Positions 1-64,000 of a DNA stretch of 64,000 nucleotides are shown piece after piece (position 1 is the stretch's first letter; every line of letters starts with the position of its first letter). The notes under the pieces are model-generated. The model worked only from the letters and a program-made list of their open reading frames with translations, was not told the origin of the DNA and did not search any database. Source of the stretch: Ignavibacteriota bacterium (lineage in GTDB: Bacteria; Bacteroidota; Ignavibacteria; UBA10030); NCBI GenBank assembly GCA_963769605.1, contig CAVYML010000009.1:1419041-1483040 (forward strand). The letters run 5' to 3'. A program made the translations under genes and the position numbers.

Positions 1-890
1 AATATGGAACAGTCACCGCGCTTGATGCAGTAACATTAGAAGTGCAGCGGCAGGAGTTCTTCGGCCTGCTGGGTCCCAATGGAGCGGGCAAGACCACGCT
101 GATGAATCTCCTTGTCGGGTATTTCAATCCGGACAGCGGCACGATCACCATCGACGGCGGCACCGTGACTCAGGATACACTGGAGATCAGGAAGAAAATC
201 GGATTTGTTCCGCAAACCCTCGCTTTGTACGACGAGCTTACTGCACAGGAAAATTTAGAAATATTCGGCAAAATGTTCGATATCCCGCGAACGCTCTTAA
301 AGAAGCGTATCGGGGAGCAGCTCCATGCCGTTGAGTTGTACGATAGGCGCAAAGATAAAGTGAAAACATTTTCAGGCGGCATGAAACGACGGCTCAATAT
401 CATTGCGAGCTTGCTGCACGACCCGAAGGTGCTGCTGTGCGACGAACCGACTGTAGGCGTCGACCCTCAATCCCGCAACGCTATCTTCGATTTTCTCACG
501 TCACTGAACAAGCAGGGGATGACAATTATCTATACGACGCATTATATGGAAGAAGCAGAACGGCTTTGCAGCCGTATCGGTATTATCGATCATGGTAAAA
601 TCATTGCATTGGATACTTTAGATAAACTTTTGGAAAAGCTCTCTTACGAAGAAACGATTTCGATTATCAAGAATCCATCGACTGTAAAAAATCGTACGGT
701 ATTTGAGAAATTCGGAACGCTCCTTGAAGAAGACGATCATTATGAGTTAAAACCTGCGGATGGTTTTTTACTGTCGAAATTTTTTGCCGGTATAGAAAAA
801 CAGGGAATAAAATATTCCTGGATTGAATTGCAGCGCCCGACTCTGGAAGCGCTCTTTCTACAATTGACAGGAAGGAGGTTGCGGGATTGA
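1..890 (+). CDS. ABC transporter ATP-binding protein (5' partial; the frame enters the window at nt 3)
   Basis: Translation from nt 3 reads [32 protein letters not shown] (Walker A). Further on are the ABC signature FSGGMKRRL and Walker B LLLCDEP. The true start lies upstream of the window. Confidence 0.9.
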
Positions 891-2200
891 AACAGGTCTA
901 TCGATTATTTAAAAGCTCATACCGGATTTTCTGGAATGACAAAGTCTCCGTCGCATTGACCTTTATCGTGCCACTGGTGCTTATGACCATCTTCGGTGCG
1001 GTTTTCGGCGGATCCGGCTCCGGCCCGCAGGGAATACGGCTGGCGGTATTAAATCAAAGCACGGCTCCCGTAGCGAAAAGTATAGAATCTTCACTCGATA
1101 CGATAAAAGCGTTTTCTGTCATCAAGTCCTTTAAAACGGATTCCGGAAAGACGGTTATGTTCGATACGCTTTCGATTCAGGAATATGTCCGAAGCGGGAA
1201 AGCATCCGCTGCATTAGTTCTGCCGCCCGATACGTATGCAGATACATCCGTCGGACTTTTTGTCAAATTCTATTATGATCCGAAGAATGAAATGGAGATG
1301 CAGACCGTACGGGGACTCATCCAGCAGGTTGTATTCAGCCAGTTCCCTTCGGTCATGGCGCAAAGCGGACTGCGGCAGACCGAGAGATATTTAGGAATCA
1401 AATCCGGAAGCACGTTCAATCGCAATATGGCTTCTCTTATTCATAAATATTTTAAAGTGGATACAAATGTCATTTTACATCCCAGTCTTTCAAATTTTAA
1501 AATAACCGGCAATGATTCTGCCGGAGGCCATGCAAATATCCTTAATAATATCGTGCGCATAGAGAACCAACAGCTTATCGGTAAAGAGATGAAGAATCCA
1601 TGGGCAACCCGGAGTGTGGGTGGATGGGGTGTTATGTTTCTTATGTTCACATTGACAGCTACATCATCATCGTTATTTGATGAGCGGAGATCCGGAGTAC
1701 TTTTGAGAATGCTGACCTCTCCGGTTTCGCGGACACAGATTCTCTGGAACAAGTATATTTTTAATATGTCGTTAGGCATAATTCAATTGCTTTTCATGTT
1801 CGTTTTTGGGTGGTTGATGTTTCAGATAGATATATTTTCGAATTTTTTAAATCTTATGCTGGTCATCATCGCTGCATCGGTAGCGTGCACGGCGCTCGGG
1901 ATGCTCATTGCCGCATTTTCCCAAACCCGCCAGCAGGCAAACGGATTAGGAACGCTGCTGATACTGAGTATGAGTTCAATAGGCGGGGCATGGTTTCCGA
2001 CTTCTTTTATACCTGCAACAGTTCAATTCTTCAGCAAGCTGACGGTTGTGTACTGGACGATAGAAGGTTTTATGGAAGTATTATGGAGAGGCGTAGGATT
2101 TATGTCCATCCTGCCGCATCTTGCAATTTTATTAGGCATCGGTGCGGTGTTCAATATTATCAGCGTCCGTCAATTCAGAAAAGGACATATATTCGATTGA
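887..2200 (+). CDS. ABC-2 family transporter permease
   Basis: 437 aa. An N-terminal TM helix is followed by a large periplasmic loop and then a C-terminal cluster of about 5 TM helices, the ABC-2 topology. Its start overlaps the upstream ATPase stop (ATGA), which implies an operon. Confidence 0.8.
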   Translation: MKQVYRLFKSSYRIFWNDKVSVALTFIVPLVLMTIFGAVFGGSGSGPQGIRLAVLNQSTAPVAKSIESSLDTIKAFSVIKSFKTDSGKTVMFDTLSIQEYVRSGKASAALVLPPDTYADTSVGLFVKFYYDPKNEMEMQTVRGLIQQVVFSQFPSVMAQSGLRQTERYLGIKSGSTFNRNMASLIHKYFKVDTNVILHPSLSNFKITGNDSAGGHANILNNIVRIENQQLIGKEMKNPWATRSVGGWGVMFLMFTLTATSSSLFDERRSGVLLRMLTSPVSRTQILWNKYIFNMSLGIIQLLFMFVFGWLMFQIDIFSNFLNLMLVIIAASVACTALGMLIAAFSQTRQQANGLGTLLILSMSSIGGAWFPTSFIPATVQFFSKLTVVYWTIEGFMEVLWRGVGFMSILPHLAILLGIGAVFNIISVRQFRKGHIFD

Positions 2201-2309
2201 CCCACCTTGGAAAGGTGTCAAAAAAGGTAATCATATTCCCTAACAAATCTGATGGTTTTGAGAGACACCTTTCCAAGGTGTCACTAAGGTGTCACTAAGG
2301 TGTCACTAT
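2201..2309. repeat. Hairpin repeat element, left copy. Arms are CCCACCTTGGAAAGGTGTC (2201-2219) and GACACCTTTCCAAGGTG (2264-2280); three tandem 11-mers GGTGTCACTAA follow (2277-2309)
   Basis: The two arms are reverse complements read directly from the sequence. A near-identical ~80-bp element recurs at 15792..15862. Partial copies of the core are at 2986, 15901 and 16211. Confidence 0.85.
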
Positions 2310-2351
2310 TTCTTCTTTTTAAAAATTGAGAACTGATTCGTGATGTTGTCT

Positions 2352-2687
2352 TCATTCTATGAGGTTGAAAATCTCTCGCCGCCCTGATTCCACAAGGGGG
2401 ATAAATTTGCCATACCATTCTCCGAATTCTTTTGCTCCCATCGCATCTTGCGATGACTTCTCGAATGCCGTGAGGTTTTCGTATGTCGATTCCATGACGA
2501 GTGTATAGAATTCTCCGGTGAGATCGGTCATAAATTGGGCCGGTGCGTGACCGAATTTCTTCATGAGCTCCTGCTGTTCTTTTATGAGGGCTTTAGCGTC
2601 TTTCGCTTTGCCGAACTTCAATGAATGAAAAGAATGCAGTGAATGAGAATATCTTCTTCTTCGTGATGATGAAATCGGTATTCTCAT
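2352..2687 (-). CDS. Hypothetical small protein; the start codon is uncertain (possibly the internal Met, which would give about 70 aa)
   Basis: The ORF is intact but has no recognisable motif. The N-terminal region is Arg/Ser/His-rich and may not be translated. Confidence 0.35.
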   Translation of the reverse strand: MRIPISSSRRRRYSHSLHSFHSLKFGKAKDAKALIKEQQELMKKFGHAPAQFMTDLTGEFYTLVMESTYENLTAFEKSSQDAMGAKEFGEWYGKFIPLVESGRREIFNLIE

Positions 2688-3106
2688 ATTTTATTATTTT
2701 GAAAAACATCAGTTTATTCTAAATCGTTCCATCCGCCTCGCGCTGCTACATGACCTCGTTTCTCGAAGACATTGTTGAGACCTGCGAACAAATCACGCCG
2801 TTTGCAAGGTTTCTGAACAGCGCGGTCATGACAGGGTCCATAATTATGCAGATATTTTTGACATGGTTTATAGCTTACATGGATTTGGAACCTGCCGAAC
2901 CTCAGGAATGACACAAATACGTTGTTTTATATGTCCATAAATTAATGTAAATTTATGGAGTTAGATTCCTTATATTTATGGCAGTGACCTACCTTGGAAA
3001 TGAAGTAAAATTGCACCGGCTGCAAGATTTCTGAACAGCGCGGTTATGTAATTATATTGAATTTGTAGTAATTAACATGATATGATTTATCAATACTAAC
3101 TTTCCG

Positions 3107-3152
3107 AAACCTTGGCAAGGGTTGGGAACCTTGCCAAGGTTTGTCCTTTTAG
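3107..3152 (+). terminator. Terminator-like hairpin: AACCTTGGCAAGG-GTTGGG-AACCTTGCCAAGGTT followed by TTTGTCCTTTT
   Basis: A perfect 13-bp inverted repeat followed by a T-rich tract, lying in the 650-bp intergenic region upstream of fic. The stem is related to the CCTTGG core of the island-boundary repeats. Confidence 0.35.
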
Positions 3153-3347
3153 CAGCAGTCTACTATTTGCTGGGAGAAGAATTCGATAGAAATCCCTTCT
3201 TAATTTTCACTTTGAGGGGCATCGAACAGCTTGTTGTACTTTCAAAAAGGAGATTTTTCTTGATTTAAACAAGAAAATTCTTATTTTAAGATAATGCCAT
3301 AAGTTAAAATACAACCTTTTCTTATTTTAAGATACTCTTGAAAGAAA

Positions 3348-4484
3348 ATGGATATAAAAGACTACAAAGCCGGCAGATACCAGCAGCAAAAACATTATCA
3401 GGCATTCTTTCCGGCAGCAATCAATTCAACCTGGACATGGTCCGATCCGAAAATAAATACGCTCCTCTCCGAAGCAAATCATAAATTAGGCGAATTGAAT
3501 GCATATTCGCTTCGCATTCCGGATGTCGAATATTTTATAGAGATGCACGTCATAAAAGAAGCAACCACTTCCAGCAAGATCGAAGGAACACAAACGGAGA
3601 TCGGCGATGTATTGCTGGCAAGGAAAGATATCGATCCTGAAAAAAGGGACGATTGGCAGGAAGTGCAGAATTATGTAAAAGCAATGAATTATGCCATTGC
3701 AAAACTCAAATCGCTGCCTCTCTCAACCCGCTTGCTCAAAGAAACGCATAAAATTCTGCTCAGTAAAGGGCGCGGAATTACGAAGCAGCCGGGTGAATAT
3801 CGCACAAGTCAGAATTGGATCGGCGGTGCGACGATCCAGGACGCCTTCTTTGTTCCTCCTCCATTTGGAGAGATTCATAGTCTGATGGGCGATTTGGAAA
3901 ACTTTCTTCATAATGATGGAATTGATGTACCGCAATTAATCAAAATTGCGATTGCGCATTATCAATTCGAAACGATCCATCCGTTCCTGGACGGTAATGG
4001 ACGAGTCGGCCGCCTGATGATAGCATTGTATCTTGTCAGCGAAGGATTGCTTGCAAAACCGACATTGTATTTATCGGATTATTTTGAAAAGAATAGAATC
4101 CTCTATTACGATAAACTTTCTATTGCGCGCACATCAAACGACCTTGCACAATGGATAAAGTTTTTCCTTATTGCGGTTATTGAGACATCGAAGAATGGAG
4201 TCAGAACATTTGAACGCATCGTCCGGCTCCGTGAGAAAATCGAAGGGGAAAAGATTATAACACTTGGCAGAAAACTCCCGAAAGCGAAAGAGCTTATGAA
4301 TGTTTTGTACAGCCGGCCAAGTCTCACGGCAGCGGAGGCGGCAGAATGTGTAAAAGTGACGCCGGCTACCGCAAATGCGCTCATCCGAGATTTTGTCAAG
4401 CTGTCGATTTTAATTGAAGTAACAGGCGGAAAGAGAAACAGAAGATTTATTTTTGAGGATTATATTAATCTATTCCAACAATGA
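3348..4484 (+). CDS. fic: Fic family protein (AMPylation/adenylyltransferase fold), class II with an N-terminal inhibitory helix
   Basis: Canonical Fic motif HPFLDGNGRVGRL. The inhibitory-helix motif (S/T)xxxE(G/N) is present upstream as SSKIEG. The length of about 378 aa fits Fic_N + Fic + C-terminal wHTH. Confidence 0.9.
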   Translation: MDIKDYKAGRYQQQKHYQAFFPAAINSTWTWSDPKINTLLSEANHKLGELNAYSLRIPDVEYFIEMHVIKEATTSSKIEGTQTEIGDVLLARKDIDPEKRDDWQEVQNYVKAMNYAIAKLKSLPLSTRLLKETHKILLSKGRGITKQPGEYRTSQNWIGGATIQDAFFVPPPFGEIHSLMGDLENFLHNDGIDVPQLIKIAIAHYQFETIHPFLDGNGRVGRLMIALYLVSEGLLAKPTLYLSDYFEKNRILYYDKLSIARTSNDLAQWIKFFLIAVIETSKNGVRTFERIVRLREKIEGEKIITLGRKLPKAKELMNVLYSRPSLTAAEAAECVKVTPATANALIRDFVKLSILIEVTGGKRNRRFIFEDYINLFQQ

Positions 4485-4563
4485 TTTGCTTGCTGTGTTC
4501 ACAAATGACATTGATGCATTTTGGCAGGAATTTTAATACGTTGTAATAAACAATCATTCGAAC

Positions 4564-7347
4564 ATGGTCAATCAAACACCTGAACAACGAGCGCGCGATT
4601 TAATCGATAAGGCATTGGAGCAATCCAGCTGGATTGTTCAGGATAAGAAAAACATCAATCTCAATGCCGGCGCAGGCATTGCCGTTCGGGAATATCAGAC
4701 CGATGCGGGTCCGGCGGATTATATTTTGTTCGCGGAAAAGAAACCTGTCGGCGTTATTGAAGCAAAGCAAACAAATGAAGGCCTCCATCTCACAGCACAC
4801 GAGCCGCAGACACAGAAATACGCCACAGCAAAACTGAAGCACCTCGATAACCAACCTCTGGTATTCTGCTATGAAAGCACGGGAGATGTAACGCGATTTA
4901 CCGATTACCGCGATCCAAAGCCGCGTTCAAGGGAAGTCTTTACATTCCATAAGCCGGAAACGTTTATTGAGTGGCTGAAGCAGGATGCGTCCTTGCGAGG
5001 ACGGCTGCAGACAATCCCTGCGCTTCCAACAGAACATTTACGCGATTGCCAGATACGCGCTATTAATAACCTTGAGGGATCGTTCAAAGAGAACCGCCCT
5101 CGCGCGTTGATACAAATGGCGACGGGTTCGGGCAAAACATTTACGGCTATTACATCGGTATACCGATTGCTGAAATATGCCGGAGCAAAACGGATTCTTT
5201 TCCTGGTGGATACGAAAAACCTCGGCGAGCAAGCGGAACAGGAATTCATGGCCTATCAGCCAAACGATGACAACCGCAGGTTCATGGAGTTGTATTCCAT
5301 TCAGCGATTGAAAAGCAACTATGTCCCGACCGATACGCATGTCTGCATTTGCACGATTCAGCGCTTGTATTCGATACTCAAAGGAACGGAATTGGACGAA
5401 GCGGCAGAAGAGGAAAATCCGAACGAGCGGAAATACCAGCCGAAGGATCCTGTGCCGGTTGCCTATAATGCAAAAGTGCCCGTCGAGTTCTTCGATTTCA
5501 TTATCATCGATGAATGCCATAGAAGCATTTACAACCTCTGGAAACAGGTACTGGATTATTTCGATTCATTCCTCATCGGACTGACAGCAACACCGGACAA
5601 CCGGACATTCGGTTTCTTCAACCAGAATATCGTTAGCGAATACACACACGAAGAAGCTGTGACCGACGGCGTGAATGTAGGAAGCGACGTCTTTACCATC
5701 GAAACGAAAATCACAAAACAGGGAAGCAGCATCCAGAAGGGACAATATGTCGATAAGCGGGAACGGCTGACGCGCAAGAAGCGATGGGAACAGACGGATG
5801 AAGATGTTGTCTATACCGGCCAGCAATTAGACAATGATGTTGTAAATCCCAGCCAGATACGCCTTATCATCAAAACATTTAAAGAATATCTTCCTGAAAT
5901 ATTTCCTGATCGCCATGATGAACGCGGGGAATTTGAAGTCCCCAAGACACTCGTCTTTGCAAAATCTGATTCGCATGCAGACGATATTATACAAATCATC
6001 AGGGAGGAATTTGCAGAGGAAAATAATTTCTGCCAGAAGATTACATATACGGCAGATAACCCAAAAACCACGCTGTCGTCTTTTCGAGGAGATTATAATC
6101 CTCGCATTGCCGTCACGGTGGATATGATTGCGACGGGAACAGATGTGCGTCCGCTGGAATGTCTGCTCTTTATGCGGGACGTGAAAAGCCGCAATTACTT
6201 TGAGCAGATGAAGGGGCGCGGCACACGAACGTTGTCACTGGATGATCTCCATAAGGTATCCAAAACAGCAAAGTGCACGAAGGATCATTTTGTTATTGTG
6301 GATGCCATCGGCGTAACGAAGAGCATTAAGACCGATATTCATCCGCTGGAACGAAAGCCCACCGTGCCGCTGAAAGATTTGCTGGAATCTGTTGCCGTGG
6401 GTGTGCGGGAAGAAGATTTATTCACATCGCTTGCCAACCGGCTTGTGCGATTAGATAGACAAATTACAGAGCCGGAGCGAAAGCTCTTTGTGGAAAAAGC
6501 GAACGGCAAGACTCCCGCACATGCAGCAAAAGAGCTTCTCAATGCTTATAACCCGGATACGCTTGAGCAGATCAAAGCAGAGATTGCCGGGAAGATGAAG
6601 AATGCATCAGCATCTGAACAACATTCAGCATTCATCACTTATCATTCCTCATTGCTCGAAGAGGCGGCGAGGATTTTTACCGGCGTGCTGAATACGTACA
6701 TCGAGAATGTGCGCAAAATACACGAACAGATTATCGATACGTTGAACCGTGATACGCTTGCCGGAGCAGGATGGCAAGCGGAGAACAAATCAAAAGCGGA
6801 AGCATTAATAAAGGAATTTACCGCGTGGATGGAATCGCATAAAGATGAGATTACTGCACTGCAGATATTTTATAACCAGCTATACCGCAGGCGTGAGCTG
6901 ACGTATGCAATGATATTAGACCTGTGCCAGAAACTGAAATTGGATGCGCCCTCGCTTGCGCCTCTGCACGTCTGGCAGGCGTATGAAATATTGGATACAA
7001 AGACTCAGCACGGCACACCAAAGAGCGAACTGACTGCACTGGTAGCGCTGATACGAACTGTATGCGGCATTAATAAGACATTAACATTGTATGATAAAAC
7101 GGTGGACAGGAATTTCCAGCAATGGATATTGAAAAAGAATGCGGGACAGCATAACCGGTTCACCGACGAGCAGATGCAATGGCTCAGAATGATTAAAGAG
7201 CATGTAGCGATGTCATTCCATATTGAGAAAGACGACTTTGAACTCGATCCGTTTAAGGCCGTGGGCGGATTGGGAAAAATGTGGCAGCTCTTTGGAGAGC
7301 AGATGGATCCGATATTGAATGAGTTGAATGAAAGTCTGGTAGCATGA
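4564..7347 (+). CDS. hsdR: Type I restriction enzyme R subunit (HsdR)
   Basis: The N-terminus is HsdR_N-like (GPADYILFAEKKPVGVIEAKQT). SF2 helicase motifs are MATGSGKTFTAI (motif I), IIIDECHRS (DEAH box) and TGTDVRPL. The C-terminus is EcoEI_R_C-like. 927 aa. Confidence 0.9.
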   Translation: MVNQTPEQRARDLIDKALEQSSWIVQDKKNINLNAGAGIAVREYQTDAGPADYILFAEKKPVGVIEAKQTNEGLHLTAHEPQTQKYATAKLKHLDNQPLVFCYESTGDVTRFTDYRDPKPRSREVFTFHKPETFIEWLKQDASLRGRLQTIPALPTEHLRDCQIRAINNLEGSFKENRPRALIQMATGSGKTFTAITSVYRLLKYAGAKRILFLVDTKNLGEQAEQEFMAYQPNDDNRRFMELYSIQRLKSNYVPTDTHVCICTIQRLYSILKGTELDEAAEEENPNERKYQPKDPVPVAYNAKVPVEFFDFIIIDECHRSIYNLWKQVLDYFDSFLIGLTATPDNRTFGFFNQNIVSEYTHEEAVTDGVNVGSDVFTIETKITKQGSSIQKGQYVDKRERLTRKKRWEQTDEDVVYTGQQLDNDVVNPSQIRLIIKTFKEYLPEIFPDRHDERGEFEVPKTLVFAKSDSHADDIIQIIREEFAEENNFCQKITYTADNPKTTLSSFRGDYNPRIAVTVDMIATGTDVRPLECLLFMRDVKSRNYFEQMKGRGTRTLSLDDLHKVSKTAKCTKDHFVIVDAIGVTKSIKTDIHPLERKPTVPLKDLLESVAVGVREEDLFTSLANRLVRLDRQITEPERKLFVEKANGKTPAHAAKELLNAYNPDTLEQIKAEIAGKMKNASASEQHSAFITYHSSLLEEAARIFTGVLNTYIENVRKIHEQIIDTLNRDTLAGAGWQAENKSKAEALIKEFTAWMESHKDEITALQIFYNQLYRRRELTYAMILDLCQKLKLDAPSLAPLHVWQAYEILDTKTQHGTPKSELTALVALIRTVCGINKTLTLYDKTVDRNFQQWILKKNAGQHNRFTDEQMQWLRMIKEHVAMSFHIEKDDFELDPFKAVGGLGKMWQLFGEQMDPILNELNESLVA

Positions 7348-8471
7348 TGCAGAAAGAATCACAGCAAATCATGATGCAGCATTCGGAAGTAAAGATAAGA
7401 TTGCTAAAACTTTATCTTGAACGATATTTGACTGTCTTAAGCATGTCGAAATACTTCGGTGATATCTATATTTATGATTTGTTCTGTGGTGAGGGAATTT
7501 ATGAAAATGGTGGCAAAGGCAGTCCAATAATTATTTTAGAGACGATTAAACCGATCTATTTCGTGAGTAAAGCAAAAGGAAATGATAAAGATAAATTTAA
7601 TTGTCTGTTTAATGATATAGATTCTGATAAAATAGAAAAATTGAGAGAAGAAATTGCCAACAGGCATCTCTATTATCCAGAAATGGGAAGGTTGGATATT
7701 CGACAAATGGATTACAAGTATCTCCTTCCCTTGGTAAATGAAGAAATAAATACATTCAAGAAGGAAAAGGCATTTGTTTTTATTGATCCCTATGGATACA
7801 AAGATATTAAGGTCTCGGATATTATGAATTTATTAAGCTCTAAAAAGTCTGAAGTGCTTTTATTTCTACCGACACAGTTTATGTTTAGATTTGAAACGAA
7901 GGGAACTCCTGTATGCTTAGTCGATTTTATCAGCGAGCTCATGCCGCAGGAAAAATGGCCAACCAGTAATACCGGAATCAATTTTATAGAAACCTTAACA
8001 GAAGCATTTCGGAAGAAGCTAGGTCCCGATTATTTTACAGACTCCTTTATTATTACACGGGAATTAAATCAATTCTTTTGTCTATTCTTTTTTACAGGCC
8101 ATATTTATGGATTTGATAGGATGCTTGATGCTAAATGGGAGATAGATGCTGAAGAAGGCCGAGGATGGTGCTATCAAACAGGCGATTCATTGTTCGATGA
8201 TGGATGTAAGGTGGCGAATACTCGTAAATTGGAGAACAAGTTGTTAGAGACTTTATCAAAAGGAGAATGCACCAATGGTGAATTATATCGATTTACACTA
8301 CAAAATGGTCATTTGCCTTGCCATTCAAACGAAATATTGACAAACCTTCAAAAGGATGGAAGGTTGGTCGTAACAAAGGCGGATGGAACAATGGCGAGGA
8401 AAGCCGCTTTTTATTTAAGCTACAAGTTATATAAAAATGAACCAGACAAAATTAAAATAAGGTTAAAATAG
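7344..8471 (+). CDS. Three-Cys-motif partner protein (TcmP family), function unknown
   Basis: The N-terminal pattern (KIRLLKLYLERYL...DLFCGEGIYENGGKGSPII) and the ~375 aa size match my recollection of the TcmP family. A Gp37/Gp68 gene follows immediately, which is the defining pairing. The start overlaps the hsdR stop (ATGA). Confidence 0.6.
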   Translation: MMQKESQQIMMQHSEVKIRLLKLYLERYLTVLSMSKYFGDIYIYDLFCGEGIYENGGKGSPIIILETIKPIYFVSKAKGNDKDKFNCLFNDIDSDKIEKLREEIANRHLYYPEMGRLDIRQMDYKYLLPLVNEEINTFKKEKAFVFIDPYGYKDIKVSDIMNLLSSKKSEVLLFLPTQFMFRFETKGTPVCLVDFISELMPQEKWPTSNTGINFIETLTEAFRKKLGPDYFTDSFIITRELNQFFCLFFFTGHIYGFDRMLDAKWEIDAEEGRGWCYQTGDSLFDDGCKVANTRKLENKLLETLSKGECTNGELYRFTLQNGHLPCHSNEILTNLQKDGRLVVTKADGTMARKAAFYLSYKLYKNEPDKIKIRLK

Positions 8472-8472
8472 C

Positions 8473-9204
8473 ATGTCAAAAACTAGCATTGAATGGACGG
8501 AAATGACATGGAATCCTATAACAGGATGCAGCAAAATATCGACTGGTTGTAAATTCTGTTATGCTGAAGTAATGTCAAAAAGATTAAAAGCAATGGGAGT
8601 AGAGAAGTACTCGAATGCTTTTAAATTGACCTTGCATGAAAGCGATTTAAATATTCCATTTGAGTGGAAAAAACCTAAAATCGTTTTTGTCAATTCAATG
8701 AGTGATTTATTTCACAAGGATGTGCCGGTTGCGTACATTCAAAGAATATTTCGAGTTATGAAAGAAAACCCTCAACATGTATTTCAAATATTAACGAAGC
8801 GAGCAGATATATTGTTGAAATATGATAAAAAGAGACTGCTTGAATGGACGCATAATATTTGGATGGGAGTTACTGTCGAAAATGATAAGGTGATGAATAG
8901 AGTTGACATGCTAAAAGCAACAAAAGCGCGAATAAAATTTCTTAGTTGTGAACCGTTGTTGAGCGATCTTCCTAGATTAAATTTAAAAGGCATAGATTGG
9001 GTTATTGTGGGAGGAGAAAGTGGAAGATCGCCAAGACCAATGAAAAAGGAATGGGTCAAGAACATTAAAAATGAATGTAAAAGATCTGATGTCGCATTTT
9101 TCTTCAAGCAATGGGGTGGAACAAATCGAAAAAAGACCGGAAGGATGCTCGATGGGAGAATGTATAGTGAGATGCCAGATTTTCAAACGGTGAATGAAAA
9201 TTAA
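8473..9204 (+). CDS. Phage Gp37/Gp68 family protein (DUF5131), three-Cys-motif protein
   Basis: The N-terminus is SIEWTEMTWNPITGCSKISTGCKFCYAE, the characteristic TKIEWTD-TWNP-TGC...GC-FCY start of PF07505. There is a 1-nt gap after tcmP. Confidence 0.75.
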   Translation: MSKTSIEWTEMTWNPITGCSKISTGCKFCYAEVMSKRLKAMGVEKYSNAFKLTLHESDLNIPFEWKKPKIVFVNSMSDLFHKDVPVAYIQRIFRVMKENPQHVFQILTKRADILLKYDKKRLLEWTHNIWMGVTVENDKVMNRVDMLKATKARIKFLSCEPLLSDLPRLNLKGIDWVIVGGESGRSPRPMKKEWVKNIKNECKRSDVAFFFKQWGGTNRKKTGRMLDGRMYSEMPDFQTVNEN

Positions 9205-9215
9205 TTTTTTAAATA

Positions 9216-10430
9216 GTGGATATAATGAATAGTAATCTGCCGAAACAGTGGAAGGTCTTAAAGCTTGGATATCTATGCAAAACAGCGACTGGTGGGACTC
9301 CTAGAAGAAATAATCCGAATTATTACACTGGCAAAATTCCTTGGGTAAAGTCTGGTGAACTTGATTATAATACGATTTTAGACACAGAGGAAAAGATAAC
9401 CAAAGATGCGATAGAGAACTCCAATGCAAAGCTATTTCCCAAAGGGTCAATACTCATAGCACTATATGGAGCTACCATCGGAAAACTGGCTATTCTCGGA
9501 ATAAATGCTACGACAAACCAAGCAATATGCGCTATATATAAAAGCGCATCTATAGAATCGAAATACCTATTTCATTTTCTTTTCTCGAAGAAACAATTCC
9601 TTGTCAAACAAAGCTTTGGCGGGGCACAACCGAATATAAGCCAAACGATACTAAGAAATCTGGATGTTCCTCTTCCACCACTTCCAGAACAACACCGCAT
9701 CGTTGCCAAAATAGAAGAACTCATTAGTGATTTGGATAAAGGAGTCGAGAGCTTAAAGACCGCACAGCAGCAGCTCAAGACCTACCGCCAGTCCGTGCTC
9801 AAATGGGCGTTTGAAGGCCACTTCACAAATAAGAACATGAAGGAAGGCGAATTGCCGGAGGGATGGAAGTGGGTGAAATTTGGTGACGTTCATGATATTA
9901 AATCAAACCTCGTAGATTCGTTAAAATATTTAGACATGCCCCATATTGCCCCTGATAATATATCCAAAGGAATTGCAAAATTATTAGGTTATAGAACTAT
10001 CAGAGAAGATAAAGTGATCAGTGCAAATCATAAATTTTTTAAAGGTCAAATAGTATATTCAAAAATTCGCCCTAATCTGACAAAAGTTATTATCGCTCCT
10101 ATCGATGGATTATGTAGTGCCGATATGTATCCGATTGATTCCAAGTATAATAATCGATATACGCTTTATTATATGTTGACTAATTCATTTGTTAAGATTG
10201 CATCAAATACTGAATCGCGAACTATTCTTCCAAAAATTAATCAAAAGGGATTAAATGCAATTCCTTTTCCTCTTTGTCCACAAGAAGAGCAAAACCAGAT
10301 TGTCCAAGAAATCGAAAGTCGTTTAAGTGTCTGCGATAAATTAGAAGAGACCATCACAGCAAACTTGCAGCAATGCGAGTCGCTGCGGCAAAGCATATTG
10401 AAGAAGGCGTTTGAAGGAAGGTTAACATAA
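9216..10430 (+). CDS. hsdS: Type I restriction-modification specificity subunit (HsdS)
   Basis: Two target-recognition domains are separated by the conserved central repeat (LPPLPEQHRIVAKIEELISDLDKG...VLKWAFEG) and the C-terminal repeat (CPQEEQNQIVQEIESRLSVCDKLEE...ILKKAFEGRL). The N-terminus is KLGYLCKTATGGTPRRNNPNYY. Confidence 0.9.
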   Translation: MDIMNSNLPKQWKVLKLGYLCKTATGGTPRRNNPNYYTGKIPWVKSGELDYNTILDTEEKITKDAIENSNAKLFPKGSILIALYGATIGKLAILGINATTNQAICAIYKSASIESKYLFHFLFSKKQFLVKQSFGGAQPNISQTILRNLDVPLPPLPEQHRIVAKIEELISDLDKGVESLKTAQQQLKTYRQSVLKWAFEGHFTNKNMKEGELPEGWKWVKFGDVHDIKSNLVDSLKYLDMPHIAPDNISKGIAKLLGYRTIREDKVISANHKFFKGQIVYSKIRPNLTKVIIAPIDGLCSADMYPIDSKYNNRYTLYYMLTNSFVKIASNTESRTILPKINQKGLNAIPFPLCPQEEQNQIVQEIESRLSVCDKLEETITANLQQCESLRQSILKKAFEGRLT

Positions 10431-10447
10431 ATAAAGGATAAAATACT

Positions 10448-12229
10448 ATGAATATAGCACCTCATAGATTAAGCATAGCTCAATTATTTGCGAGTAATAA
10501 CGAACAATTTATTGTTCCATCGTATCAGCGAAGATATGCATGGGGATACAATCAAACAGCAGCACTGTTTGATGATATAGCAATGTTAAAAAAAGAAGAC
10601 GGACATTTATTAGGAATGATTATATTGCATTGCGAAACGCATAGCGGAGATCTTAACAGACCGGAATTAGTTGATGGCCAACAACGGCTGACAACCCTCG
10701 CAATACTATTAAAAGCAATGCAATCGAGGTTCTTAGAATTAGAGAATATGGACAAAGTCTCTGATATAGAAAAAATGCTTACTTGTCATGGTCTCGATGA
10801 GAAAAAACTCCCAAAGTTGGAACTTGGTGATCTTGATCATGATGATTTAAACACACTACTTTCAAATGACCGGACAAAGGAATTCACTAACCATAATATT
10901 AAAGAAGCATACGATAATTTTAAGAATAGGATTGATGTTTTAAAAAACGATGAGTTACAAAAATATTTTTTCTCTTTAACAAATGTGGCAGTTATTATTC
11001 GCCTTGACGTGGAAAAAGCGCAAGATGCATATAAACTTTTTGAAACAATCAATAACCGTGGATTAAGACTATCTCCAACTGATATCATTAAAAATTTCCT
11101 CCTTGGACATGCAGCTAAACTTGAACCAGAGATATTCGTAAAAACGAAATCTTTATGGTCATCGATAATTACGAATCTGGACGGTATTGATTCGGACGAT
11201 TTCCTTAGGCAGTATCTCTGCTCATTATTAGTAAGGAAAGTAAGTTCATCTCAAATGGTGTATGAATTCAAAAAATATTATTTCAAACATATAAAAGATG
11301 CTGATAAACTTGGCGAATTTAGCTATTACGTTGATGAAAAAGTGCTAAATGATGAAGAGGAAACGAATGGGGAAGAATTAACGTCCGAACAAGAAATAGA
11401 TAACGGAAAAGATTCCCAAATAACTATTATAGAGTTCCTACAGAAAATCGAAGAGATTTCAAAAGTTTATAGAAAGATATCGTTAGAAGAATATGAAGAA
11501 GAAAAAGTAAATAGGCATATCAAATATTTAAACAAGATACTTTCAAGACCTACCTATATATTCCTTATGCATTTTTTGCAAAAAAACTTATCTGAAAGCA
11601 TAAAAGTCGAAGTTCTAAAAGTCCTTGAAGCATTTATGCTGCGCCGCCACATTTGCGAAAAAAGGACTGGCGAACTAGACGATATATTCTCAAAAACAAT
11701 GAAGATTATTGAATCAACAGATATTGTAGGTGATTTGCGCAAACAACTTGCTCCCGATGTTCCATCAGATGAAGCATTTAAAAATAGCTTTCCATTGCAT
11801 GTGTTTAAAGGGAAGTTAATCGATCGAGCAAAATATGTACTAGAGCAAATAGAATATCACGTAAATGGAAATACGGGAGAGCTGATCGTCGCCAGCAGTT
11901 CAGAGGTAGAGCTCGAACATGTGATACCACAAACAATATCAACTAAAAGATCCAAGGAAGAATATGGAGATTGGGAAGAATATCTAGGTCCTAATAGTTT
12001 ACAGCTTCATGAGAAATTTATTAACCTCATTGGAAATATGACACTATTGGCAGATGCATTAAACATTCAGGCCTATAACAACCCGTTTGCAAAGAAGAAG
12101 AACAGCTATAAAAAATCAAATTTTGTAATTACAAATGAGTTAGCAAAATTATCTAATTTTAGGTTTCCCAATGTGTCTAAGAGGGGTCAAGCATTAGCGG
12201 AAAAAGCAACAAAGATTTGGAAGGTTTAA
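10448..12229 (+). CDS. DUF262/DUF1524 protein; GmrSD-like modification-dependent (type IV) restriction endonuclease family
   Basis: The N-terminal DUF262 domain has the DGQQR motif (VDGQQRLTTL). The C-terminal DUF1524/His-Me finger-like region has ELEHVIPQ. 593 aa. Confidence 0.75.
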   Translation: MNIAPHRLSIAQLFASNNEQFIVPSYQRRYAWGYNQTAALFDDIAMLKKEDGHLLGMIILHCETHSGDLNRPELVDGQQRLTTLAILLKAMQSRFLELENMDKVSDIEKMLTCHGLDEKKLPKLELGDLDHDDLNTLLSNDRTKEFTNHNIKEAYDNFKNRIDVLKNDELQKYFFSLTNVAVIIRLDVEKAQDAYKLFETINNRGLRLSPTDIIKNFLLGHAAKLEPEIFVKTKSLWSSIITNLDGIDSDDFLRQYLCSLLVRKVSSSQMVYEFKKYYFKHIKDADKLGEFSYYVDEKVLNDEEETNGEELTSEQEIDNGKDSQITIIEFLQKIEEISKVYRKISLEEYEEEKVNRHIKYLNKILSRPTYIFLMHFLQKNLSESIKVEVLKVLEAFMLRRHICEKRTGELDDIFSKTMKIIESTDIVGDLRKQLAPDVPSDEAFKNSFPLHVFKGKLIDRAKYVLEQIEYHVNGNTGELIVASSSEVELEHVIPQTISTKRSKEEYGDWEEYLGPNSLQLHEKFINLIGNMTLLADALNIQAYNNPFAKKKNSYKKSNFVITNELAKLSNFRFPNVSKRGQALAEKATKIWKV

Positions 12230-12234
12230 TGTGA

Positions 12235-12572
12235 GCGACGAAACAATATCAACTATATAGCATTGTCTCCAAAATCTGGTGGTTCTGTAATACACTCCAT
12301 AAAACAAGGAAACGTCATTGTGAGAAATGAGGACATCGACGATGGACGAATGACGAAGCAATCTGATAATCAATGAAGAGATTGCCACGCAACCTAATGG
12401 TCGCTTGCAATGACGGAGCAAGAGAGAGATTGCTTCGCTGCGCTTGCAATGACGAAGTAAGTCGGCATCGTCCTGACGATAGAAAGAAAATATAAGCAAC
12501 GAAACAACATCAACCAATATCATCATCTCCAAAGTCTGGTCGTTTTGCAATACACTCCGCGATGACGGTGTA
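12235..12572. repeat. Structured intergenic region with two extra copies of the hsdM 5' end (12235-12300 degenerate; 12495-12570 near-identical) and internal inverted repeats (CGAAGCAATCT / AGATTGCTTCG; GCAATGACG x3)
   Basis: Direct comparison with 14121..14192, the real hsdM start. The 12516-12570 copy translates to IIISKVWSFCNTLRDDGV. HsdM begins MSVNNSTNSIISKVWSFCNTLRDDGV. Confidence 0.85.
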
Positions 12573-12583
12573 GAAATTAAGCA

Positions 12584-14119
12584 ATGAGTATCGAACAGGT
12601 AAAAAAGTTGTTAAAACAAAAGGAAAGTGTTCGGCTGGAATTCAAGGAGGCCGAAAACGCTTTGCCGTCTAATTTATTCGAATCAATCTGTTCAATGCTC
12701 AATCACGACGGCGGTGATATTCTCTTGGGCGTAAATAATCATGGAGGAGTCGTGGGCGTTAATCCTGCCGCGGTTGATCGGTTGAAGACAGATATTGTAA
12801 ATCTTTCCAATAATCCTCAAAAGCTCGACCCGCCGAATATATTGTTTCCTCTGGTTTATACCGCTGGTGGAAAAAAGGTTATTCATATTCAAATACCCGC
12901 GAGTTCGCAGGTTCATAAGTCCGACCACGATGTATTCGATAGGAGCAATGATGGCGATTATCGCGTTAAGCAGCCGCAGCAAATAGCAGAGATTTATAAT
13001 CGCAAACGCTTACATTATACAGAAGGAATTATTTATCCCTATGTAAAGTTTTCCGATTTTAAGGCGGATCTTTTCCCGAAAGTCCGTAATCTAATAAAAA
13101 GCAATGAAGCCAACCATCCATGGCTTTCTTTGGCCGATCAAGAAATGTTGGAAAAGGCAGGATTGTGGAAAAAGGATTATCAATCCGGAAAAGAAGGATA
13201 TACGCTTGCCGCGGCATTGTTGTTTGGAAAAGATGAAGTCATTCAGCAGATTGTGCCTCATTATAAAACCGATGCCATACTTCGAATAAAAAATAAAGCT
13301 CGATATGATGATCGGGAATATGTCCAGACAAATCTTATCGAATCGTATGAAAAGCTCATGGCGTTTGTTGCCAAGCATTTGCCGGATAAATTCTATAAAG
13401 AGGGGAATCAACGCAGGAGCCTTCGCACTGCCATATTTCATGAAATAGTCTCCAATATCATCGTTCATCGTGAATATACCAATGCCTATCCGGCGACGAT
13501 GATTATCCACCCGGATCGTGTTGAGACCGAGAACGCCAATAACCCAAACGGTCATGGACCGATTATTCTGGGAACATTTACACCTTTTCCTAAAAATCCG
13601 ACGATTGCAAAATTCTTTATTCAATTGGGACTTGTCGAAGAATTGGGATCGGGTTTTATCAATGTGAATCGTCTTATTAAAGAATATGGCGACAAGGGTT
13701 CGCCTCAATTTATTGAAGGAAATACATTCAAAATGGTGATTCCGATAAGCCAAGCACTGATGATGAAACATGCCGGTATTGCCATTCCTATTCCTGGCGA
13801 TGGCGATGAAAGTAAGGGTGCAATTGAGGGAATAAGTGATGCTGTAAATGATGCTGTAAATGATGCTGTAAATGATGCTGTAAATGATGCTGTAAGTGAT
13901 GCTGTAAAAAATCGTCTTAGGGAAGAAGTAATAAGGATCCATACAAACGGCAAGGTGCGACTACCGGAGATTATCGAAATATTTAAAATAAAAAGAGCAA
14001 CAGCACAGAGAGACATGACAACCTTAAAAGAAGCAGGAATTGTCGAGTTTAAGGGATCGCCTAAAAATGGCGGCTATTATCTAACAAAAATGGCAACAAA
14101 GAAGCTGCAAAAATTATGA
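12584..14119 (+). CDS. AlbA_2 (divergent AAA / Schlafen-like DNA-binding) domain protein with a C-terminal ATPase-like region and wHTH; putative defence-associated regulator or sensor
   Basis: The N-terminus (KESVRLEFKEAENALPSNLFESICSMLNHDGGDILLGV) is typical of the PF04326 AlbA_2 domain. The C-terminal segment is HTH-like. It contains an in-frame DAVN x6 repeat. Its stop overlaps the hsdM start. Confidence 0.65.
   Translation: MSIEQVKKLLKQKESVRLEFKEAENALPSNLFESICSMLNHDGGDILLGVNNHGGVVGVNPAAVDRLKTDIVNLSNNPQKLDPPNILFPLVYTAGGKKVIHIQIPASSQVHKSDHDVFDRSNDGDYRVKQPQQIAEIYNRKRLHYTEGIIYPYVKFSDFKADLFPKVRNLIKSNEANHPWLSLADQEMLEKAGLWKKDYQSGKEGYTLAAALLFGKDEVIQQIVPHYKTDAILRIKNKARYDDREYVQTNLIESYEKLMAFVAKHLPDKFYKEGNQRRSLRTAIFHEIVSNIIVHREYTNAYPATMIIHPDRVETENANNPNGHGPIILGTFTPFPKNPTIAKFFIQLGLVEELGSGFINVNRLIKEYGDKGSPQFIEGNTFKMVIPISQALMMKHAGIAIPIPGDGDESKGAIEGISDAVNDAVNDAVNDAVNDAVSDAVKNRLREEVIRIHTNGKVRLPEIIEIFKIKRATAQRDMTTLKEAGIVEFKGSPKNGGYYLTKMATKKLQKL
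13837..13908 (+). repeat. Perfect 12-bp tandem repeat GATGCTGTAAAT, 4 copies plus 2 variants, encoding DAVN-DAVN-DAVN-DAVN-DAVS-DAVK
   Basis: Read directly from the sequence. It is in-frame inside CDS 12584..14119. Confidence 0.95.
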
Positions 14120-15612
14120 GTGTGAACAATTCAACAAACAGCATCATCTCCAAAGTCTGGTCGTTTTGCAACACACTCCGCGATGACGGCGTGGGGTACG
14201 GCGATTACTTAGAACAGCTTACATATCTGCTCTTTCTCAAAATGGCAGACGAGCTTGGCAAGCCGCCATATAACAAAAAGCTGCCTATCCCCAAAGAGTA
14301 TAACTGGGAAAGCTTAAAGAGCAAAAATGGCTCCGAGCTGGAAGCGCAGTATACAACCCTACTGCGCGAGCTTGGCAAACAAAAAGGAATGCTCGGGCAA
14401 ATCTTTACCAAGAGCCAGAATAAAATCCAGGACCCGGCAAAACTCTTTAAGCTCATCGATTTGATCGATAAAGAGCAATGGAATGTAATGGGCGCCGATG
14501 TGAAAGGCGAAATCTACGAAGGGCTGTTAGAGAAAAATGCGGAAGATACCAAGAGCGGGGCGGGACAGTATTTTACACCGCGCGCGCTTATCAAAGTAAT
14601 GGTGGAATGTCTGCGACCCGAACCGAACAAGAAGATCATCGATCCGGCATGCGGTACCGGCGGCTTCTTCTTAACGGCATACGATTACATACTTGCCAAT
14701 CACGAATTGGATAAAGGACAAAAGACATTCCTGAAGTATAAGACTTTCTTTGGCAATGAGATCGTTGCCAATACGCGCCGGCTATGCCTGATGAATCTCT
14801 TTTTGCATAACATCGGCGACATCGAAAGCGAATCGACCATCTCTCCGAACGACTCGCTTATTGCCGATAACAGCGAACGCTACGATTATGTGCTGACAAA
14901 TCCTCCGTTTGGTAAAAAGAGCAGCATGACATTTACGAACGAAGAGGGAGAGCAGGAAAAAGAAGATTTAACCTATAACCGTCAGGACTTTTGGGCAACG
15001 ACGAGCAACAAACAGCTCAACTTTGTGCAGCATATCCATACTATTTTAAAGACAACCGGATTAGCGGCGGTTGTTGTGCCGGATAACGTACTGTTTGAAG
15101 GAGGCGCGGGAGAGACTGTCCGGAAGAAATTATTGGAAACGACAGACCTGCATACCATTTTGCGTCTGCCGACAGGAATTTTTTATGCAAATGGCGTGAA
15201 GGCAAATGTGATATTCTTTGATGCGAAACCTGCCTCCAAAGAACCGTGGACAAAGGAACTCTGGTATTACGATTACAGAACCAATGTGCATCACACGCTC
15301 AAGAAAAGCACATTGAAACAAAGCGACCTGAAAGAATTTGTCGAATGCTACAATCCAAAAAACCCTAACAAGCGGAAAGAGTTATACAACGAGAAAACGA
15401 ACCCCGAAGGCCGCTGGCGGAAATTTACATACGAAGAAATCATCAGCAGAGACAAGACCAGCTTAGACATTACGTGGTTAAAAGATAAATCCTTAGCCGA
15501 TCTGGACAACCTGCCCGATCCTGATGTCCTTGCTGCGGACATAGTCGAGAATCTGGAAGCGGGGCTGGAGAGTTTTAAAGAAATCATAGCATCATTGAAT
15601 GGGAAAGGGTAA
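14116..15612 (+). CDS. hsdM: Type I restriction-modification DNA methyltransferase subunit (HsdM), N6-adenine
   Basis: Motif I is IDPACGTGGFF and motif IV is LTNPPFGKK. The HsdM_N-like N-terminus is SKVWSFCNTLRDDGVGYGDYLEQLTYLLFLKM. 498 aa. Confidence 0.92.
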   Translation: MSVNNSTNSIISKVWSFCNTLRDDGVGYGDYLEQLTYLLFLKMADELGKPPYNKKLPIPKEYNWESLKSKNGSELEAQYTTLLRELGKQKGMLGQIFTKSQNKIQDPAKLFKLIDLIDKEQWNVMGADVKGEIYEGLLEKNAEDTKSGAGQYFTPRALIKVMVECLRPEPNKKIIDPACGTGGFFLTAYDYILANHELDKGQKTFLKYKTFFGNEIVANTRRLCLMNLFLHNIGDIESESTISPNDSLIADNSERYDYVLTNPPFGKKSSMTFTNEEGEQEKEDLTYNRQDFWATTSNKQLNFVQHIHTILKTTGLAAVVVPDNVLFEGGAGETVRKKLLETTDLHTILRLPTGIFYANGVKANVIFFDAKPASKEPWTKELWYYDYRTNVHHTLKKSTLKQSDLKEFVECYNPKNPNKRKELYNEKTNPEGRWRKFTYEEIISRDKTSLDITWLKDKSLADLDNLPDPDVLAADIVENLEAGLESFKEIIASLNGKG

Positions 15613-15791
15613 TATCGCAGATAAAAAACAAGCATAAAACCCCTATAAATATTGAAGAATCTTATGTAATGGTTATGTAATTCACACGTGGGGGAACGAT
15701 GTTTTTGTGCAAATATTAGCGGTTTTTATGTGGCAATTATGTATGGGGAGAAATTAATGACCCACCTTGAAAAGGTGTTAAAAAAATAACT

Positions 15792-15918
15792 GTAATTCCT
15801 AACAAATCTTATGGTTTCGAGTGGCACCTTTCCAAGGTGTTATTACAAATTCCCAAATAAATCCAATGGTTATTGAGGATACCTTGGAAAGGTGTCTCCC
15901 GCAATTCTGATGATTCAA
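15792..15918. repeat. Hairpin repeat element, right copy. Arms are 15792-15810 and 15845-15862, with an additional partial arm at 15901-15918
   Basis: CCCACCTTGAAAAGGTGTT ... GCACCTTTCCAAGGTGTT, and TACCTTGGAAAGGTGTCTCC. The interior (TCCTAACAAATCTTATGGTTTCGAG) matches the left copy (TCCCTAACAAATCTGATGGTTTTGAG). Confidence 0.85.
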
Positions 15919-15926
15919 ATGATCAA

Positions 15927-16027
15927 GTGGGGAATATGCTGGCCTTGGGAGTGGGGAATTGTCGTGGCCCCAGGGGTGGGGAATATGGTGGCCCTAATTA
16001 CCCTTTTAGTGGGGAATTATCGTGGCC
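15927..16027. repeat. Array of four 18-19-bp direct repeats GTGGGGAAT(A/T)(T/G)NNNTGGCC, separated by 6-15 bp (iteron-like or arm-site-like)
   Basis: Copies at 15927-15944, 15951-15969, 15976-15993 and 16009-16027, read directly. A further CCCCACCTTGGAAAGGTG copy follows at 16211-16228. Confidence 0.8.
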
Positions 16028-16395
16028 CTTGACAGAGAGGCTCTGGATTAAATTCCGCGACGCACAATTAATTGAGAAGTATAGTCAGGAAGTATCTGTC
16101 GAAAATATAAGCAAGCTTACGACATCTCAATTGATCTTCCTGACCATTTTAACGGATAAAAGATTAAAGGAGCTGCAAGTATCTCTTGAACAATGAGAAA
16201 AATTCAAGTGCCCCACCTTGGAAAGGTGAAAAGAGTGATAATAATTGACAAGATGATTGTAGCCATATTAAAAACGGAAATTATAAATATTCTTCGTCAT
16301 TGGTTAAGATATTATCCGTGGTATTCTCAATTTAAGCTGGATTGGTTGACAACAAGCGGCATAAATAAATAATTAGAGCAATGCATATAATATTG

Positions 16396-16929
16396 CTAAT
16401 AGCAATGAACATATTTTTTTATCTGAGAATTACCCTGATAGATTGGGTCTGAAGGTATTTGCTTGAGAATGTGTATTTCAGATTTGCTCACTAATATATC
16501 AAAGAGTGTATCTTCGCTTAATTGGTAAACATTCAAGATAATTGTGGATATTACTTTAAGAATTAAAGATACATTGTAATCGCATTCTAAGCGCAAATAG
16601 ACGGCTCTTCTTTTTGAGGTTTCAATAATCCTAATCGTAGAAGGGATGTTCTTCTTTTTCAATTCTGTTTGTACTAATTTAAGGAATTCATATTTTCCTT
16701 TTTTTGTGGGGATAAAAATCGACATGCGTTTCCCAACATCGTAATATCTCTCTGTCAGCATGATAACGGTTTTGTTTATATCGATTAGCAAACTCATGTG
16801 CTTTGCCCAGGGAGTTGGCAAAAGAAATTCAATAATCGAAGATTTAATTGAATTTAAAAGCACATTCTTTTTCAATCCTCTATCAAAATGGCGTGATGAA
16901 AATTTGAATATGTTGTAATAAAGATTCAT
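16396..16929 (-). CDS. Hypothetical protein (AT-rich; possible orphan immunity or accessory gene of the RHS locus)
   Basis: An intact 177-aa ORF in a block that looks markedly more AT-rich than its surroundings (16.2-18.2 kb), downstream of and co-oriented with the RHS toxin gene. No recognisable motif. Confidence 0.4.
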   Translation of the reverse strand: MNLYYNIFKFSSRHFDRGLKKNVLLNSIKSSIIEFLLPTPWAKHMSLLIDINKTVIMLTERYYDVGKRMSIFIPTKKGKYEFLKLVQTELKKKNIPSTIRIIETSKRRAVYLRLECDYNVSLILKVISTIILNVYQLSEDTLFDILVSKSEIHILKQIPSDPIYQGNSQIKKYVHCY

Positions 16930-17033
16930 ACTTATGTCAAAATATGCACAACAATCTTTTAAAGGTCTTTTTTATCCTACTCTTATTTCGTAATAAAATA
17001 TGTTCAATAGGCACGTTTTTAAAATAAGATTTC

Positions 17034-17549
17034 TTAAATACTTTGCTCTTCCTGTTTTTCAAATTCAATTGTCATGACTGTTGTCTGAAACAAACGATCA
17101 ACCGCATGCATATAAGCGCCCGTCCGTTTATCCTTGCGAAAATTGCTTGAATAAAAAATAGCATTGACGATAATACCGGCATAGAAGAAACTTGGTAATA
17201 TCATCCATAACAACAAGAGGCAGCAGACAAATTGACGTGCGCATAATTTTAATCTGCCGATTCGATGCCCATGCAAATCTGTAACTCCGATTTTTATTAC
17301 TGCGTCACCTACTCCCGCAAAATTTGCATACAGCGGCAAACCGATTCCCAAAAAGATCGTATACATTCCCCAAAGTGAATATAGTGTCCAAGAAAACAAT
17401 GAAACATCGGGAATAGGATTGAAATTGTATTTACCTGCAACCATTGCGACAGGGGGAAGAAGAATTATAATATCACATAAGAATGCAACAATCCTTTTCC
17501 AGGGTGCTGCAAGCTTTTTACTTTTCCATTGGATGTTACGTGAAGGCAT
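17034..17549 (-). CDS. Small integral membrane protein, RDD-family-like
   Basis: 171 aa with about 3-4 predicted TM helices. The N-terminus (KRIVAFLCDIIILLPP) resembles the RDD family start (RxxAxxIDxxI). Co-oriented and 3' of the RHS gene. Confidence 0.4.
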   Translation of the reverse strand: MPSRNIQWKSKKLAAPWKRIVAFLCDIIILLPPVAMVAGKYNFNPIPDVSLFSWTLYSLWGMYTIFLGIGLPLYANFAGVGDAVIKIGVTDLHGHRIGRLKLCARQFVCCLLLLWMILPSFFYAGIIVNAIFYSSNFRKDKRTGAYMHAVDRLFQTTVMTIEFEKQEEQSI

Positions 17550-17584
17550 AACGACTTGCTCATTTTATAGATTACATGTCTGGA

Positions 17585-18184
17585 TTATTTTTTGGATGAT
17601 CCGTTTTCCTCCAAAAGAGGCACTACTAATATGGATGCAAATGTTTTAGCAATTAATTTTGAAAATTCAATGACAAGTTTTTTATTATATTGCCTACGTG
17701 CAAAATATAGCGTCTCGCCTATATTATTTGAAAGAATTATTTGGATCACAGCAAAAATGCCTGAATGTCCTGAAGATATCACATCAGCACGAATACCTTT
17801 AATATTTGTTGAATTGATAATCACTTGATTGATACCGCCAAAATATTTCTTATATCCTAGAGTAAGAAAATCATGTTCAACATTGATATTCATCGGATGT
17901 TTAGTTACAGTCCATCTATAAAGGAGAAAAATGATAAGAAATAATAAAATTAAATATAGATAAACAATTTTAGGTGCGGCAACCAATTGTCTAAAAACGA
18001 TAAACGTTATAATAAGCAAAACAAACATTGCTTTTATATCATATCGTCTGTGAAGTCTGAGATAACTATCGCCTTGACTTACTATTTTGTACGGGGCTAT
18101 AGCTTTTTTTAAGTCAATATTGTCAATCATTTTTCCTCCAACTATGAGATTATTATAGCAATAAATCTCTATTTTAATAATCAT
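17585..18184 (-). CDS. Small integral membrane protein, candidate immunity protein for the upstream RHS toxin
   Basis: 199 aa (or about 182 aa from the internal MIDNIDLK start). There are 2-3 hydrophobic TM segments. Its start overlaps the RHS gene stop by about 10 nt. This is the classic position for a polymorphic-toxin immunity gene. Confidence 0.5.
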   Translation of the reverse strand: MIIKIEIYCYNNLIVGGKMIDNIDLKKAIAPYKIVSQGDSYLRLHRRYDIKAMFVLLIITFIVFRQLVAAPKIVYLYLILLFLIIFLLYRWTVTKHPMNINVEHDFLTLGYKKYFGGINQVIINSTNIKGIRADVISSGHSGIFAVIQIILSNNIGETLYFARRQYNKKLVIEFSKLIAKTFASILVVPLLEENGSSKK

Positions 18185-21100
18185 CTAGTTTCCAAATAAC
18201 TTTTGCACCAGCATAGATTGCCATGGTTACATTCATCGTATAAACAAGTTTTTGAAATTTTGGACTTATTACAGAAACATGGGCAAGTGATCCCACTAAT
18301 AAACCAGCACCAATCGCTTCGGAGAGATCACATCCTGCCTCATTAAATCCTAATGTCTTTGCAAGCGCCTGAATGCCGCTGCTCTCTACTTCGTGCGCAT
18401 TCTCCTTTTGTGAATATCTAGCAAAATTATCTGTTCCAGCACCAATCCCAAACATATCTAATCCCGCAGAAATAATATCCGTATAGCTAATAGCTTTTCC
18501 ACCCGAGGCTATTGCTTTATCTAGTATAGCAAGCAAATCTATAACAGCTGCGAAAATAGTAGCTGTGGCTACAGCCTGGCCCTTATTAATACTAAATCCA
18601 AGGTTAATTCCGAAACCAAGATCAGCAACCCCACCATTTATATCAATCATATTCACAGGATTATTACTTGTATAGCAATAGTGATTCGAAGATCCAGATC
18701 CAAATAAAAGCGGATCTTTTCTTGTCCATCTCCCAGTAATTGCATCATAATCTCTTGCTCCAAATCTTACCAATCCCGTTTGCATGTCGTACAATCCTCC
18801 GGCAAATCCCATGGGCACAATTTGTTGACCGATGAAGTTAGTCACATTGCCGAATTCATCATAATCCATCTGTTGAACAACCTGGCCAGTCGATGAATTA
18901 ATTACTTGCCGGACGCTGCCAAGCTGGTCTGTCACAATTCGATATGCAATACCGGCTTTTAAGATGTACTCAGGCGCATTTTGCTTTGTCGCATAAACAA
19001 AATGACTTATGACATTTCCCATACTGTCAACTTCTGCGCTGATTCTTAATTCATCGCTATATAACCATCGTTGAGTAATTTGTCCATTCACCTTCCGTAT
19101 GATACGCCGTCCAGCCCCATCACTGATATACTCAATGCGCGAAGAATTTGGAAGAACCACGGAGAGAAGATTTCCCATCGCATCATAATCGTAACGAGTG
19201 GTATCCGTTCCCGAAATCTTCATCTTTAAATCGCCGTTTTGAGAATAGAAGTATTGAGCATTACCATAATGAAGAAGGCGATCCTGTGCATCATAAAATC
19301 CGCTGTCAACTTGAATGAGAGCAGCATGTGCAATTCGATTTCCATTTGGATCGTAGGAATATGTCGATACTATCGTATCGTTTTTCGATACCTGCAGAAG
19401 CTGTCCCTTTGCATCGTAGAGATAAGTGTATTTTGTTTTTATGCCAGAAACGGAATCGATCTTCTCAGTGATCCTTCCAAGACTGTCCCTTGAGTATCGA
19501 GCCTGATATAGTATGGTTGATCCATAAAGTGTTTGCTGACTTGCAGTTTCTCCGAAAGCATTATAAGTATAATTTGTCACTACACTCCCCAGAGTGTCGC
19601 ATAGTAATAGGTTATTTGCAGGACCCGATTTTAATTTGAGTATTCCTGCAGATATAAGCAAACCATCCTTATCATAAGCAAAATTGATGCTGTCCTTATT
19701 ATTGATGGTCTCTGACAAAATTTCCATATCGTTGTTGTATCTAACCTTTACACTTCCATTGATAGAACCAGTCCAGTGAACATTCTTTGGCAATTGTCCA
19801 TCATACTGATATAATAAAGAGTCTCCATTGGGAGAGATTACTCCAGTGACCAATCCTTTTACTGTGTCATAGAGGAAGGTCATTGTACCTCGATTGTACG
19901 AAATGCATTTCGGCTGTCCAGCTAACGATCCCTTACCGCCATAGAAGAAATCCATATTCAAACTGTCGGGTCTGGCAATTCGCGTGATCTCTTTATCATA
20001 ATTGTAGGATTTTGTCGTTGCTCTCTCGCTGTCACCTGCAAACGGTGGAATATATTTTTGCTCAAGGTCTACAGCCGTGTACTCAAAGTTATGTGACGGT
20101 TTAGAAGGAGGAATAATCGAAAGCATATTTCCATTATGGTCGTACGTGAATGATACTTCCGAAGAATCCGGCAAAATAGTTTCTACCAATCTATCTCCGG
20201 CATCATAAAAGAACTGCGTATTGTGCCCATAAGGATCCGCAACCTTTGCTTGCCTGCCGAGCGAATCGTAGGCATAAGTCGTTATCCTACCGCCCTGTGA
20301 AGTTTGAATCTTCCTTCCTCTTATATCGTACTTATACATTGTTGGTGCAAGTCCCGCTGTGGAATCTTTGATATCTTTTCCTTTTGCATCATAGAACGAA
20401 AAAGTTTTTCTTCCTTCTGCGCTGGTCTTTGTCAGCATCCGTGCATTGCCGTCCCATTGCGTTGTGTATGTCTTTCCATTGACCTGAACATTATCCGTTA
20501 AACCGGTTACACTGTTGCCGGTCATTTGCGTAATGGTGCGGGTCTGGTCCACGGTGGATTGCAGACCGCCCGGAGTATTTACAGTAACATTCTGCAAAGG
20601 TGTCTGCATGCCGAAACGTGGATCAGGCGTTTGCTGATCTGGCGTGTTTGTACCATTTGGAACCGTTGTTGTCGATGTACCGTCGGTACCAATGGTCGTT
20701 ATCGTTTTAAGTCCGTTCGCATCGGTATTGGTCAACACGCGGGAGCCATCGTGCAGCTTATCCACGCGGTATATCGTCTTCTTTCCCATTGCCGTTAATG
20801 AAGTAACCGTATATCCGACGCTGTCATACTGCCGCGATAGATTTGTATAACCACCGGCAGGGTCCATATCTTTTGTCAAATAGCCGAGCGTATCATAAGA
20901 ATAATTGTATGTATTGCCGCGTGCATCGGTTTTACTCGTCATCAATCCACCGGTGGTGTATGTGAATATATTCGATTCATACGCAGGATTTGTTGCCTGC
21001 AATAAATATCCGAGCGTATCAAGCTGCAAATCCGTGCGAACTCCATACGGCGATATAATAGCCGTAGCCATTCCGGCTATGTCCCGATCGATAGTTATAA

Positions 21101-24100
21101 TATTGCTATCGACGTCGACAATCGACGTAAGATGATAGAGAGAATTGTAATTAAATTTATATTTTACAACGCCCGTCAGTGCATCAAGCGTGCGTAAGTG
21201 TCTGCCGCCGTACGAAAAAACGTACTGCTCGCTGCCGTCTTCGGATGCGATGAGGATCTCACTGAGCGAGATGCCGGGAAGAGGCGGAGAAACTTTGAAA
21301 ATATGTGCCCCTTCGCATACATATAAGTTATCGTCAGATCCTGTCGCAATATTCATATAATTTCCAAGTGAGTATGCTCCGGCTGGGCAATTATCCAGCC
21401 AGGAATTACTTCCACCACCCACCACTGTCTTGATGTAACCATCGCTCGATATTCCTCTGACCGCCCCCCATGTAACAAAATACAATGTTCCATCTTTCCC
21501 TAATGCAAGGCTATAAGGGTATCCGACACGCGCATTTACGGCAAGCCCGCCGTCTCCGGAATTATAGTTTTCGCCCGTTCCGGCTATCGTATGTATAATT
21601 CCGTCAGGAGTAATTTTTCTTATATGAGAACCCAAGCCTTCACCGAAATAAATAGTGCCATCATCCGCCACTTTCATGGTTGTAGTTCCGTCATTATGGA
21701 GTCCTCCCGAAACCGGCTGCAACCCTCCATAAAGTGCGGCTTTTGTTGCAGGACCTCCGTCACCACTCGAACCTTGCACGCCATTACCGGCAACTGTTGT
21801 TACAATGCCATCGGGAGAAATTTTTCTGATACGATGGTTGCCTCCTTCAAAGATATAGCAACTTCCATCTTTTCCGAATGCGATAGGAGACGGTTCATAG
21901 AAAAACGCCTGCGTTGCGGGTCCGCCATCTCCGCCAAAAGAATTGGCACGCCAAATTCCGGCATATCGAATTCGTTCTCCATATTGAGTGACCTTCCATA
22001 TTACTCCATTCGACACGTCTGCCACATAGAGATTTCCATCCGGTCCGAAAGCAAGTGAACAACCTAACTGACTAAAGCTACAGCATTTTGCTTGCTTGGT
22101 TGTACTTGAGTCATCCCAAGTATAAACAGCCCAGTTAGCCGGAAGTCCTCCAATTGTACTTATGACACCTGATGAATCTATTTTGCGAATCATATAGTTA
22201 AAATAATGCAATTCATTTGTATTACTAAAGGTGAAATTACTCATTCCAAGATCTGAATTCTGTGTTGCAATTGTCCCTTCCAGGCCTAAAGAAGCGCAGA
22301 CGCTATTGATCGAAACATCTTTCTTCCCCGCAATTGTTGTCGTAACATTATCCATGAGTTGCGCATTACGAATCTGCCCATCGCCTTGATAGAGAGTTCT
22401 GCCGACACAATCGTAACTATGATGGATATTCAAACTCCAGCCGCCTATGCCGAGCGATACGATATCGAATGCGCCGATTTTACCTTCCCAAATTTGTGTT
22501 TTTTGAATCGCTTTTAGTGTCGGGATATATTTCGTCATTTGTGTTCCTGACGGCGTTGCAAAGCAATTGCTGTAATCCGGCGGCAATGCATATTGAGCCG
22601 AATAAGAATAAGTAATCTTTGTCATAATGTTTTGCTGGCCCTGAGTTCTTCGGCCGTACGCGTCCAAACCATCCCAAACAAAATGATAAGTAAGATTTGT
22701 TTGCGGAGAAAAGCTGTAAGTAAACTTTTTCCCGATAATTTCCACATCCAGTGTAATATCAGAAATTCCCTGTGGTAGAGATGCGCCCGTCAGGGGAATA
22801 TCGAGTGCATACGCTTCTTTACGTCCAAAAACCCTGTCGCTCCTATAATTGAGCGTAATACCGGTATTGGTTAGAGGAATCGATTCCGAAAGTGTCTGGT
22901 CCTGTAGTCCGATAACCGATCCTGCAACGACATTGTCTTTTTCAATTTTCGTATAGCGATCCGGCAATGCATTATGCGGTTCTTGCGCGTTCGACGGCCC
23001 GAGCATAGTAAACCCCGCCGCAAACGTTCCCAGATGCGTTATTTCACAGCGCCAGAGCGACTGACCTTTTTTATAGTTCGCAGCAAGATATTGTTGTTCA
23101 GTCGATGAAATTCCTTTCGCGCTAAGCGTATCCGATGATTCCGCAATACCGTCTCCATTATAATCTATCGATGCAATGCTCCCGACTGTATCCATTATTT
23201 TGATTACTTTTCCATTTGTTGATGTCTTCCATACTCCATTCTGCTTATCGTACCAGCCAAAAGGAATTGTCAATCCAACCGGAAAGTTCATTACATTTTC
23301 AAGATAAAAAACTGCCGGCTGACTGAATCGAAGATCTCTTGCCCCGCTGCTCATCATTTCATCGGCACTCAATTCAAAGGCAAAAGTATACGCTACTCCG
23401 GTTGGCAACACCCCCGGAATTGCAAATTCTCCACTTGCATTTGCAGTATATTCGGTCAAACGAAGTGAGACAATATTAACAGGCAGAAGGCTATCGAGCA
23501 AGACAGGAATTAATACCTGAGGGGCTGTTACCGTCTTAAAACAAGTATATGAACAGCTGGACAATATTTTATAGAAATACTTATCAAACACCAAATTCGT
23601 CGATGTACCCGGTCGAATAAACAGAGCAGGTTCCCGTACACCTAAAGAATCAGTTACCTGATCTCCTTGCACTATTTGAGGCATAGATACATCGACATGA
23701 TGCACCACGGTATCCAAAGGCATAAGGATAACATCGTCTGCGTGCCTGTATAATAGTAATCGTGCATCGACTTGCCGTTGTGCCGACAAATATCCTATGC
23801 GTTCATAATTGACAGTGAGGTATGCCCCTCCATTCACGACAAAATCATACATGCCATCGTCTCTGGTGATTGTACTGCCGTATTCATCATGTTTTAATAT
23901 CGTGACACCAACACCTTTAAGGGGTTGATGCTTTTCATTCAATACTCTGCCACGTATGATGGAAACGCGAGCCTTACTAATTGTTCCCGCAGTTACTCCT
24001 TTTTGTATCGGATTCGATCCTGAGTATAAAAATTCGCTCGCATCGCCTATGTTTGTTGCGATAGTTGTATCAAGCTTCGGTGCAATCAATCCGGGATCGG

Positions 24101-26843
24101 GCACCGGCAAAACTCTTGTTACCGATCTATTGAATGTCGATATATTGCCGGCTTGATCGATTGCTGCAATTGAAATCGTATTTTTTCCTTGGATCAAACT
24201 CAGGACGGACTTAAACCCGCCATTTTGATCCGCTCTTTGCAGTATACCATTGATTGTGATCGTTGTACCTGAAGCATCGTTGATGCTGCCAAGGATGGAA
24301 ACGACCGAATCAATAATTGTACCGCCTGCGAGTGGTGCAATAAGGTTAATGATGGGCGGTTTTGTATCGCGGATTATAAATCTCCGTATCGTAATCTTAT
24401 TACCTAAGACATCAGCGGCATCCAGAGTAAATATATTCATGCCTTCATTTAGAGAGAGCGTATCTGTAAACGATCCGTCTGAATGGACAGAAAATGCAAT
24501 ACCATTTATCGTGAATAAGACAGACGTTGAATCTATTACAGAACCGGTTATAATCACTTTTGTGTTATTTGTCATGAGACTATCGGATGGAGTCAGAATG
24601 GTTATATCTGGAGGCTGCGTGTCCAGACGGACATGACGCACGAAAGAGGTAACGTTCCCGGCTCCATCGGTTGAAGATATTTGTATAAGGTTCATTCCTT
24701 CATTTAACGGCAATGTATCATTAAATGAACCATCAGTATGAACATTGATGGCATTATTATTAACCAGCAAAGAGACTTTTGTTGAATCGCTTACGGTTCC
24801 TGTAATTGCAAGAAAATTATTTTTTGTCACTAACGAGTCTGTCGGCGTAATAATTTTCAACACAGGCGACTGCGAATCTTTTCGTACATACAGTGTGTAA
24901 CTTGTTCGATTTCCAGCGGCATCAGTTGCTACAAGTGTTATTGCATTGATCCCTTCAATCAAATTAATTTGCCATGTAAAAGAATTATTCAAAATAGAAA
25001 CACTATCGCCATTTACGGTCAGCAAAACAGTTGTCGAATCCGTTACCATGCCGCCGACAGTTATTGCGGGAAGATTGGTTATGAGACCGTCAACAGGAGA
25101 TTTTAAAACGAGAACCGGAGGCTGGGTATCAAGCCTTATCGTTCGGACAATTGAACTTGTATTTCCGGCTGCATCGACTGCGGCAATTGTGATCGTATTC
25201 AATCCTTCGGACATCGACAGAGTATCGATAAAACTTCCATCGATATTTACAGCATGGACAATCCCATTGATTGTAAGCATCATCGCTGTCGAATCTTTGG
25301 CTGTTCCCGAAACAATGACGGATGGGGAATTGGTAACAGTGAAGCCGGGAGGCTGTGAGACAACCAATGCAGGCGGTGTGCGATCACATACAACCAGCTT
25401 TGTAACCGTCGTCTGATTTCCGGCAGCGTCTGTTGCAACAATTATAATACTTTCTTTTCCTTCGTTTAAAATGACTTCAGAAGAAAATGATCCATTTGTG
25501 ACAGGCACACTTTTCCCATTGACCGTCAATGTTACGGATGTGGAATCGGAGATTGCTCCATTTACCTTGATTGACGAAGCATTTGTAATCATGCTGTCAA
25601 CTGGAGACTGGATATTGCAAACGGGAGGCTGCGTGTCTAAACGCACTGTTCGTACTGCCGAACTGCTATTTCCAGCGGCATCCGTGGCAATGCACGTAAT
25701 CGTATTCAATCCTTCGGTGAGTGTCATGACCGATTGGAACGATCCATCCGATTGAATATCTGCAGGCGAGCCATTGATTGTCAACGTATTATTCCCTGTC
25801 TCGCCGGCAAAAGGAGTTATCACACCCTTAATCGTTAAGGATGTTTGATTTGTAATAAGATTTTCTGCCGGCGCACTGAGCGTAAGAACGAGGGGTTGTG
25901 CATTCATAATCACTTTTCTAATAACGGTCATTGTATTACCGTCATTGTCTCTTGCCTGCACTATAATAGTGTTCAGTCCTTCCTGAAGCGGCACATCGGA
26001 AGAAAATTCTCCGTGATGCACGGGGACTTTTACTTTATTAATCATTACGGTGACTTTTTGGCTGCCCTGCTGTTCCGCAACCGTGCCATAGACATGAACG
26101 GTCGAACTTGCTGTGACGAATCCATCCGCAGGCGCGGTGACAATGAGCAGCGGACGTACGGCTGTTGCTTTACGTTCGCGGATTTCCCACGTCAAAGGCT
26201 TGCCATCGAAAATGACGGAAAAAACATTATGATGTACTCCCGGTCTGAAAACCTCCGGCTGACCGCGGTCAAATGGAGAAGGCTCTAAATGATTGAGCGG
26301 CCCGATTGGAATTGGTACTTCAAAAAGATTCTCGTTTTGATAACCAAAATATGCCGTAAAGCTTCCATCAACGTTGACGGCGATATTATCCACTATTGGA
26401 AAAATTGCATGCAGATGTTTTATGCAATGCAGACGTAAGAACGATCCCCGTTTCCCTTCCAGGAAAATTTCTATTTTACAGTTTCCTTTTAAGCGGATTT
26501 CTTTTTCTATTTTATCGAAGTCTTTTGCAAAATCGGACGCTGAACAGATCACTTCTCCGTTGACCTTGATCGTTGCGCCGGTGATCCGGTTTTGTCTGCT
26601 GTCGGAATCGCCGTTGAAAATTTCCAATGTAAAAGGAATTTCATCTTGTACCGGTAGAAAGATGGTTTCCGTATAGTGATTTGATGTCTCTGCAGGATCA
26701 CTGCCGGGTATACGTTCGTATTTTTTTAGTGCAAGTATTTCCCAATCGTCATCCCCCGCGGGAATCAGCGGCTGCATCGGTTGAGCGAAGGAGAGTGAAA
26801 AAAACACGACCCCTGAGAATATTCCCCACGAAATGTTTTTCAT
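18174..26843 (-). CDS. Secreted teneurin-like RHS/YD-repeat polymorphic toxin: signal peptide, about 9 tandem Ig-like domains, carboxypeptidase-regulatory-like domain, NHL beta-propeller, YD-repeat shell, Rhs core, and a variable hydrophobic Gly/Ala-rich C-terminal toxin domain
   Basis: 2889 aa. The signal peptide is MKNISWGIFSGVVFFSLSFAQP. Tandem ~90-aa repeats of the form LDTQPPV..SPVDS..TN...V.G...DST.V.LTVNG...DGSF...L.L.EG.N.I...A.D.AGN are present. The CarbopepD_reg-like segment is RGRVLNEKHQPLKGVGVTIL...GMYDF. NHL-like blades carry GDGGPAT motifs. There are many YD repeats (YDALGR, YDANGN, YDSLGR). The Rhs core end is ARDYDAITGRWTRKDPL...NHYCYTSNNPVNMIDINGG. After it comes a 151-aa C-terminal domain. 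Confidence 0.88.
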   Translation of the reverse strand: MKNISWGIFSGVVFFSLSFAQPMQPLIPAGDDDWEILALKKYERIPGSDPAETSNHYTETIFLPVQDEIPFTLEIFNGDSDSRQNRITGATIKVNGEVICSASDFAKDFDKIEKEIRLKGNCKIEIFLEGKRGSFLRLHCIKHLHAIFPIVDNIAVNVDGSFTAYFGYQNENLFEVPIPIGPLNHLEPSPFDRGQPEVFRPGVHHNVFSVIFDGKPLTWEIRERKATAVRPLLIVTAPADGFVTASSTVHVYGTVAEQQGSQKVTVMINKVKVPVHHGEFSSDVPLQEGLNTIIVQARDNDGNTMTVIRKVIMNAQPLVLTLSAPAENLITNQTSLTIKGVITPFAGETGNNTLTINGSPADIQSDGSFQSVMTLTEGLNTITCIATDAAGNSSSAVRTVRLDTQPPVCNIQSPVDSMITNASSIKVNGAISDSTSVTLTVNGKSVPVTNGSFSSEVILNEGKESIIIVATDAAGNQTTVTKLVVCDRTPPALVVSQPPGFTVTNSPSVIVSGTAKDSTAMMLTINGIVHAVNIDGSFIDTLSMSEGLNTITIAAVDAAGNTSSIVRTIRLDTQPPVLVLKSPVDGLITNLPAITVGGMVTDSTTVLLTVNGDSVSILNNSFTWQINLIEGINAITLVATDAAGNRTSYTLYVRKDSQSPVLKIITPTDSLVTKNNFLAITGTVSDSTKVSLLVNNNAINVHTDGSFNDTLPLNEGMNLIQISSTDGAGNVTSFVRHVRLDTQPPDITILTPSDSLMTNNTKVIITGSVIDSTSVLFTINGIAFSVHSDGSFTDTLSLNEGMNIFTLDAADVLGNKITIRRFIIRDTKPPIINLIAPLAGGTIIDSVVSILGSINDASGTTITINGILQRADQNGGFKSVLSLIQGKNTISIAAIDQAGNISTFNRSVTRVLPVPDPGLIAPKLDTTIATNIGDASEFLYSGSNPIQKGVTAGTISKARVSIIRGRVLNEKHQPLKGVGVTILKHDEYGSTITRDDGMYDFVVNGGAYLTVNYERIGYLSAQRQVDARLLLYRHADDVILMPLDTVVHHVDVSMPQIVQGDQVTDSLGVREPALFIRPGTSTNLVFDKYFYKILSSCSYTCFKTVTAPQVLIPVLLDSLLPVNIVSLRLTEYTANASGEFAIPGVLPTGVAYTFAFELSADEMMSSGARDLRFSQPAVFYLENVMNFPVGLTIPFGWYDKQNGVWKTSTNGKVIKIMDTVGSIASIDYNGDGIAESSDTLSAKGISSTEQQYLAANYKKGQSLWRCEITHLGTFAAGFTMLGPSNAQEPHNALPDRYTKIEKDNVVAGSVIGLQDQTLSESIPLTNTGITLNYRSDRVFGRKEAYALDIPLTGASLPQGISDITLDVEIIGKKFTYSFSPQTNLTYHFVWDGLDAYGRRTQGQQNIMTKITYSYSAQYALPPDYSNCFATPSGTQMTKYIPTLKAIQKTQIWEGKIGAFDIVSLGIGGWSLNIHHSYDCVGRTLYQGDGQIRNAQLMDNVTTTIAGKKDVSINSVCASLGLEGTIATQNSDLGMSNFTFSNTNELHYFNYMIRKIDSSGVISTIGGLPANWAVYTWDDSSTTKQAKCCSFSQLGCSLAFGPDGNLYVADVSNGVIWKVTQYGERIRYAGIWRANSFGGDGGPATQAFFYEPSPIAFGKDGSCYIFEGGNHRIRKISPDGIVTTVAGNGVQGSSGDGGPATKAALYGGLQPVSGGLHNDGTTTMKVADDGTIYFGEGLGSHIRKITPDGIIHTIAGTGENYNSGDGGLAVNARVGYPYSLALGKDGTLYFVTWGAVRGISSDGYIKTVVGGGSNSWLDNCPAGAYSLGNYMNIATGSDDNLYVCEGAHIFKVSPPLPGISLSEILIASEDGSEQYVFSYGGRHLRTLDALTGVVKYKFNYNSLYHLTSIVDVDSNIITIDRDIAGMATAIISPYGVRTDLQLDTLGYLLQATNPAYESNIFTYTTGGLMTSKTDARGNTYNYSYDTLGYLTKDMDPAGGYTNLSRQYDSVGYTVTSLTAMGKKTIYRVDKLHDGSRVLTNTDANGLKTITTIGTDGTSTTTVPNGTNTPDQQTPDPRFGMQTPLQNVTVNTPGGLQSTVDQTRTITQMTGNSVTGLTDNVQVNGKTYTTQWDGNARMLTKTSAEGRKTFSFYDAKGKDIKDSTAGLAPTMYKYDIRGRKIQTSQGGRITTYAYDSLGRQAKVADPYGHNTQFFYDAGDRLVETILPDSSEVSFTYDHNGNMLSIIPPSKPSHNFEYTAVDLEQKYIPPFAGDSERATTKSYNYDKEITRIARPDSLNMDFFYGGKGSLAGQPKCISYNRGTMTFLYDTVKGLVTGVISPNGDSLLYQYDGQLPKNVHWTGSINGSVKVRYNNDMEILSETINNKDSINFAYDKDGLLISAGILKLKSGPANNLLLCDTLGSVVTNYTYNAFGETASQQTLYGSTILYQARYSRDSLGRITEKIDSVSGIKTKYTYLYDAKGQLLQVSKNDTIVSTYSYDPNGNRIAHAALIQVDSGFYDAQDRLLHYGNAQYFYSQNGDLKMKISGTDTTRYDYDAMGNLLSVVLPNSSRIEYISDGAGRRIIRKVNGQITQRWLYSDELRISAEVDSMGNVISHFVYATKQNAPEYILKAGIAYRIVTDQLGSVRQVINSSTGQVVQQMDYDEFGNVTNFIGQQIVPMGFAGGLYDMQTGLVRFGARDYDAITGRWTRKDPLLFGSGSSNHYCYTSNNPVNMIDINGGVADLGFGINLGFSINKGQAVATATIFAAVIDLLAILDKAIASGGKAISYTDIISAGLDMFGIGAGTDNFARYSQKENAHEVESSGIQALAKTLGFNEAGCDLSEAIGAGLLVGSLAHVSVISPKFQKLVYTMNVTMAIYAGAKVIWKLDDY

Positions 26844-27245
26844 AAATCCCCCTTATAGGTAGTTACGATGGTAGTTATTTCATTAATCCTCTTTTAAATA
26901 CATGTAGTGTCAAGTTTTTCGATCCGGCATAAGAATCCGCCAGCCATCACGTCAGAGCAAAAATAAGTTAGATGAAAAGTCTGCGCTTTTCCCCAAACCT
27001 TGCTTCTCCTGTGCAGACCTGTCGGTATTATATAAAACTCCTGAATAACATGCAAGAAGTTCAAAGATTAATTTTTGTCTTAATGTCCTCGTCGGAAGCT
27101 TATTTGCCCATATTCAATAAGACGTCTTTTGTCCTGATAAAAACATTGTTGAAACTTTCTTGCTGTCCATTTCGTAAGGTTGGCAGGATTCAATTTATTG
27201 ATAAACGGCATGAAAGACGAATGGGATTTAAGAAGGAGGTATCTC

Positions 27246-27794
27246 ATGAAACACAAAATTGTTGCACTTTCGGTCATTCTGCTTACGGCTGCCTTATTCC
27301 ATCAGGCGGCTGCGCAGACAAAATGTATTTGGATGGTTAAGTCAATAAACGGCGAGCAGGTACAAAAGATCGCTGTTTCCGTTCCCCTGGTAAAGTTCTT
27401 TGCCAGTGAAGATGGAAATTTCGATATCAACGGCGAGAAAATATCGTACAAATCGCTTATGGAAACGTACCGGGATGGGTCTATTATAGAGATAAAGGAC
27501 AGTACCGATAATGGCGTGACCAAAGTTTACGGCGGGAAGTTCGATCAGGATATGAAAGAAAGCTCGGACAGGAACGACCGCCTCTTTATGGAAAGCTCCG
27601 ATAAAGGAGGCGAACCGAAGGTTTCTCAAATGCGCGTGAAATCAGTTGAAGCGGTAAGCATCTTGCTTGCGATGATCGGTTCGAAAGACCTCGACAAGGA
27701 TATCGACGGGATCGAATCCGTGCTCGAACAGGGCGGCGTGCTGTATGTCCGCGACAATGAAAAAGATTCCCGGCTTTGGATTTACGTTAATTGA
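27246..27794 (+). CDS. Hypothetical secreted protein
   Basis: A signal peptide (MKHKIVALSVILLTAALFHQAAAQ) is followed by a hydrophilic D/E/K-rich region. No recognisable domain. The start was chosen at the internal Met of ORF 27180..27794. Confidence 0.45.
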   Translation: MKHKIVALSVILLTAALFHQAAAQTKCIWMVKSINGEQVQKIAVSVPLVKFFASEDGNFDINGEKISYKSLMETYRDGSIIEIKDSTDNGVTKVYGGKFDQDMKESSDRNDRLFMESSDKGGEPKVSQMRVKSVEAVSILLAMIGSKDLDKDIDGIESVLEQGGVLYVRDNEKDSRLWIYVN

Positions 27795-27810
27795 CCTCAG
27801 TCCCTCTGTA

Positions 27811-27886
27811 GCCGACGTCGGAAACATCCGCGATGACCCGCCAGAAGATGATGCAGGTCGGGTAAAACCGTCGCGGCTACAAAGCG
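27811..27886. repeat. Palindromic intergenic repeat (GTAGCCGACG...CGTCGCGGCTACAA hairpin) enclosing CCGCGATGACCCGCCAGAAGATGATGCAGGTCGGG
   Basis: Related copies are at 28100..28262 and 30782..30862. Shared segments are CGCGACGACCCGCCAGAAGATGATGCAGGTCGGG and CCGTCGCGGCTACAA. Confidence 0.8.
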
Positions 27887-28099
27887 GATGCAAAGCGGTT
27901 TATTTAAGCTTTTAAACCAAGAACTACGAACTAAGCACCAAGAACTTTCTTTTTACAATTGACCATTCACTATTCCTACCCCGTTTGACTCTCCTGCAAA
28001 TCATCGGTACATTGAAATAATGAATTGAAAATTTGTTCAGCATGTTCTGAATAGTTCCCCTGAAGATAGGGACAGGTTGATATTGGGAATGTCCGGCGA

Positions 28100-28262
28100 C
28101 CTGCCCGACTGACGACGCCCGCCAAAATGCGCAGCGGGTTGGCAGTCATTCAGGCGGGTGACGTCGGATGCATCCGCGACGACCCGCCAGAAGATGATGC
28201 AGGTCGGGCCCGCCAAAAGGTAAAGCAAGCGGGTAAACAAACCCGTCGCGGCTACAAGAGAA
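28100..28262. repeat. Second copy of the GTAGCCGCG/CGTCGCGGCTACAA palindromic repeat family, upstream of lon
   Basis: The 33-bp core CCAGAAGATGATGCAGGTCGGG is shared with 27826-27858. It ends with CCCGTCGCGGCTACAAGAG. Confidence 0.8.
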
Positions 28263-28369
28263 TCTCGGATATTTGGAACAGGCTGGCTCATTGCTGAAAT
28301 TTTTTTTAAGTCCGCTTTCTGAGTCACCCGTTCAGAACCGGACTTTTGTAGTTCAAGGATTTTACCAGT

Positions 28370-30766
28370 ATGAATGAAAAAATCAAAGGTCTCCAGCAAG
28401 TTGAAACGCTGGATGAAATTCCTACGATCCTTCCTGTTTTACCGCTGCGGGATGTGGTCGTTTTTCCTTATATGATTTTTCCCGTTCTCGTAGGACGGGA
28501 AACTTCTCTGCGCGCCGCCAATGCAGCGCTCGACCGGGGGAAAAATATACTTCTCGTGGTGCAGAAAAATTCCACCGTCGATGAACCGGGAGAAGACGAT
28601 ATTTTCCGCGAAGGAACCGTTGCAAAAATTCTGCAGATGCTCAAACTACCGAACGGATTGATGAAAATTCTCGTGGATGGTGTGGCTCAGGCTACGATAA
28701 AAAAAATCGTGCCAAACAAATTATTTCTGGAAGCGGAAATTATTATCAACCGCTCGGACGCGCCTGCGGGACGTGAAATCGAAGCTCTTGTCCGCCACGT
28801 TTCTTCCCTCTTTGCAGAATATGTGCGCTTGAACCGGAACATCCCGCCGGAAGCGCTCATGGCATACGACGGCATCAAGGAACCGCAGCGTAAAATGTTT
28901 TATATAGCGTCCAACCTTGTTCAGGGCGTGGAAACAAAACAGCGGATTTTACAGACGACGAACCTGCGCGATCAATTATATGATCTTTCCAAAATCCTGA
29001 CGACCGAAATCGATATCCTTAAAATAGAGCGGGACATCGACACGAAAGTGCAGGACAATATTCAAAAATCGCAGCGCAAGTATTTTATTCAGGAACAGAT
29101 AAAAATTCTGCAGGATGAACTTGGAGACGACGAAGCTTCGCCGGAACTTTCTAAGCTGAAAGTTCAATTGAAGTCGGCGAAGATGCCCAAGGAAATCGAA
29201 GAGAAGGCGATGGAAGAGTTCAACAAGCTCAGAAAAACGCCTCCCATGTCGCCGGAGTTTTCCGTGGGACGGAATTATCTGGATTGGATGGTCTCCGTTC
29301 CGTGGTATAAGCGAACCAAGGACGACCTGAATGTCGATCATGTTAAAAATATTCTTGATACGGATCATTACGGCTTAGATAAACCGAAAGAACGCATCTT
29401 AGAGCATATTGCAGTTCTGAATTTAGTCAAAGAAATGCGCGGGCAGATCCTTTGCTTTGTAGGGCCTCCCGGAGTGGGCAAAACTTCTCTGGCAAAATCG
29501 ATTGCACGCGCGCTTGGAAGAAAATTTGTCCGCATGTCGCTCGGCGGCATACGGGATGAAGCGGAAATTCGCGGTCATCGAAGAACGTATATCGGTTCAA
29601 TGCCGGGAAAAATAATTCAGTCGATGAAGCGCGCAGGCGTTGTGAATCCCGTAATCCTCATGGATGAAGTCGACAAGATGAGCGCCGATTTCCGGGGCGA
29701 TCCTTCCTCGGCGCTTCTGGAGGTTCTTGATCCGGAACAAAACACCACTTTCAACGATCATTATCTGGATATCGATTACGATCTCTCAAAGGTTATGTTC
29801 ATCACAACGGCGAATGTCCGTTATGCTATTCCGCTTCCGCTGCAGGACCGGATGGAGGTGATAGAACTCCCCGGATATCTCGATCATGAAAAAAAGGAAA
29901 TCGCACGCCGGCATATTTTTGCCAAGCAGCTTGCCGAACACGGACTGAAGCCGGAAAATTTCCAATTAGACGACGATGCGATACTGCGCATTATCAATGA
30001 ATATACGCGGGAGTCGGGTGTTCGGAACCTCGAACGTGAAATTGCAAATTTATGCCGCAAGGTGGCAAAGGAAATGGTTCTTGCCGATCAGAAAAACGGC
30101 GGCAAAAAGAAAACAAAGGATGTTATTGCGATCAATGCGATAAATATCGAGAAGTATCTGGGCGTGCCTAAATTCCGTACAAAGGCGGCAGAGCGGCTGC
30201 CCCGCATCGGTTCCGTTACCGGTCTGGCATGGACGAGCGTCGGAGGCGATATCCTAAGCGTTGATGTAACCATCATGCGCGGGGCGGAACGCCTGACGCT
30301 GACCGGTCAGCTCGGCGATGTTATGAAGGAATCGGCGCAGGCGGCATTGAGCTATATCCGCTCGAACTCGCGAACGTTCGGCCTTTCGCCGGAATTCAAT
30401 AAAGGAAAAGAAATTCATATCCATTTGCCTGAAGGTGCGATTCCGAAAGACGGGCCTTCGGCCGGAATTACGATGGCCATGGCAATCGTTTCCGCCGCAG
30501 GGAATCGTCCCGCGCGGAACGACGTTGCAATGACCGGAGAAATTACGCTGCGCGGGAATGTGCTGCCTATCGGAGGCCTGAATGAAAAATTGCTTGCGGC
30601 GAAAAGGAGCGGTATCAAGACGGTGTTGATTCCGAAAGAGAACGTTAAGGATCTGACTGAAATTGCGGAAGAAGCGAAAAAAGATCTTTCCATTGTTCCC
30701 ATTGAAACCATAGAAGATGCTTTGCCGTACGTATTCGGGAAAAAGAAAAAGAGCAAAAAACGCTGA
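28370..30766 (+). CDS. lon: ATP-dependent Lon protease
   Basis: Lon N-domain LPVLPLRDVVVFPYMIFP; Walker A GPPGVGKTSLAKS; catalytic Ser in DGPSAGITMAMAIVSA with the downstream Lys. 798 aa. Confidence 0.95.
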   Translation: MNEKIKGLQQVETLDEIPTILPVLPLRDVVVFPYMIFPVLVGRETSLRAANAALDRGKNILLVVQKNSTVDEPGEDDIFREGTVAKILQMLKLPNGLMKILVDGVAQATIKKIVPNKLFLEAEIIINRSDAPAGREIEALVRHVSSLFAEYVRLNRNIPPEALMAYDGIKEPQRKMFYIASNLVQGVETKQRILQTTNLRDQLYDLSKILTTEIDILKIERDIDTKVQDNIQKSQRKYFIQEQIKILQDELGDDEASPELSKLKVQLKSAKMPKEIEEKAMEEFNKLRKTPPMSPEFSVGRNYLDWMVSVPWYKRTKDDLNVDHVKNILDTDHYGLDKPKERILEHIAVLNLVKEMRGQILCFVGPPGVGKTSLAKSIARALGRKFVRMSLGGIRDEAEIRGHRRTYIGSMPGKIIQSMKRAGVVNPVILMDEVDKMSADFRGDPSSALLEVLDPEQNTTFNDHYLDIDYDLSKVMFITTANVRYAIPLPLQDRMEVIELPGYLDHEKKEIARRHIFAKQLAEHGLKPENFQLDDDAILRIINEYTRESGVRNLEREIANLCRKVAKEMVLADQKNGGKKKTKDVIAINAINIEKYLGVPKFRTKAAERLPRIGSVTGLAWTSVGGDILSVDVTIMRGAERLTLTGQLGDVMKESAQAALSYIRSNSRTFGLSPEFNKGKEIHIHLPEGAIPKDGPSAGITMAMAIVSAAGNRPARNDVAMTGEITLRGNVLPIGGLNEKLLAAKRSGIKTVLIPKENVKDLTEIAEEAKKDLSIVPIETIEDALPYVFGKKKKSKKR

Positions 30767-30781
30767 TGGCGAAATTGTTAT

Positions 30782-30862
30782 TGTAGCCGCGGATGATTCC
30801 GCGACGACCTCCCGATAATATTTAACAACATTCTCGGGACAAGCTGTCGCGGCTACAATGCG
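30782..30862. repeat. Third copy of the palindromic repeat family (GTAGCCGCGGATG...GTCGCGGCTACAATGCG), probably also the lon terminator
   Basis: An inverted repeat of GTAGCCGCG lies immediately 3' of the lon stop. Confidence 0.75.
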
Positions 30863-31003
30863 CTTATATAAAAATAAATATAAAAATTCTCTGGATTCTG
30901 TCTGTCAAGTTCTGTATTGTTGTATAAGCATTTTATAATTCTAAGGTTTTAAATTCTTCATTCTGAATTCTTATTCTGAATTCTGTATTCTTAATTCTTA
31001 CTT

Positions 31004-32776
31004 ATGGACTATCAGGTAACAGCTCGAAAATGGCGCCCCATGATCTTCGACGATGTCGTCGGTCAGGGGCATGTTACGAGCACTTTGCGCAATGCCATTG
31101 CATCGAACCGCGTGGCGCATGCGTATTTGTTCAGCGGCACACGCGGCTGCGGCAAGACGACGACGGCGCGAATATTAGCCCGCGCCTTGAATTGTTCCGC
31201 ACCGGTCAATCAGAATCCGGACAATACATGCGTCATTTGCAAAGAAATTATAGACGGGCGCAGCATGGATGTTATCGAGATCGACGGCGCGTCCAACCGC
31301 GGTGTCGATGAAATCCGCAACCTGCGCGATTCCGTCCGCTATGCACCGACGCACGGAAAATATAAAATATACATTATCGATGAAGTGCACATGCTGACAA
31401 AAGAAGCGTTCAATGCGCTTCTGAAAACTCTGGAAGAGCCTCCGGTGCATGTGGTCTTTGTCTTTGCAACAACGGAAGTACACAAAGTACCGATGACGAT
31501 CCTTTCCCGATGCCAGAGATTCGATTTCCGGCGGATTGCCGTGGACGAAATCATCAAGACGCTTTCCACGATTGCAAAAGCAGAACAGATAACGATCGAC
31601 GACGAATCGCTGATGATTATTGCAAAACGGGCGGAAGGTTCGCTGCGCGATTCGGAAAGTATTTTTGATCAAGTTCGTGCGTTTTGCGGAAACGACATTA
31701 AGGCTTCGGATTTGCTGAAAGCATTCAACGTTGTCGATCTGGAGATGTATTTCCGCGTAACGGAATTTTTGAAAACGAAAAATGCCGGAGCGGCAGTTGC
31801 CTTAGTCGATGAGATCATGAAGAACGGATACGATCTGCGCGAATTTGTCGGCGGGCTTGCGGAACATTTTCGGAATCTTCTTGTTGTCCATGCTACCGGC
31901 TCGACGCAGCTCGTTGAAGGCTCCGAGCATGTAAAACAGCGGTACGAATTCGAAGGAAAAATTTTCCCGGAAGCCGATATTCTCCGGTATATAAAACAAA
32001 CCAACGAACTTGAACAATCGCTCCGCTGGGCTGCACAGCCCCGGTATCGCCTTGAAGCGGCGCTGCTGCAGATGGTTTCCATGGAAGGATCGCAAGACCT
32101 GGGTGAACTCCTGCAGCGGTTTGAAGATCTGAAAAAAAAACTTGAAAACGGAGCAGCTTCTTCCTTCTCTTCCGCACCGGTTGTTCAGGCAGCGATGCCG
32201 CTCTCTTCGACGGAATTGCAGATTCGGGGTGAAGCGACAGCCGGATATCTCAAGAGCAAATCGGCGCATTCCTACTCTTCTCTCATCGGGACGGATCTGG
32301 CGCGTCTGGCCGGCGTTCCGCGGACTTCGCCGTCCTTTTTTGCTCCGGTTACGCAAAATCAGCCGGTTTCCATGACGCAGGCTCGTTCCATGACAAGAGA
32401 AGATGTTCTTGAACATTGGAAAAACTTTGTAAACAATGTCGCTCAGGAAAAAATTGCCGTGGGAACTTCCCTGCGGGAAGCACAGATTGTCGACGTTAAA
32501 AACGGATTCCTGCGTATTGCATGCGCAGACGATTATAGTTTTTCTTCACTCAAGCGTCATAAAGAATTTTTATCTGAAAAACTTCGTCAGGTTTCCGGAA
32601 AACACGTCGTTGTCGAACCCGTACTGCATGTGCTTCCAGATGCAGTTTCCATGGTAATAAAAACGACGGATGCTGCGCCGGAGGAAAAAATCGAAAAAAA
32701 CGGAAACCGTCAGGAAGTCGAACATCCCGTGCTTCAGTTCTTAAAACGGGAACTCGACGCTGAACGCATGGAGTAA
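31004..32776 (+). CDS. dnaX: DNA polymerase III subunits gamma/tau
   Basis: The N-terminus is MDYQVTARKWRPMIFDDVVGQGHV. Walker A is GTRGCGKTTTARILA. The SRC motif is in ILSRCQRFDFRRI. 590 aa. It contains an internal A9 run (see findings). Confidence 0.95.
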   Translation: MDYQVTARKWRPMIFDDVVGQGHVTSTLRNAIASNRVAHAYLFSGTRGCGKTTTARILARALNCSAPVNQNPDNTCVICKEIIDGRSMDVIEIDGASNRGVDEIRNLRDSVRYAPTHGKYKIYIIDEVHMLTKEAFNALLKTLEEPPVHVVFVFATTEVHKVPMTILSRCQRFDFRRIAVDEIIKTLSTIAKAEQITIDDESLMIIAKRAEGSLRDSESIFDQVRAFCGNDIKASDLLKAFNVVDLEMYFRVTEFLKTKNAGAAVALVDEIMKNGYDLREFVGGLAEHFRNLLVVHATGSTQLVEGSEHVKQRYEFEGKIFPEADILRYIKQTNELEQSLRWAAQPRYRLEAALLQMVSMEGSQDLGELLQRFEDLKKKLENGAASSFSSAPVVQAAMPLSSTELQIRGEATAGYLKSKSAHSYSSLIGTDLARLAGVPRTSPSFFAPVTQNQPVSMTQARSMTREDVLEHWKNFVNNVAQEKIAVGTSLREAQIVDVKNGFLRIACADDYSFSSLKRHKEFLSEKLRQVSGKHVVVEPVLHVLPDAVSMVIKTTDAAPEEKIEKNGNRQEVEHPVLQFLKRELDAERME

Positions 32777-32927
32777 CGCTTGATTTTTGAAAAGGAATCA
32801 TCTACTTTATAGAGAGAATAGAGGAAAGCTGCATCGGAAATTGTTAGAGAATTGTGCGATAGTTATATGTGAATGAACGAGTATCTCTAACAATGCTGTG
32901 TGGTGAAAAAAGTCGACCCGGCACGCG

Positions 32928-33985
32928 TTGTCGGGTTTTTTATTATCGGTGAATATGAAGCTGTTTCGTCTTATCACGCTGATGCTGTTCCTTGCTGCCG
33001 CTGCGCTGCAGGCTCAAGAAATTGCAAAATACGCCGGGGAATTTCTTTCCCTCGGTGTCGGAGGGAGAGCTCTGGCTTTAGGCGGGGCGCAGGCTGCACT
33101 CGCTAACGACGCCACTGCGGGTTATTGGAATCCTGCCGCCCTGACAAGGATCATTTATCCGGAATTCATTCTCATGCACGATGAACGCTATGCCGGGTTG
33201 GTGAATTACGATTATGCGGCGGTAGCAGTGCCGTACGGAACCGATGCTACGCTCGGACTGAGCATCATGCGGCTTGGAGTCGACGGCATAGCGAATACGC
33301 AAACAGCCGGCGTCGACGCAAACGGCAATCCGCTGCCGCCGGGTCAATTATTGAATTTCAGCCAACTGGATTACAGCCAGATTACGTATTTCAATTCGTC
33401 GGATTGGGTCGCGTATTTTTCGTACGCCCAGAAATATTCGGAAGATTTTTGTACGGCATTAATGTAAAAATTATACGCGAATCGATCGCTGATGCATCCG
33501 CTACAGGATTCGGTTTCGATATCGGTGCGCTTTATACGCCGACCGACCGGTGGTCGATAGGCCTGAATGCACAGGATATTACGACAACACTGGTTGCATG
33601 GTCGACAGGAACGAACGAACTTGTGTCGCCGACATTGAAATTCGGCACGGCATATAGTTTCGATTTTTTAAGCGGTCGATTTTCACCGACGGTCGATGTC
33701 GATGTCCGGTTTGAAAACCGGCAGACGGCCTCGATTGCCTACCTGGGGCCGGTCAGCTTTGACCCGCACGAAGGGCTGGAGTATGAATATAAATCGACGC
33801 TTGCATTGCGCATCGGTTACAGCGACGTCAAACAAATGACGCTTGGCGCGGGGATCCATTTGAATAAACTCGACATCGATTATTCCTTTGCCCGTTTCGG
33901 AACTGACAATGACCTCGGTGATACGCATCGGATTTCTCTGCGGTTTATTCTCCGCGCAGATAAGTATGCGCGCGATTCAAAATAA
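32928..33985 (+). pseudogene. FadL/PorV-like outer-membrane beta-barrel protein, apparently frameshifted near 33430-33445 (ORFs 32928..33467 and 33404..33985)
   Basis: A signal peptide is followed by LGVGGRALALGGAQAALANDATAGYWNPAAL, the N-terminal motif of the FadL-like/PorV family. The second ORF continues beta-strand-like alternating patterns and ends in a C-terminal aromatic. The two ORFs overlap by 64 nt in different frames. Confidence 0.45.
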
Positions 33986-33995
33986 TTTCTTTTCC

Positions 33996-35531
33996 ATGAA
34001 TCTTTTTTATCCACATGAAGCGTCAAGCATGTCTTCTGGGCGGGATCCCGGGCGAAGACGAATGATTCTTGCGATCGTTCTTGCATTTTTAATTGCTGCC
34101 GCTCTACATGCCGTGCTTTTTTCTTCCGGATTCTACGGTATATCCGGAGACGAGTCGGGAAGAACGCTCGATGCGATAGCCTGGATGCGGACGGGAAAGC
34201 CGCAGTCGAATGTCTGGCTTCCGCTGCATCGGATCCTTGTTGCCGCCGGTTTGTCGCTCTTGAATAATTGCTTCGTCGTCCCGAGAATACTTTCATTCTT
34301 CTTCGGGCTTACATCGCTTCTCGGAATAATCGTTCTTGCGCATGAATTGTTTCACCGCAGGAAGGCGACGGTTCTGACGGCATTCCTGGCTGCTGTCTTT
34401 GGACCGCGCGTCATCCTGAGTGTTGTGCCGTTGACGGAATTAGAATGTATGACATTCATCGTTTTTACGATGATTTATTATTTACGATGGATCCGTACGG
34501 CAGAACCTTCCGCCTTGCTTGCGGCTTCGGTATATGCGGTAATCGGAACAACGGTCCGTTATGAAGCATGGATTTTTGTTTTCGTTTTACTGCTCCTGCT
34601 TTCATTCGATTCAGAATCACGAAAAACGATTTTCATGAAATGGTGGCTTGCTCCGCTTGTCATTGTTATAACATGTGCTTTTCCGGTATGCTGGATTATC
34701 GATTCCTATCGTGAATATCATGTCTTTATGGTGTTCGTTTCCCCGCAGCACAAGCAATACGGCACTGTAGATCCTTATGCATTTCTTAAATTCCTATGGC
34801 GCAACCCTGCTGCTCAGTTTATTGCTCAAAATGGAGTATCGCTGAATTTGGTGGGAATTTTTCCGGTTATCAGATTTATCAAGACGGATAAGAAACTCCG
34901 CAGGATTATATTGCTGCCGGCAATTGCGGTGATCATTTTCGGCGCAGCCGGATTGGCCGGCGTAAAATTTACAACGCACAACCCGTGGCGAATTGCAGTT
35001 TTATGGAGCTGTCTTATGATTCCGTTTACCGCGGTTTGGATAATCGAACAGCAGGAGCGGTTTCAAAAAAACAGCCGCAAAGCTGCCGTAGTTCTCGTAA
35101 TAATTTTAATGTTTTTATGTCAACTTGCATGGATGACAGAAAATCCTGTCTTTACGAAGACCCGTTATGATGCGGGCATCTATTTGCGCACTTTCGTCCG
35201 GCCTCTGCTCGGACCGGGAGATAAAATCTTGATAGATACGAGAAAATGGGATTATCTCGATCTCCTTGTTGTTTCAAACGCGCCGGAAAGGTTTGTACTT
35301 AATTCCGGTCCGTACCCGTACAAGCCGGAAAAAAACATCCTCGACGCAGCAATTCCAGTCGATTTGAGAGTACCGGCAGCGCAGCGGTATCGTTATTTAG
35401 CCTTCGAAACACCGTTATCATTCGATACTTGCGCCGAAGCTTCCGAAGAAAAAGTGTTTTCAAACAAAGAGTGGACGATCTATAAAATTAATCTTCTCAC
35501 AGCTTCCGTTCCCGCCGAATGGCCGAAGTAA
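33996..35531 (+). CDS. ArnT/PMT-like (GT39/GT83) membrane glycosyltransferase
   Basis: A polytopic membrane protein. The first periplasmic loop carries the DE motif (YGISGDESGRTLDAIAWMRTG), typical of 4-amino-4-deoxy-L-arabinose-transferase-like or protein-mannosyltransferase-like enzymes. The start was chosen at the first Met after the upstream stop. Confidence 0.55.
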   Translation: MNLFYPHEASSMSSGRDPGRRRMILAIVLAFLIAAALHAVLFSSGFYGISGDESGRTLDAIAWMRTGKPQSNVWLPLHRILVAAGLSLLNNCFVVPRILSFFFGLTSLLGIIVLAHELFHRRKATVLTAFLAAVFGPRVILSVVPLTELECMTFIVFTMIYYLRWIRTAEPSALLAASVYAVIGTTVRYEAWIFVFVLLLLLSFDSESRKTIFMKWWLAPLVIVITCAFPVCWIIDSYREYHVFMVFVSPQHKQYGTVDPYAFLKFLWRNPAAQFIAQNGVSLNLVGIFPVIRFIKTDKKLRRIILLPAIAVIIFGAAGLAGVKFTTHNPWRIAVLWSCLMIPFTAVWIIEQQERFQKNSRKAAVVLVIILMFLCQLAWMTENPVFTKTRYDAGIYLRTFVRPLLGPGDKILIDTRKWDYLDLLVVSNAPERFVLNSGPYPYKPEKNILDAAIPVDLRVPAAQRYRYLAFETPLSFDTCAEASEEKVFSNKEWTIYKINLLTASVPAEWPK

Positions 35532-35667
35532 TCCTTTATCTGAAAAATCCGGTTTTTTGCCCCCATCCCCTGTTTATGTGTTGACAATTCAATTACAGTA
35601 TAATATTATCGTCCTGAGTTTCACACTTACACTATCATAAAAACACTATTTAAAAAAGGGGGATATC

Positions 35668-36153
35668 ATGAAAGCCTGTCTTTTTGTAATGCTCTGTTCA
35701 TTTTCAACGATTGCACTTGCACAATCGGCAAGCGCGACCGCAAACGTCTCTGCAAATATGACGACCATGCTTACTGTAACGCGAAATTCCGATTTGACTT
35801 TTGGTACGGTAACACAGGGTGCAACTTCTTCCGTAGCTTCCAATTCGTCGAATGCTGCGGAGTTTATGGTTTACGGCGCGGCCAGCACGTCGACATCGGT
35901 CAGCATAACATATCCAGCAGCTCTCAAGAACGGTTCGAACACTATGACGTTCAACGCCAACGTCTATCCGCGAACCAATACAACCAGTTCGTATACGTCC
36001 GGCACATCTCTCTTTACGGATTATTCGAGCGGTACGGCAAACACCTCTTCTATCGGATATCTCTATATTTTTGTCGGCGGATCCGTAACAACTGCTTCGA
36101 ATCAGGCGTCCGGTTCTTATTCCGCGACGATCACGGTTACAGTTTCTCAATAG
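35668..36153 (+). CDS. Secreted pilin-like protein of the spore-coat-U/Csu (archaic chaperone-usher) type
   Basis: A signal peptide is followed by a Thr/Ser-rich beta-rich sequence. The C-terminus ends GSYSATITVTVSQ, resembling the SCPU-domain C-terminal G-Y-x-(D/T)-T-(L/I)-T-V-T-V motif. Confidence 0.45.
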   Translation: MKACLFVMLCSFSTIALAQSASATANVSANMTTMLTVTRNSDLTFGTVTQGATSSVASNSSNAAEFMVYGAASTSTSVSITYPAALKNGSNTMTFNANVYPRTNTTSSYTSGTSLFTDYSSGTANTSSIGYLYIFVGGSVTTASNQASGSYSATITVTVSQ

Positions 36154-36255
36154 ATTCAAAAAGACATTTTTCACATGGGTGACAACTGTTCTTCAAGGAT
36201 CGAGAAAGTGTAACGCTCAAACTAATGCAGCGACATTGCCGGGGGGACTTGCCGC

Positions 36256-38853
36256 GTGGTTCTTTATAAGGCAAACATTCTTATGTGGGCGGTTGTGTTT
36301 CTTTATTTTACACGACCGCTCTTTTCTTCTGCTCCGGAAACGGAAGAACCGGAAGCGGTGTCTTTCAGAGTTCGATATAATCGCGGCGGCGTGAATGATA
36401 TTGTCGAGGCACAAGCGACCGATGCATCGGTGTATTTTTCCATCCGGGAATTGTTTGCACTTCTTCATGTCGATTGTGAGATCGACAGCAGCGGTAATGC
36501 TGTTCGCGGGTTTTACTGTTCTTTTGAACGGCGCTATGAAATCGACAATGTGCGGCATGCAGCCTGCATCGATGAAGACACATTGTTTTATTCTTCGAAC
36601 GATATGCTTGTCATCGGCCGTGAACCGTATCTTGCGGCGGAATTCTTCGGACGAATGTTCCATCTCTTTTTCACAATCGAAATGAATCAGTTAAAGGCGG
36701 TTTTGAAAACGGAAGAATTACTGCCTGTTGCAGCGGAACGGGAGCGTGAGGAGTGCAGGGAAAAAATGGCTGAAAAAAAGTCTTTGCGTTGTGCATACCC
36801 GCTTCTCTATAATAGAAAGAGAGCGCTCTTTGGCGGCGGTGTAGCGGATTATACTTTTACGGGAGTCCATACCGGCGGCAATACTTGTTTGTCTGCGACG
36901 CTCCGTACCGGAGCGGAGGCTTTCGGCGGTGAATTCAACGGTACCGTGAATATGCTCTACGATCGCAATCTATGGGAAAACGAGGATGCCTATGCTCAAT
37001 GGAGATATGTTTTTGATCCATCGGAAGTCGTTTCCTCCGTTTCGCTCGGGTCCATTTCCGCAGAGGGATTAACGGCGAAACAATTTACCGGCCTTCAAAT
37101 ATCGAACGAGCCCGTTGTTCCGCGTGAAGTGTATCAAACGATCGTACTCCGGGAGCAAACACATCCGGACTGGACTGTCGGGGTTTATGCGGACGAAAAG
37201 CTTGTAGAATCCAAACGCGCAGATGCGGCCGGCGTTGTGCAGTTCGATGTTCCGCTAATGTACGGTACAAATATTTATACGCTGCGCATGTACGGACCGG
37301 CGGGTGAAGTTGAAATTGAACGAAAACGGATTCAGATTCCTTTTGCATTCGTGCCTCCCAAAACTCTGGACTATACGATCGATGCCGGAAGCCTGTCTTA
37401 TGAACACATTTTCTTTTCCCGGGTGCAATGCATGTATGGAATCAGCGAGCGTGTGAGCAACCGTTTGTCTCTTGAATTTATCAATGATATGCTGTGCAGC
37501 CGTCCTGTTCTGACCGATCTTCTTTCACTGCGTCTCGGAGAAAGTATTTTAGCCGCTGTGGAAGCTTCGCCTGCAGTGCGATACGGCGCCGATGTACAGA
37601 TTATTACGCCAGCTCGATGGCAATGGGGTATCAGTGCGATGCGGTTTGAAAAAAATGAATATTATAACAAGGCTTCAGAAAAAGCAGCATATCGTACTAT
37701 AGCTTCTTTGCCTTTCGTTCTTGGAGACTTGCAATCCTCTCTTCATGCTGCCGCTTCCAGAACCTGCTCGGGAGCGTTTACGACGGATGAAGGGAGTGCA
37801 GGCTTTTCGGTTTCTCCGGGTTCATGGAGTGTCGATCTTATAGAGCGTTCCGGCCGGTCGTTTGACGGGAATGTTCTTTATGGAAAAACCTCTACTCTCA
37901 CCGGTGCGCTGCTCTGCGGATTTTCCGGCGGGTTTGGGCGCTCTTCAGTCATAGGTGATTTGCTCTTGAATACCTCCGTGACGTTCGATCAATATGTCCG
38001 GAAGGCGAGTCTGTTCTCCTGCAATCTTTCCGCCTGCATTTTCAAAACGGGGCGATGTCAGATAGGAATGGAACGCGATATGCTCAACGGCCGCACAACC
38101 GCCACGATTCTACTAACCTTCGATTTCGATTGCATGCATACGGCGTCGTTGGTTCAGTACGGCAGCCATGAAGCTGCAACACAAACGATCAGCGGAGCGC
38201 TTGTATTCGACGAAGCAAACGGGAATGTCGATATGTTCGGCAGGCCATGGGACGGAACAACCGGAGCCGAAATTCGCATGTTTTTGGATCGCAACGGCAA
38301 CGGCCGCTGCGATTCCAACGAGTCGCCGGTGGACGGTTCGGCCGGCATCGGACATGCGGCAGCTTTTCAAAAAAAGGAAAACGGCAGAATCAAGCTGTGG
38401 AAACTGCTTCCGTACGAACGTTACGATGTCGATATAAGGTATGCCGCTCTTGAAAATAATTTGTGGGTACCGAAGTATACTGCTTTTTCTTTTATCACGG
38501 ATCCGAACTCGCTCAAACTTATCGATGTCCCTTTTGTTGCGGTGGGACTTATCGAAGGGAAGGTAGCGTGCAGCGGAAGAGATGAGGACCAGCTGCTCAC
38601 CAATGTTCAGGCAGTCGTGCGGAGAGAGGATGGTTCGTACCTGCAGACCATACGGATTTTTCAGGATGGGTCGTTGTATTACATCGGTATCCCTCCCGGT
38701 AAATACCGGATCTCGCTCGATTCAATTCGGCTCGCATCCGAAAATCTTATTTCGGAGCCGGCGGAACGGGAGTTTGAAATTCATGCAACGGCACAAGGAG
38801 ATGAAGTATCCGGTCTGGATTTTGTTTTGCATGAAATAAATACGGGGCATTAA
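36256..38853 (+). CDS. Large outer-membrane usher-like protein
   Basis: 865 aa, the size of a chaperone-usher usher (about 800-880 aa). It is beta-strand-rich and sits between two pilin-like genes and a chaperone-like gene. I could verify no diagnostic motif by eye. Confidence 0.35.
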   Translation: MVLYKANILMWAVVFLYFTRPLFSSAPETEEPEAVSFRVRYNRGGVNDIVEAQATDASVYFSIRELFALLHVDCEIDSSGNAVRGFYCSFERRYEIDNVRHAACIDEDTLFYSSNDMLVIGREPYLAAEFFGRMFHLFFTIEMNQLKAVLKTEELLPVAAEREREECREKMAEKKSLRCAYPLLYNRKRALFGGGVADYTFTGVHTGGNTCLSATLRTGAEAFGGEFNGTVNMLYDRNLWENEDAYAQWRYVFDPSEVVSSVSLGSISAEGLTAKQFTGLQISNEPVVPREVYQTIVLREQTHPDWTVGVYADEKLVESKRADAAGVVQFDVPLMYGTNIYTLRMYGPAGEVEIERKRIQIPFAFVPPKTLDYTIDAGSLSYEHIFFSRVQCMYGISERVSNRLSLEFINDMLCSRPVLTDLLSLRLGESILAAVEASPAVRYGADVQIITPARWQWGISAMRFEKNEYYNKASEKAAYRTIASLPFVLGDLQSSLHAAASRTCSGAFTTDEGSAGFSVSPGSWSVDLIERSGRSFDGNVLYGKTSTLTGALLCGFSGGFGRSSVIGDLLLNTSVTFDQYVRKASLFSCNLSACIFKTGRCQIGMERDMLNGRTTATILLTFDFDCMHTASLVQYGSHEAATQTISGALVFDEANGNVDMFGRPWDGTTGAEIRMFLDRNGNGRCDSNESPVDGSAGIGHAAAFQKKENGRIKLWKLLPYERYDVDIRYAALENNLWVPKYTAFSFITDPNSLKLIDVPFVAVGLIEGKVACSGRDEDQLLTNVQAVVRREDGSYLQTIRIFQDGSLYYIGIPPGKYRISLDSIRLASENLISEPAEREFEIHATAQGDEVSGLDFVLHEINTGH

Positions 38854-38892
38854 AAATAATTCTCATGCAATATTTGAATTGATACCGGGACT

Positions 38893-39390
38893 ATGAGGAC
38901 TCAGCACAAAAACATTTTCAGTAAAATACAAAGGACCTGCTTTTTTGTCCTTTTCTTTCTCCGGCCCATGCCTTCCAACGGGCAGCCGGTGATCAGCATT
39001 GTGTGTCGGAACGATGTGACGATTGGAACGATCAGCGCCGGTTTTTCGCAGCACGTGCAGCCGGCCTCGCTTTACGCCGCAAAGTTTGAAGTTCACGTAA
39101 CGAAAGCCATGGATGTGCTGGTACAATTCACTCTTCCGCAGCAGTTATCGTGTCCGGGGGGCGGGAGCAGCATCGATCTTCGCTTCGAACACGATTGCGC
39201 ACGATGGTCGCCGGTCGATAATGTTTCTTCGGCAACATCGTTCGATCCTCAGGTGCCTTTAACAATTCATATTGAACCGAATCAAACCGTTTATCTCTGG
39301 GTCGGTACCGTTGCTTCTGCTCCCGTAAAAAGTCAGGCCGGGACATATAACGGTTCCATCACTTGCACTGTTCAGCAAATATCACAATGA
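38893..39390 (+). CDS. Secreted SCPU/Csu-type pilin-like protein
   Basis: The C-terminus ends GTYNGSITCTVQQ (SCPU-like). It has a paired-Cys SCPGGG motif. About 165 aa. Confidence 0.45.
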   Translation: MRTQHKNIFSKIQRTCFFVLFFLRPMPSNGQPVISIVCRNDVTIGTISAGFSQHVQPASLYAAKFEVHVTKAMDVLVQFTLPQQLSCPGGGSSIDLRFEHDCARWSPVDNVSSATSFDPQVPLTIHIEPNQTVYLWVGTVASAPVKSQAGTYNGSITCTVQQISQ

Positions 39391-39417
39391 AAGAATAACG
39401 AAAAAAACGGGACTCTT

Positions 39418-40233
39418 ATGAAAACACTTCAGCTTTCGATTCTTATGTTTTTTTGTTTTCTTCGTCTTTCTGCACAGGTCGCCGTCGCTCCCCCGATCGT
39501 TTTTTGCAGTCCCGATCATCGCTTTGGCGATCTTATTATCGAAAACCGGACCACAACGCCGCAGGAAGTTTCCGTAGAATTTAAATTCGGATATCCGTTG
39601 TCGGATTCTCTCGGTGCAATGAACATGCAATTCGGTGATACGGCAACCGAGAAAGAATTGTCTCTGAAACCGTATATTAGACTATTTCCCAAAAAATTTA
39701 TTATGCAGCCGGGCGATAAACAAATTGTCCGTATCGCCGCAAATGTTCCGGCTTCTCTTAAGGACGGATTTTACTGGACGCGCGTTATAACGACAAGCGC
39801 CGAACAGAAGGGACAAGTCGATACGATACGGAAAGACATTACAACGACGCTGAATTATATTTTTAAGCAGGTAACGACTGCTGTGTATCAAAAAGGTATG
39901 CTCACAAACGGCATAACAATCACCGGAAAAGGAGTTGCGAAAAATAACGCAGGGACGCTGATTCTTTGGTACATCAATAAAAACGGCAACGCACCCTATT
40001 TTGGCACGGCAACGGCAAAAATTTTCGATGCAGACGACGTTCTTGTCGATGAGATAAGAGAAACTATCGCGGTTTATGTTTCGATGATGAAGTGTTCTCT
40101 TCTGACAAAAAATCTCCCGGCAGGAACGTATACTGTCGACATCTCACTTGCCCCTCAGCGCAACGACATTCCTGCGGATCAAATCCGGTATTGTTCCGCG
40201 TACGAACAACGCTTTACCGTTGTTCTTCCATAA
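39418..40233 (+). CDS. Periplasmic pilus chaperone-like protein (PapD/CsuC-like Ig fold)
   Basis: Signal peptide. The N-terminal pattern VAVAPPIVFCSPDHRFGDLIIENRTTTPQEVSVEFKFGY resembles the v.v.P..v......l.v.N.....v.v.. pattern of chaperone N-domains. About 270 aa. Confidence 0.4.
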   Translation: MKTLQLSILMFFCFLRLSAQVAVAPPIVFCSPDHRFGDLIIENRTTTPQEVSVEFKFGYPLSDSLGAMNMQFGDTATEKELSLKPYIRLFPKKFIMQPGDKQIVRIAANVPASLKDGFYWTRVITTSAEQKGQVDTIRKDITTTLNYIFKQVTTAVYQKGMLTNGITITGKGVAKNNAGTLILWYINKNGNAPYFGTATAKIFDADDVLVDEIRETIAVYVSMMKCSLLTKNLPAGTYTVDISLAPQRNDIPADQIRYCSAYEQRFTVVLP

Positions 40234-40754
40234 CTCGAATAGATGGAGAGAATGCACAAGCGTAATCCTGCCGGTCAGTGGAATGTTTTCGAGGCTTCAC
40301 TTAAATACGGCTAACGACTGAAGACAAGCTGCCAATTGCCGCGGAGCGGGAAAGGGAGGAACAGCTGCAAATTGCAGAGGCGCAGAAAAAAATTCATACC
40401 TCCTATCCACTTTTTTCGTTCTGTTTTTCTATTTATCATATTAGCCCGTAGTATTTTAAGGCAGCATTTTTTTCATTGTAGCCAATGCCAGTTTACCCTC
40501 ATTGCGGCAATGCCGACTGATGACATGTTTATTCAAGCATTTTATACATTATAAGTGCTTGACCTTAGAAGAAGATTAAATTTCCGAAGTGGCCTATTAT
40601 TTTTGATCAACCGAAAAATCATCGAAAACAGACCAAAACAGGCATGCACCTTTCATTTTAATAATAAGAGATCTAAAAGATTTTTATTGACTTCTGAAAA
40701 AAACCTTTTTACATTATCGCATTACATATCCTATCACATATCATACATCTGACA

Positions 40755-41492
40755 ATGGATAATATTTTCATACCTGTAGAAAAAAGAAGACTTCTGAGCA
40801 GTGTTGTTGAGTCTCAGATTGAAGAAGCTATACGGAAAAAAACATTTCTGCCTGGCGAGAAAATTCCTTCGGAGTCACAGTTGTGCCAACAATTTAACGT
40901 TAGCCGCACTGCCGTTCGTGAGGCTCTGCGTATGCTTAGTGCACGCGGCATGATTAACATTGTGAAAGGGAAAGGAATCTTCGTTTGTCATATTTCGGCT
41001 GAAACGGTCATGAATCCCATCCGCTTGTATCTGGAAATGAAGCAAGAACGCGACTATGTGTTCGATCTTGTGCATGCTCGCCAGATTATCGAACCTCCCA
41101 TTGCTGCTTCGGCAGCTTTGCATCACACGGAAGAAGACGCAGAAAAACTTAAAAAAGATCAGGATGATCTAGAGCAAAGCAATGGTGATTACAAAGAACT
41201 GACCCGATTGGACATGCTCTTTCACTTAGACATTGCAAAGGCATCTGAAAATTCTATAATTCCTCTCATTCTAGATCCGATCCACCAGTTGATTCCACCG
41301 ATCAAGTCGTCTGTCTATGCAACGGTAGCTGATGCGAAGCAGTCTGCTGTCGAATGGCACAGAAAGATTCTCATTGCAATATTGCAGAGAGATGCAGAGG
41401 GAGCACGCGCGGCAATGCAGCACCATCTCGAGATTGCAGAAAAGCATGCGGAGCAGATGCTGCAGAATAAGCAACAACTGCACAAAATCTGA
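40755..41492 (+). CDS. GntR family transcriptional regulator (FadR/FCD subfamily)
   Basis: The N-terminal wHTH is PSESQLCQQFNVSRTAVREALRMLSARGMINIVKGKGIFV. The C-terminus is an all-helical FCD-like domain. 245 aa. It lies upstream of the TonB receptor and hexuronate genes. Confidence 0.85.
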   Translation: MDNIFIPVEKRRLLSSVVESQIEEAIRKKTFLPGEKIPSESQLCQQFNVSRTAVREALRMLSARGMINIVKGKGIFVCHISAETVMNPIRLYLEMKQERDYVFDLVHARQIIEPPIAASAALHHTEEDAEKLKKDQDDLEQSNGDYKELTRLDMLFHLDIAKASENSIIPLILDPIHQLIPPIKSSVYATVADAKQSAVEWHRKILIAILQRDAEGARAAMQHHLEIAEKHAEQMLQNKQQLHKI

Positions 41493-41635
41493 AACCGCCG
41501 ACCGCAATCGAGGAAGACGCGAAGGATGATGATAAAGACGTTTGCGGGCGGCAAGGATAATGAAAAAAAATTCCGATCGGAGATAGTTCAAACAAAAGTT
41601 TCCAACGAACCCATCTTGTAAGGAGTCATAAGTAT

Positions 41636-44600
41636 ATGAAATTGTCCTTCGTGTTGTTGTCATTGGCGCTTTGTCTCATCTTCCTTCCTCTTGCTGCTCG
41701 AGGGCAAGGTACACTCACGGGAACAGTGAGAGATTCTTCCACTCATGAAACGATTATTGGTGCCAATATTATTCTCTTGGGTTCGTCGCTTGGATGCGCA
41801 ACAAACCTCGATGGAGAATTTCGACTCACTGCGATTCCTGAAAAGATATTTCGTATCAGGATAACTTGTATAGGATATGAAGCACGGGAATTCGAAATCG
41901 ATTTTAGTAAAATAAATTCCGCCAGCCTGGATGTTCAGCTTCCTCCCAAGGCTATAAGCATGGGGGAAGTTGTTGTTCTGGGTCAAATGCGCGGACAACT
42001 GCAGGCTATCAACCAGCAAGTTACATCCAAAACGATCGTAGATGTCGTATCGGAAGAAAAGATTCAAGAACTGCCCGACGCAAACGCTGCCGAATCGATC
42101 GGACGACTGCCGGGTGTTTCCCTTATTCGGTCCGGGGGCGAGGCAACCAACGTAGTTTTGCGCGGATTGAGTTCGAAATTCAGCAATATCACTGTCGATG
42201 GCGTTAAAATTCCTCCGACGGATCCAAACTCACGCGATGTGGATCTGAGCATGATATCACAAAGTGCATTGTCGGGCATTGAATTGCATAAGACTCTTAC
42301 AGCCGACCAGGATGCAGATGCGATTGCGGGATCGATCAATCTGGTCACCAAGAAGGCACCTTCAGAACGTCTCCTTCAATTTGATCTCAAAGGTGACTAC
42401 AACTATCTCATGGAATCGGCAGGACAGTACCGATTTTACGGGCCGATATGGAGAGCGATTCTTCGACGATATTCTCGGTGTGCAGATCCAGGGCAACGCG
42501 GAGCAGAAGATTCGAAGCAGAGAGGATATCTCAAACCACTACTCCATGAGTAATAACTCGGCCAGTCTGTTCCCTATCCTCGATGGACCTGCCGATGTTT
42601 ACGGAAATACCTACACGCTGGATCAGATTACGAGAACGTTTACAGATGAACAGCGTAAAAGAAATGGGGGGCAGGCAATCTTCGATGTGAATACTCCAGA
42701 CAGCGGTTCGGTAAAACTCTCCGGGTTGTATAGTGAAACCAATAAAAATACGATGGTTTATAGCAGGATACTCCCCAATGGGTATGGTGGACCGGATTTT
42801 GACTATCAGTATACCCAACAACAAATCAGCACAGTCAATACCTCCATCCAGGGAATCAATTATCTTTTAGGGTTGACTGTCGATTGGAATCTTGCGTATG
42901 CACAATCGAAGATCACAAACCCGGATGGATTTCGTGCATCGTTCCAGCAGGGTGGGTCAGACCCTAATAATTTTTCGACCGTCGTGCTCGATAGTTCTGA
43001 AATCATTCATCAAGAAAACTTCGACAAAGAACAGACATTTCAACTGAACCTTTCGCGAAAAGTAGCATTAGGGGATGCGTTTGCGGATGAATTTAAGTTT
43101 GGAGGCAAGTATAAGGACAAGACGAGGTGGATGAACAACAGCGGTTTCAACTGGAACAACTATCGCTCATTCAACAGTTTTGAGAACGCAGATGGAACAC
43201 CGATCAGTTATGCCGGAACTCGATTTGCGGGTGTAACAACAACGGCGCCGTCTCTTTCCTACTTTCTAGATACACCTGTACCTACGCGCAATTTGATGGG
43301 CATGTACATGTTAACACCACTCATCAATGAAGATGCCTTCAAACAGTGGTATGCCCTGAACAAGAATGCGATCTATCCGTCTTCACCTGCCGATTACGGT
43401 CCGAATGCGCTGGCTGTTCTCAGCGACTACAATGTAATAGAACGAGTGTCGAGCGGCTATTTAATGAATACGCTTGATATAGAGCAGCGCACGACTCTTA
43501 TTCTCGGAATCCGCGTGGAGAAAGAATCCAACAATTACGGTGCGGAGAACTCAGACCGATCGGTGGGTGGAACCGGATCGGTTTCACTGATTACAGGGAA
43601 GATCATGGATACGACTGCGAACTACCAGGAGACGATTTGGCTTCCGAGTGCACAGCTGACATATAAAGCTGCGGACTATCTGACGTTGAGATTTGCAGCA
43701 TACCGGGCGCTGGCACGTCCGGACTTCGATCTGCGTCTGCCGCAATTTGCATATAGCACTACGACTCAGGTCTTTGTTCTTGGGAATCCGAATCTGAAAG
43801 ATGCAAAGGCATGGAACTACGAGGTCAATACACAACTCTTCGACAATATCATCGGCCTCTTCTCCGTATCGGTGTACTATAAAGTCATTGACGACATGTT
43901 TCATCAAACGAATGATTTGGAAATTAGCTGGCCTGCCGGAGGACCTAATACACTCATAGGGAACAATGGATGGACGACGAATGCAGCGTCGGGACTCATA
44001 TATCGAATGGACAATCTGCTCGATCAATTAAACCTGTCCTCGTGGAAAAACAACGCTGTGTTTAACAGTATTCTCACCAGCAATGCCTACAAAGCGAATA
44101 TTGCCTACAACTCTCCTGATCTGTCGTACGCGTGGGGGTTGGAGATAGAGCATCAAATAAACTTTATGTTTCTTCCCGTCTCATGGCTTCAAAATGTGAC
44201 GCTCTCCTATAATCTGTCCTTTGCGCGTTCGAGGACGAATATTCTGGTCGGAACAGAGGTTGTTGATACGACGTATACTCCCGGCACAACAGGAGCTCAT
44301 GGAAAACCTCCGAAATTAAATTTTCTGGAAGACGGGGTCCCGATATGGCAAACACACCAATCGGAAGATCAACCCACTTTCTATATGAATGTGGCTCTCG
44401 GGTATGACATCAAAGGATTTTCCATCAGGCTCTCCGTGTACCATCAAGCCCAGTACACGGCACAGTACTCTGCAGCCGGAACATCTGATGCGATTGTAGA
44501 TCCGTTTACGAAGTGGGATCTCGCTGTAAGGCAGCAAATCTCATCAACAATCTCACTCTTTGCGAATGTGAACAACATTTTCAACAAACAGGAAACGACA

Positions 44601-44696
44601 TCACGATACAATAATCTGTTCAATTGGGGATACCTGCCGAAAACGGCGGAATTATACGGCACATCCGTGGATTTTGGAGTGCGGGTATCAATATAA
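41636..44696 (+). pseudogene. TonB-dependent outer-membrane receptor (SusC/RagA-like with CarboxypepD_reg N-domain), apparently frameshifted near 42430-42480 (ORFs 41636..42553 and 42264..44696)
   Basis: Signal peptide. The carboxypeptidase-regulatory-like domain is GTLTGTVRDSSTHETIIGANIILLGSS...DGEF. The plug domain is DVVSEEKIQELPDANAAESIGRLPGVSLIRSGGEATNVVLRGLS. The long C-terminal beta-barrel continues in a second frame. Confidence 0.7.
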
Positions 44697-44716
44697 TGAA
44701 GATGAGAACTCGGTTC

Positions 44717-44851
<135 letters not shown>

Positions 44852-44879
44852 TCAATTCATATCAGGTAAGGAGTGCATC

Positions 44880-47075
44880 ATGAAAAGTTGTATCTTTGGT
44901 TTTTTGTTGCTCTATCTGATCGTTCCGACAAGAGCATGGAGTCAGGAAGATACCCTCAGTATCCCTGACCTCTATGGAACAAATATGTTCCTCAACACGA
45001 TCATCGCGGCAGATACGGCAGGGACTGGATGGCAGGGTGCTGGCGGAGCGACCGCATGGCAAAACCACACGCGAGTCTATGTTCTGGCGAAGAACGGATA
45101 CTATCCGTGTAATGCAAAGATTAATGTAGGTTTAAATAGGAAGTTGTCTATACGCGCAAATGTAGGCAACTATATTATTCCCGCTCATGGCGGTGATTGG
45201 AGGCCTCAAATTTATTTATACCCGGTCAGCGGTACGCCTCCCGCATATTTCGTTGATTTAGTTGGTACGAATGATACATTGGTTTTGTCGAATGTTTCCC
45301 TCTGCGGTATTGACGAAAGTCAAGTCGGTACATTGGATAAAGTGCAAGGGAATATAATAGAAATTCAATCAGCAGGCAGTGGCAGTATCTTTATCGACAA
45401 TTGCGTGATAAAGACGGTTAATGGACAGCTCATGCAGATAGGTGCATCGGGAGCATGTCATGCGAATACAATCAGGATAACAAACTCGATCTTTGCAGAT
45501 ATGGGTTTCCTTGGCATGTCCAATCTTGGCGCCGGCAGAGGGATTGACCTTCGCAACTCGGAAGTGGACAGTCTTATCATTCTCAATAATACATTCATTA
45601 ATTTCCAGGATCGTATTGTGAGGCATTTGATTTCTCTCGCTCCGATCCATAGTATCCAATTTGACCACAACACGATCATTAATGGTATGAGCTATTGCGG
45701 TACTCTTTCGTTCGGCTGGGTAGACTCAATGAGCAGTGGTCCGTTTGAAATTAAAAACAATCTTTTTGTTGACAACTTTGCAATGGGGCCGGACACTGAC
45801 CTTGTGCGGCAGAGCGAGTTCACAGATAGTCCCGATTTAGATCCTGTGAATGGTTATGCTAAAATGAGTTGGATTGTCGCACGCCCGAATACAACGAGTC
45901 ATAATACGCCGTGGAATATTTCCAATAACTATTATAGCATCTCCGATTCCGGATTGGCGTTGCGGGCATTGGCAAGTCCCTATATGAGAGTGCCTCCGTC
46001 CACACTGTATCCCGGTGCTGCAGAACCGATTATGACGTCCAACATAAAAAAACAATTGGCGTTAAATGGCGGAGATACGGTTAAGGCATTCCAAAAGGTG
46101 TCTGTTGCTCCTTCCGTGGTTCCGTCGTTAATGACGAAATTAGTTCGATGGTACTATTCGCCGCTTTCTGCCGGCGTTGGCGGAAATAGTGTAAACAATG
46201 TTGGTGCCGGTGCTGGAAGACAGAAAACAGGATCCAGCGGCACGCCTGCCACAAACTTCATCCACGATGCCACGAACAACGTTTGGGTGTATGACTTTAA
46301 CCGACGGTCAACAGTGTTTTATATGGACACGCTTAACGCCTCGTTCTCTTCGATCGTCGATCTTTCTCATGCAGCATCGGATGGGCAGATAGTTGGCGAC
46401 CCGCGTTGGTCGTTCAGTATCATCCCCGTTCTCACTTTCTCCGTAACACCCAAAACCATCGCTTTCGATACTGTAAGCGAGAACACCAGCAAAAAGGATT
46501 CGGTAATTGTTTCCAATGCCGGAGGCAATACAGCTTTAGTCATCGATTCGGTAAAATCGACGGCGGCGGTATTTACAATTTCGCCTGTTTCGAAATCAAT
46601 TCCAGCGGGTCAAAGCGCCTATTTTGTGATCACATTCTCTCCGACGGCGGCGCACACAAATAGTAATGCGTCGATTGTTTTTTATCACAATGCCCCTTCG
46701 CTGAAAGACACCGTTTTGGTTTCCGGGACAGGCGGACTGCCACCTACAGGAGTTCCGGGATCACAATCAAATCTTCCGACCGTGTTTAAATTACACAACA
46801 GTTATCCCAATCCTTTTAATCCTTCGACGACAATTCAATATGATTTGCCGCAGGAAAGCAAGGTTATGATCAAAGTTTATTCGATCCTGGGTCAACAGAT
46901 TGCCACGTTAGTCGATGGTGTTGTTCCAGCCGGTTATCATCAGGTAATTTGGAGGGGTAGCAGGGATGACGGTAAGACGGTAGCTGGGGGAGTCTACTTC
47001 TATCGCATCTTTGCACAGCCGCTCGGCAAGGGATCCGGTCTTGTGCAGACGAAGAAAATGGTGATGCTTAAATAA
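44880..47075 (+). CDS. Secreted right-handed beta-helix protein (pectate-lyase-like fold) with a C-terminal T9SS sorting domain
   Basis: Signal peptide. It has repetitive N-x-(T/S)-(I/F) beta-helix-like turns (NNTFINF, DHNTIINGM, IKNNLFVDN). The C-terminus NSYPNPFNPSTTIQYDLPQESKVMIKVYSILGQQIATLVDG...GVYFYRIFAQ...KKMVMLK matches the Por_Secre_tail (type A CTD) consensus. Confidence 0.75.
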   Translation: MKSCIFGFLLLYLIVPTRAWSQEDTLSIPDLYGTNMFLNTIIAADTAGTGWQGAGGATAWQNHTRVYVLAKNGYYPCNAKINVGLNRKLSIRANVGNYIIPAHGGDWRPQIYLYPVSGTPPAYFVDLVGTNDTLVLSNVSLCGIDESQVGTLDKVQGNIIEIQSAGSGSIFIDNCVIKTVNGQLMQIGASGACHANTIRITNSIFADMGFLGMSNLGAGRGIDLRNSEVDSLIILNNTFINFQDRIVRHLISLAPIHSIQFDHNTIINGMSYCGTLSFGWVDSMSSGPFEIKNNLFVDNFAMGPDTDLVRQSEFTDSPDLDPVNGYAKMSWIVARPNTTSHNTPWNISNNYYSISDSGLALRALASPYMRVPPSTLYPGAAEPIMTSNIKKQLALNGGDTVKAFQKVSVAPSVVPSLMTKLVRWYYSPLSAGVGGNSVNNVGAGAGRQKTGSSGTPATNFIHDATNNVWVYDFNRRSTVFYMDTLNASFSSIVDLSHAASDGQIVGDPRWSFSIIPVLTFSVTPKTIAFDTVSENTSKKDSVIVSNAGGNTALVIDSVKSTAAVFTISPVSKSIPAGQSAYFVITFSPTAAHTNSNASIVFYHNAPSLKDTVLVSGTGGLPPTGVPGSQSNLPTVFKLHNSYPNPFNPSTTIQYDLPQESKVMIKVYSILGQQIATLVDGVVPAGYHQVIWRGSRDDGKTVAGGVYFYRIFAQPLGKGSGLVQTKKMVMLK

Positions 47076-47179
47076 GGACTTTTGAAAGCATACATGTGAA
47101 TTGTGAAGCATCCAGTTCGAGTTGTTTTGGACTGGATGCTTCGTATATTTGTAAGGAAGAAGAAAGAGACGAAAAAGCG

Positions 47180-47932
47180 ATGAATGCATTTAGCTTATTG
47201 AACGAAGTAGCAATTGTTACAGGAGCTGGTACGGGATTAGGAAGAGGCATTGCACAAGGTTTTGCAGAATCGGGCGCAGATCTTATGCTGGTGGACTATG
47301 TCCCAAGCACTAAGACGGCAGAAGAAATTAAAGCGATGGGCAGAAAAGCTGTCACCATGATCGCAGATTTAATGACCACGGCGCTGATTCCCGGTATCGT
47401 TGAAGAAACTGTACGCGCATTTGGGAAAGTCGATATCCTTGTCAACAACGCCGGGATTATTCGCCGGACACCGGCAATCGATTTCTCGGAGAAGGATTGG
47501 GACGATGTTATGGCCATTAACTCAAAAACGGTGTTTTTTTTCTGTCAGGCTGTTGCACGGGATATGCTCAAACGGCATCATGGAAAAATTATCAACATTG
47601 CATCGCTGCTGGCGTTTCAAGGCGGTATCATTGTTCCATCGTATGCCGCGAGCAAAGGAGCTGTCGCACAAATCACAAAAGCGCTTGCGAACGAATGGGC
47701 ATCACAGGGAATCAACGTAAATGCAATCGCTCCCGGCTACATGGCAACAAACAACACCAAAGCATTGCGGGAAGATCAAAAACGCGAGAAGGCTATTATT
47801 GAACGCATCCCTGCAGGACGCTGGGGAACGCCGGACGATCTTAAAGGTACGGCTGTATTCCTTGCTTCCCATGCATCGGATTATGTGCACGGACATGTGC
47901 TGGTTGTCGACGGCGGATGGATGGCCAGATAA
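47180..47932 (+). CDS. kduD: 2-dehydro-3-deoxy-D-gluconate 5-dehydrogenase (SDR family)
   Basis: TGAGTGLGRG is the Rossmann Gly motif. NNAG and catalytic YAASKGA are present. About 250 aa. It lies next to kduI. Confidence 0.8.
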   Translation: MNAFSLLNEVAIVTGAGTGLGRGIAQGFAESGADLMLVDYVPSTKTAEEIKAMGRKAVTMIADLMTTALIPGIVEETVRAFGKVDILVNNAGIIRRTPAIDFSEKDWDDVMAINSKTVFFFCQAVARDMLKRHHGKIINIASLLAFQGGIIVPSYAASKGAVAQITKALANEWASQGINVNAIAPGYMATNNTKALREDQKREKAIIERIPAGRWGTPDDLKGTAVFLASHASDYVHGHVLVVDGGWMAR

Positions 47933-48035
47933 GTCTATAGGTTAGTCCATTGCGTTCATGACGTGCTTTTCGCTTCTCGCTTTCCCTGCATTATTGGAAA
48001 AGAGAAACAAAATATTTTTTCAAATCAAGAATCCT

Positions 48036-48995
48036 ATGAATACAATACTCGAGCATATCGGTCTTTTGGGAATCCTCCCTGTGGCCATAGTTGAAGATGA
48101 GAGAAAAGCATCTTTGCTCGCACAGACATTGCGAGCGAACGCTTTGCCGGTGATTGAAGTAACCTTCCGTACGCAAGCTGCGGTTCGTGTTATCGAACGT
48201 ATCGCGTCTGATGCTTCGCATATCACCGTCGGGGCAGGAACCGTTTTATCCACAGATCAGGTAAAAGAAGCAGTGAATGCCGGTGCAAGTTTTATTGTCT
48301 CTCCGGGTTTGAATCCCAAAGTGGTGGAATATTGCCTGGTCCGGAATATCCCCGTAGTTCCCGGCCTTGCAACACCGACGGAAATTCAGTGCGCACTGGA
48401 ATATAATCTTGAAGTGGTAAAATTTTTTCCGGCCGAGGCATGCGGAGGACTGCCATACTTGCAGGCTATTGCAGCGCCATTTAAGAATTTGAAGTTTATT
48501 CCAACCGGAGGTATTGATCAATCGAACTTTCTGCCGTACCTTCAATGTCCGGAAGTACTGGCATGTGGAGGAAGCTGGATGGTGAAACAGGAGCTTCTTA
48601 AGGAAAATCAGTTCGAGAAAATCGGCGCATTGATTCGTCTGGCAATTACAGGCATGCTTGGATTCGGACTTCGACATATAGGAATGAACTCCGCTTCCCC
48701 AAAGGAGGCAGTTGCTGTTGCGCAACAACTGGAAGAAATATTTCACATGGAGCAAAGGGAAACGCCCGGCTCGATTTTTCTCGGAACGGGATTCGAAGTA
48801 TTAAAGAGGCAGTATCTTGGAACACACGGACACATCGCCATTGCGACAAATTTCATCGACCGCGCGGTTGCACATCTTGCGCTGAAAGGCGTGCGTGTCA
48901 AGGAAGAGACCCGCGATGTACGAAACGGTAAACTTGCTGCGGTTTATCTTGACATGGAAATCGGCGGATACGCAGTGCATCTTCTTCAAGTGTAA
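48036..48995 (+). CDS. eda: KDPG/KHG aldolase (Eda) fused to a C-terminal ~110-aa VOC/glyoxalase-like domain
   Basis: The Eda core is LPVIEVTFRT...VGAGTVL...ASFIVSPG...PGLATPTE...VKFFPAE...FIPTGGI. The C-terminal extension is HIGMNSASPKEAVAVAQQLEEIF...HIAIATNFIDRAVAHLALKGVRV, a beta-alpha-beta-beta-beta VOC-like pattern. The start was chosen at MNTILEH. Confidence 0.75.
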   Translation: MNTILEHIGLLGILPVAIVEDERKASLLAQTLRANALPVIEVTFRTQAAVRVIERIASDASHITVGAGTVLSTDQVKEAVNAGASFIVSPGLNPKVVEYCLVRNIPVVPGLATPTEIQCALEYNLEVVKFFPAEACGGLPYLQAIAAPFKNLKFIPTGGIDQSNFLPYLQCPEVLACGGSWMVKQELLKENQFEKIGALIRLAITGMLGFGLRHIGMNSASPKEAVAVAQQLEEIFHMEQRETPGSIFLGTGFEVLKRQYLGTHGHIAIATNFIDRAVAHLALKGVRVKEETRDVRNGKLAAVYLDMEIGGYAVHLLQV

Positions 48996-49023
48996 TAGTT
49001 CGCATAGAAAGGAATGATGAAGT

Positions 49024-49857
49024 ATGGATGTTCGTTATAGTACGGATCCGGAACGATTTAAAACGATGCCGCCGGAGTCTCTGCGAACGATGTTTTTGAT
49101 CGATAATCTCTTTGTTCCCGATGAAGTGCCTGTGACCTATTCGGATATCGACCGGTCGATTACAGGTTCGGCTGTTCCAAAAACTAAGATCCTGACACTG
49201 CTGGCATCAAAGAAAGAAATGGCATCTGAGTATTTTGCGGAAAGAAGGGAAATCGGTATTATCAATATCGGCGGCACGGGTTCGATTATCGTAGATGTCA
49301 ATGTATTTATGCTGGAACGGAAGGATGCACTCTACATTGGCCGCGGTGCACGAACGATAGAATTCAAGAGCGTAAAAGAATCCGATCCGGCGAAGTTCTA
49401 TTTTGTCAGTTATCCGGCCCATAAGGAATTCCCGACAACATTCGTTCCCTTTGCAGATGCCGACTGCTCGAGTTTGGGAAGTCAACAGGATGCCAACAAG
49501 CGCACGATCAATAGATTGATCCATGCCGGCGGTGTAAAGAGCTGTCAACTTGTGATGGGACTGACGGAACTGGAAGAAGGAAACGTGTGGAATACTATGC
49601 CGCCGCACACGCATCAACGCCGGTCGGAAGTGTATATGTATTTTAATATGCAGCCCAGTGTAGTTGTTGCACACTTCATGGGTCAGCCGGAAGAAACGAG
49701 ACATATCATCATTCGGGACGAGCAGGCAGTGCTCAATCCGAGCTGGTCGATTCACTCCGGCGTAGGAACTCGGAGCTACAGTTTTATCTGGGCGATGGGG
49801 GGAGAAAATCAGGTGTTTAACGACATGGATGATGTTCCTATGAGTCTGCTTCGGTAA
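49024..49857 (+). CDS. kduI: 5-dehydro-4-deoxy-D-glucuronate isomerase
   Basis: The N-terminus MDVRYSTDPERFKTMPPESLRTMFLIDNLF and the 277-aa length match KduI. It has a cupin-like HxH motif (PPHTHQRRSE). Confidence 0.85.
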   Translation: MDVRYSTDPERFKTMPPESLRTMFLIDNLFVPDEVPVTYSDIDRSITGSAVPKTKILTLLASKKEMASEYFAERREIGIINIGGTGSIIVDVNVFMLERKDALYIGRGARTIEFKSVKESDPAKFYFVSYPAHKEFPTTFVPFADADCSSLGSQQDANKRTINRLIHAGGVKSCQLVMGLTELEEGNVWNTMPPHTHQRRSEVYMYFNMQPSVVVAHFMGQPEETRHIIIRDEQAVLNPSWSIHSGVGTRSYSFIWAMGGENQVFNDMDDVPMSLLR

Positions 49858-49885
49858 AGATAATTTCTGTCAAGGGAAGAAAAAA

Positions 49886-51097
49886 ATGAAAAAAGGCAAT
49901 CTCGATAACCTCTTTAGAATTTCGGTACTGAAAAAAACCATTTATATCATGTCGGTTTTATGTACGATGTCGATCTGCGTTTTTGGAAAGGATACAGGAG
50001 CACACATCATGCTCTCGAATCCGCTATCCATCGATCGTCCGAATGAAATGATCGTCCTTGGATGGAATGAGATCAGGAAAATCATACCTGAAGTAAAAAA
50101 GGAAACGATCCATGTGCTCGAAGCGAAAACGCACATCGAAATGCCGCTGCAGATCGTGGAAGACAACGGTGCGCCGGCAGAGGTGATTTTTCTTGTTTCG
50201 TTGAGATCGTACGAAACGAAAGAATTCGATGTTGAATCGTCTGCTCGAAAGAGACCGGTCCTCGAATCGTTGACCGATGCACGTTATATGCTCCCGCGCC
50301 AGGATGTCGCGTGGGAGAATGACAGGATTGCTCATCGGATGTACGGCCCGGCGCTTGCAAAGGAATCGAATAACGGCATTGACGTCTGGACGAAGCGTGT
50401 ACGGTATCCGATAGTAGAAAAATGGTATCGCGGCGATGAGACGCCCGGATCTGCAAGAATCTCGTATCATGAAGACCATGGCGAAGGAGCCGATTTCTTT
50501 GAAGTCGGTCGTTCACTCGGCGATGGAAGCTGCGCCCTTATTGAAGGAGATTCTTTGTACCAGCCGGGTGTGTTCGAATCATACAAAATACTTGCGACAG
50601 GCCCTCTTCGTGCAATGTTCGAAGTTTCGTACAAACCGGTACGATTCAGGAATCTCGAAATCAGGGAAATAAAACGCATCACGCTGGATGCAGGAAGCAA
50701 TCTCAATAAAATAGAAGTAACCTATCGGTGTGATTCCGCAAAGGGCGGCGTCCCATTTGCAGCGGGTCTTGTCAAACGAGAAGGCATAAAAGTTTATTGG
50801 GATAAGGATCATCATTGGGCATCATTATGGGGGCAAACGACGGAAAACGAAGAGAACGGATCGTTGGGAACCGGTCTTGTCGTACCCAAAGAAACCTTCA
50901 CTGGAATGCACGAAACCGCCGTACATCTTCTTGTCACAGGAACAGCCGAATTAGGCAAGACAGCAGTGTATTATGCGGGTGCAGGGTGGACACGCAGCGG
51001 CGATTTTAAGAATGCCGATGAATGGAACCAATACCTTGCAATATACGCGAAGCGGATCGAAGGTCCTTTGAAGATTTTGATATCGGCAAAAGAATGA
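49886..51097 (+). CDS. Hypothetical exported protein (possibly a DUF4861-type protein, as often seen in pectin loci)
   Basis: Signal peptide and a 403-aa size. It lies in the pectin/hexuronate cluster. The family assignment is unverified. Confidence 0.4.
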   Translation: MKKGNLDNLFRISVLKKTIYIMSVLCTMSICVFGKDTGAHIMLSNPLSIDRPNEMIVLGWNEIRKIIPEVKKETIHVLEAKTHIEMPLQIVEDNGAPAEVIFLVSLRSYETKEFDVESSARKRPVLESLTDARYMLPRQDVAWENDRIAHRMYGPALAKESNNGIDVWTKRVRYPIVEKWYRGDETPGSARISYHEDHGEGADFFEVGRSLGDGSCALIEGDSLYQPGVFESYKILATGPLRAMFEVSYKPVRFRNLEIREIKRITLDAGSNLNKIEVTYRCDSAKGGVPFAAGLVKREGIKVYWDKDHHWASLWGQTTENEENGSLGTGLVVPKETFTGMHETAVHLLVTGTAELGKTAVYYAGAGWTRSGDFKNADEWNQYLAIYAKRIEGPLKILISAKE

Positions 51098-51164
51098 GCG
51101 TTCCAAAATTCCGGATCAAGTCAGGAAAAAGCACCAGAATATTCGAGAAACTCTTGAAGGAGGA

Positions 51165-52523
51165 GTGATGCCCTCAATAACGGAAGAAAAAATAAAGATC
51201 GGCAATTATCGGTGGGTTATTTGTGCATTGCTCTTTTTTGCCACGACCCTCAACTACATGGATCGACAGGTCATCAGCTACTTGAAACCGTTCTACTGCA
51301 AATCAATCGACGCAGGCGGATTCGGCTGGACGAATTCTGATTTTTCGTATGTCACTTCGTTCTTTACGGCTTTCTACGCCGGGATGACTATTCTTGCCGG
51401 TTGGGTTATCGACCGGATCGGCACCAAACGCGGATTGGCCGGATCGCTCATTGTCTGGTCTTTTGCGGGAATTGCGAACGCCTTCGCAGGCGCATCTGTC
51501 GCAGTGCATGTGTTCATTCGCAGTATTTTTGCTGTCGGGGAAGCGGGCAATTTCCCTGCATCGATCAAAACAGTAGCGGAGTGGTTCCCGAGAAAAGAAC
51601 GGGCGCTGGCAACAGGCATTTTCAACAGCGGATCGAATGTGGGAGCGATGATTGCGGCTCTGTTTGTGCCGTGGTGTATGGTGTTTTACGGCGAACAGCT
51701 TGGATGGAAAATGGCGTTTGCGTATACCGGTGGAGTCGGATTCCTCTGGCTGATTTTTTGGTTCTGGTTCTATAACTCGCCTTCGAAGCAAAAGAAACTT
51801 CTCAAAGCAGAGTTTGATTACATTCATGAAGGAGACGTTCCCGTTCAGACTTCGGTAAAAACGGAAAAAGTGCCATGGGGAAAACTTTTCGGCTATCGCC
51901 AGACATGGTCGTTTTTCTTCGGAAAATTTCTTACGGATGGTATTTGGTGGTTCTATCTCTTCTGGTTGCCCGACTATTTGATTAAGCAATTCGGTCTAGC
52001 GCCGGCCGATGTGAAATGGCCGACATTTATCGTTTATGGCGTTGCGATTATTGGAAGCGTCTACGGCGGTGGCATTCCCTTTATCTTCATGAACAAGGGG
52101 ATGCATGTGTATAAGGCCCGTATGACTACGATGATCATTATCGCGTTTTTCCCGCTGGCAGTTCTCTTTACGCAGTACTTCGGGAATGTGGAGCGCTTCG
52201 GCGGAACGGCGATGTACATGGCTGTGGCTGTAATCTGTATCGGTGCAGCTGCGCACCAGGCGTGGTCTGCGAACCTGTTCACGACAGTATCCGACATGTT
52301 TCCCAAAAAGGCAGTGGGTTCCGTTACCGGCATCGGCGCTATGGCCGGAGGAATAGGCGGTGTGTTTGTTCAATTGCTGGCCGGCAAATTGACCGATGTT
52401 TTCATCACAGCACCCCAGACGGCGTATATGATTATGTTTGTAATTTGCGGGTTGTCGTATATAAGTGCATGGGGCATCATGAAATTACTGGTTCCCCTTC
52501 ATAAACCAATAACTGATTTGTAA
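51165..52523 (+). CDS. exuT: MFS transporter, hexuronate transporter (ExuT)-like
   Basis: About 12 TM helices. The N-terminus is KIGNYRWVICALLFFATTLNYMDRQVIS, as in the ExuT/anion:cation symporter family. 452 aa. Confidence 0.75.
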   Translation: MMPSITEEKIKIGNYRWVICALLFFATTLNYMDRQVISYLKPFYCKSIDAGGFGWTNSDFSYVTSFFTAFYAGMTILAGWVIDRIGTKRGLAGSLIVWSFAGIANAFAGASVAVHVFIRSIFAVGEAGNFPASIKTVAEWFPRKERALATGIFNSGSNVGAMIAALFVPWCMVFYGEQLGWKMAFAYTGGVGFLWLIFWFWFYNSPSKQKKLLKAEFDYIHEGDVPVQTSVKTEKVPWGKLFGYRQTWSFFFGKFLTDGIWWFYLFWLPDYLIKQFGLAPADVKWPTFIVYGVAIIGSVYGGGIPFIFMNKGMHVYKARMTTMIIIAFFPLAVLFTQYFGNVERFGGTAMYMAVAVICIGAAAHQAWSANLFTTVSDMFPKKAVGSVTGIGAMAGGIGGVFVQLLAGKLTDVFITAPQTAYMIMFVICGLSYISAWGIMKLLVPLHKPITDL

Positions 52524-52568
52524 ATAAAATGTGCTCGAATTTATAATCGATCTCCACGATGTGTCCAA

Positions 52569-53402
52569 ATGAATCTGCAAGATGTTACAGAAGCATATGA
52601 TTTTATAGGAAAGACTGTCGTCATTACGGGCGGCGGCGGTGTGTTGTGCGGACAGATTGCACGCTGCCTTGCCGGCTGTAATGCCAACATCGCTCTTCTT
52701 GACCGCGATGTTTCGCTTGGCGAAAAAGTTCTGTCGACATTAAACGGTACGAAAGGCAAGCATAAGGTAATATTTATCGATGTGCTCGATAAGGTCAAAG
52801 TACAGGAAGCTGCCGATCAAACGCTTTCCGAATTCGGAAAAATAGATATTCTCATCAACGGCGCCGGCGGAAACAATCCCAGAGCAACAACCAATCCCGA
52901 ACAGTCGTTCTTCGATATTCCGAGCGAAGCCATTCAATTTGTTTCGAATCTGAATCTTATGGGGACAATTCTGCCGAGTCAGGCATTCGGCAGGAAAATG
53001 GTAGAACAAAAAGAAGGTATCATTCTCAACGTTTCCTCCATGAATGCTTTCCGGCCGCTGACGCGCATTCCGGCATACTCGGCTGCAAAAGCAGCCGTCA
53101 GTAATTTTACGCAATGGCTGGCCGTGCATATTGCACAGGAGTATTCGCCCGCGATTCGCGTAAATGCCATTGCGCGTGGTTTTTTCCTGACGAAGCAGAA
53201 TAGATTCTTATTGACGGAAAAGGAAACCGGAGCACTCACTGCCCGCGGGAAAAAAATTCTTGATCATACGCCGATGGGGCGTTTCGGCGTTCCGGAAGAT
53301 TTACTTGGTGCTGTGCTTTGGCTGCTCTCACCTGTGTCGAAATTCGTTACGGGAATCGTGCTGCCCATCGACGGCGGATTCTCGGCTTTCTCAGGAGTGT
53401 AG
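52569..53402 (+). CDS. SDR family oxidoreductase (candidate SDR-type D-mannonate/altronate oxidoreductase)
   Basis: VITGGGGVLCG is the Gly motif. NGAGG and catalytic YSAAKAA are present. 277 aa. It sits between exuT and the sugar kinases. Confidence 0.7.
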   Translation: MNLQDVTEAYDFIGKTVVITGGGGVLCGQIARCLAGCNANIALLDRDVSLGEKVLSTLNGTKGKHKVIFIDVLDKVKVQEAADQTLSEFGKIDILINGAGGNNPRATTNPEQSFFDIPSEAIQFVSNLNLMGTILPSQAFGRKMVEQKEGIILNVSSMNAFRPLTRIPAYSAAKAAVSNFTQWLAVHIAQEYSPAIRVNAIARGFFLTKQNRFLLTEKETGALTARGKKILDHTPMGRFGVPEDLLGAVLWLLSPVSKFVTGIVLPIDGGFSAFSGV

Positions 53403-53428
53403 AAAAAAGATACTGATTACAATAACAG

Positions 53429-54529
53429 ATGAAAAAGGAGTTTGAGATGAGTCAGGGTTTGAATATTCTTCCGCAGCGTGCATATGATTTGATTTCTCTG
53501 GGCGCGCTGGTACATCGGCTGGATCCGGGAATTATTCCGTTCAGGAAAGCAGCACAATGCCGGATCCACGTCAGCGGCGGGGAGTTTAATCTCGCGGCGA
53601 ACATTGCGGATTGTTTTCGGCTTAGGACAGGAATTGTATCGGCGATGGTAGATTATCCCATCGGCGATCTCATTGCCGAGCGTGTAAGAGCTATGGGCGT
53701 GCAGCCGTTCTATAAGCACTTTACGCACAATGGCGTGAACGGACCGAACATGGCTGCAGTCTACAGTGATCGAGGATACGGCGTACGTCCGCCGGTGGTC
53801 TTCTACAACCGTTCGAATGAAGCCGGCGCTCAGTTGAAACCCGGCGACTTCGATTGGAATACAATCTTTGACGGCGGCGTGCGATGGTTCCATAGCGGCG
53901 GCATTTTTGCAGCGCTGTCTGAAACTACGGGCGAGCTCATCATCGAGGGAATGAAAGCGGCAAAGAAAGCCGGTGCGGTTGTCAGCTTCGACCTGAACTT
54001 CCGCGAGAAACTTTGGAACATCTGGGGCGGACAGAAAAAAGCGGCGGAAGTTGTAGCACGAATCGTAGAAAATACCGACGTGCTCGTTGGAAATGAAGAA
54101 GACCTTCAAAAAGGACTGGGAATCCCCGGACCTGAGGTTGCTGCAAAATCAAAACTCGATCCGAGCGCTTTTATCGGTATGATTGATACCGTTGTAAAAA
54201 AATATCCCAATGTTAAAGTCATTGCAACGACCCTCCGCGAAGTGCACTCGACGAATCATCATACCTGGGGTGCGGTTGCATGGGTCGACGGCAAAGCATA
54301 CACTTCGCCGGCATGCGAGCTCGATGTCGTGGATCGAGTGGGCGGCGGCGACGGATTTGCAAGCGGATTCTTTTATGGATTGCTTGCAGGAGAATCTCCT
54401 GAAGAAGCGGTAAAGCTCGGCTGGGCGCATGGCGCTTTGTTGACGACAACACCCGGCGATACGACAATGGTCACCGTGGAGCAAGTTCGCTCGTTTGCCA
54501 AAGGAGGCTCTGCAAGGATTCAGCGGTAA
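53429..54529 (+). CDS. kdgK: PfkB family sugar kinase (2-dehydro-3-deoxygluconokinase-like)
   Basis: PfkB signature 2 is DRVGGGDGFASGF. The ribokinase-like fold is about 366 aa. Confidence 0.75.
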   Translation: MKKEFEMSQGLNILPQRAYDLISLGALVHRLDPGIIPFRKAAQCRIHVSGGEFNLAANIADCFRLRTGIVSAMVDYPIGDLIAERVRAMGVQPFYKHFTHNGVNGPNMAAVYSDRGYGVRPPVVFYNRSNEAGAQLKPGDFDWNTIFDGGVRWFHSGGIFAALSETTGELIIEGMKAAKKAGAVVSFDLNFREKLWNIWGGQKKAAEVVARIVENTDVLVGNEEDLQKGLGIPGPEVAAKSKLDPSAFIGMIDTVVKKYPNVKVIATTLREVHSTNHHTWGAVAWVDGKAYTSPACELDVVDRVGGGDGFASGFFYGLLAGESPEEAVKLGWAHGALLTTTPGDTTMVTVEQVRSFAKGGSARIQR

Positions 54530-54600
54530 AATGCAACGATGAACAATATTTATTTTTCAGGAACTGCTGAGCGAGCATTCTCGCGCTTGAAAGGAAGATC

Positions 54601-55686
54601 ATGGGACTGAAGATTCAAGAAGCAAATAAATGTGAATTTGATTTATTGACACTCGGGGAATGCATGATTCGTCTTAGTCCTCCCGGTCATCAACGGTTAG
54701 AACTAACGCCGTTCCTGGAGATTTATGCCGGGGGCGGCGAATACAATGTTGCTTACGCACTTTCCCGATTCGGGTTGAAAGCAGGATGGATTTCCCGCCT
54801 TGTGGACAATCCGCTGGGACAGTTTATTCGCAACCATGCACAGGCGAGCGGGATGGATCTCAGCGAAGTTGTCTGGGCACCGTTCGATGGTATCGGTAGA
54901 ACCGAACGGATCGGTTTGAACTTCAGCGAGGTGGGGATCGGAGTACGGCCAAGCACCGTTGTGTATGATCGCGGTCATACAGCTGTTTCCCATATGAAAT
55001 CCGGCGATGTGGATTGGAAAAGAATCTTCATGCATCGGAAAGCCCGTTGGTTCCATACCAGCGGCATTTTTACAGCGTTGAGCGATAGTTGCACTGCCGT
55101 TGCATTGGAAGCGTTGAAGGCCGCACATGATGCCGGATGCATCGTCAGCTATGATTTGAATTTTCGCAGCAGGCTCTGGTCATGCCAGAAAGCGATCACT
55201 ATAACGAAGACGCTTGTCCCGTACATTGATGTGCTCATCGGTAATGAAGAGGATTTTCAAAAAGTATTGGGATTTGAAGTAGAAGGCACAGACAGCAGTT
55301 TCAAGCATCTTCCGGTGGAAGCGTATAAAGAAATGGTGAAGAAAGTGGTTGCCGCATATCCGAACGTTCAGGTTGTAGGAACCACACTCCGCGAAGTTGT
55401 AAGCGGGCTGAAAAATAATTGGTCTGCGATTGTTTACGCAGAAGGCGAGTTTGTGGAATCGAAAAAATATGAAAATCTGGAGATTGAAGACCGTGTTGGC
55501 GGCGGCGATGGATTCTGCAGCGGACTCATTTACGGTTTACTCCAGGGAATGAAACTTCAGGAGTGTGTCGAATTGGGTGCTGCGCATGGCGCACTGACAC
55601 AAAGCACGCGCGGGGATTCCACCATGGCGACACTTGCAGAAGTCAAACATGTCATGGACGGAGGGTCCGCAAGGATTGTACGATAG
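54601..55686 (+). CDS. PfkB family sugar kinase, paralog (candidate gluconokinase/KDG kinase)
   Basis: DRVGGGDGFCSGL. The N-terminus is LLTLGECMIRLSP, as in the KdgK family. 361 aa. Confidence 0.7.
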   Translation: MGLKIQEANKCEFDLLTLGECMIRLSPPGHQRLELTPFLEIYAGGGEYNVAYALSRFGLKAGWISRLVDNPLGQFIRNHAQASGMDLSEVVWAPFDGIGRTERIGLNFSEVGIGVRPSTVVYDRGHTAVSHMKSGDVDWKRIFMHRKARWFHTSGIFTALSDSCTAVALEALKAAHDAGCIVSYDLNFRSRLWSCQKAITITKTLVPYIDVLIGNEEDFQKVLGFEVEGTDSSFKHLPVEAYKEMVKKVVAAYPNVQVVGTTLREVVSGLKNNWSAIVYAEGEFVESKKYENLEIEDRVGGGDGFCSGLIYGLLQGMKLQECVELGAAHGALTQSTRGDSTMATLAEVKHVMDGGSARIVR

Positions 55687-55795
55687 TGTGGAAGAAAAAT
55701 ATGTATTGCTCTGCCAATACCGAGAATTTTATATTCGGGGAATGTTACAGGCGCTTTTCCTGTTCCTCAATATAAAGATGTAAAGAAGGAGAAGA

Positions 55796-57073
55796 GTGAT
55801 GATATTCTACGCACGCGGCGGTGAACATGATGTTTTGGAAAATGTGGATTTGTGCCGGGCCATCGATGAAGCCTTTGAAAAGCTCGGACAAAGGAAAAAA
55901 GTTCTCGCCATTCCACCGGACTTTACCCGCTTCCATTCTCAGGCGGGAATCCTGACGGAAATGCTGTGGAACTATTACAAGGATGCCCTCACCGATATTC
56001 TTCCCGCTCTGGGAACTCACTCAGCGATGACGGAACATGAACTGCGAACGATGTACGGTTCTACGCCGCTCAACCTTTTTCGTGTTCACGATTGGCGTCG
56101 TGATGTTGTAACGCTCGGTGAAGTGCCTTCCGATTTCATCTGCCGGGAGTCCGAAGGAAAACTCGATTATGCCTGGAAAGCGCAGGTGAATAAACTGCTT
56201 GTCGAGGGCGGCTTTGATTTAATCGTCTCTATCGGACAGGTGGTGCCGCACGAAGTTGTCGGCATGGCGAACTATAACAAAAATGTTTTTGTCGGAACAG
56301 GCGGACCGGAAGGAATTAACAAAAGCCATTTTCTCGGTGCAGTCTACGGTATGGAACGTATTATGGGACGTGCCGATAATCCCGTGCGGCGTGTGTACAA
56401 TTACGCATCGGACCATTGTTCAGACAGCCTGCCGCCGATTGTGTATGTGCTAACCGTCGTTGGACGCGGCAGCGACGGAAGCCTGAAAGTACGCGGCCTC
56501 TACATCGGCGACGATGCCGAATGCTTCAACCGGGCGTCGGAACTTTCTCTTAAAGTGAATTTTGAAATGCTGGAAGAACCGTTGAAAAAAGTCGTCGTGT
56601 ATCTCGACCCTTCGGAATTCAAGAGTACATGGCTGGGGAATAAAAGTATCTACCGCAGCCGCATGGCTCTTGCGGACGGCGGCGAGCTGATTATTCTTGC
56701 GCCGGGATTGAAAGAATTCGGCGAGGATAAACGGATTGATGCCCTGATTCGAAAGTACGGTTATCGCGGAACGCCGGAAACGCTTGCACGTGTAAAAGAA
56801 TCGGACGAACTGAAAAAAAACCTGAGTGCAGCGGCGCATCTTATACACGGTTCTTCCGAAGGACGTTTCTCCATTACCTACTCTCCCGGCTATTTGACGA
56901 AACAGGAGATCGAGAGCGTGAATTTTCACTACGCGAATCTCGGGCAGGTGATGAAGAAATATAATCCGGAAAAACTATCCGACGGGGTGAACGTTTTGCC
57001 GGATGGTGAAGAGATTTTCTATATTTCAAATCCGGCGCTCGGATTGTGGGCGTGCAGGATTCGATTTGTTTGA
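55796..57073 (+). CDS. LarA-family (DUF2088, nickel-pincer-dependent alpha-hydroxyacid racemase/epimerase-like) protein
   Basis: The pattern VLAIPPDFTRFHSQAGIL ... ALGTHSAMTEHELRTMYG matches LarA-family motifs (D-x-TR ... A-x-G-T/H-H-R/S-x-M-T/S) and the ~425 aa length. The start may be at 55799. Confidence 0.55.
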   Translation: MMIFYARGGEHDVLENVDLCRAIDEAFEKLGQRKKVLAIPPDFTRFHSQAGILTEMLWNYYKDALTDILPALGTHSAMTEHELRTMYGSTPLNLFRVHDWRRDVVTLGEVPSDFICRESEGKLDYAWKAQVNKLLVEGGFDLIVSIGQVVPHEVVGMANYNKNVFVGTGGPEGINKSHFLGAVYGMERIMGRADNPVRRVYNYASDHCSDSLPPIVYVLTVVGRGSDGSLKVRGLYIGDDAECFNRASELSLKVNFEMLEEPLKKVVVYLDPSEFKSTWLGNKSIYRSRMALADGGELIILAPGLKEFGEDKRIDALIRKYGYRGTPETLARVKESDELKKNLSAAAHLIHGSSEGRFSITYSPGYLTKQEIESVNFHYANLGQVMKKYNPEKLSDGVNVLPDGEEIFYISNPALGLWACRIRFV

Positions 57074-57120
57074 AACGATGTGTGGCAATGATAAACATGA
57101 ATAAGGAAGAAAAAAGATCT

Positions 57121-58575
57121 ATGGAACAAAAAGCTGATATCGGTTTAGTCGGCCTGGCAGTAATGGGCGAAAACCTTGTAATTAATATGGAGAGCCGCGG
57201 ATTTACCGTTGCGGTGTACAACCGTACGGTCGAAAAGGTCGATGCCTTTACCGGCGGCCGGGGCCGCGGGAAGAAAATAATCGGAACGCATTCTCTGCAT
57301 GAACTTGCCGGCGCTTTGAAAGGGCCGCGCAAGATTATGCTCATGGTAAAAGCAGGCAAAGCGGTGGATGATTTCATCGAGCAATTGATCCCGTTGCTTT
57401 CACCCGGCGACATTATCATCGACGGAGGTAATTCGCATTTTCCGGATACTATACGAAGAACAAAGTACGTGGAATCTAAAGGACTTCTCTACATCGGCAC
57501 CGGTGTATCGGGCGGTGAAGAAGGCGCACTCAAAGGCCCGTCAATCATGCCCGGCGGTTCGCCTGCCGCATGGCCGCATATAAAACCGATTTTCCAGGCA
57601 ATTGCTGCAAAGGTAGAAGACGGAACTCCATGCTGCGATTGGGTCGGGGAAAACGGAGCGGGTCATTTCGTGAAAATGGTACATAACGGCATAGAGTACG
57701 GCGATATGCAGCTTATCTGTGAAGCATATCAAATTATGAAAGAATTGCTCGGCATGTCCGCTTCCGCCATTCATAAAGTGTTCAAACGCTGGAATGAGGG
57801 CGAATTGAACAGTTATCTGATCGAAATAACGCGCGACATCCTTGCATACAAAGACACAGACGGTAAACCGCTCGTAGATAAAATTCTTGACACTGCAGGA
57901 CAAAAAGGGACTGGAAAATGGACGAGCGTTTCCTCTCTCGATCTCGGTATTCCGCTCACGCTGATCAGCGAAGCTGTTTATGCACGATGTCTTTCCGCAA
58001 TGAAAGACGAACGCATGGCTGCGTCAAAAATTTTAAGCGGGCCGGAGAAAAAAAATATAAAGAACAAAGAAGCGTTCCTGCGTGATCTGGAAAAGGCGCT
58101 GTACGCTTCCAAAATTATATCATACACGCAGGGCTATGTGCTTATGCGAGCGGCTGCCGAAGAGTATAAATGGAACCTCAACTACGGCGGCATAGCGCTG
58201 CTCTGGCGCGGCGGCTGCATCATTCGTTCGGTCTTCCTCGGAAGAATCAAGGAAGCATTCGACCGGAATCCGCAGCTTTCCAATCTGCTGCTGGATCCTT
58301 TTTTCAAAGAGACTATTGAAAAGTCGCAGAAGTCATGGCGTCGTGTGGTGTCGACGGCTGCCTTGAATGGAATTTGGATGCCGTCATGCTCGACAGCGTT
58401 GAGCTACTACGATGGATTTCGCAGCGCACGGCTGCCTGCGAATTTACTGCAGGCCCAGCGCGACTTCTTCGGTGCTCATCAATATGAGCGTGTCGACAAA
58501 CCGCGCGGTGAATTCTTCCACACGAACTGGACGGGGCACGGAGGAGAAACGGCTTCTTCGTCGTACATCGTTTAA
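57121..58575 (+). CDS. gnd: 6-phosphogluconate dehydrogenase, decarboxylating
   Basis: The N-terminal NADP-binding motif is IGLVGLAVMGENLVINMESRGFTVAVYNRT. Also present are GDIIIDGGNS and HNGIEYGDMQLI. 484 aa from the internal Met. Confidence 0.9.
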   Translation: MEQKADIGLVGLAVMGENLVINMESRGFTVAVYNRTVEKVDAFTGGRGRGKKIIGTHSLHELAGALKGPRKIMLMVKAGKAVDDFIEQLIPLLSPGDIIIDGGNSHFPDTIRRTKYVESKGLLYIGTGVSGGEEGALKGPSIMPGGSPAAWPHIKPIFQAIAAKVEDGTPCCDWVGENGAGHFVKMVHNGIEYGDMQLICEAYQIMKELLGMSASAIHKVFKRWNEGELNSYLIEITRDILAYKDTDGKPLVDKILDTAGQKGTGKWTSVSSLDLGIPLTLISEAVYARCLSAMKDERMAASKILSGPEKKNIKNKEAFLRDLEKALYASKIISYTQGYVLMRAAAEEYKWNLNYGGIALLWRGGCIIRSVFLGRIKEAFDRNPQLSNLLLDPFFKETIEKSQKSWRRVVSTAALNGIWMPSCSTALSYYDGFRSARLPANLLQAQRDFFGAHQYERVDKPRGEFFHTNWTGHGGETASSSYIV

Positions 58576-58680
58576 TAAGACAAAAAAACAAAATCAATGG
58601 TTGGAGTTCCTGTTTTGAAGTATTGGAAGCATGTTTTTCGGCAAGAAGATGCGGAAAAAAGGCGTAGAGATACGTGAAGG

Positions 58681-60090
58681 ATGACGCCGATGAACCGGAG
58701 AAGACCAACCTGTTTTATTTTTGTATTCGCTTATGCTACTCTCTCGTTTTATGCGCATGCGCAAATAGATACAAATGCGGGATGGCAAGCGATGCCTTCC
58801 CTGTTTCAGCGGATTGTGCCGCCGTCATTCCCCGATAAGGATTTCGATATTACAAACTTCGGAGCGAAGGGAGACAGCATAACAGATTGCACGGCTGCAT
58901 TTGAGAAGGCGATTACAGAGTGTAACGCATCCGGCGGCGGCCGGGTGATCGTTCCAACAGGCATATTTCTGACGGGCGCACTGCATTTGAAAAGTCACGT
59001 GCATCTGTACGTGTCCCGAGGCGCGGTCATCCGGTTCAGTATCGATCCGAAGAAATATATTCCCCTTGTGTATACGCGGTGGGAGGGTACCGAGTGCATG
59101 AATTATTCTCCTCTTATATATGCTTTTGAGCAGGAAGACATTGCTGTGACAGGCGAAGGTATTCTTGAAGGTCAGGGGTCGAACGAGCATTGGTGGAGCT
59201 GGAAAGGAAAGAGAGAAACTGGATGGCGTGCCGGCATGCCGAATCAATTGGCTGCTCGCACAGAGCTCCTTGAGATGGCAGAGAAGAACGTTCCCGTTGC
59301 GAAACGTATTTTTGGGGAAGGAGCATACCTGCGTCCGAATTTCTTCGAACCGTATCGATGTAAGAATGTGCTGTTGCAAGGTGTGACATTGAGAAACTCA
59401 CCGATGTGGTTTATAAATCCCGTTCTCTGCAAGAATGTGTCCATCATTGGTGTGACAACCGACGGACTCGGTCCAAACAACGATGGCTGTGACCCGGAAT
59501 CCTGTGCCGATGTCTTAATAGAAAATTGCGTCTTCAATAACGGCGACGATTGCATTGCGGTGAAATCAGGAAGAAATGCAGATGGCCGGCGTATTAATGT
59601 CCCGTGTGAGAATATTGTTATACGCGGGTGTACTATGAAGAATGGACATGGCGGTGTCGTGATCGGCAGTGAAGTCTCCGGCGGAATAAGAAATGTGTTT
59701 GCCGAAAATAATGTTATGGATAGTCCGGAATTCGATCGAGTATTGAGAATCAAGACAAATGCCACGCGCGGAGGCGTGATTGAAAATGTGTTTCTCCGGA
59801 ACATCAGGGCCGGGCAGGTGACCGATGCGATCGTGAAGGTCGATTTCTTCTATGAAGAAGGCGACAGCGGCGGTTTTGTGCCGATTGTGCGGAATATTGA
59901 TGTGCGAAATATCAGCAGTAAGAAGAGCAGGTTTGGGATCTGGATTCGTGCGTTTGTTCGCTCTCCAGCAGAGAATATTCATATCGAAGATTGCATTTTT
60001 GAAAATGTTGCGGAAGCAAACGTCATCGAGAATGTGAAGAATATGACCCTCATAAACGTGCAAACGAAGCAGAATGAAAAAATGAAGTGA
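58681..60090 (+). CDS. Glycoside hydrolase family 28 (polygalacturonase/exo-poly-alpha-galacturonosidase)
   Basis: Signal peptide. The GH28 motifs are NDGCDP, GDDCIAVKSG, GHGGVVIGSE and RIKT. 469 aa. Confidence 0.88.
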   Translation: MTPMNRRRPTCFIFVFAYATLSFYAHAQIDTNAGWQAMPSLFQRIVPPSFPDKDFDITNFGAKGDSITDCTAAFEKAITECNASGGGRVIVPTGIFLTGALHLKSHVHLYVSRGAVIRFSIDPKKYIPLVYTRWEGTECMNYSPLIYAFEQEDIAVTGEGILEGQGSNEHWWSWKGKRETGWRAGMPNQLAARTELLEMAEKNVPVAKRIFGEGAYLRPNFFEPYRCKNVLLQGVTLRNSPMWFINPVLCKNVSIIGVTTDGLGPNNDGCDPESCADVLIENCVFNNGDDCIAVKSGRNADGRRINVPCENIVIRGCTMKNGHGGVVIGSEVSGGIRNVFAENNVMDSPEFDRVLRIKTNATRGGVIENVFLRNIRAGQVTDAIVKVDFFYEEGDSGGFVPIVRNIDVRNISSKKSRFGIWIRAFVRSPAENIHIEDCIFENVAEANVIENVKNMTLINVQTKQNEKMK

Positions 60091-62102
60091 GAGAAATGCC
60101 GGTTCGCAAAAAAGAAACGGATACGCAGATGCTGAAGAAACTTTTGGTATGTAGCATGTTCTTTTGTTTGTCGGCAAGTGTTGGAGCCGCTGCTGCACGG
60201 ACGATAGCAAAACAGGATGAACGCTGGTCGGAACGAATTGCAAAAAGCTTTCTTTCGATGCATCCGGATTCTATTTCTTATCCTGCAGAGTTGAAGTCCC
60301 GCAAATGGAATTACGAACAGGGAGTGATGATGGAAGCCTTCTTCCATCTATGGCAGGAGACGGAGGACAGCGAGTACGTACGTTACATCAAAAAAAATCT
60401 CGATTACTATATAGACTCTGCCGGCACGATCCGCACCTACCGCTTCGACGAATATCAACTGGATAACATAACGCCGGGAAAAGCTCTGCTGAGGATGTAC
60501 GATCTTACGGGCGAGAAAAAATACATCTCAGCCGCCGCAACGCTTCGCCGGCAGCTCGCAGAACAGCCCCGCACGAGTGAAGGCGGTTTCTGGCACAAGA
60601 AGATATACCCGCATCAAATGTGGCTTGACGGAATGTATATGGCGGAACCGTTCTACGGTCTCTATTCCCGGATGACGGGCGACTCAGCAGCCTTTGACGA
60701 TATAGTGAAGCAATTTACCCTGTGCGCCGGTTATTGCTTCGATCCCAAAAGCGGTCTTTATTTTCATGGGTGGGATGAAAGCAAGCAGCAGCGATGGGCG
60801 AATCCCGAAACGGGCTGCTCGCCGAGTCTGTGGGGACGTTCCATCGGGTGGTACACGATGGGACTTGTGGACGCGCTGGAGTATATTCCCCCGCAGCATT
60901 CGCAACAGCAGGCTCTTCTGAAAATTCTCAATGATGTATGCACTCATCTGCTTCCGATGCGTGATGAGAAAACAAAACTGTGGTATCTTATTGTGGACAA
61001 ACCGAATGCAAAAGGAAACTATATTGAATCGTCCGCATCGGCGATGTTCGCGTATGTCTTTGCAAAAGGAGCACGTCTCGGTTATTTGCCGGCCGAGTTT
61101 CGGCAGCGGGCGGAAGAAACATTTAACGGGCTCTTGAATTATGCAGTGACGGTCGATTCATCGGGCATTGTTCATCTCGAAGATGTGTGCAGTGTTGTCG
61201 GACTTGGCGGCAATCCGTATCGCGACGGGAGCCTGTCATATTATGCCTGCGAGCCGCAGCGCACGGATGATTTTAAAGGATACGGGCCTTTTTTAATGGC
61301 GGCAATTGAATTGGAGCGAGGAGATCACACGATCGATGTTCCATCTCTCAAACCGAAGAAAATAGTCGCTCTGGATTATTATTTCAACTGCGAATGGCGA
61401 CGCGTGGATATGTCGCTGGTGCAGTATCATTATGTGTGGGAAGACACGATGAATTCCGGATTCTCGCAACTCGGTGCAATCATCAAAAGTCTCGGAGCCG
61501 AAATCGCTGCAGTGCATGAATCTCCTACGAGCAGCCTGCTACGCAAGTATCAAGTCTACATGATCGTTGATCCCGATACTCCTGAAGAGACGGCACATCC
61601 CAACTATGTATCGGAATCCGCCATTCAATCTATTGTTCCATGGGTTAAAGCCGGCGGCGTGCTGGTGTTGATGGCAAATGATTCTGGGAATGCTGAATTT
61701 ACCCATTTTAACAAATTGGCCGAACGGTTCGGCGTGCATTTCAATGAAGATAGTTATCATCGTGTGAAGGGAAAAGCATATGACATGGGAAAGAGTGATA
61801 AACTTCCACTACATCCTGCGTTTAAAGATGTGAAGCAGATATTTCTAAAAGAAATATGTTCTCTTACTTTGCAGGAACCTGCAGAACCGATATTAGTAGA
61901 ACAGGGTCATGTATTTATGGCAAGCGCGCGCATCGGACACGGTCTCGTCTTTGCCGTTGGTGATCCTTGGTTCTATAACGAATATATGGAGATGCGAAAA
62001 CTTCCCGCTGCTTTTGAAAACAGTAAAGCTGCAAGGAATCTCTTCCATTGGCTCTTGGGACAAGCGCAAGATCCATGTAAATCGAATTCTGAGATAAAAT
62101 GA
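60087..62102 (+). CDS. Glycoside hydrolase family 105/88 (unsaturated rhamnogalacturonyl/glucuronyl hydrolase, YteR-like) fused to a C-terminal ~290-aa domain of unknown function
   Basis: The N-terminal half resembles YteR/YesR (alpha/alpha-6 barrel; WNYEQGVMMEAFFHLW...GGFWHKKIYPHQMWLDGMYMAEPFY...HGWDES). The C-terminal half (KIVALDYYFN...GGVLVLMANDSGN...GDPWFYNEY) has no assigned family. The start overlaps the upstream GH28 stop. Confidence 0.7.
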   Translation: MREMPVRKKETDTQMLKKLLVCSMFFCLSASVGAAAARTIAKQDERWSERIAKSFLSMHPDSISYPAELKSRKWNYEQGVMMEAFFHLWQETEDSEYVRYIKKNLDYYIDSAGTIRTYRFDEYQLDNITPGKALLRMYDLTGEKKYISAAATLRRQLAEQPRTSEGGFWHKKIYPHQMWLDGMYMAEPFYGLYSRMTGDSAAFDDIVKQFTLCAGYCFDPKSGLYFHGWDESKQQRWANPETGCSPSLWGRSIGWYTMGLVDALEYIPPQHSQQQALLKILNDVCTHLLPMRDEKTKLWYLIVDKPNAKGNYIESSASAMFAYVFAKGARLGYLPAEFRQRAEETFNGLLNYAVTVDSSGIVHLEDVCSVVGLGGNPYRDGSLSYYACEPQRTDDFKGYGPFLMAAIELERGDHTIDVPSLKPKKIVALDYYFNCEWRRVDMSLVQYHYVWEDTMNSGFSQLGAIIKSLGAEIAAVHESPTSSLLRKYQVYMIVDPDTPEETAHPNYVSESAIQSIVPWVKAGGVLVLMANDSGNAEFTHFNKLAERFGVHFNEDSYHRVKGKAYDMGKSDKLPLHPAFKDVKQIFLKEICSLTLQEPAEPILVEQGHVFMASARIGHGLVFAVGDPWFYNEYMEMRKLPAAFENSKAARNLFHWLLGQAQDPCKSNSEIK

Positions 62103-62181
62103 TGCCGATGCAGAAAGATGTTCTTGATCGACGATCCAATGGTGAATCCTGAAAAGAAATAAGAAAGGCTGAAACAGTTAG

Positions 62182-63858
62182 TTGAAACATTGGGAATATT
62201 TATTTATTGGTTTACTCAGTGCAGTGCCGGGTGTCCGGCCGGTTATTGCTCAAACAGCCATGGATTCGGTATCGAAGTTCGTCGAGCCGGGACATAAGAG
62301 AATTCAGATTCCTTCATTTCCGGACCGGAGCGTCGACATCATTGCTCACGGTGCTTTTGGTGACGGTCAAACGCTAAATACAAAAGCATTTGCGGACGCC
62401 ATTGAAGCATGTTCGCAAGCGGGCGGCGGGAGAGTTGTTGTTCCCGCAGGGATTTGGTTAACGGGACCAATCGTTTTGAAGAGTAAAATCAATCTGCATC
62501 TTGAAAATGGAGCCGTCATTCTCTTTAGCAAGAGACTGGCGGACTATCCGATTCTTCCACAACCAACACCGACTTCGAAGAATTATTCCTATCCACCTAT
62601 GATCTCCGGTTTTAATCTGATGAATGTCGCAATAACTGGAGATGGCATTGTCGATGGCAATGGAGATGTCTGGAGGCCGAGGAAAAAAGAAAAGTATTCA
62701 CCGCATGAATGGGAAGAGATTGTCTCTTCCGGAGGCGTGATGAATAGGGCCGGATCCGTATGGTGGCCCTCGAAGGAATCTTTGCACGGCGAGGAATACT
62801 TGATGGCGCTGAAGAAGAAAAAACTCCCAGTTACTGCGGGTAATGTGGAAGTCATGCGGGAATATCTACGTCCGAATTTGATTGAGCTGTTCGGATGCAA
62901 GAATGTTCTGTTCGATGGTCCATCGTTTCAAAATTCTCCGAAGTATGTCCTTTATCCGACGCAATGCGAGAATGTCACGATCCAGAATACAGCAGTACGT
63001 AATCCGTGGAATGCACAAAACGGCGATGGTATAGATATCAACGCATGCCACGATGTCCTCATCTCCCATTGCACGGTAGATGTGGGGGATGATGGTATTT
63101 GTTTGAAGTTAGGGAAGCCGGATCCGGAACGTGGATGGAGCGTTGCATGCGAGAACATCAGAATAGAAAACTGCACCGTTTTTCGGGCGCATGGCGGTTT
63201 CGTCATCGGGAGCAGCACGGATGGCGGTGCGCGAAATGTGGCAGTACAGAATTGCATTTTCAGCGGAACGGATGTCGGACTTCGATTGAAATCAGGCAGG
63301 AATCATACAGGAATTGTGGAGGATATCCACATTGATGGCATTCGCATGAAGGATATTCGAGGAGAAGCGATTGTGTTCGATCTCTACTATGAAAACATTC
63401 CGGCGGCGGGTGATCGCGTTGCGGATACATCGGCGAAAGTTCTCGAGCAGAAGGGGGAACTGCCGTTCTTCAGAAACTTCACAATTGAAAATATCACTTG
63501 TGTCGGTGCGCAGTACGCTATTCACATCAACGATTTACCGGAATGTTGTGTACGAAACATCGCATTCAATCATCTGATCATTGAAGCGGAACGAGGCCTC
63601 CAATGCACGAATAGCGAGGCAATGAGTTTTCGTGATTTGCATCTTGTTGTGCATAGCGGACCGGCCTTTGTGTTTCAGGATGCAAGCAATATTTCTCTCG
63701 ACGATGTTACTGCGTCAGGATATGGAAAAATATTCTTGCAGGTAAATGGGTCACGCTCAAAAGCTATCCATTTGAAGAACATCCATGCATCGAAAGAACA
63801 AAAACAAATTGTTTTGGGAACTGAATGTTCTTCGGATGTCGTGAACGAAGAACCCTAA
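62182..63858 (+). CDS. Glycoside hydrolase family 28 (polygalacturonase/rhamnogalacturonase), second copy
   Basis: GDGIDI, GDDGICLKLG, AHGGFVIGSS and RLKSG motifs. 558 aa. Confidence 0.85.
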   Translation: MKHWEYLFIGLLSAVPGVRPVIAQTAMDSVSKFVEPGHKRIQIPSFPDRSVDIIAHGAFGDGQTLNTKAFADAIEACSQAGGGRVVVPAGIWLTGPIVLKSKINLHLENGAVILFSKRLADYPILPQPTPTSKNYSYPPMISGFNLMNVAITGDGIVDGNGDVWRPRKKEKYSPHEWEEIVSSGGVMNRAGSVWWPSKESLHGEEYLMALKKKKLPVTAGNVEVMREYLRPNLIELFGCKNVLFDGPSFQNSPKYVLYPTQCENVTIQNTAVRNPWNAQNGDGIDINACHDVLISHCTVDVGDDGICLKLGKPDPERGWSVACENIRIENCTVFRAHGGFVIGSSTDGGARNVAVQNCIFSGTDVGLRLKSGRNHTGIVEDIHIDGIRMKDIRGEAIVFDLYYENIPAAGDRVADTSAKVLEQKGELPFFRNFTIENITCVGAQYAIHINDLPECCVRNIAFNHLIIEAERGLQCTNSEAMSFRDLHLVVHSGPAFVFQDASNISLDDVTASGYGKIFLQVNGSRSKAIHLKNIHASKEQKQIVLGTECSSDVVNEEP

Positions 63859-63904
63859 GAGGGATGGCGGCCGCGTTATTTATCGTGCAATCCAAAAGAA
63901 GACC

Positions 63905-64000
63905 ATGAATCAGATAAACAGACTTATTATAATCATTCTCTGTTTATGGTGGTCAAACGCACGGGCAGGGGAAAACGCAACGGTCATTGTCGCGCGAGAC
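63905..64000 (+). CDS. Hypothetical secreted protein (3' partial, runs off the window)
   Basis: ATG at 63905. It has a signal-peptide-like N-terminus MNQINRLIIIILCLWWSNARAGE. Truncated by the window end. Confidence 0.4.
   Translation, partial: MNQINRLIIIILCLWWSNARAGENATVIVARD

Follow-up and report, generated by a model that had tools for sequence, protein, structure and literature searches.

In the canonical isomerase pathway of Ashwell, hexuronates are catabolized by UxaC, UxaB/UxuB, UxaA/UxuA, KdgK and Eda. For T. maritima, Rodionova 2012 (cited in both PMC6978723 and PMC7583248) proposed a GntE-GntK-Gnd branch. Purified T. maritima GntE2 epimerises D-mannonate to D-gluconate (PMC7583248); for GntE1, GntE2 and LarAH15 the kcat on free D-mannonate is 59-197 per second, and the Km of the related GntEs for this substrate is high, at 9-120 mM (PMC7583248, PMC11770544). 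In Lactobacillus suebicus, mannonate formed through UxaC, UxaE and UxuB is converted to 6-phosphogluconate, on which Gnd then acts, and the path from galacturonate to ribulose-5-P is redox-neutral (Valk et al. 2020, PMC6978723). The gene context of LarAH group 18 ("G2E3", Desguin et al. 2020; NF052594) comprises an SDR (36 %), Gnd (32 %), a ribokinase-family kinase (16 %), UxaC, KduI and MFS (Table S1); LarB, LarC and LarE are not in this listed context, and their absence from carrier genomes is left uncommented (PMC7583248). Thus, a route from hexuronates through mannonate to 6-phosphogluconate is not new as a concept: it figures in the proposal for T. maritima, was demonstrated with extracts of L. 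suebicus and has been put forward as a hypothesis for group 18.

Here, we analysed a 64,000-nucleotide stretch of DNA (the window) from a soil bacterium of the Ignavibacteriota, in which a five-gene block encodes an SDR, two kinases of the PfkB family, a homologue of LarA and Gnd. The homologue (LarAH18) is a full-length member of group 18 in which nothing differs from the group, and its surroundings match the gene context given by Desguin 2020. The block is best explained as the lower half of a pectin/hexuronate operon, by which saturated uronates reach the pentose phosphate pathway and not the KDG route.

Results

Gene content of the locus

The genes of the locus, all on the + strand, are the following.

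40755..41492, + strand: GntR/FadR-family regulator, a candidate for the locus (NanR/LldR/UxuR/ExuR-like matches, all under equivalog cut-offs; role from position only)
41636..44696, + strand: TonB-dependent outer-membrane receptor, in two overlapping ORFs, 41636-42553 and 42264-44696 (TIGR01782)
47096..47932, + strand: KduD, 2-dehydro-3-deoxy-D-gluconate 5-dehydrogenase (TIGR01832, 370.6 bits, cut-off 338.85)
47958..48995, + strand: Eda, KDPG/KHG aldolase (TIGR01182, 230.5 bits, cut-off 156)
49024..49857, + strand: KduI, 5-dehydro-4-deoxy-D-glucuronate isomerase (NF002091, 405 bits, cut-off 250)
49886..51097, + strand: DUF4861/BT3233-family polysaccharide-utilisation protein (PF16153, 266 bits; NF058564, 307 bits, slightly below the cut-off of 320)
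51165..52523, + strand: MFS transporter of the anionic-sugar (galactonate-transporter-like) type, candidate hexuronate importer (MFS_1, 169 bits; TIGR00893, 199.6 bits, below cut-off)
52569..53402, + strand: SDR-type fructuronate reductase (UxuB, D-mannonate oxidoreductase; NF006132, 362 bits, cut-off 281)
53429..54529, + strand: PfkB-1, divergent KDG-kinase-like kinase, candidate gluconate or mannonate 6-kinase (profile matches and co-occurrence with the epimerase)
54601..55686, + strand: PfkB-2, predicted 2-dehydro-3-deoxygluconokinase, KdgK (PF00294, 104 bits; 2AFB, 250 bits)
55796..57073, + strand: LarAH group 18 enzyme, predicted NPN-type C2 epimerase (NF052594, 652.8 bits, cut-off 500; Pfam Lar_N, 44 bits)
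57046..58575, + strand: Gnd, second 6-phosphogluconate dehydrogenase (decarboxylating; TIGR00873, 762 bits)
58681..63858, + strand: GH28 galacturonidase-like protein, GH88 unsaturated uronyl hydrolase and second GH28 (profile matches)

The clustering of the five central ORFs, as well as the KduI/KduD and Eda genes that the earlier note had recognised from the sequence alone, was confirmed, the latter three by profile scores over cut-off. The five-gene block is closely preceded by KduD, Eda and KduI and closely followed by the predicted GH28/GH88/GH28 enzymes, which supply saturated and unsaturated uronates to the locus. The TIGR01832 match begins at residue 32 of KduD, so that the true start is probably later. 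The TIGR01782 match is divided between the two ORFs of the receptor, one of which holds the barrel and the other the N-terminal part; the split reflects a frameshift or an error in sequencing. The MFS gene recurs in 17/80 related loci. A scan for promoter and terminator consensus sequences returned nothing above chance. For the window sequence, no RNA data set was listed; the four DNA data sets listed were all from one soil/sediment study, and one of them may be the window's own source.

Identity of the LarA homologue

The LarA-like protein matched NF052594 (NPN_18_hexonate) over profile positions 3-410 of 411, with a score well above the curated equivalog cut-off of this NCBIfam model, "nickel-dependent putative hexonate epimerase". 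An exact-sequence look-up of the protein found no record. Its AlphaFold model (pLDDT 91.9) has the two-domain LarA fold. The best Foldseek match was T. maritima GntE2 (PDB 4NAR, TM 0.83), which was also matched by sequence (E 2e-34); it was followed by LarA-family structures only (2YJG, 7S91, 5HUQ, 6C1W, 9EID, 9Q3J/K), and the next matches had E > 1e-3.

The active site is conserved. With LarA1 as reference (catalytic histidines H108 and H174, plus D72 and R75), the residues D42, R45, H75 and H152 were invariant in 57 orthologues, as were K162 and H178, which correspond to the NPN-binding lysine K184 and the nickel-ligand histidine H200 of LarA1. GntE-type specificity is marked by E, V, A and H at LarA1 positions 175, 176, 358 and 359 (PMC11770544); these are E153, V154, A347 and H348 here, again invariant in the 57 sequences. 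GntE2 (TM0442, LarAH20) and LarAH18 thus share the LarA fold, the catalytic and NPN-binding residues and a signature of the E-x-A-H type, whereas their identity is about 24-30 % and they belong to groups 20 and 18, respectively. The homologue is placed with gluconate 2-epimerases and not with lactate racemases, in line with what the earlier note had suggested. From sequence and model, LarAH18 is predicted to be a C2 epimerase that converts a manno- to a gluco-configured hexonate, either free or 6-phosphorylated.

Genomic context and the proposed route

Next, we examined the remainder of the genome. UxuA (PF03786) and UxaA (PF04295), which the earlier note had found missing from the window, had no match either in the genome as a whole (4.19 Mb, 100 % complete). 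Neither a long-chain UxaB/UxuB (Mannitol_dh_C-type reductase) nor Edd was found in the genome. Present were UxaC (657 bits), adjoined by a transketolase, UxaE (172-174 bits) and two SDR-type D-mannonate oxidoreductases. The lack of uxuA and uxaA, with uxaC and uxaE present, answers the checks set by the earlier note in favour of its reading. Compared with the Ashwell pathway, UxaC, KdgK (PfkB-2) and Eda are shared, with KduI and KduD supplying KDG from unsaturated uronates, whereas the altronate/mannonate dehydratases and the long-chain reductase are absent across the genome. Full-length UxuA was found in only 15/50 genomes with LarAH18.

The SDR exceeded the cut-off of one model only, that for D-mannonate oxidoreductase, and its paralogue (80 % identical) is the one adjoining UxaC-Tkt. 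The housekeeping gnd lies with zwf and pgl elsewhere in the genome and is 46 % identical to the Gnd of the locus, which is therefore an extra copy. Among 80 LarAH18 loci from many phyla, Gnd was present, and adjacent to LarAH18, in 60, SDR-UxuB was present in 56, UxaE in 33 and UxaC in 26. A PfkB kinase was directly adjacent in 31 loci, in 28 of which it stood directly upstream; SDR, PfkB, LarAH18, Gnd is the recurring order across many phyla. The GntE2 gene of T. maritima likewise belongs to a hexuronate locus, whose other genes include UxaE, fructuronate reductase, a kinase and Gnd. However, T. maritima also has UxuA, so that the epimerase route is a side branch there, while here it is the sole recognisable route.

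Could LarAH18 act on another hexonate, such as L-gulonate/L-idonate or D-altronate/D-allonate, with Gnd reached by further steps? Desguin 2020 claims merely "a hexonate" for the group, and doubts the native substrate of GntE1 as well (PMC7583248); the SDR is also weakly similar to gluconate 5-dehydrogenases. Nevertheless, we consider this reading highly improbable, since mannonate is what the above-cut-off SDR model names, the genes for UxaC and UxaE, on the way to fructuronate and mannonate, accompany LarAH18 in 26 and 33 of 80 loci, respectively, the locus encodes neither an idonate dehydrogenase nor a uronate reductase, Gnd directly adjoins LarAH18, and the specificity signature is that of mannonate/gluconate epimerases.

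Given the gene identities, the presence of UxaC and UxaE without dehydratases, the extra Gnd and the recurring SDR-PfkB-LarAH18-Gnd order, a route from hexuronate through mannonate and 6-phosphogluconate to ribulose-5-P is well supported, and we regard it as very probable overall. We infer the following steps. UxaC would isomerise galacturonate or glucuronate, UxaE would convert tagaturonate to fructuronate, and the SDR (52569-53402) would reduce fructuronate to D-mannonate. LarAH18 (55796-57073) would then invert C2 to give D-gluconate, which PfkB-1 (53429-54529) would phosphorylate to 6-phosphogluconate. The dedicated Gnd (57046-58575) would yield ribulose-5-P and CO2, the former entering the non-oxidative pentose phosphate pathway. 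PfkB-2, KduI, KduD and Eda would together deal with the unsaturated uronates that GH88 releases.

The kinases and the order of the last steps

The earlier note had proposed such a non-canonical route with the second kinase as partner of the epimerase. Its core, a LarA-family C2 epimerase that replaces the dehydratase step and feeds Gnd via 6-phosphogluconate, stands; the choice of kinase was wrong, and the kinase may act before the epimerase. Orthologues of PfkB-1 (76-85 % identity) were found in 25/401 genomes of the phylum. All 25 carriers have LarAH18 or the sister LarA group, compared with 0/359 among genomes with neither, and PfkB-1 directly adjoins LarAH18 in 12 loci. PfkB-2, in contrast, is of a type also found in genomes lacking LarAH18 and resembles KDG-kinase models and the KDG kinase 2AFB more closely than PfkB-1 does (250 vs 167 bits for 2AFB), although it scores under the NCBIfam KDG-kinase equivalog cut-offs, which were built for other lineages. 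Judged by these comparisons, PfkB-2 is probably the ordinary KdgK of the KduI/KduD and Eda branch, and PfkB-1 is a candidate for a kinase dedicated to the epimerase, acting on gluconate or mannonate. No SKI-type GntK was found genome-wide, and the one FGGY gene examined is a ribulokinase; the place of GntK beside the epimerase is taken by a PfkB-family kinase. The T. maritima kinase in Rodionova's branch reportedly comes from another family.

The same route may run with the kinase first: PfkB-1 would be a D-mannonate 6-kinase, and LarAH18 a 6-phospho-D-mannonate 2-epimerase giving 6-phosphogluconate for Gnd. In L. suebicus extracts, mannonate and ATP yield 6-phosphomannonate and then 6-phosphogluconate, the latter step is reversible, and mannonate without ATP gives no gluconate (PMC6978723); the enzymes responsible need not, however, be LarA or PfkB proteins. 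The pathway of L. suebicus, which proceeds from kinase to epimerase through phosphorylated intermediates, differs from the present one in that the proteome suggests kinases annotated as GntK instead of PfkB enzymes, and in that it continues via phosphoketolase. The high Km of the characterised GntEs for free mannonate also favours prior phosphorylation, but the activities measured for purified family enzymes are all on free D-mannonate, with good kcat (PMC7583248, PMC11770544). The usual operon order places PfkB ahead of LarAH18, although gene order is weak evidence. The confinement of PfkB-1 to genomes that carry LarAH18 or the sister LarA group suggests a special substrate, not plain gluconate. 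In addition, a PdxB-like dehydrogenase is repeatedly linked to the LarAH18 module, and the textbook substrate of PdxB is a phospho-aldonate, oxidised at C2. Taken together, we consider the kinase-first order possible but rather doubtful, and give epimerisation of free mannonate followed by phosphorylation only just short of an even chance.

Cofactor genes

A LarA enzyme was expected in the earlier note to need LarB, LarC and LarE, and their absence from the window was confirmed. Genome-wide, this expectation was borne out for LarC alone, which is intact and lies about 160 kb upstream of the locus on the same contig; LarB and LarE were not found. The sole genome-wide match to LarB was PurE-like (46.9 bits), and the best match to LarE was NadE. 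The accepted cofactor pathway is therefore incomplete in this genome, whereas T. maritima has LarB, LarC and LarE, which served as search controls. Hidden or divergent LarB or LarE genes were rejected, as tblastn with proteins of relatives gave only PurE and NadE.

The pattern extends beyond this genome. LarB and LarE are absent from three genomes of the genus (G000, G001 and G002), G001 and G002 showing the pattern of LarC alone as well, and a further genome, G003, lacks LarB, LarC and LarE. All three genes are missing in 18/50 genomes with LarAH18, and LarB is missing in 17/26 of those in a phylum sample. LarAH18 without LarBCE occurs in at least three, and probably at least ten, lineages, single-contig genomes included. 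A permissive re-search of the 18 genomes turned up no more than a single short PurE-like gene per genome, which speaks against missed LarB or LarE. A search of the available literature for LarA without LarBCE found nothing, which does not prove that the pattern is unreported.

The absence of LarB and LarE from the genus, and of all three genes from G003, could mean that LarAH18 is a non-functional leftover whose cofactor cannot be made, hexuronates stopping at mannonate or taking an unrecognised route. Yet purifying selection acts on LarAH18 as well as on the solitary LarC: between G000 and G001, dN/dS was 0.04-0.10 over SDR, PfkB-1, PfkB-2, LarAH18 and Gnd, with LarAH18 (0.10) in the range of its neighbours, and that of LarC was 0.13. 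The key residues, K162 and H178 among them, were all invariant in the 19 sequences from LarBCE-less genomes included in the set of 57, and in a quick tree the terminal branches of LarAH18 were not longer in LarBCE-less lineages. The number of lineages showing the pattern argues against decay as well, and the genome encodes no alternative mannonate route. The copy in G002 carries a frameshift, but so do Gnd and PfkB-2 in that assembly, which marks it as indel-rich, and decay within the genus was rejected; the LarAH18 gap in G001 falls at an "NN". A non-functional LarAH18 is thus very unlikely.

Beside LarAH18 in LarBCE-less genomes, no enriched gene family was found that could represent a transporter or an alternative synthesis. 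The neighbours were pathway genes only (p >= 0.01), an enrichment due to phylogeny. No alignment column of LarAH18 cleanly discriminated LarBCE-less from LarBCE-bearing genomes. Our tentative reading, somewhat under an even chance, is that LarAH18 is active in cells unable to make NPN via the known LarB-LarE-LarC route. The cells may take up from neighbours the cofactor itself or, in this genus, a nickel-free precursor that the retained LarC completes; otherwise, a route not yet known or a different cofactor may serve this epimerase, which is very widespread.

Discussion

If the route works as inferred, an epimerase, and not a dehydratase, would be the main route for pectin sugars in many soil and sediment polysaccharide degraders of the Bacteroidota/Ignavibacteria, Planctomycetota, Acidobacteriota, Verrucomicrobiota and Kiritimatiellota. 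PfkB-1 and LarAH18 become gene candidates for the conversion of mannonate to 6-phosphogluconate, a conversion also seen in L. suebicus extracts, and the redox neutrality of the route makes it appealing for engineered pectin fermentation (PMC6978723).

The finding on the cofactor genes may be of greater consequence. LarAH18 keeps all its NPN-binding residues and is under purifying selection, yet between one third and two thirds of its carrier genomes are without NPN-synthesis genes. If NPN is taken up from neighbouring microbes, it would be a cross-fed cofactor like the corrinoids. Thus, the sharing of a nickel-pincer cofactor between microbes, or its making or replacement in some other way, becomes directly testable.

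A group 18 LarA homologue in a five-gene hexuronate block

Open reading frame coordinates, strand and profile matches confirmed the five genes at the positions where the earlier note had placed them. They form a block with short gaps at window positions 52569-58575, all on the + strand:

52569-53402, +, SDR, D-mannonate oxidoreductase (NCBIfam model, 362 bits; cut-off 281)
53429-54529, +, PfkB-1, PfkB-family kinase (profile match)
54601-55686, +, PfkB-2, PfkB-family kinase (profile match)
55796-57073, +, LarAH18, LarA homologue of group 18 (NF052594, 652.8 bits; cut-off 500)
57046-58575, +, Gnd, decarboxylating 6-phosphogluconate dehydrogenase (TIGR00873, 762 bits)

KduD, Eda, KduI, a DUF4861/BT3233-family protein and an MFS transporter lie on the 5' side of the block, and GH28, GH88 and GH28 on its 3' side. 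The genome (G000; window at C9:1419041-1483040) comprises 4.19 Mb in 9 contigs with a completeness score of 100%; its source is a metagenome from soil or freshwater sediment. Three further features of the window were recorded. The TonB-dependent receptor heading the locus (41636-44696) consists of two overlapping ORFs in different frames. A hairpin with a 20-bp perfect stem (47102-47145) lies between a 731-aa gene and kduD, where the nominal GTG start codon of the KduD ORF falls within it. It probably serves as terminator or attenuator and marks where a kduD-to-GH28 transcription unit begins. A giant ORF of 2889 aa occupies 18174-26843 on the - strand.

LarAH18 matches over its full length the NCBIfam family NF052594, "nickel-dependent putative hexonate epimerase", which corresponds to LarAH group 18 of Desguin et al. 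2020 (PMC7583248). Among solved structures the nearest in sequence is 4NAR (E 2e-34), the D-gluconate 2-epimerase GntE2 of T. maritima (PMC7583248). The AlphaFold model (pLDDT 91.9) superposes on 4NAR with a TM score of 0.83, and the subsequent matches are all LarA-family structures. In the alignment, D72, R75, H108, H174, K184 and H200 of LarA1 correspond to D42, R45, H75, H152, K162 and H178. The GntE signature positions, E, V, A and H (2024 JBC paper, PMC11770544), are occupied by E153, V154, A347 and H348. Given the likeness to GntE2, the catalytic residues and the signature, LarAH18 falls with the gluconate 2-epimerases and not with the lactate racemases.

A probable route past mannonate without a dehydratase

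The absence of UxuA and UxaA, noted previously for the window, held when the whole genome was searched; Mannitol_dh_C-type long-chain reductase, Edd and SKI-type gluconokinase were likewise not found. UxaC is present (657 bits), in a cluster with transketolase, a second SDR mannonate oxidoreductase (80% identical to that of the window) and a PdxB-like dehydrogenase; UxaE, the tagaturonate/fructuronate epimerase, is also encoded. Since UxaC, UxaE and SDR are present and no dehydratase was found, saturated uronates should be able to reach D-mannonate, and the epimerase, kinase and Gnd are the sole recognisable continuation. The locus Gnd is a dedicated extra copy, because a housekeeping gnd-zwf-pgl cluster elsewhere on the same contig encodes a Gnd only 46% identical to it.

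An apparent second UxaC copy was rejected, as contigs C3 and C6 overlap in the assembly. More generally, the small contigs C6, C7 and C8 overlap the ends of the larger C3, C4 and C5 at 94-99.9% identity (86-97% for C7 against C4), which points to a redundant assembly or to variant strains. A probable mobile element of 615 bp (C6:6567-7181) has copies at 99-100% identity on C1, C2, C3 and C9.

Orthologues of LarAH18 (65-77% identity) were found in at least 586 species genomes, from Bacteroidota/Ignavibacteria, Planctomycetota, Acidobacteriota, Verrucomicrobiota, Kiritimatiellota, Lentisphaerota, Calditrichota and other phyla. Among 80 fetched LarAH18 loci, 60 contain Gnd, nearly always just downstream, while SDR-UxuB occurs in 56, UxaE in 33 and UxaC in 26. 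In 31 of the 80, a PfkB kinase directly adjoins LarAH18 on the same strand, immediately upstream in nearly all. Full-length UxuA was present in only 15/50 carrier genomes.

The two kinases, the only KDG-kinase-like PfkB genes of the genome, differ in distribution. Of 401 high-quality genomes sampled from the phylum, 25 encode a PfkB-1 orthologue (76-85% identity). Each of the 25 also carries LarAH18 (16) or a sister LarA group without a name (9), and 0/359 genomes with neither encode one; given the relatedness of the sampled genomes, these counts are not a statistic on independent samples. The PfkB-2 type also occurs in genomes without LarAH18, and PfkB-2 is nearer to the KDG kinase 2AFB than PfkB-1 is (250 vs 167 bits). 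On these grounds we assign PfkB-1 as the partner kinase of the epimerase and PfkB-2 as KdgK. The bypass from mannonate through a LarA epimerase to Gnd, proposed earlier, stands in substance, with PfkB-1 in the place that it gave to the second kinase.

We consider the overall route, from hexuronate through mannonate and 6-phosphogluconate to Gnd, highly probable. Two orders of its inner steps fit the data. We lean, tentatively, to LarAH18 acting on free mannonate before the kinase and Gnd, as three purified relatives have measured activity on free mannonate. Their Km values are high (9-120 mM), which is one point for the possible, only somewhat less likely, alternative that mannonate is phosphorylated first and 6-phosphomannonate then epimerised to 6-phosphogluconate. 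This order is also favoured by L. suebicus extract data (PMC6978723), by the typical gene arrangement of the operons (reductase, kinase, epimerase, Gnd), by the existence of a kinase that occurs only with these epimerases, and by a PdxB-like dehydrogenase gene that is repeatedly linked to the module.

The concept of the route is not new. As cited in PMC6978723 and PMC7583248, Rodionova 2012 proposed a branch from mannonate through gluconate to 6-phosphogluconate for T. maritima. Desguin 2020 (PMC7583248) demonstrated D-mannonate epimerisation by GntE1 and GntE2 and put forward a hexonate as the hypothetical substrate of group 18 (dataset label "G2E3"); the group 18 context in its Table S1 matches that of the window (SDR 36%, Gnd 32%, ribokinase-family kinase 16%, UxaC, KduI, MFS). 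In L. suebicus extracts, Valk 2020 (PMC6978723) traced galacturonate carbon through mannonate kinase and then 6-phosphomannonate 2-epimerase activities to 6-phosphogluconate. What sets the present genome apart is that the epimerase belongs to group 18, its partner kinase is of PfkB type, and the dehydratase branch is missing altogether.

A sister LarA group and a PdxB-like gene

The sister LarA group (loci L021:1399-2667, -, and L023:1429-2727, +) also occurs in 16 genomes of the phylum sample, 9 with a PfkB-1 orthologue and 6 without LarB. Its members score 150-190 bits to NF052594, are 25-28% identical to the window's LarAH18, have no NCBIfam equivalog and are flanked by a PdxB-like gene and a PfkB kinase. 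The PdxB-like D-2-hydroxyacid dehydrogenase (G000:C6:8696-9847, -, equal to L010:8696-9847; also L021:2671-3825 and L023:296-1468) scores 398-424 bits to NF001309, slightly below the cut-off of 434. Its gene lies beside UxaC-Tkt-SDR in G000, separates LarAH18 from Gnd in 23 of the 80 loci (L038-L117), and adjoins the sister LarA. Possible substrates are 6-phospho-hexonates and 2-keto-6-phosphogluconate; alternatively, the gene may simply be a housekeeping pdxB sited near pentose-phosphate genes.

LarAH18 without the full known gene set for nickel-pincer nucleotide synthesis

LarA-family enzymes use the nickel-pincer nucleotide (NPN), made by LarB, LarE and LarC, whose genes the earlier note had not seen in the window. 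Profile searches and tblastn of the whole genome recovered only larC. It is intact, passing both the LarC1 and LarC2 models, and stands by itself, flanked by priA and a Kdo-transferase gene. For LarB and LarE the best matches were PurE (46.9 bits) and NadE, and tblastn with relatives' proteins added nothing. In each of the three genomes of the window's genus LarC is the sole one present, and the relative G003 has none of the three proteins; all four carry LarAH18.

Across the order, LarB was found in 33, LarE in 33 and LarC in 38 of 41 genomes. The three are near-universal there even in genomes without any LarA homologue (e.g. G008, G009, G011, G013 and G014), and their retention in such genomes implies another NPN-using enzyme in these bacteria. 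A second lineage, G027, has LarC without LarB and LarE and bears a sister-group LarA; because it is a separate lineage, the combination of LarC only with LarA arose at least twice.

Decay of LarAH18 in the genus was considered and rejected. The damage seen in two congeneric genomes (G001 and G002) is assembly noise, and dN/dS between G000 and G001 is 0.10 for LarAH18, within the range of its neighbours (0.04-0.10; LarC, 0.13).

The same state extends well beyond the genus. All three proteins are missing in 18 of 50 LarAH18-bearing genomes spread over many phyla, among them an isolate, Melioribacter sp. Ez-97, and a closed chromosome, OY782677.1; a permissive re-search of the 18 gave only a PurE-like gene, and 13 of them also lack UxuA. 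In the phylum sample, LarB is missing in 17/26 LarAH18 genomes, three of them single-contig. Twelve key residues are invariant in 19 LarAH18 sequences from genomes lacking all three proteins, and likewise in 29 from genomes with all three. On a quick LarAH18 tree, the deficient state is scattered, requiring at least 10 parsimony changes, at least 3 of them forced by well-supported branches, and terminal branches of deficient lineages are not longer.

The literature found treats only the reverse mismatch, LarB, LarC and LarE without LarA (PMC11796402, PMC13524815). Three explanations are candidates: an unrecognised NPN biosynthetic route, the use of a different cofactor by LarAH18, or uptake from neighbours of NPN or its nickel-free precursor; the last would leave the retained LarC with a function. 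For the specialist, the surprise is how widely LarAH18 occurs apart from NPN biosynthesis.
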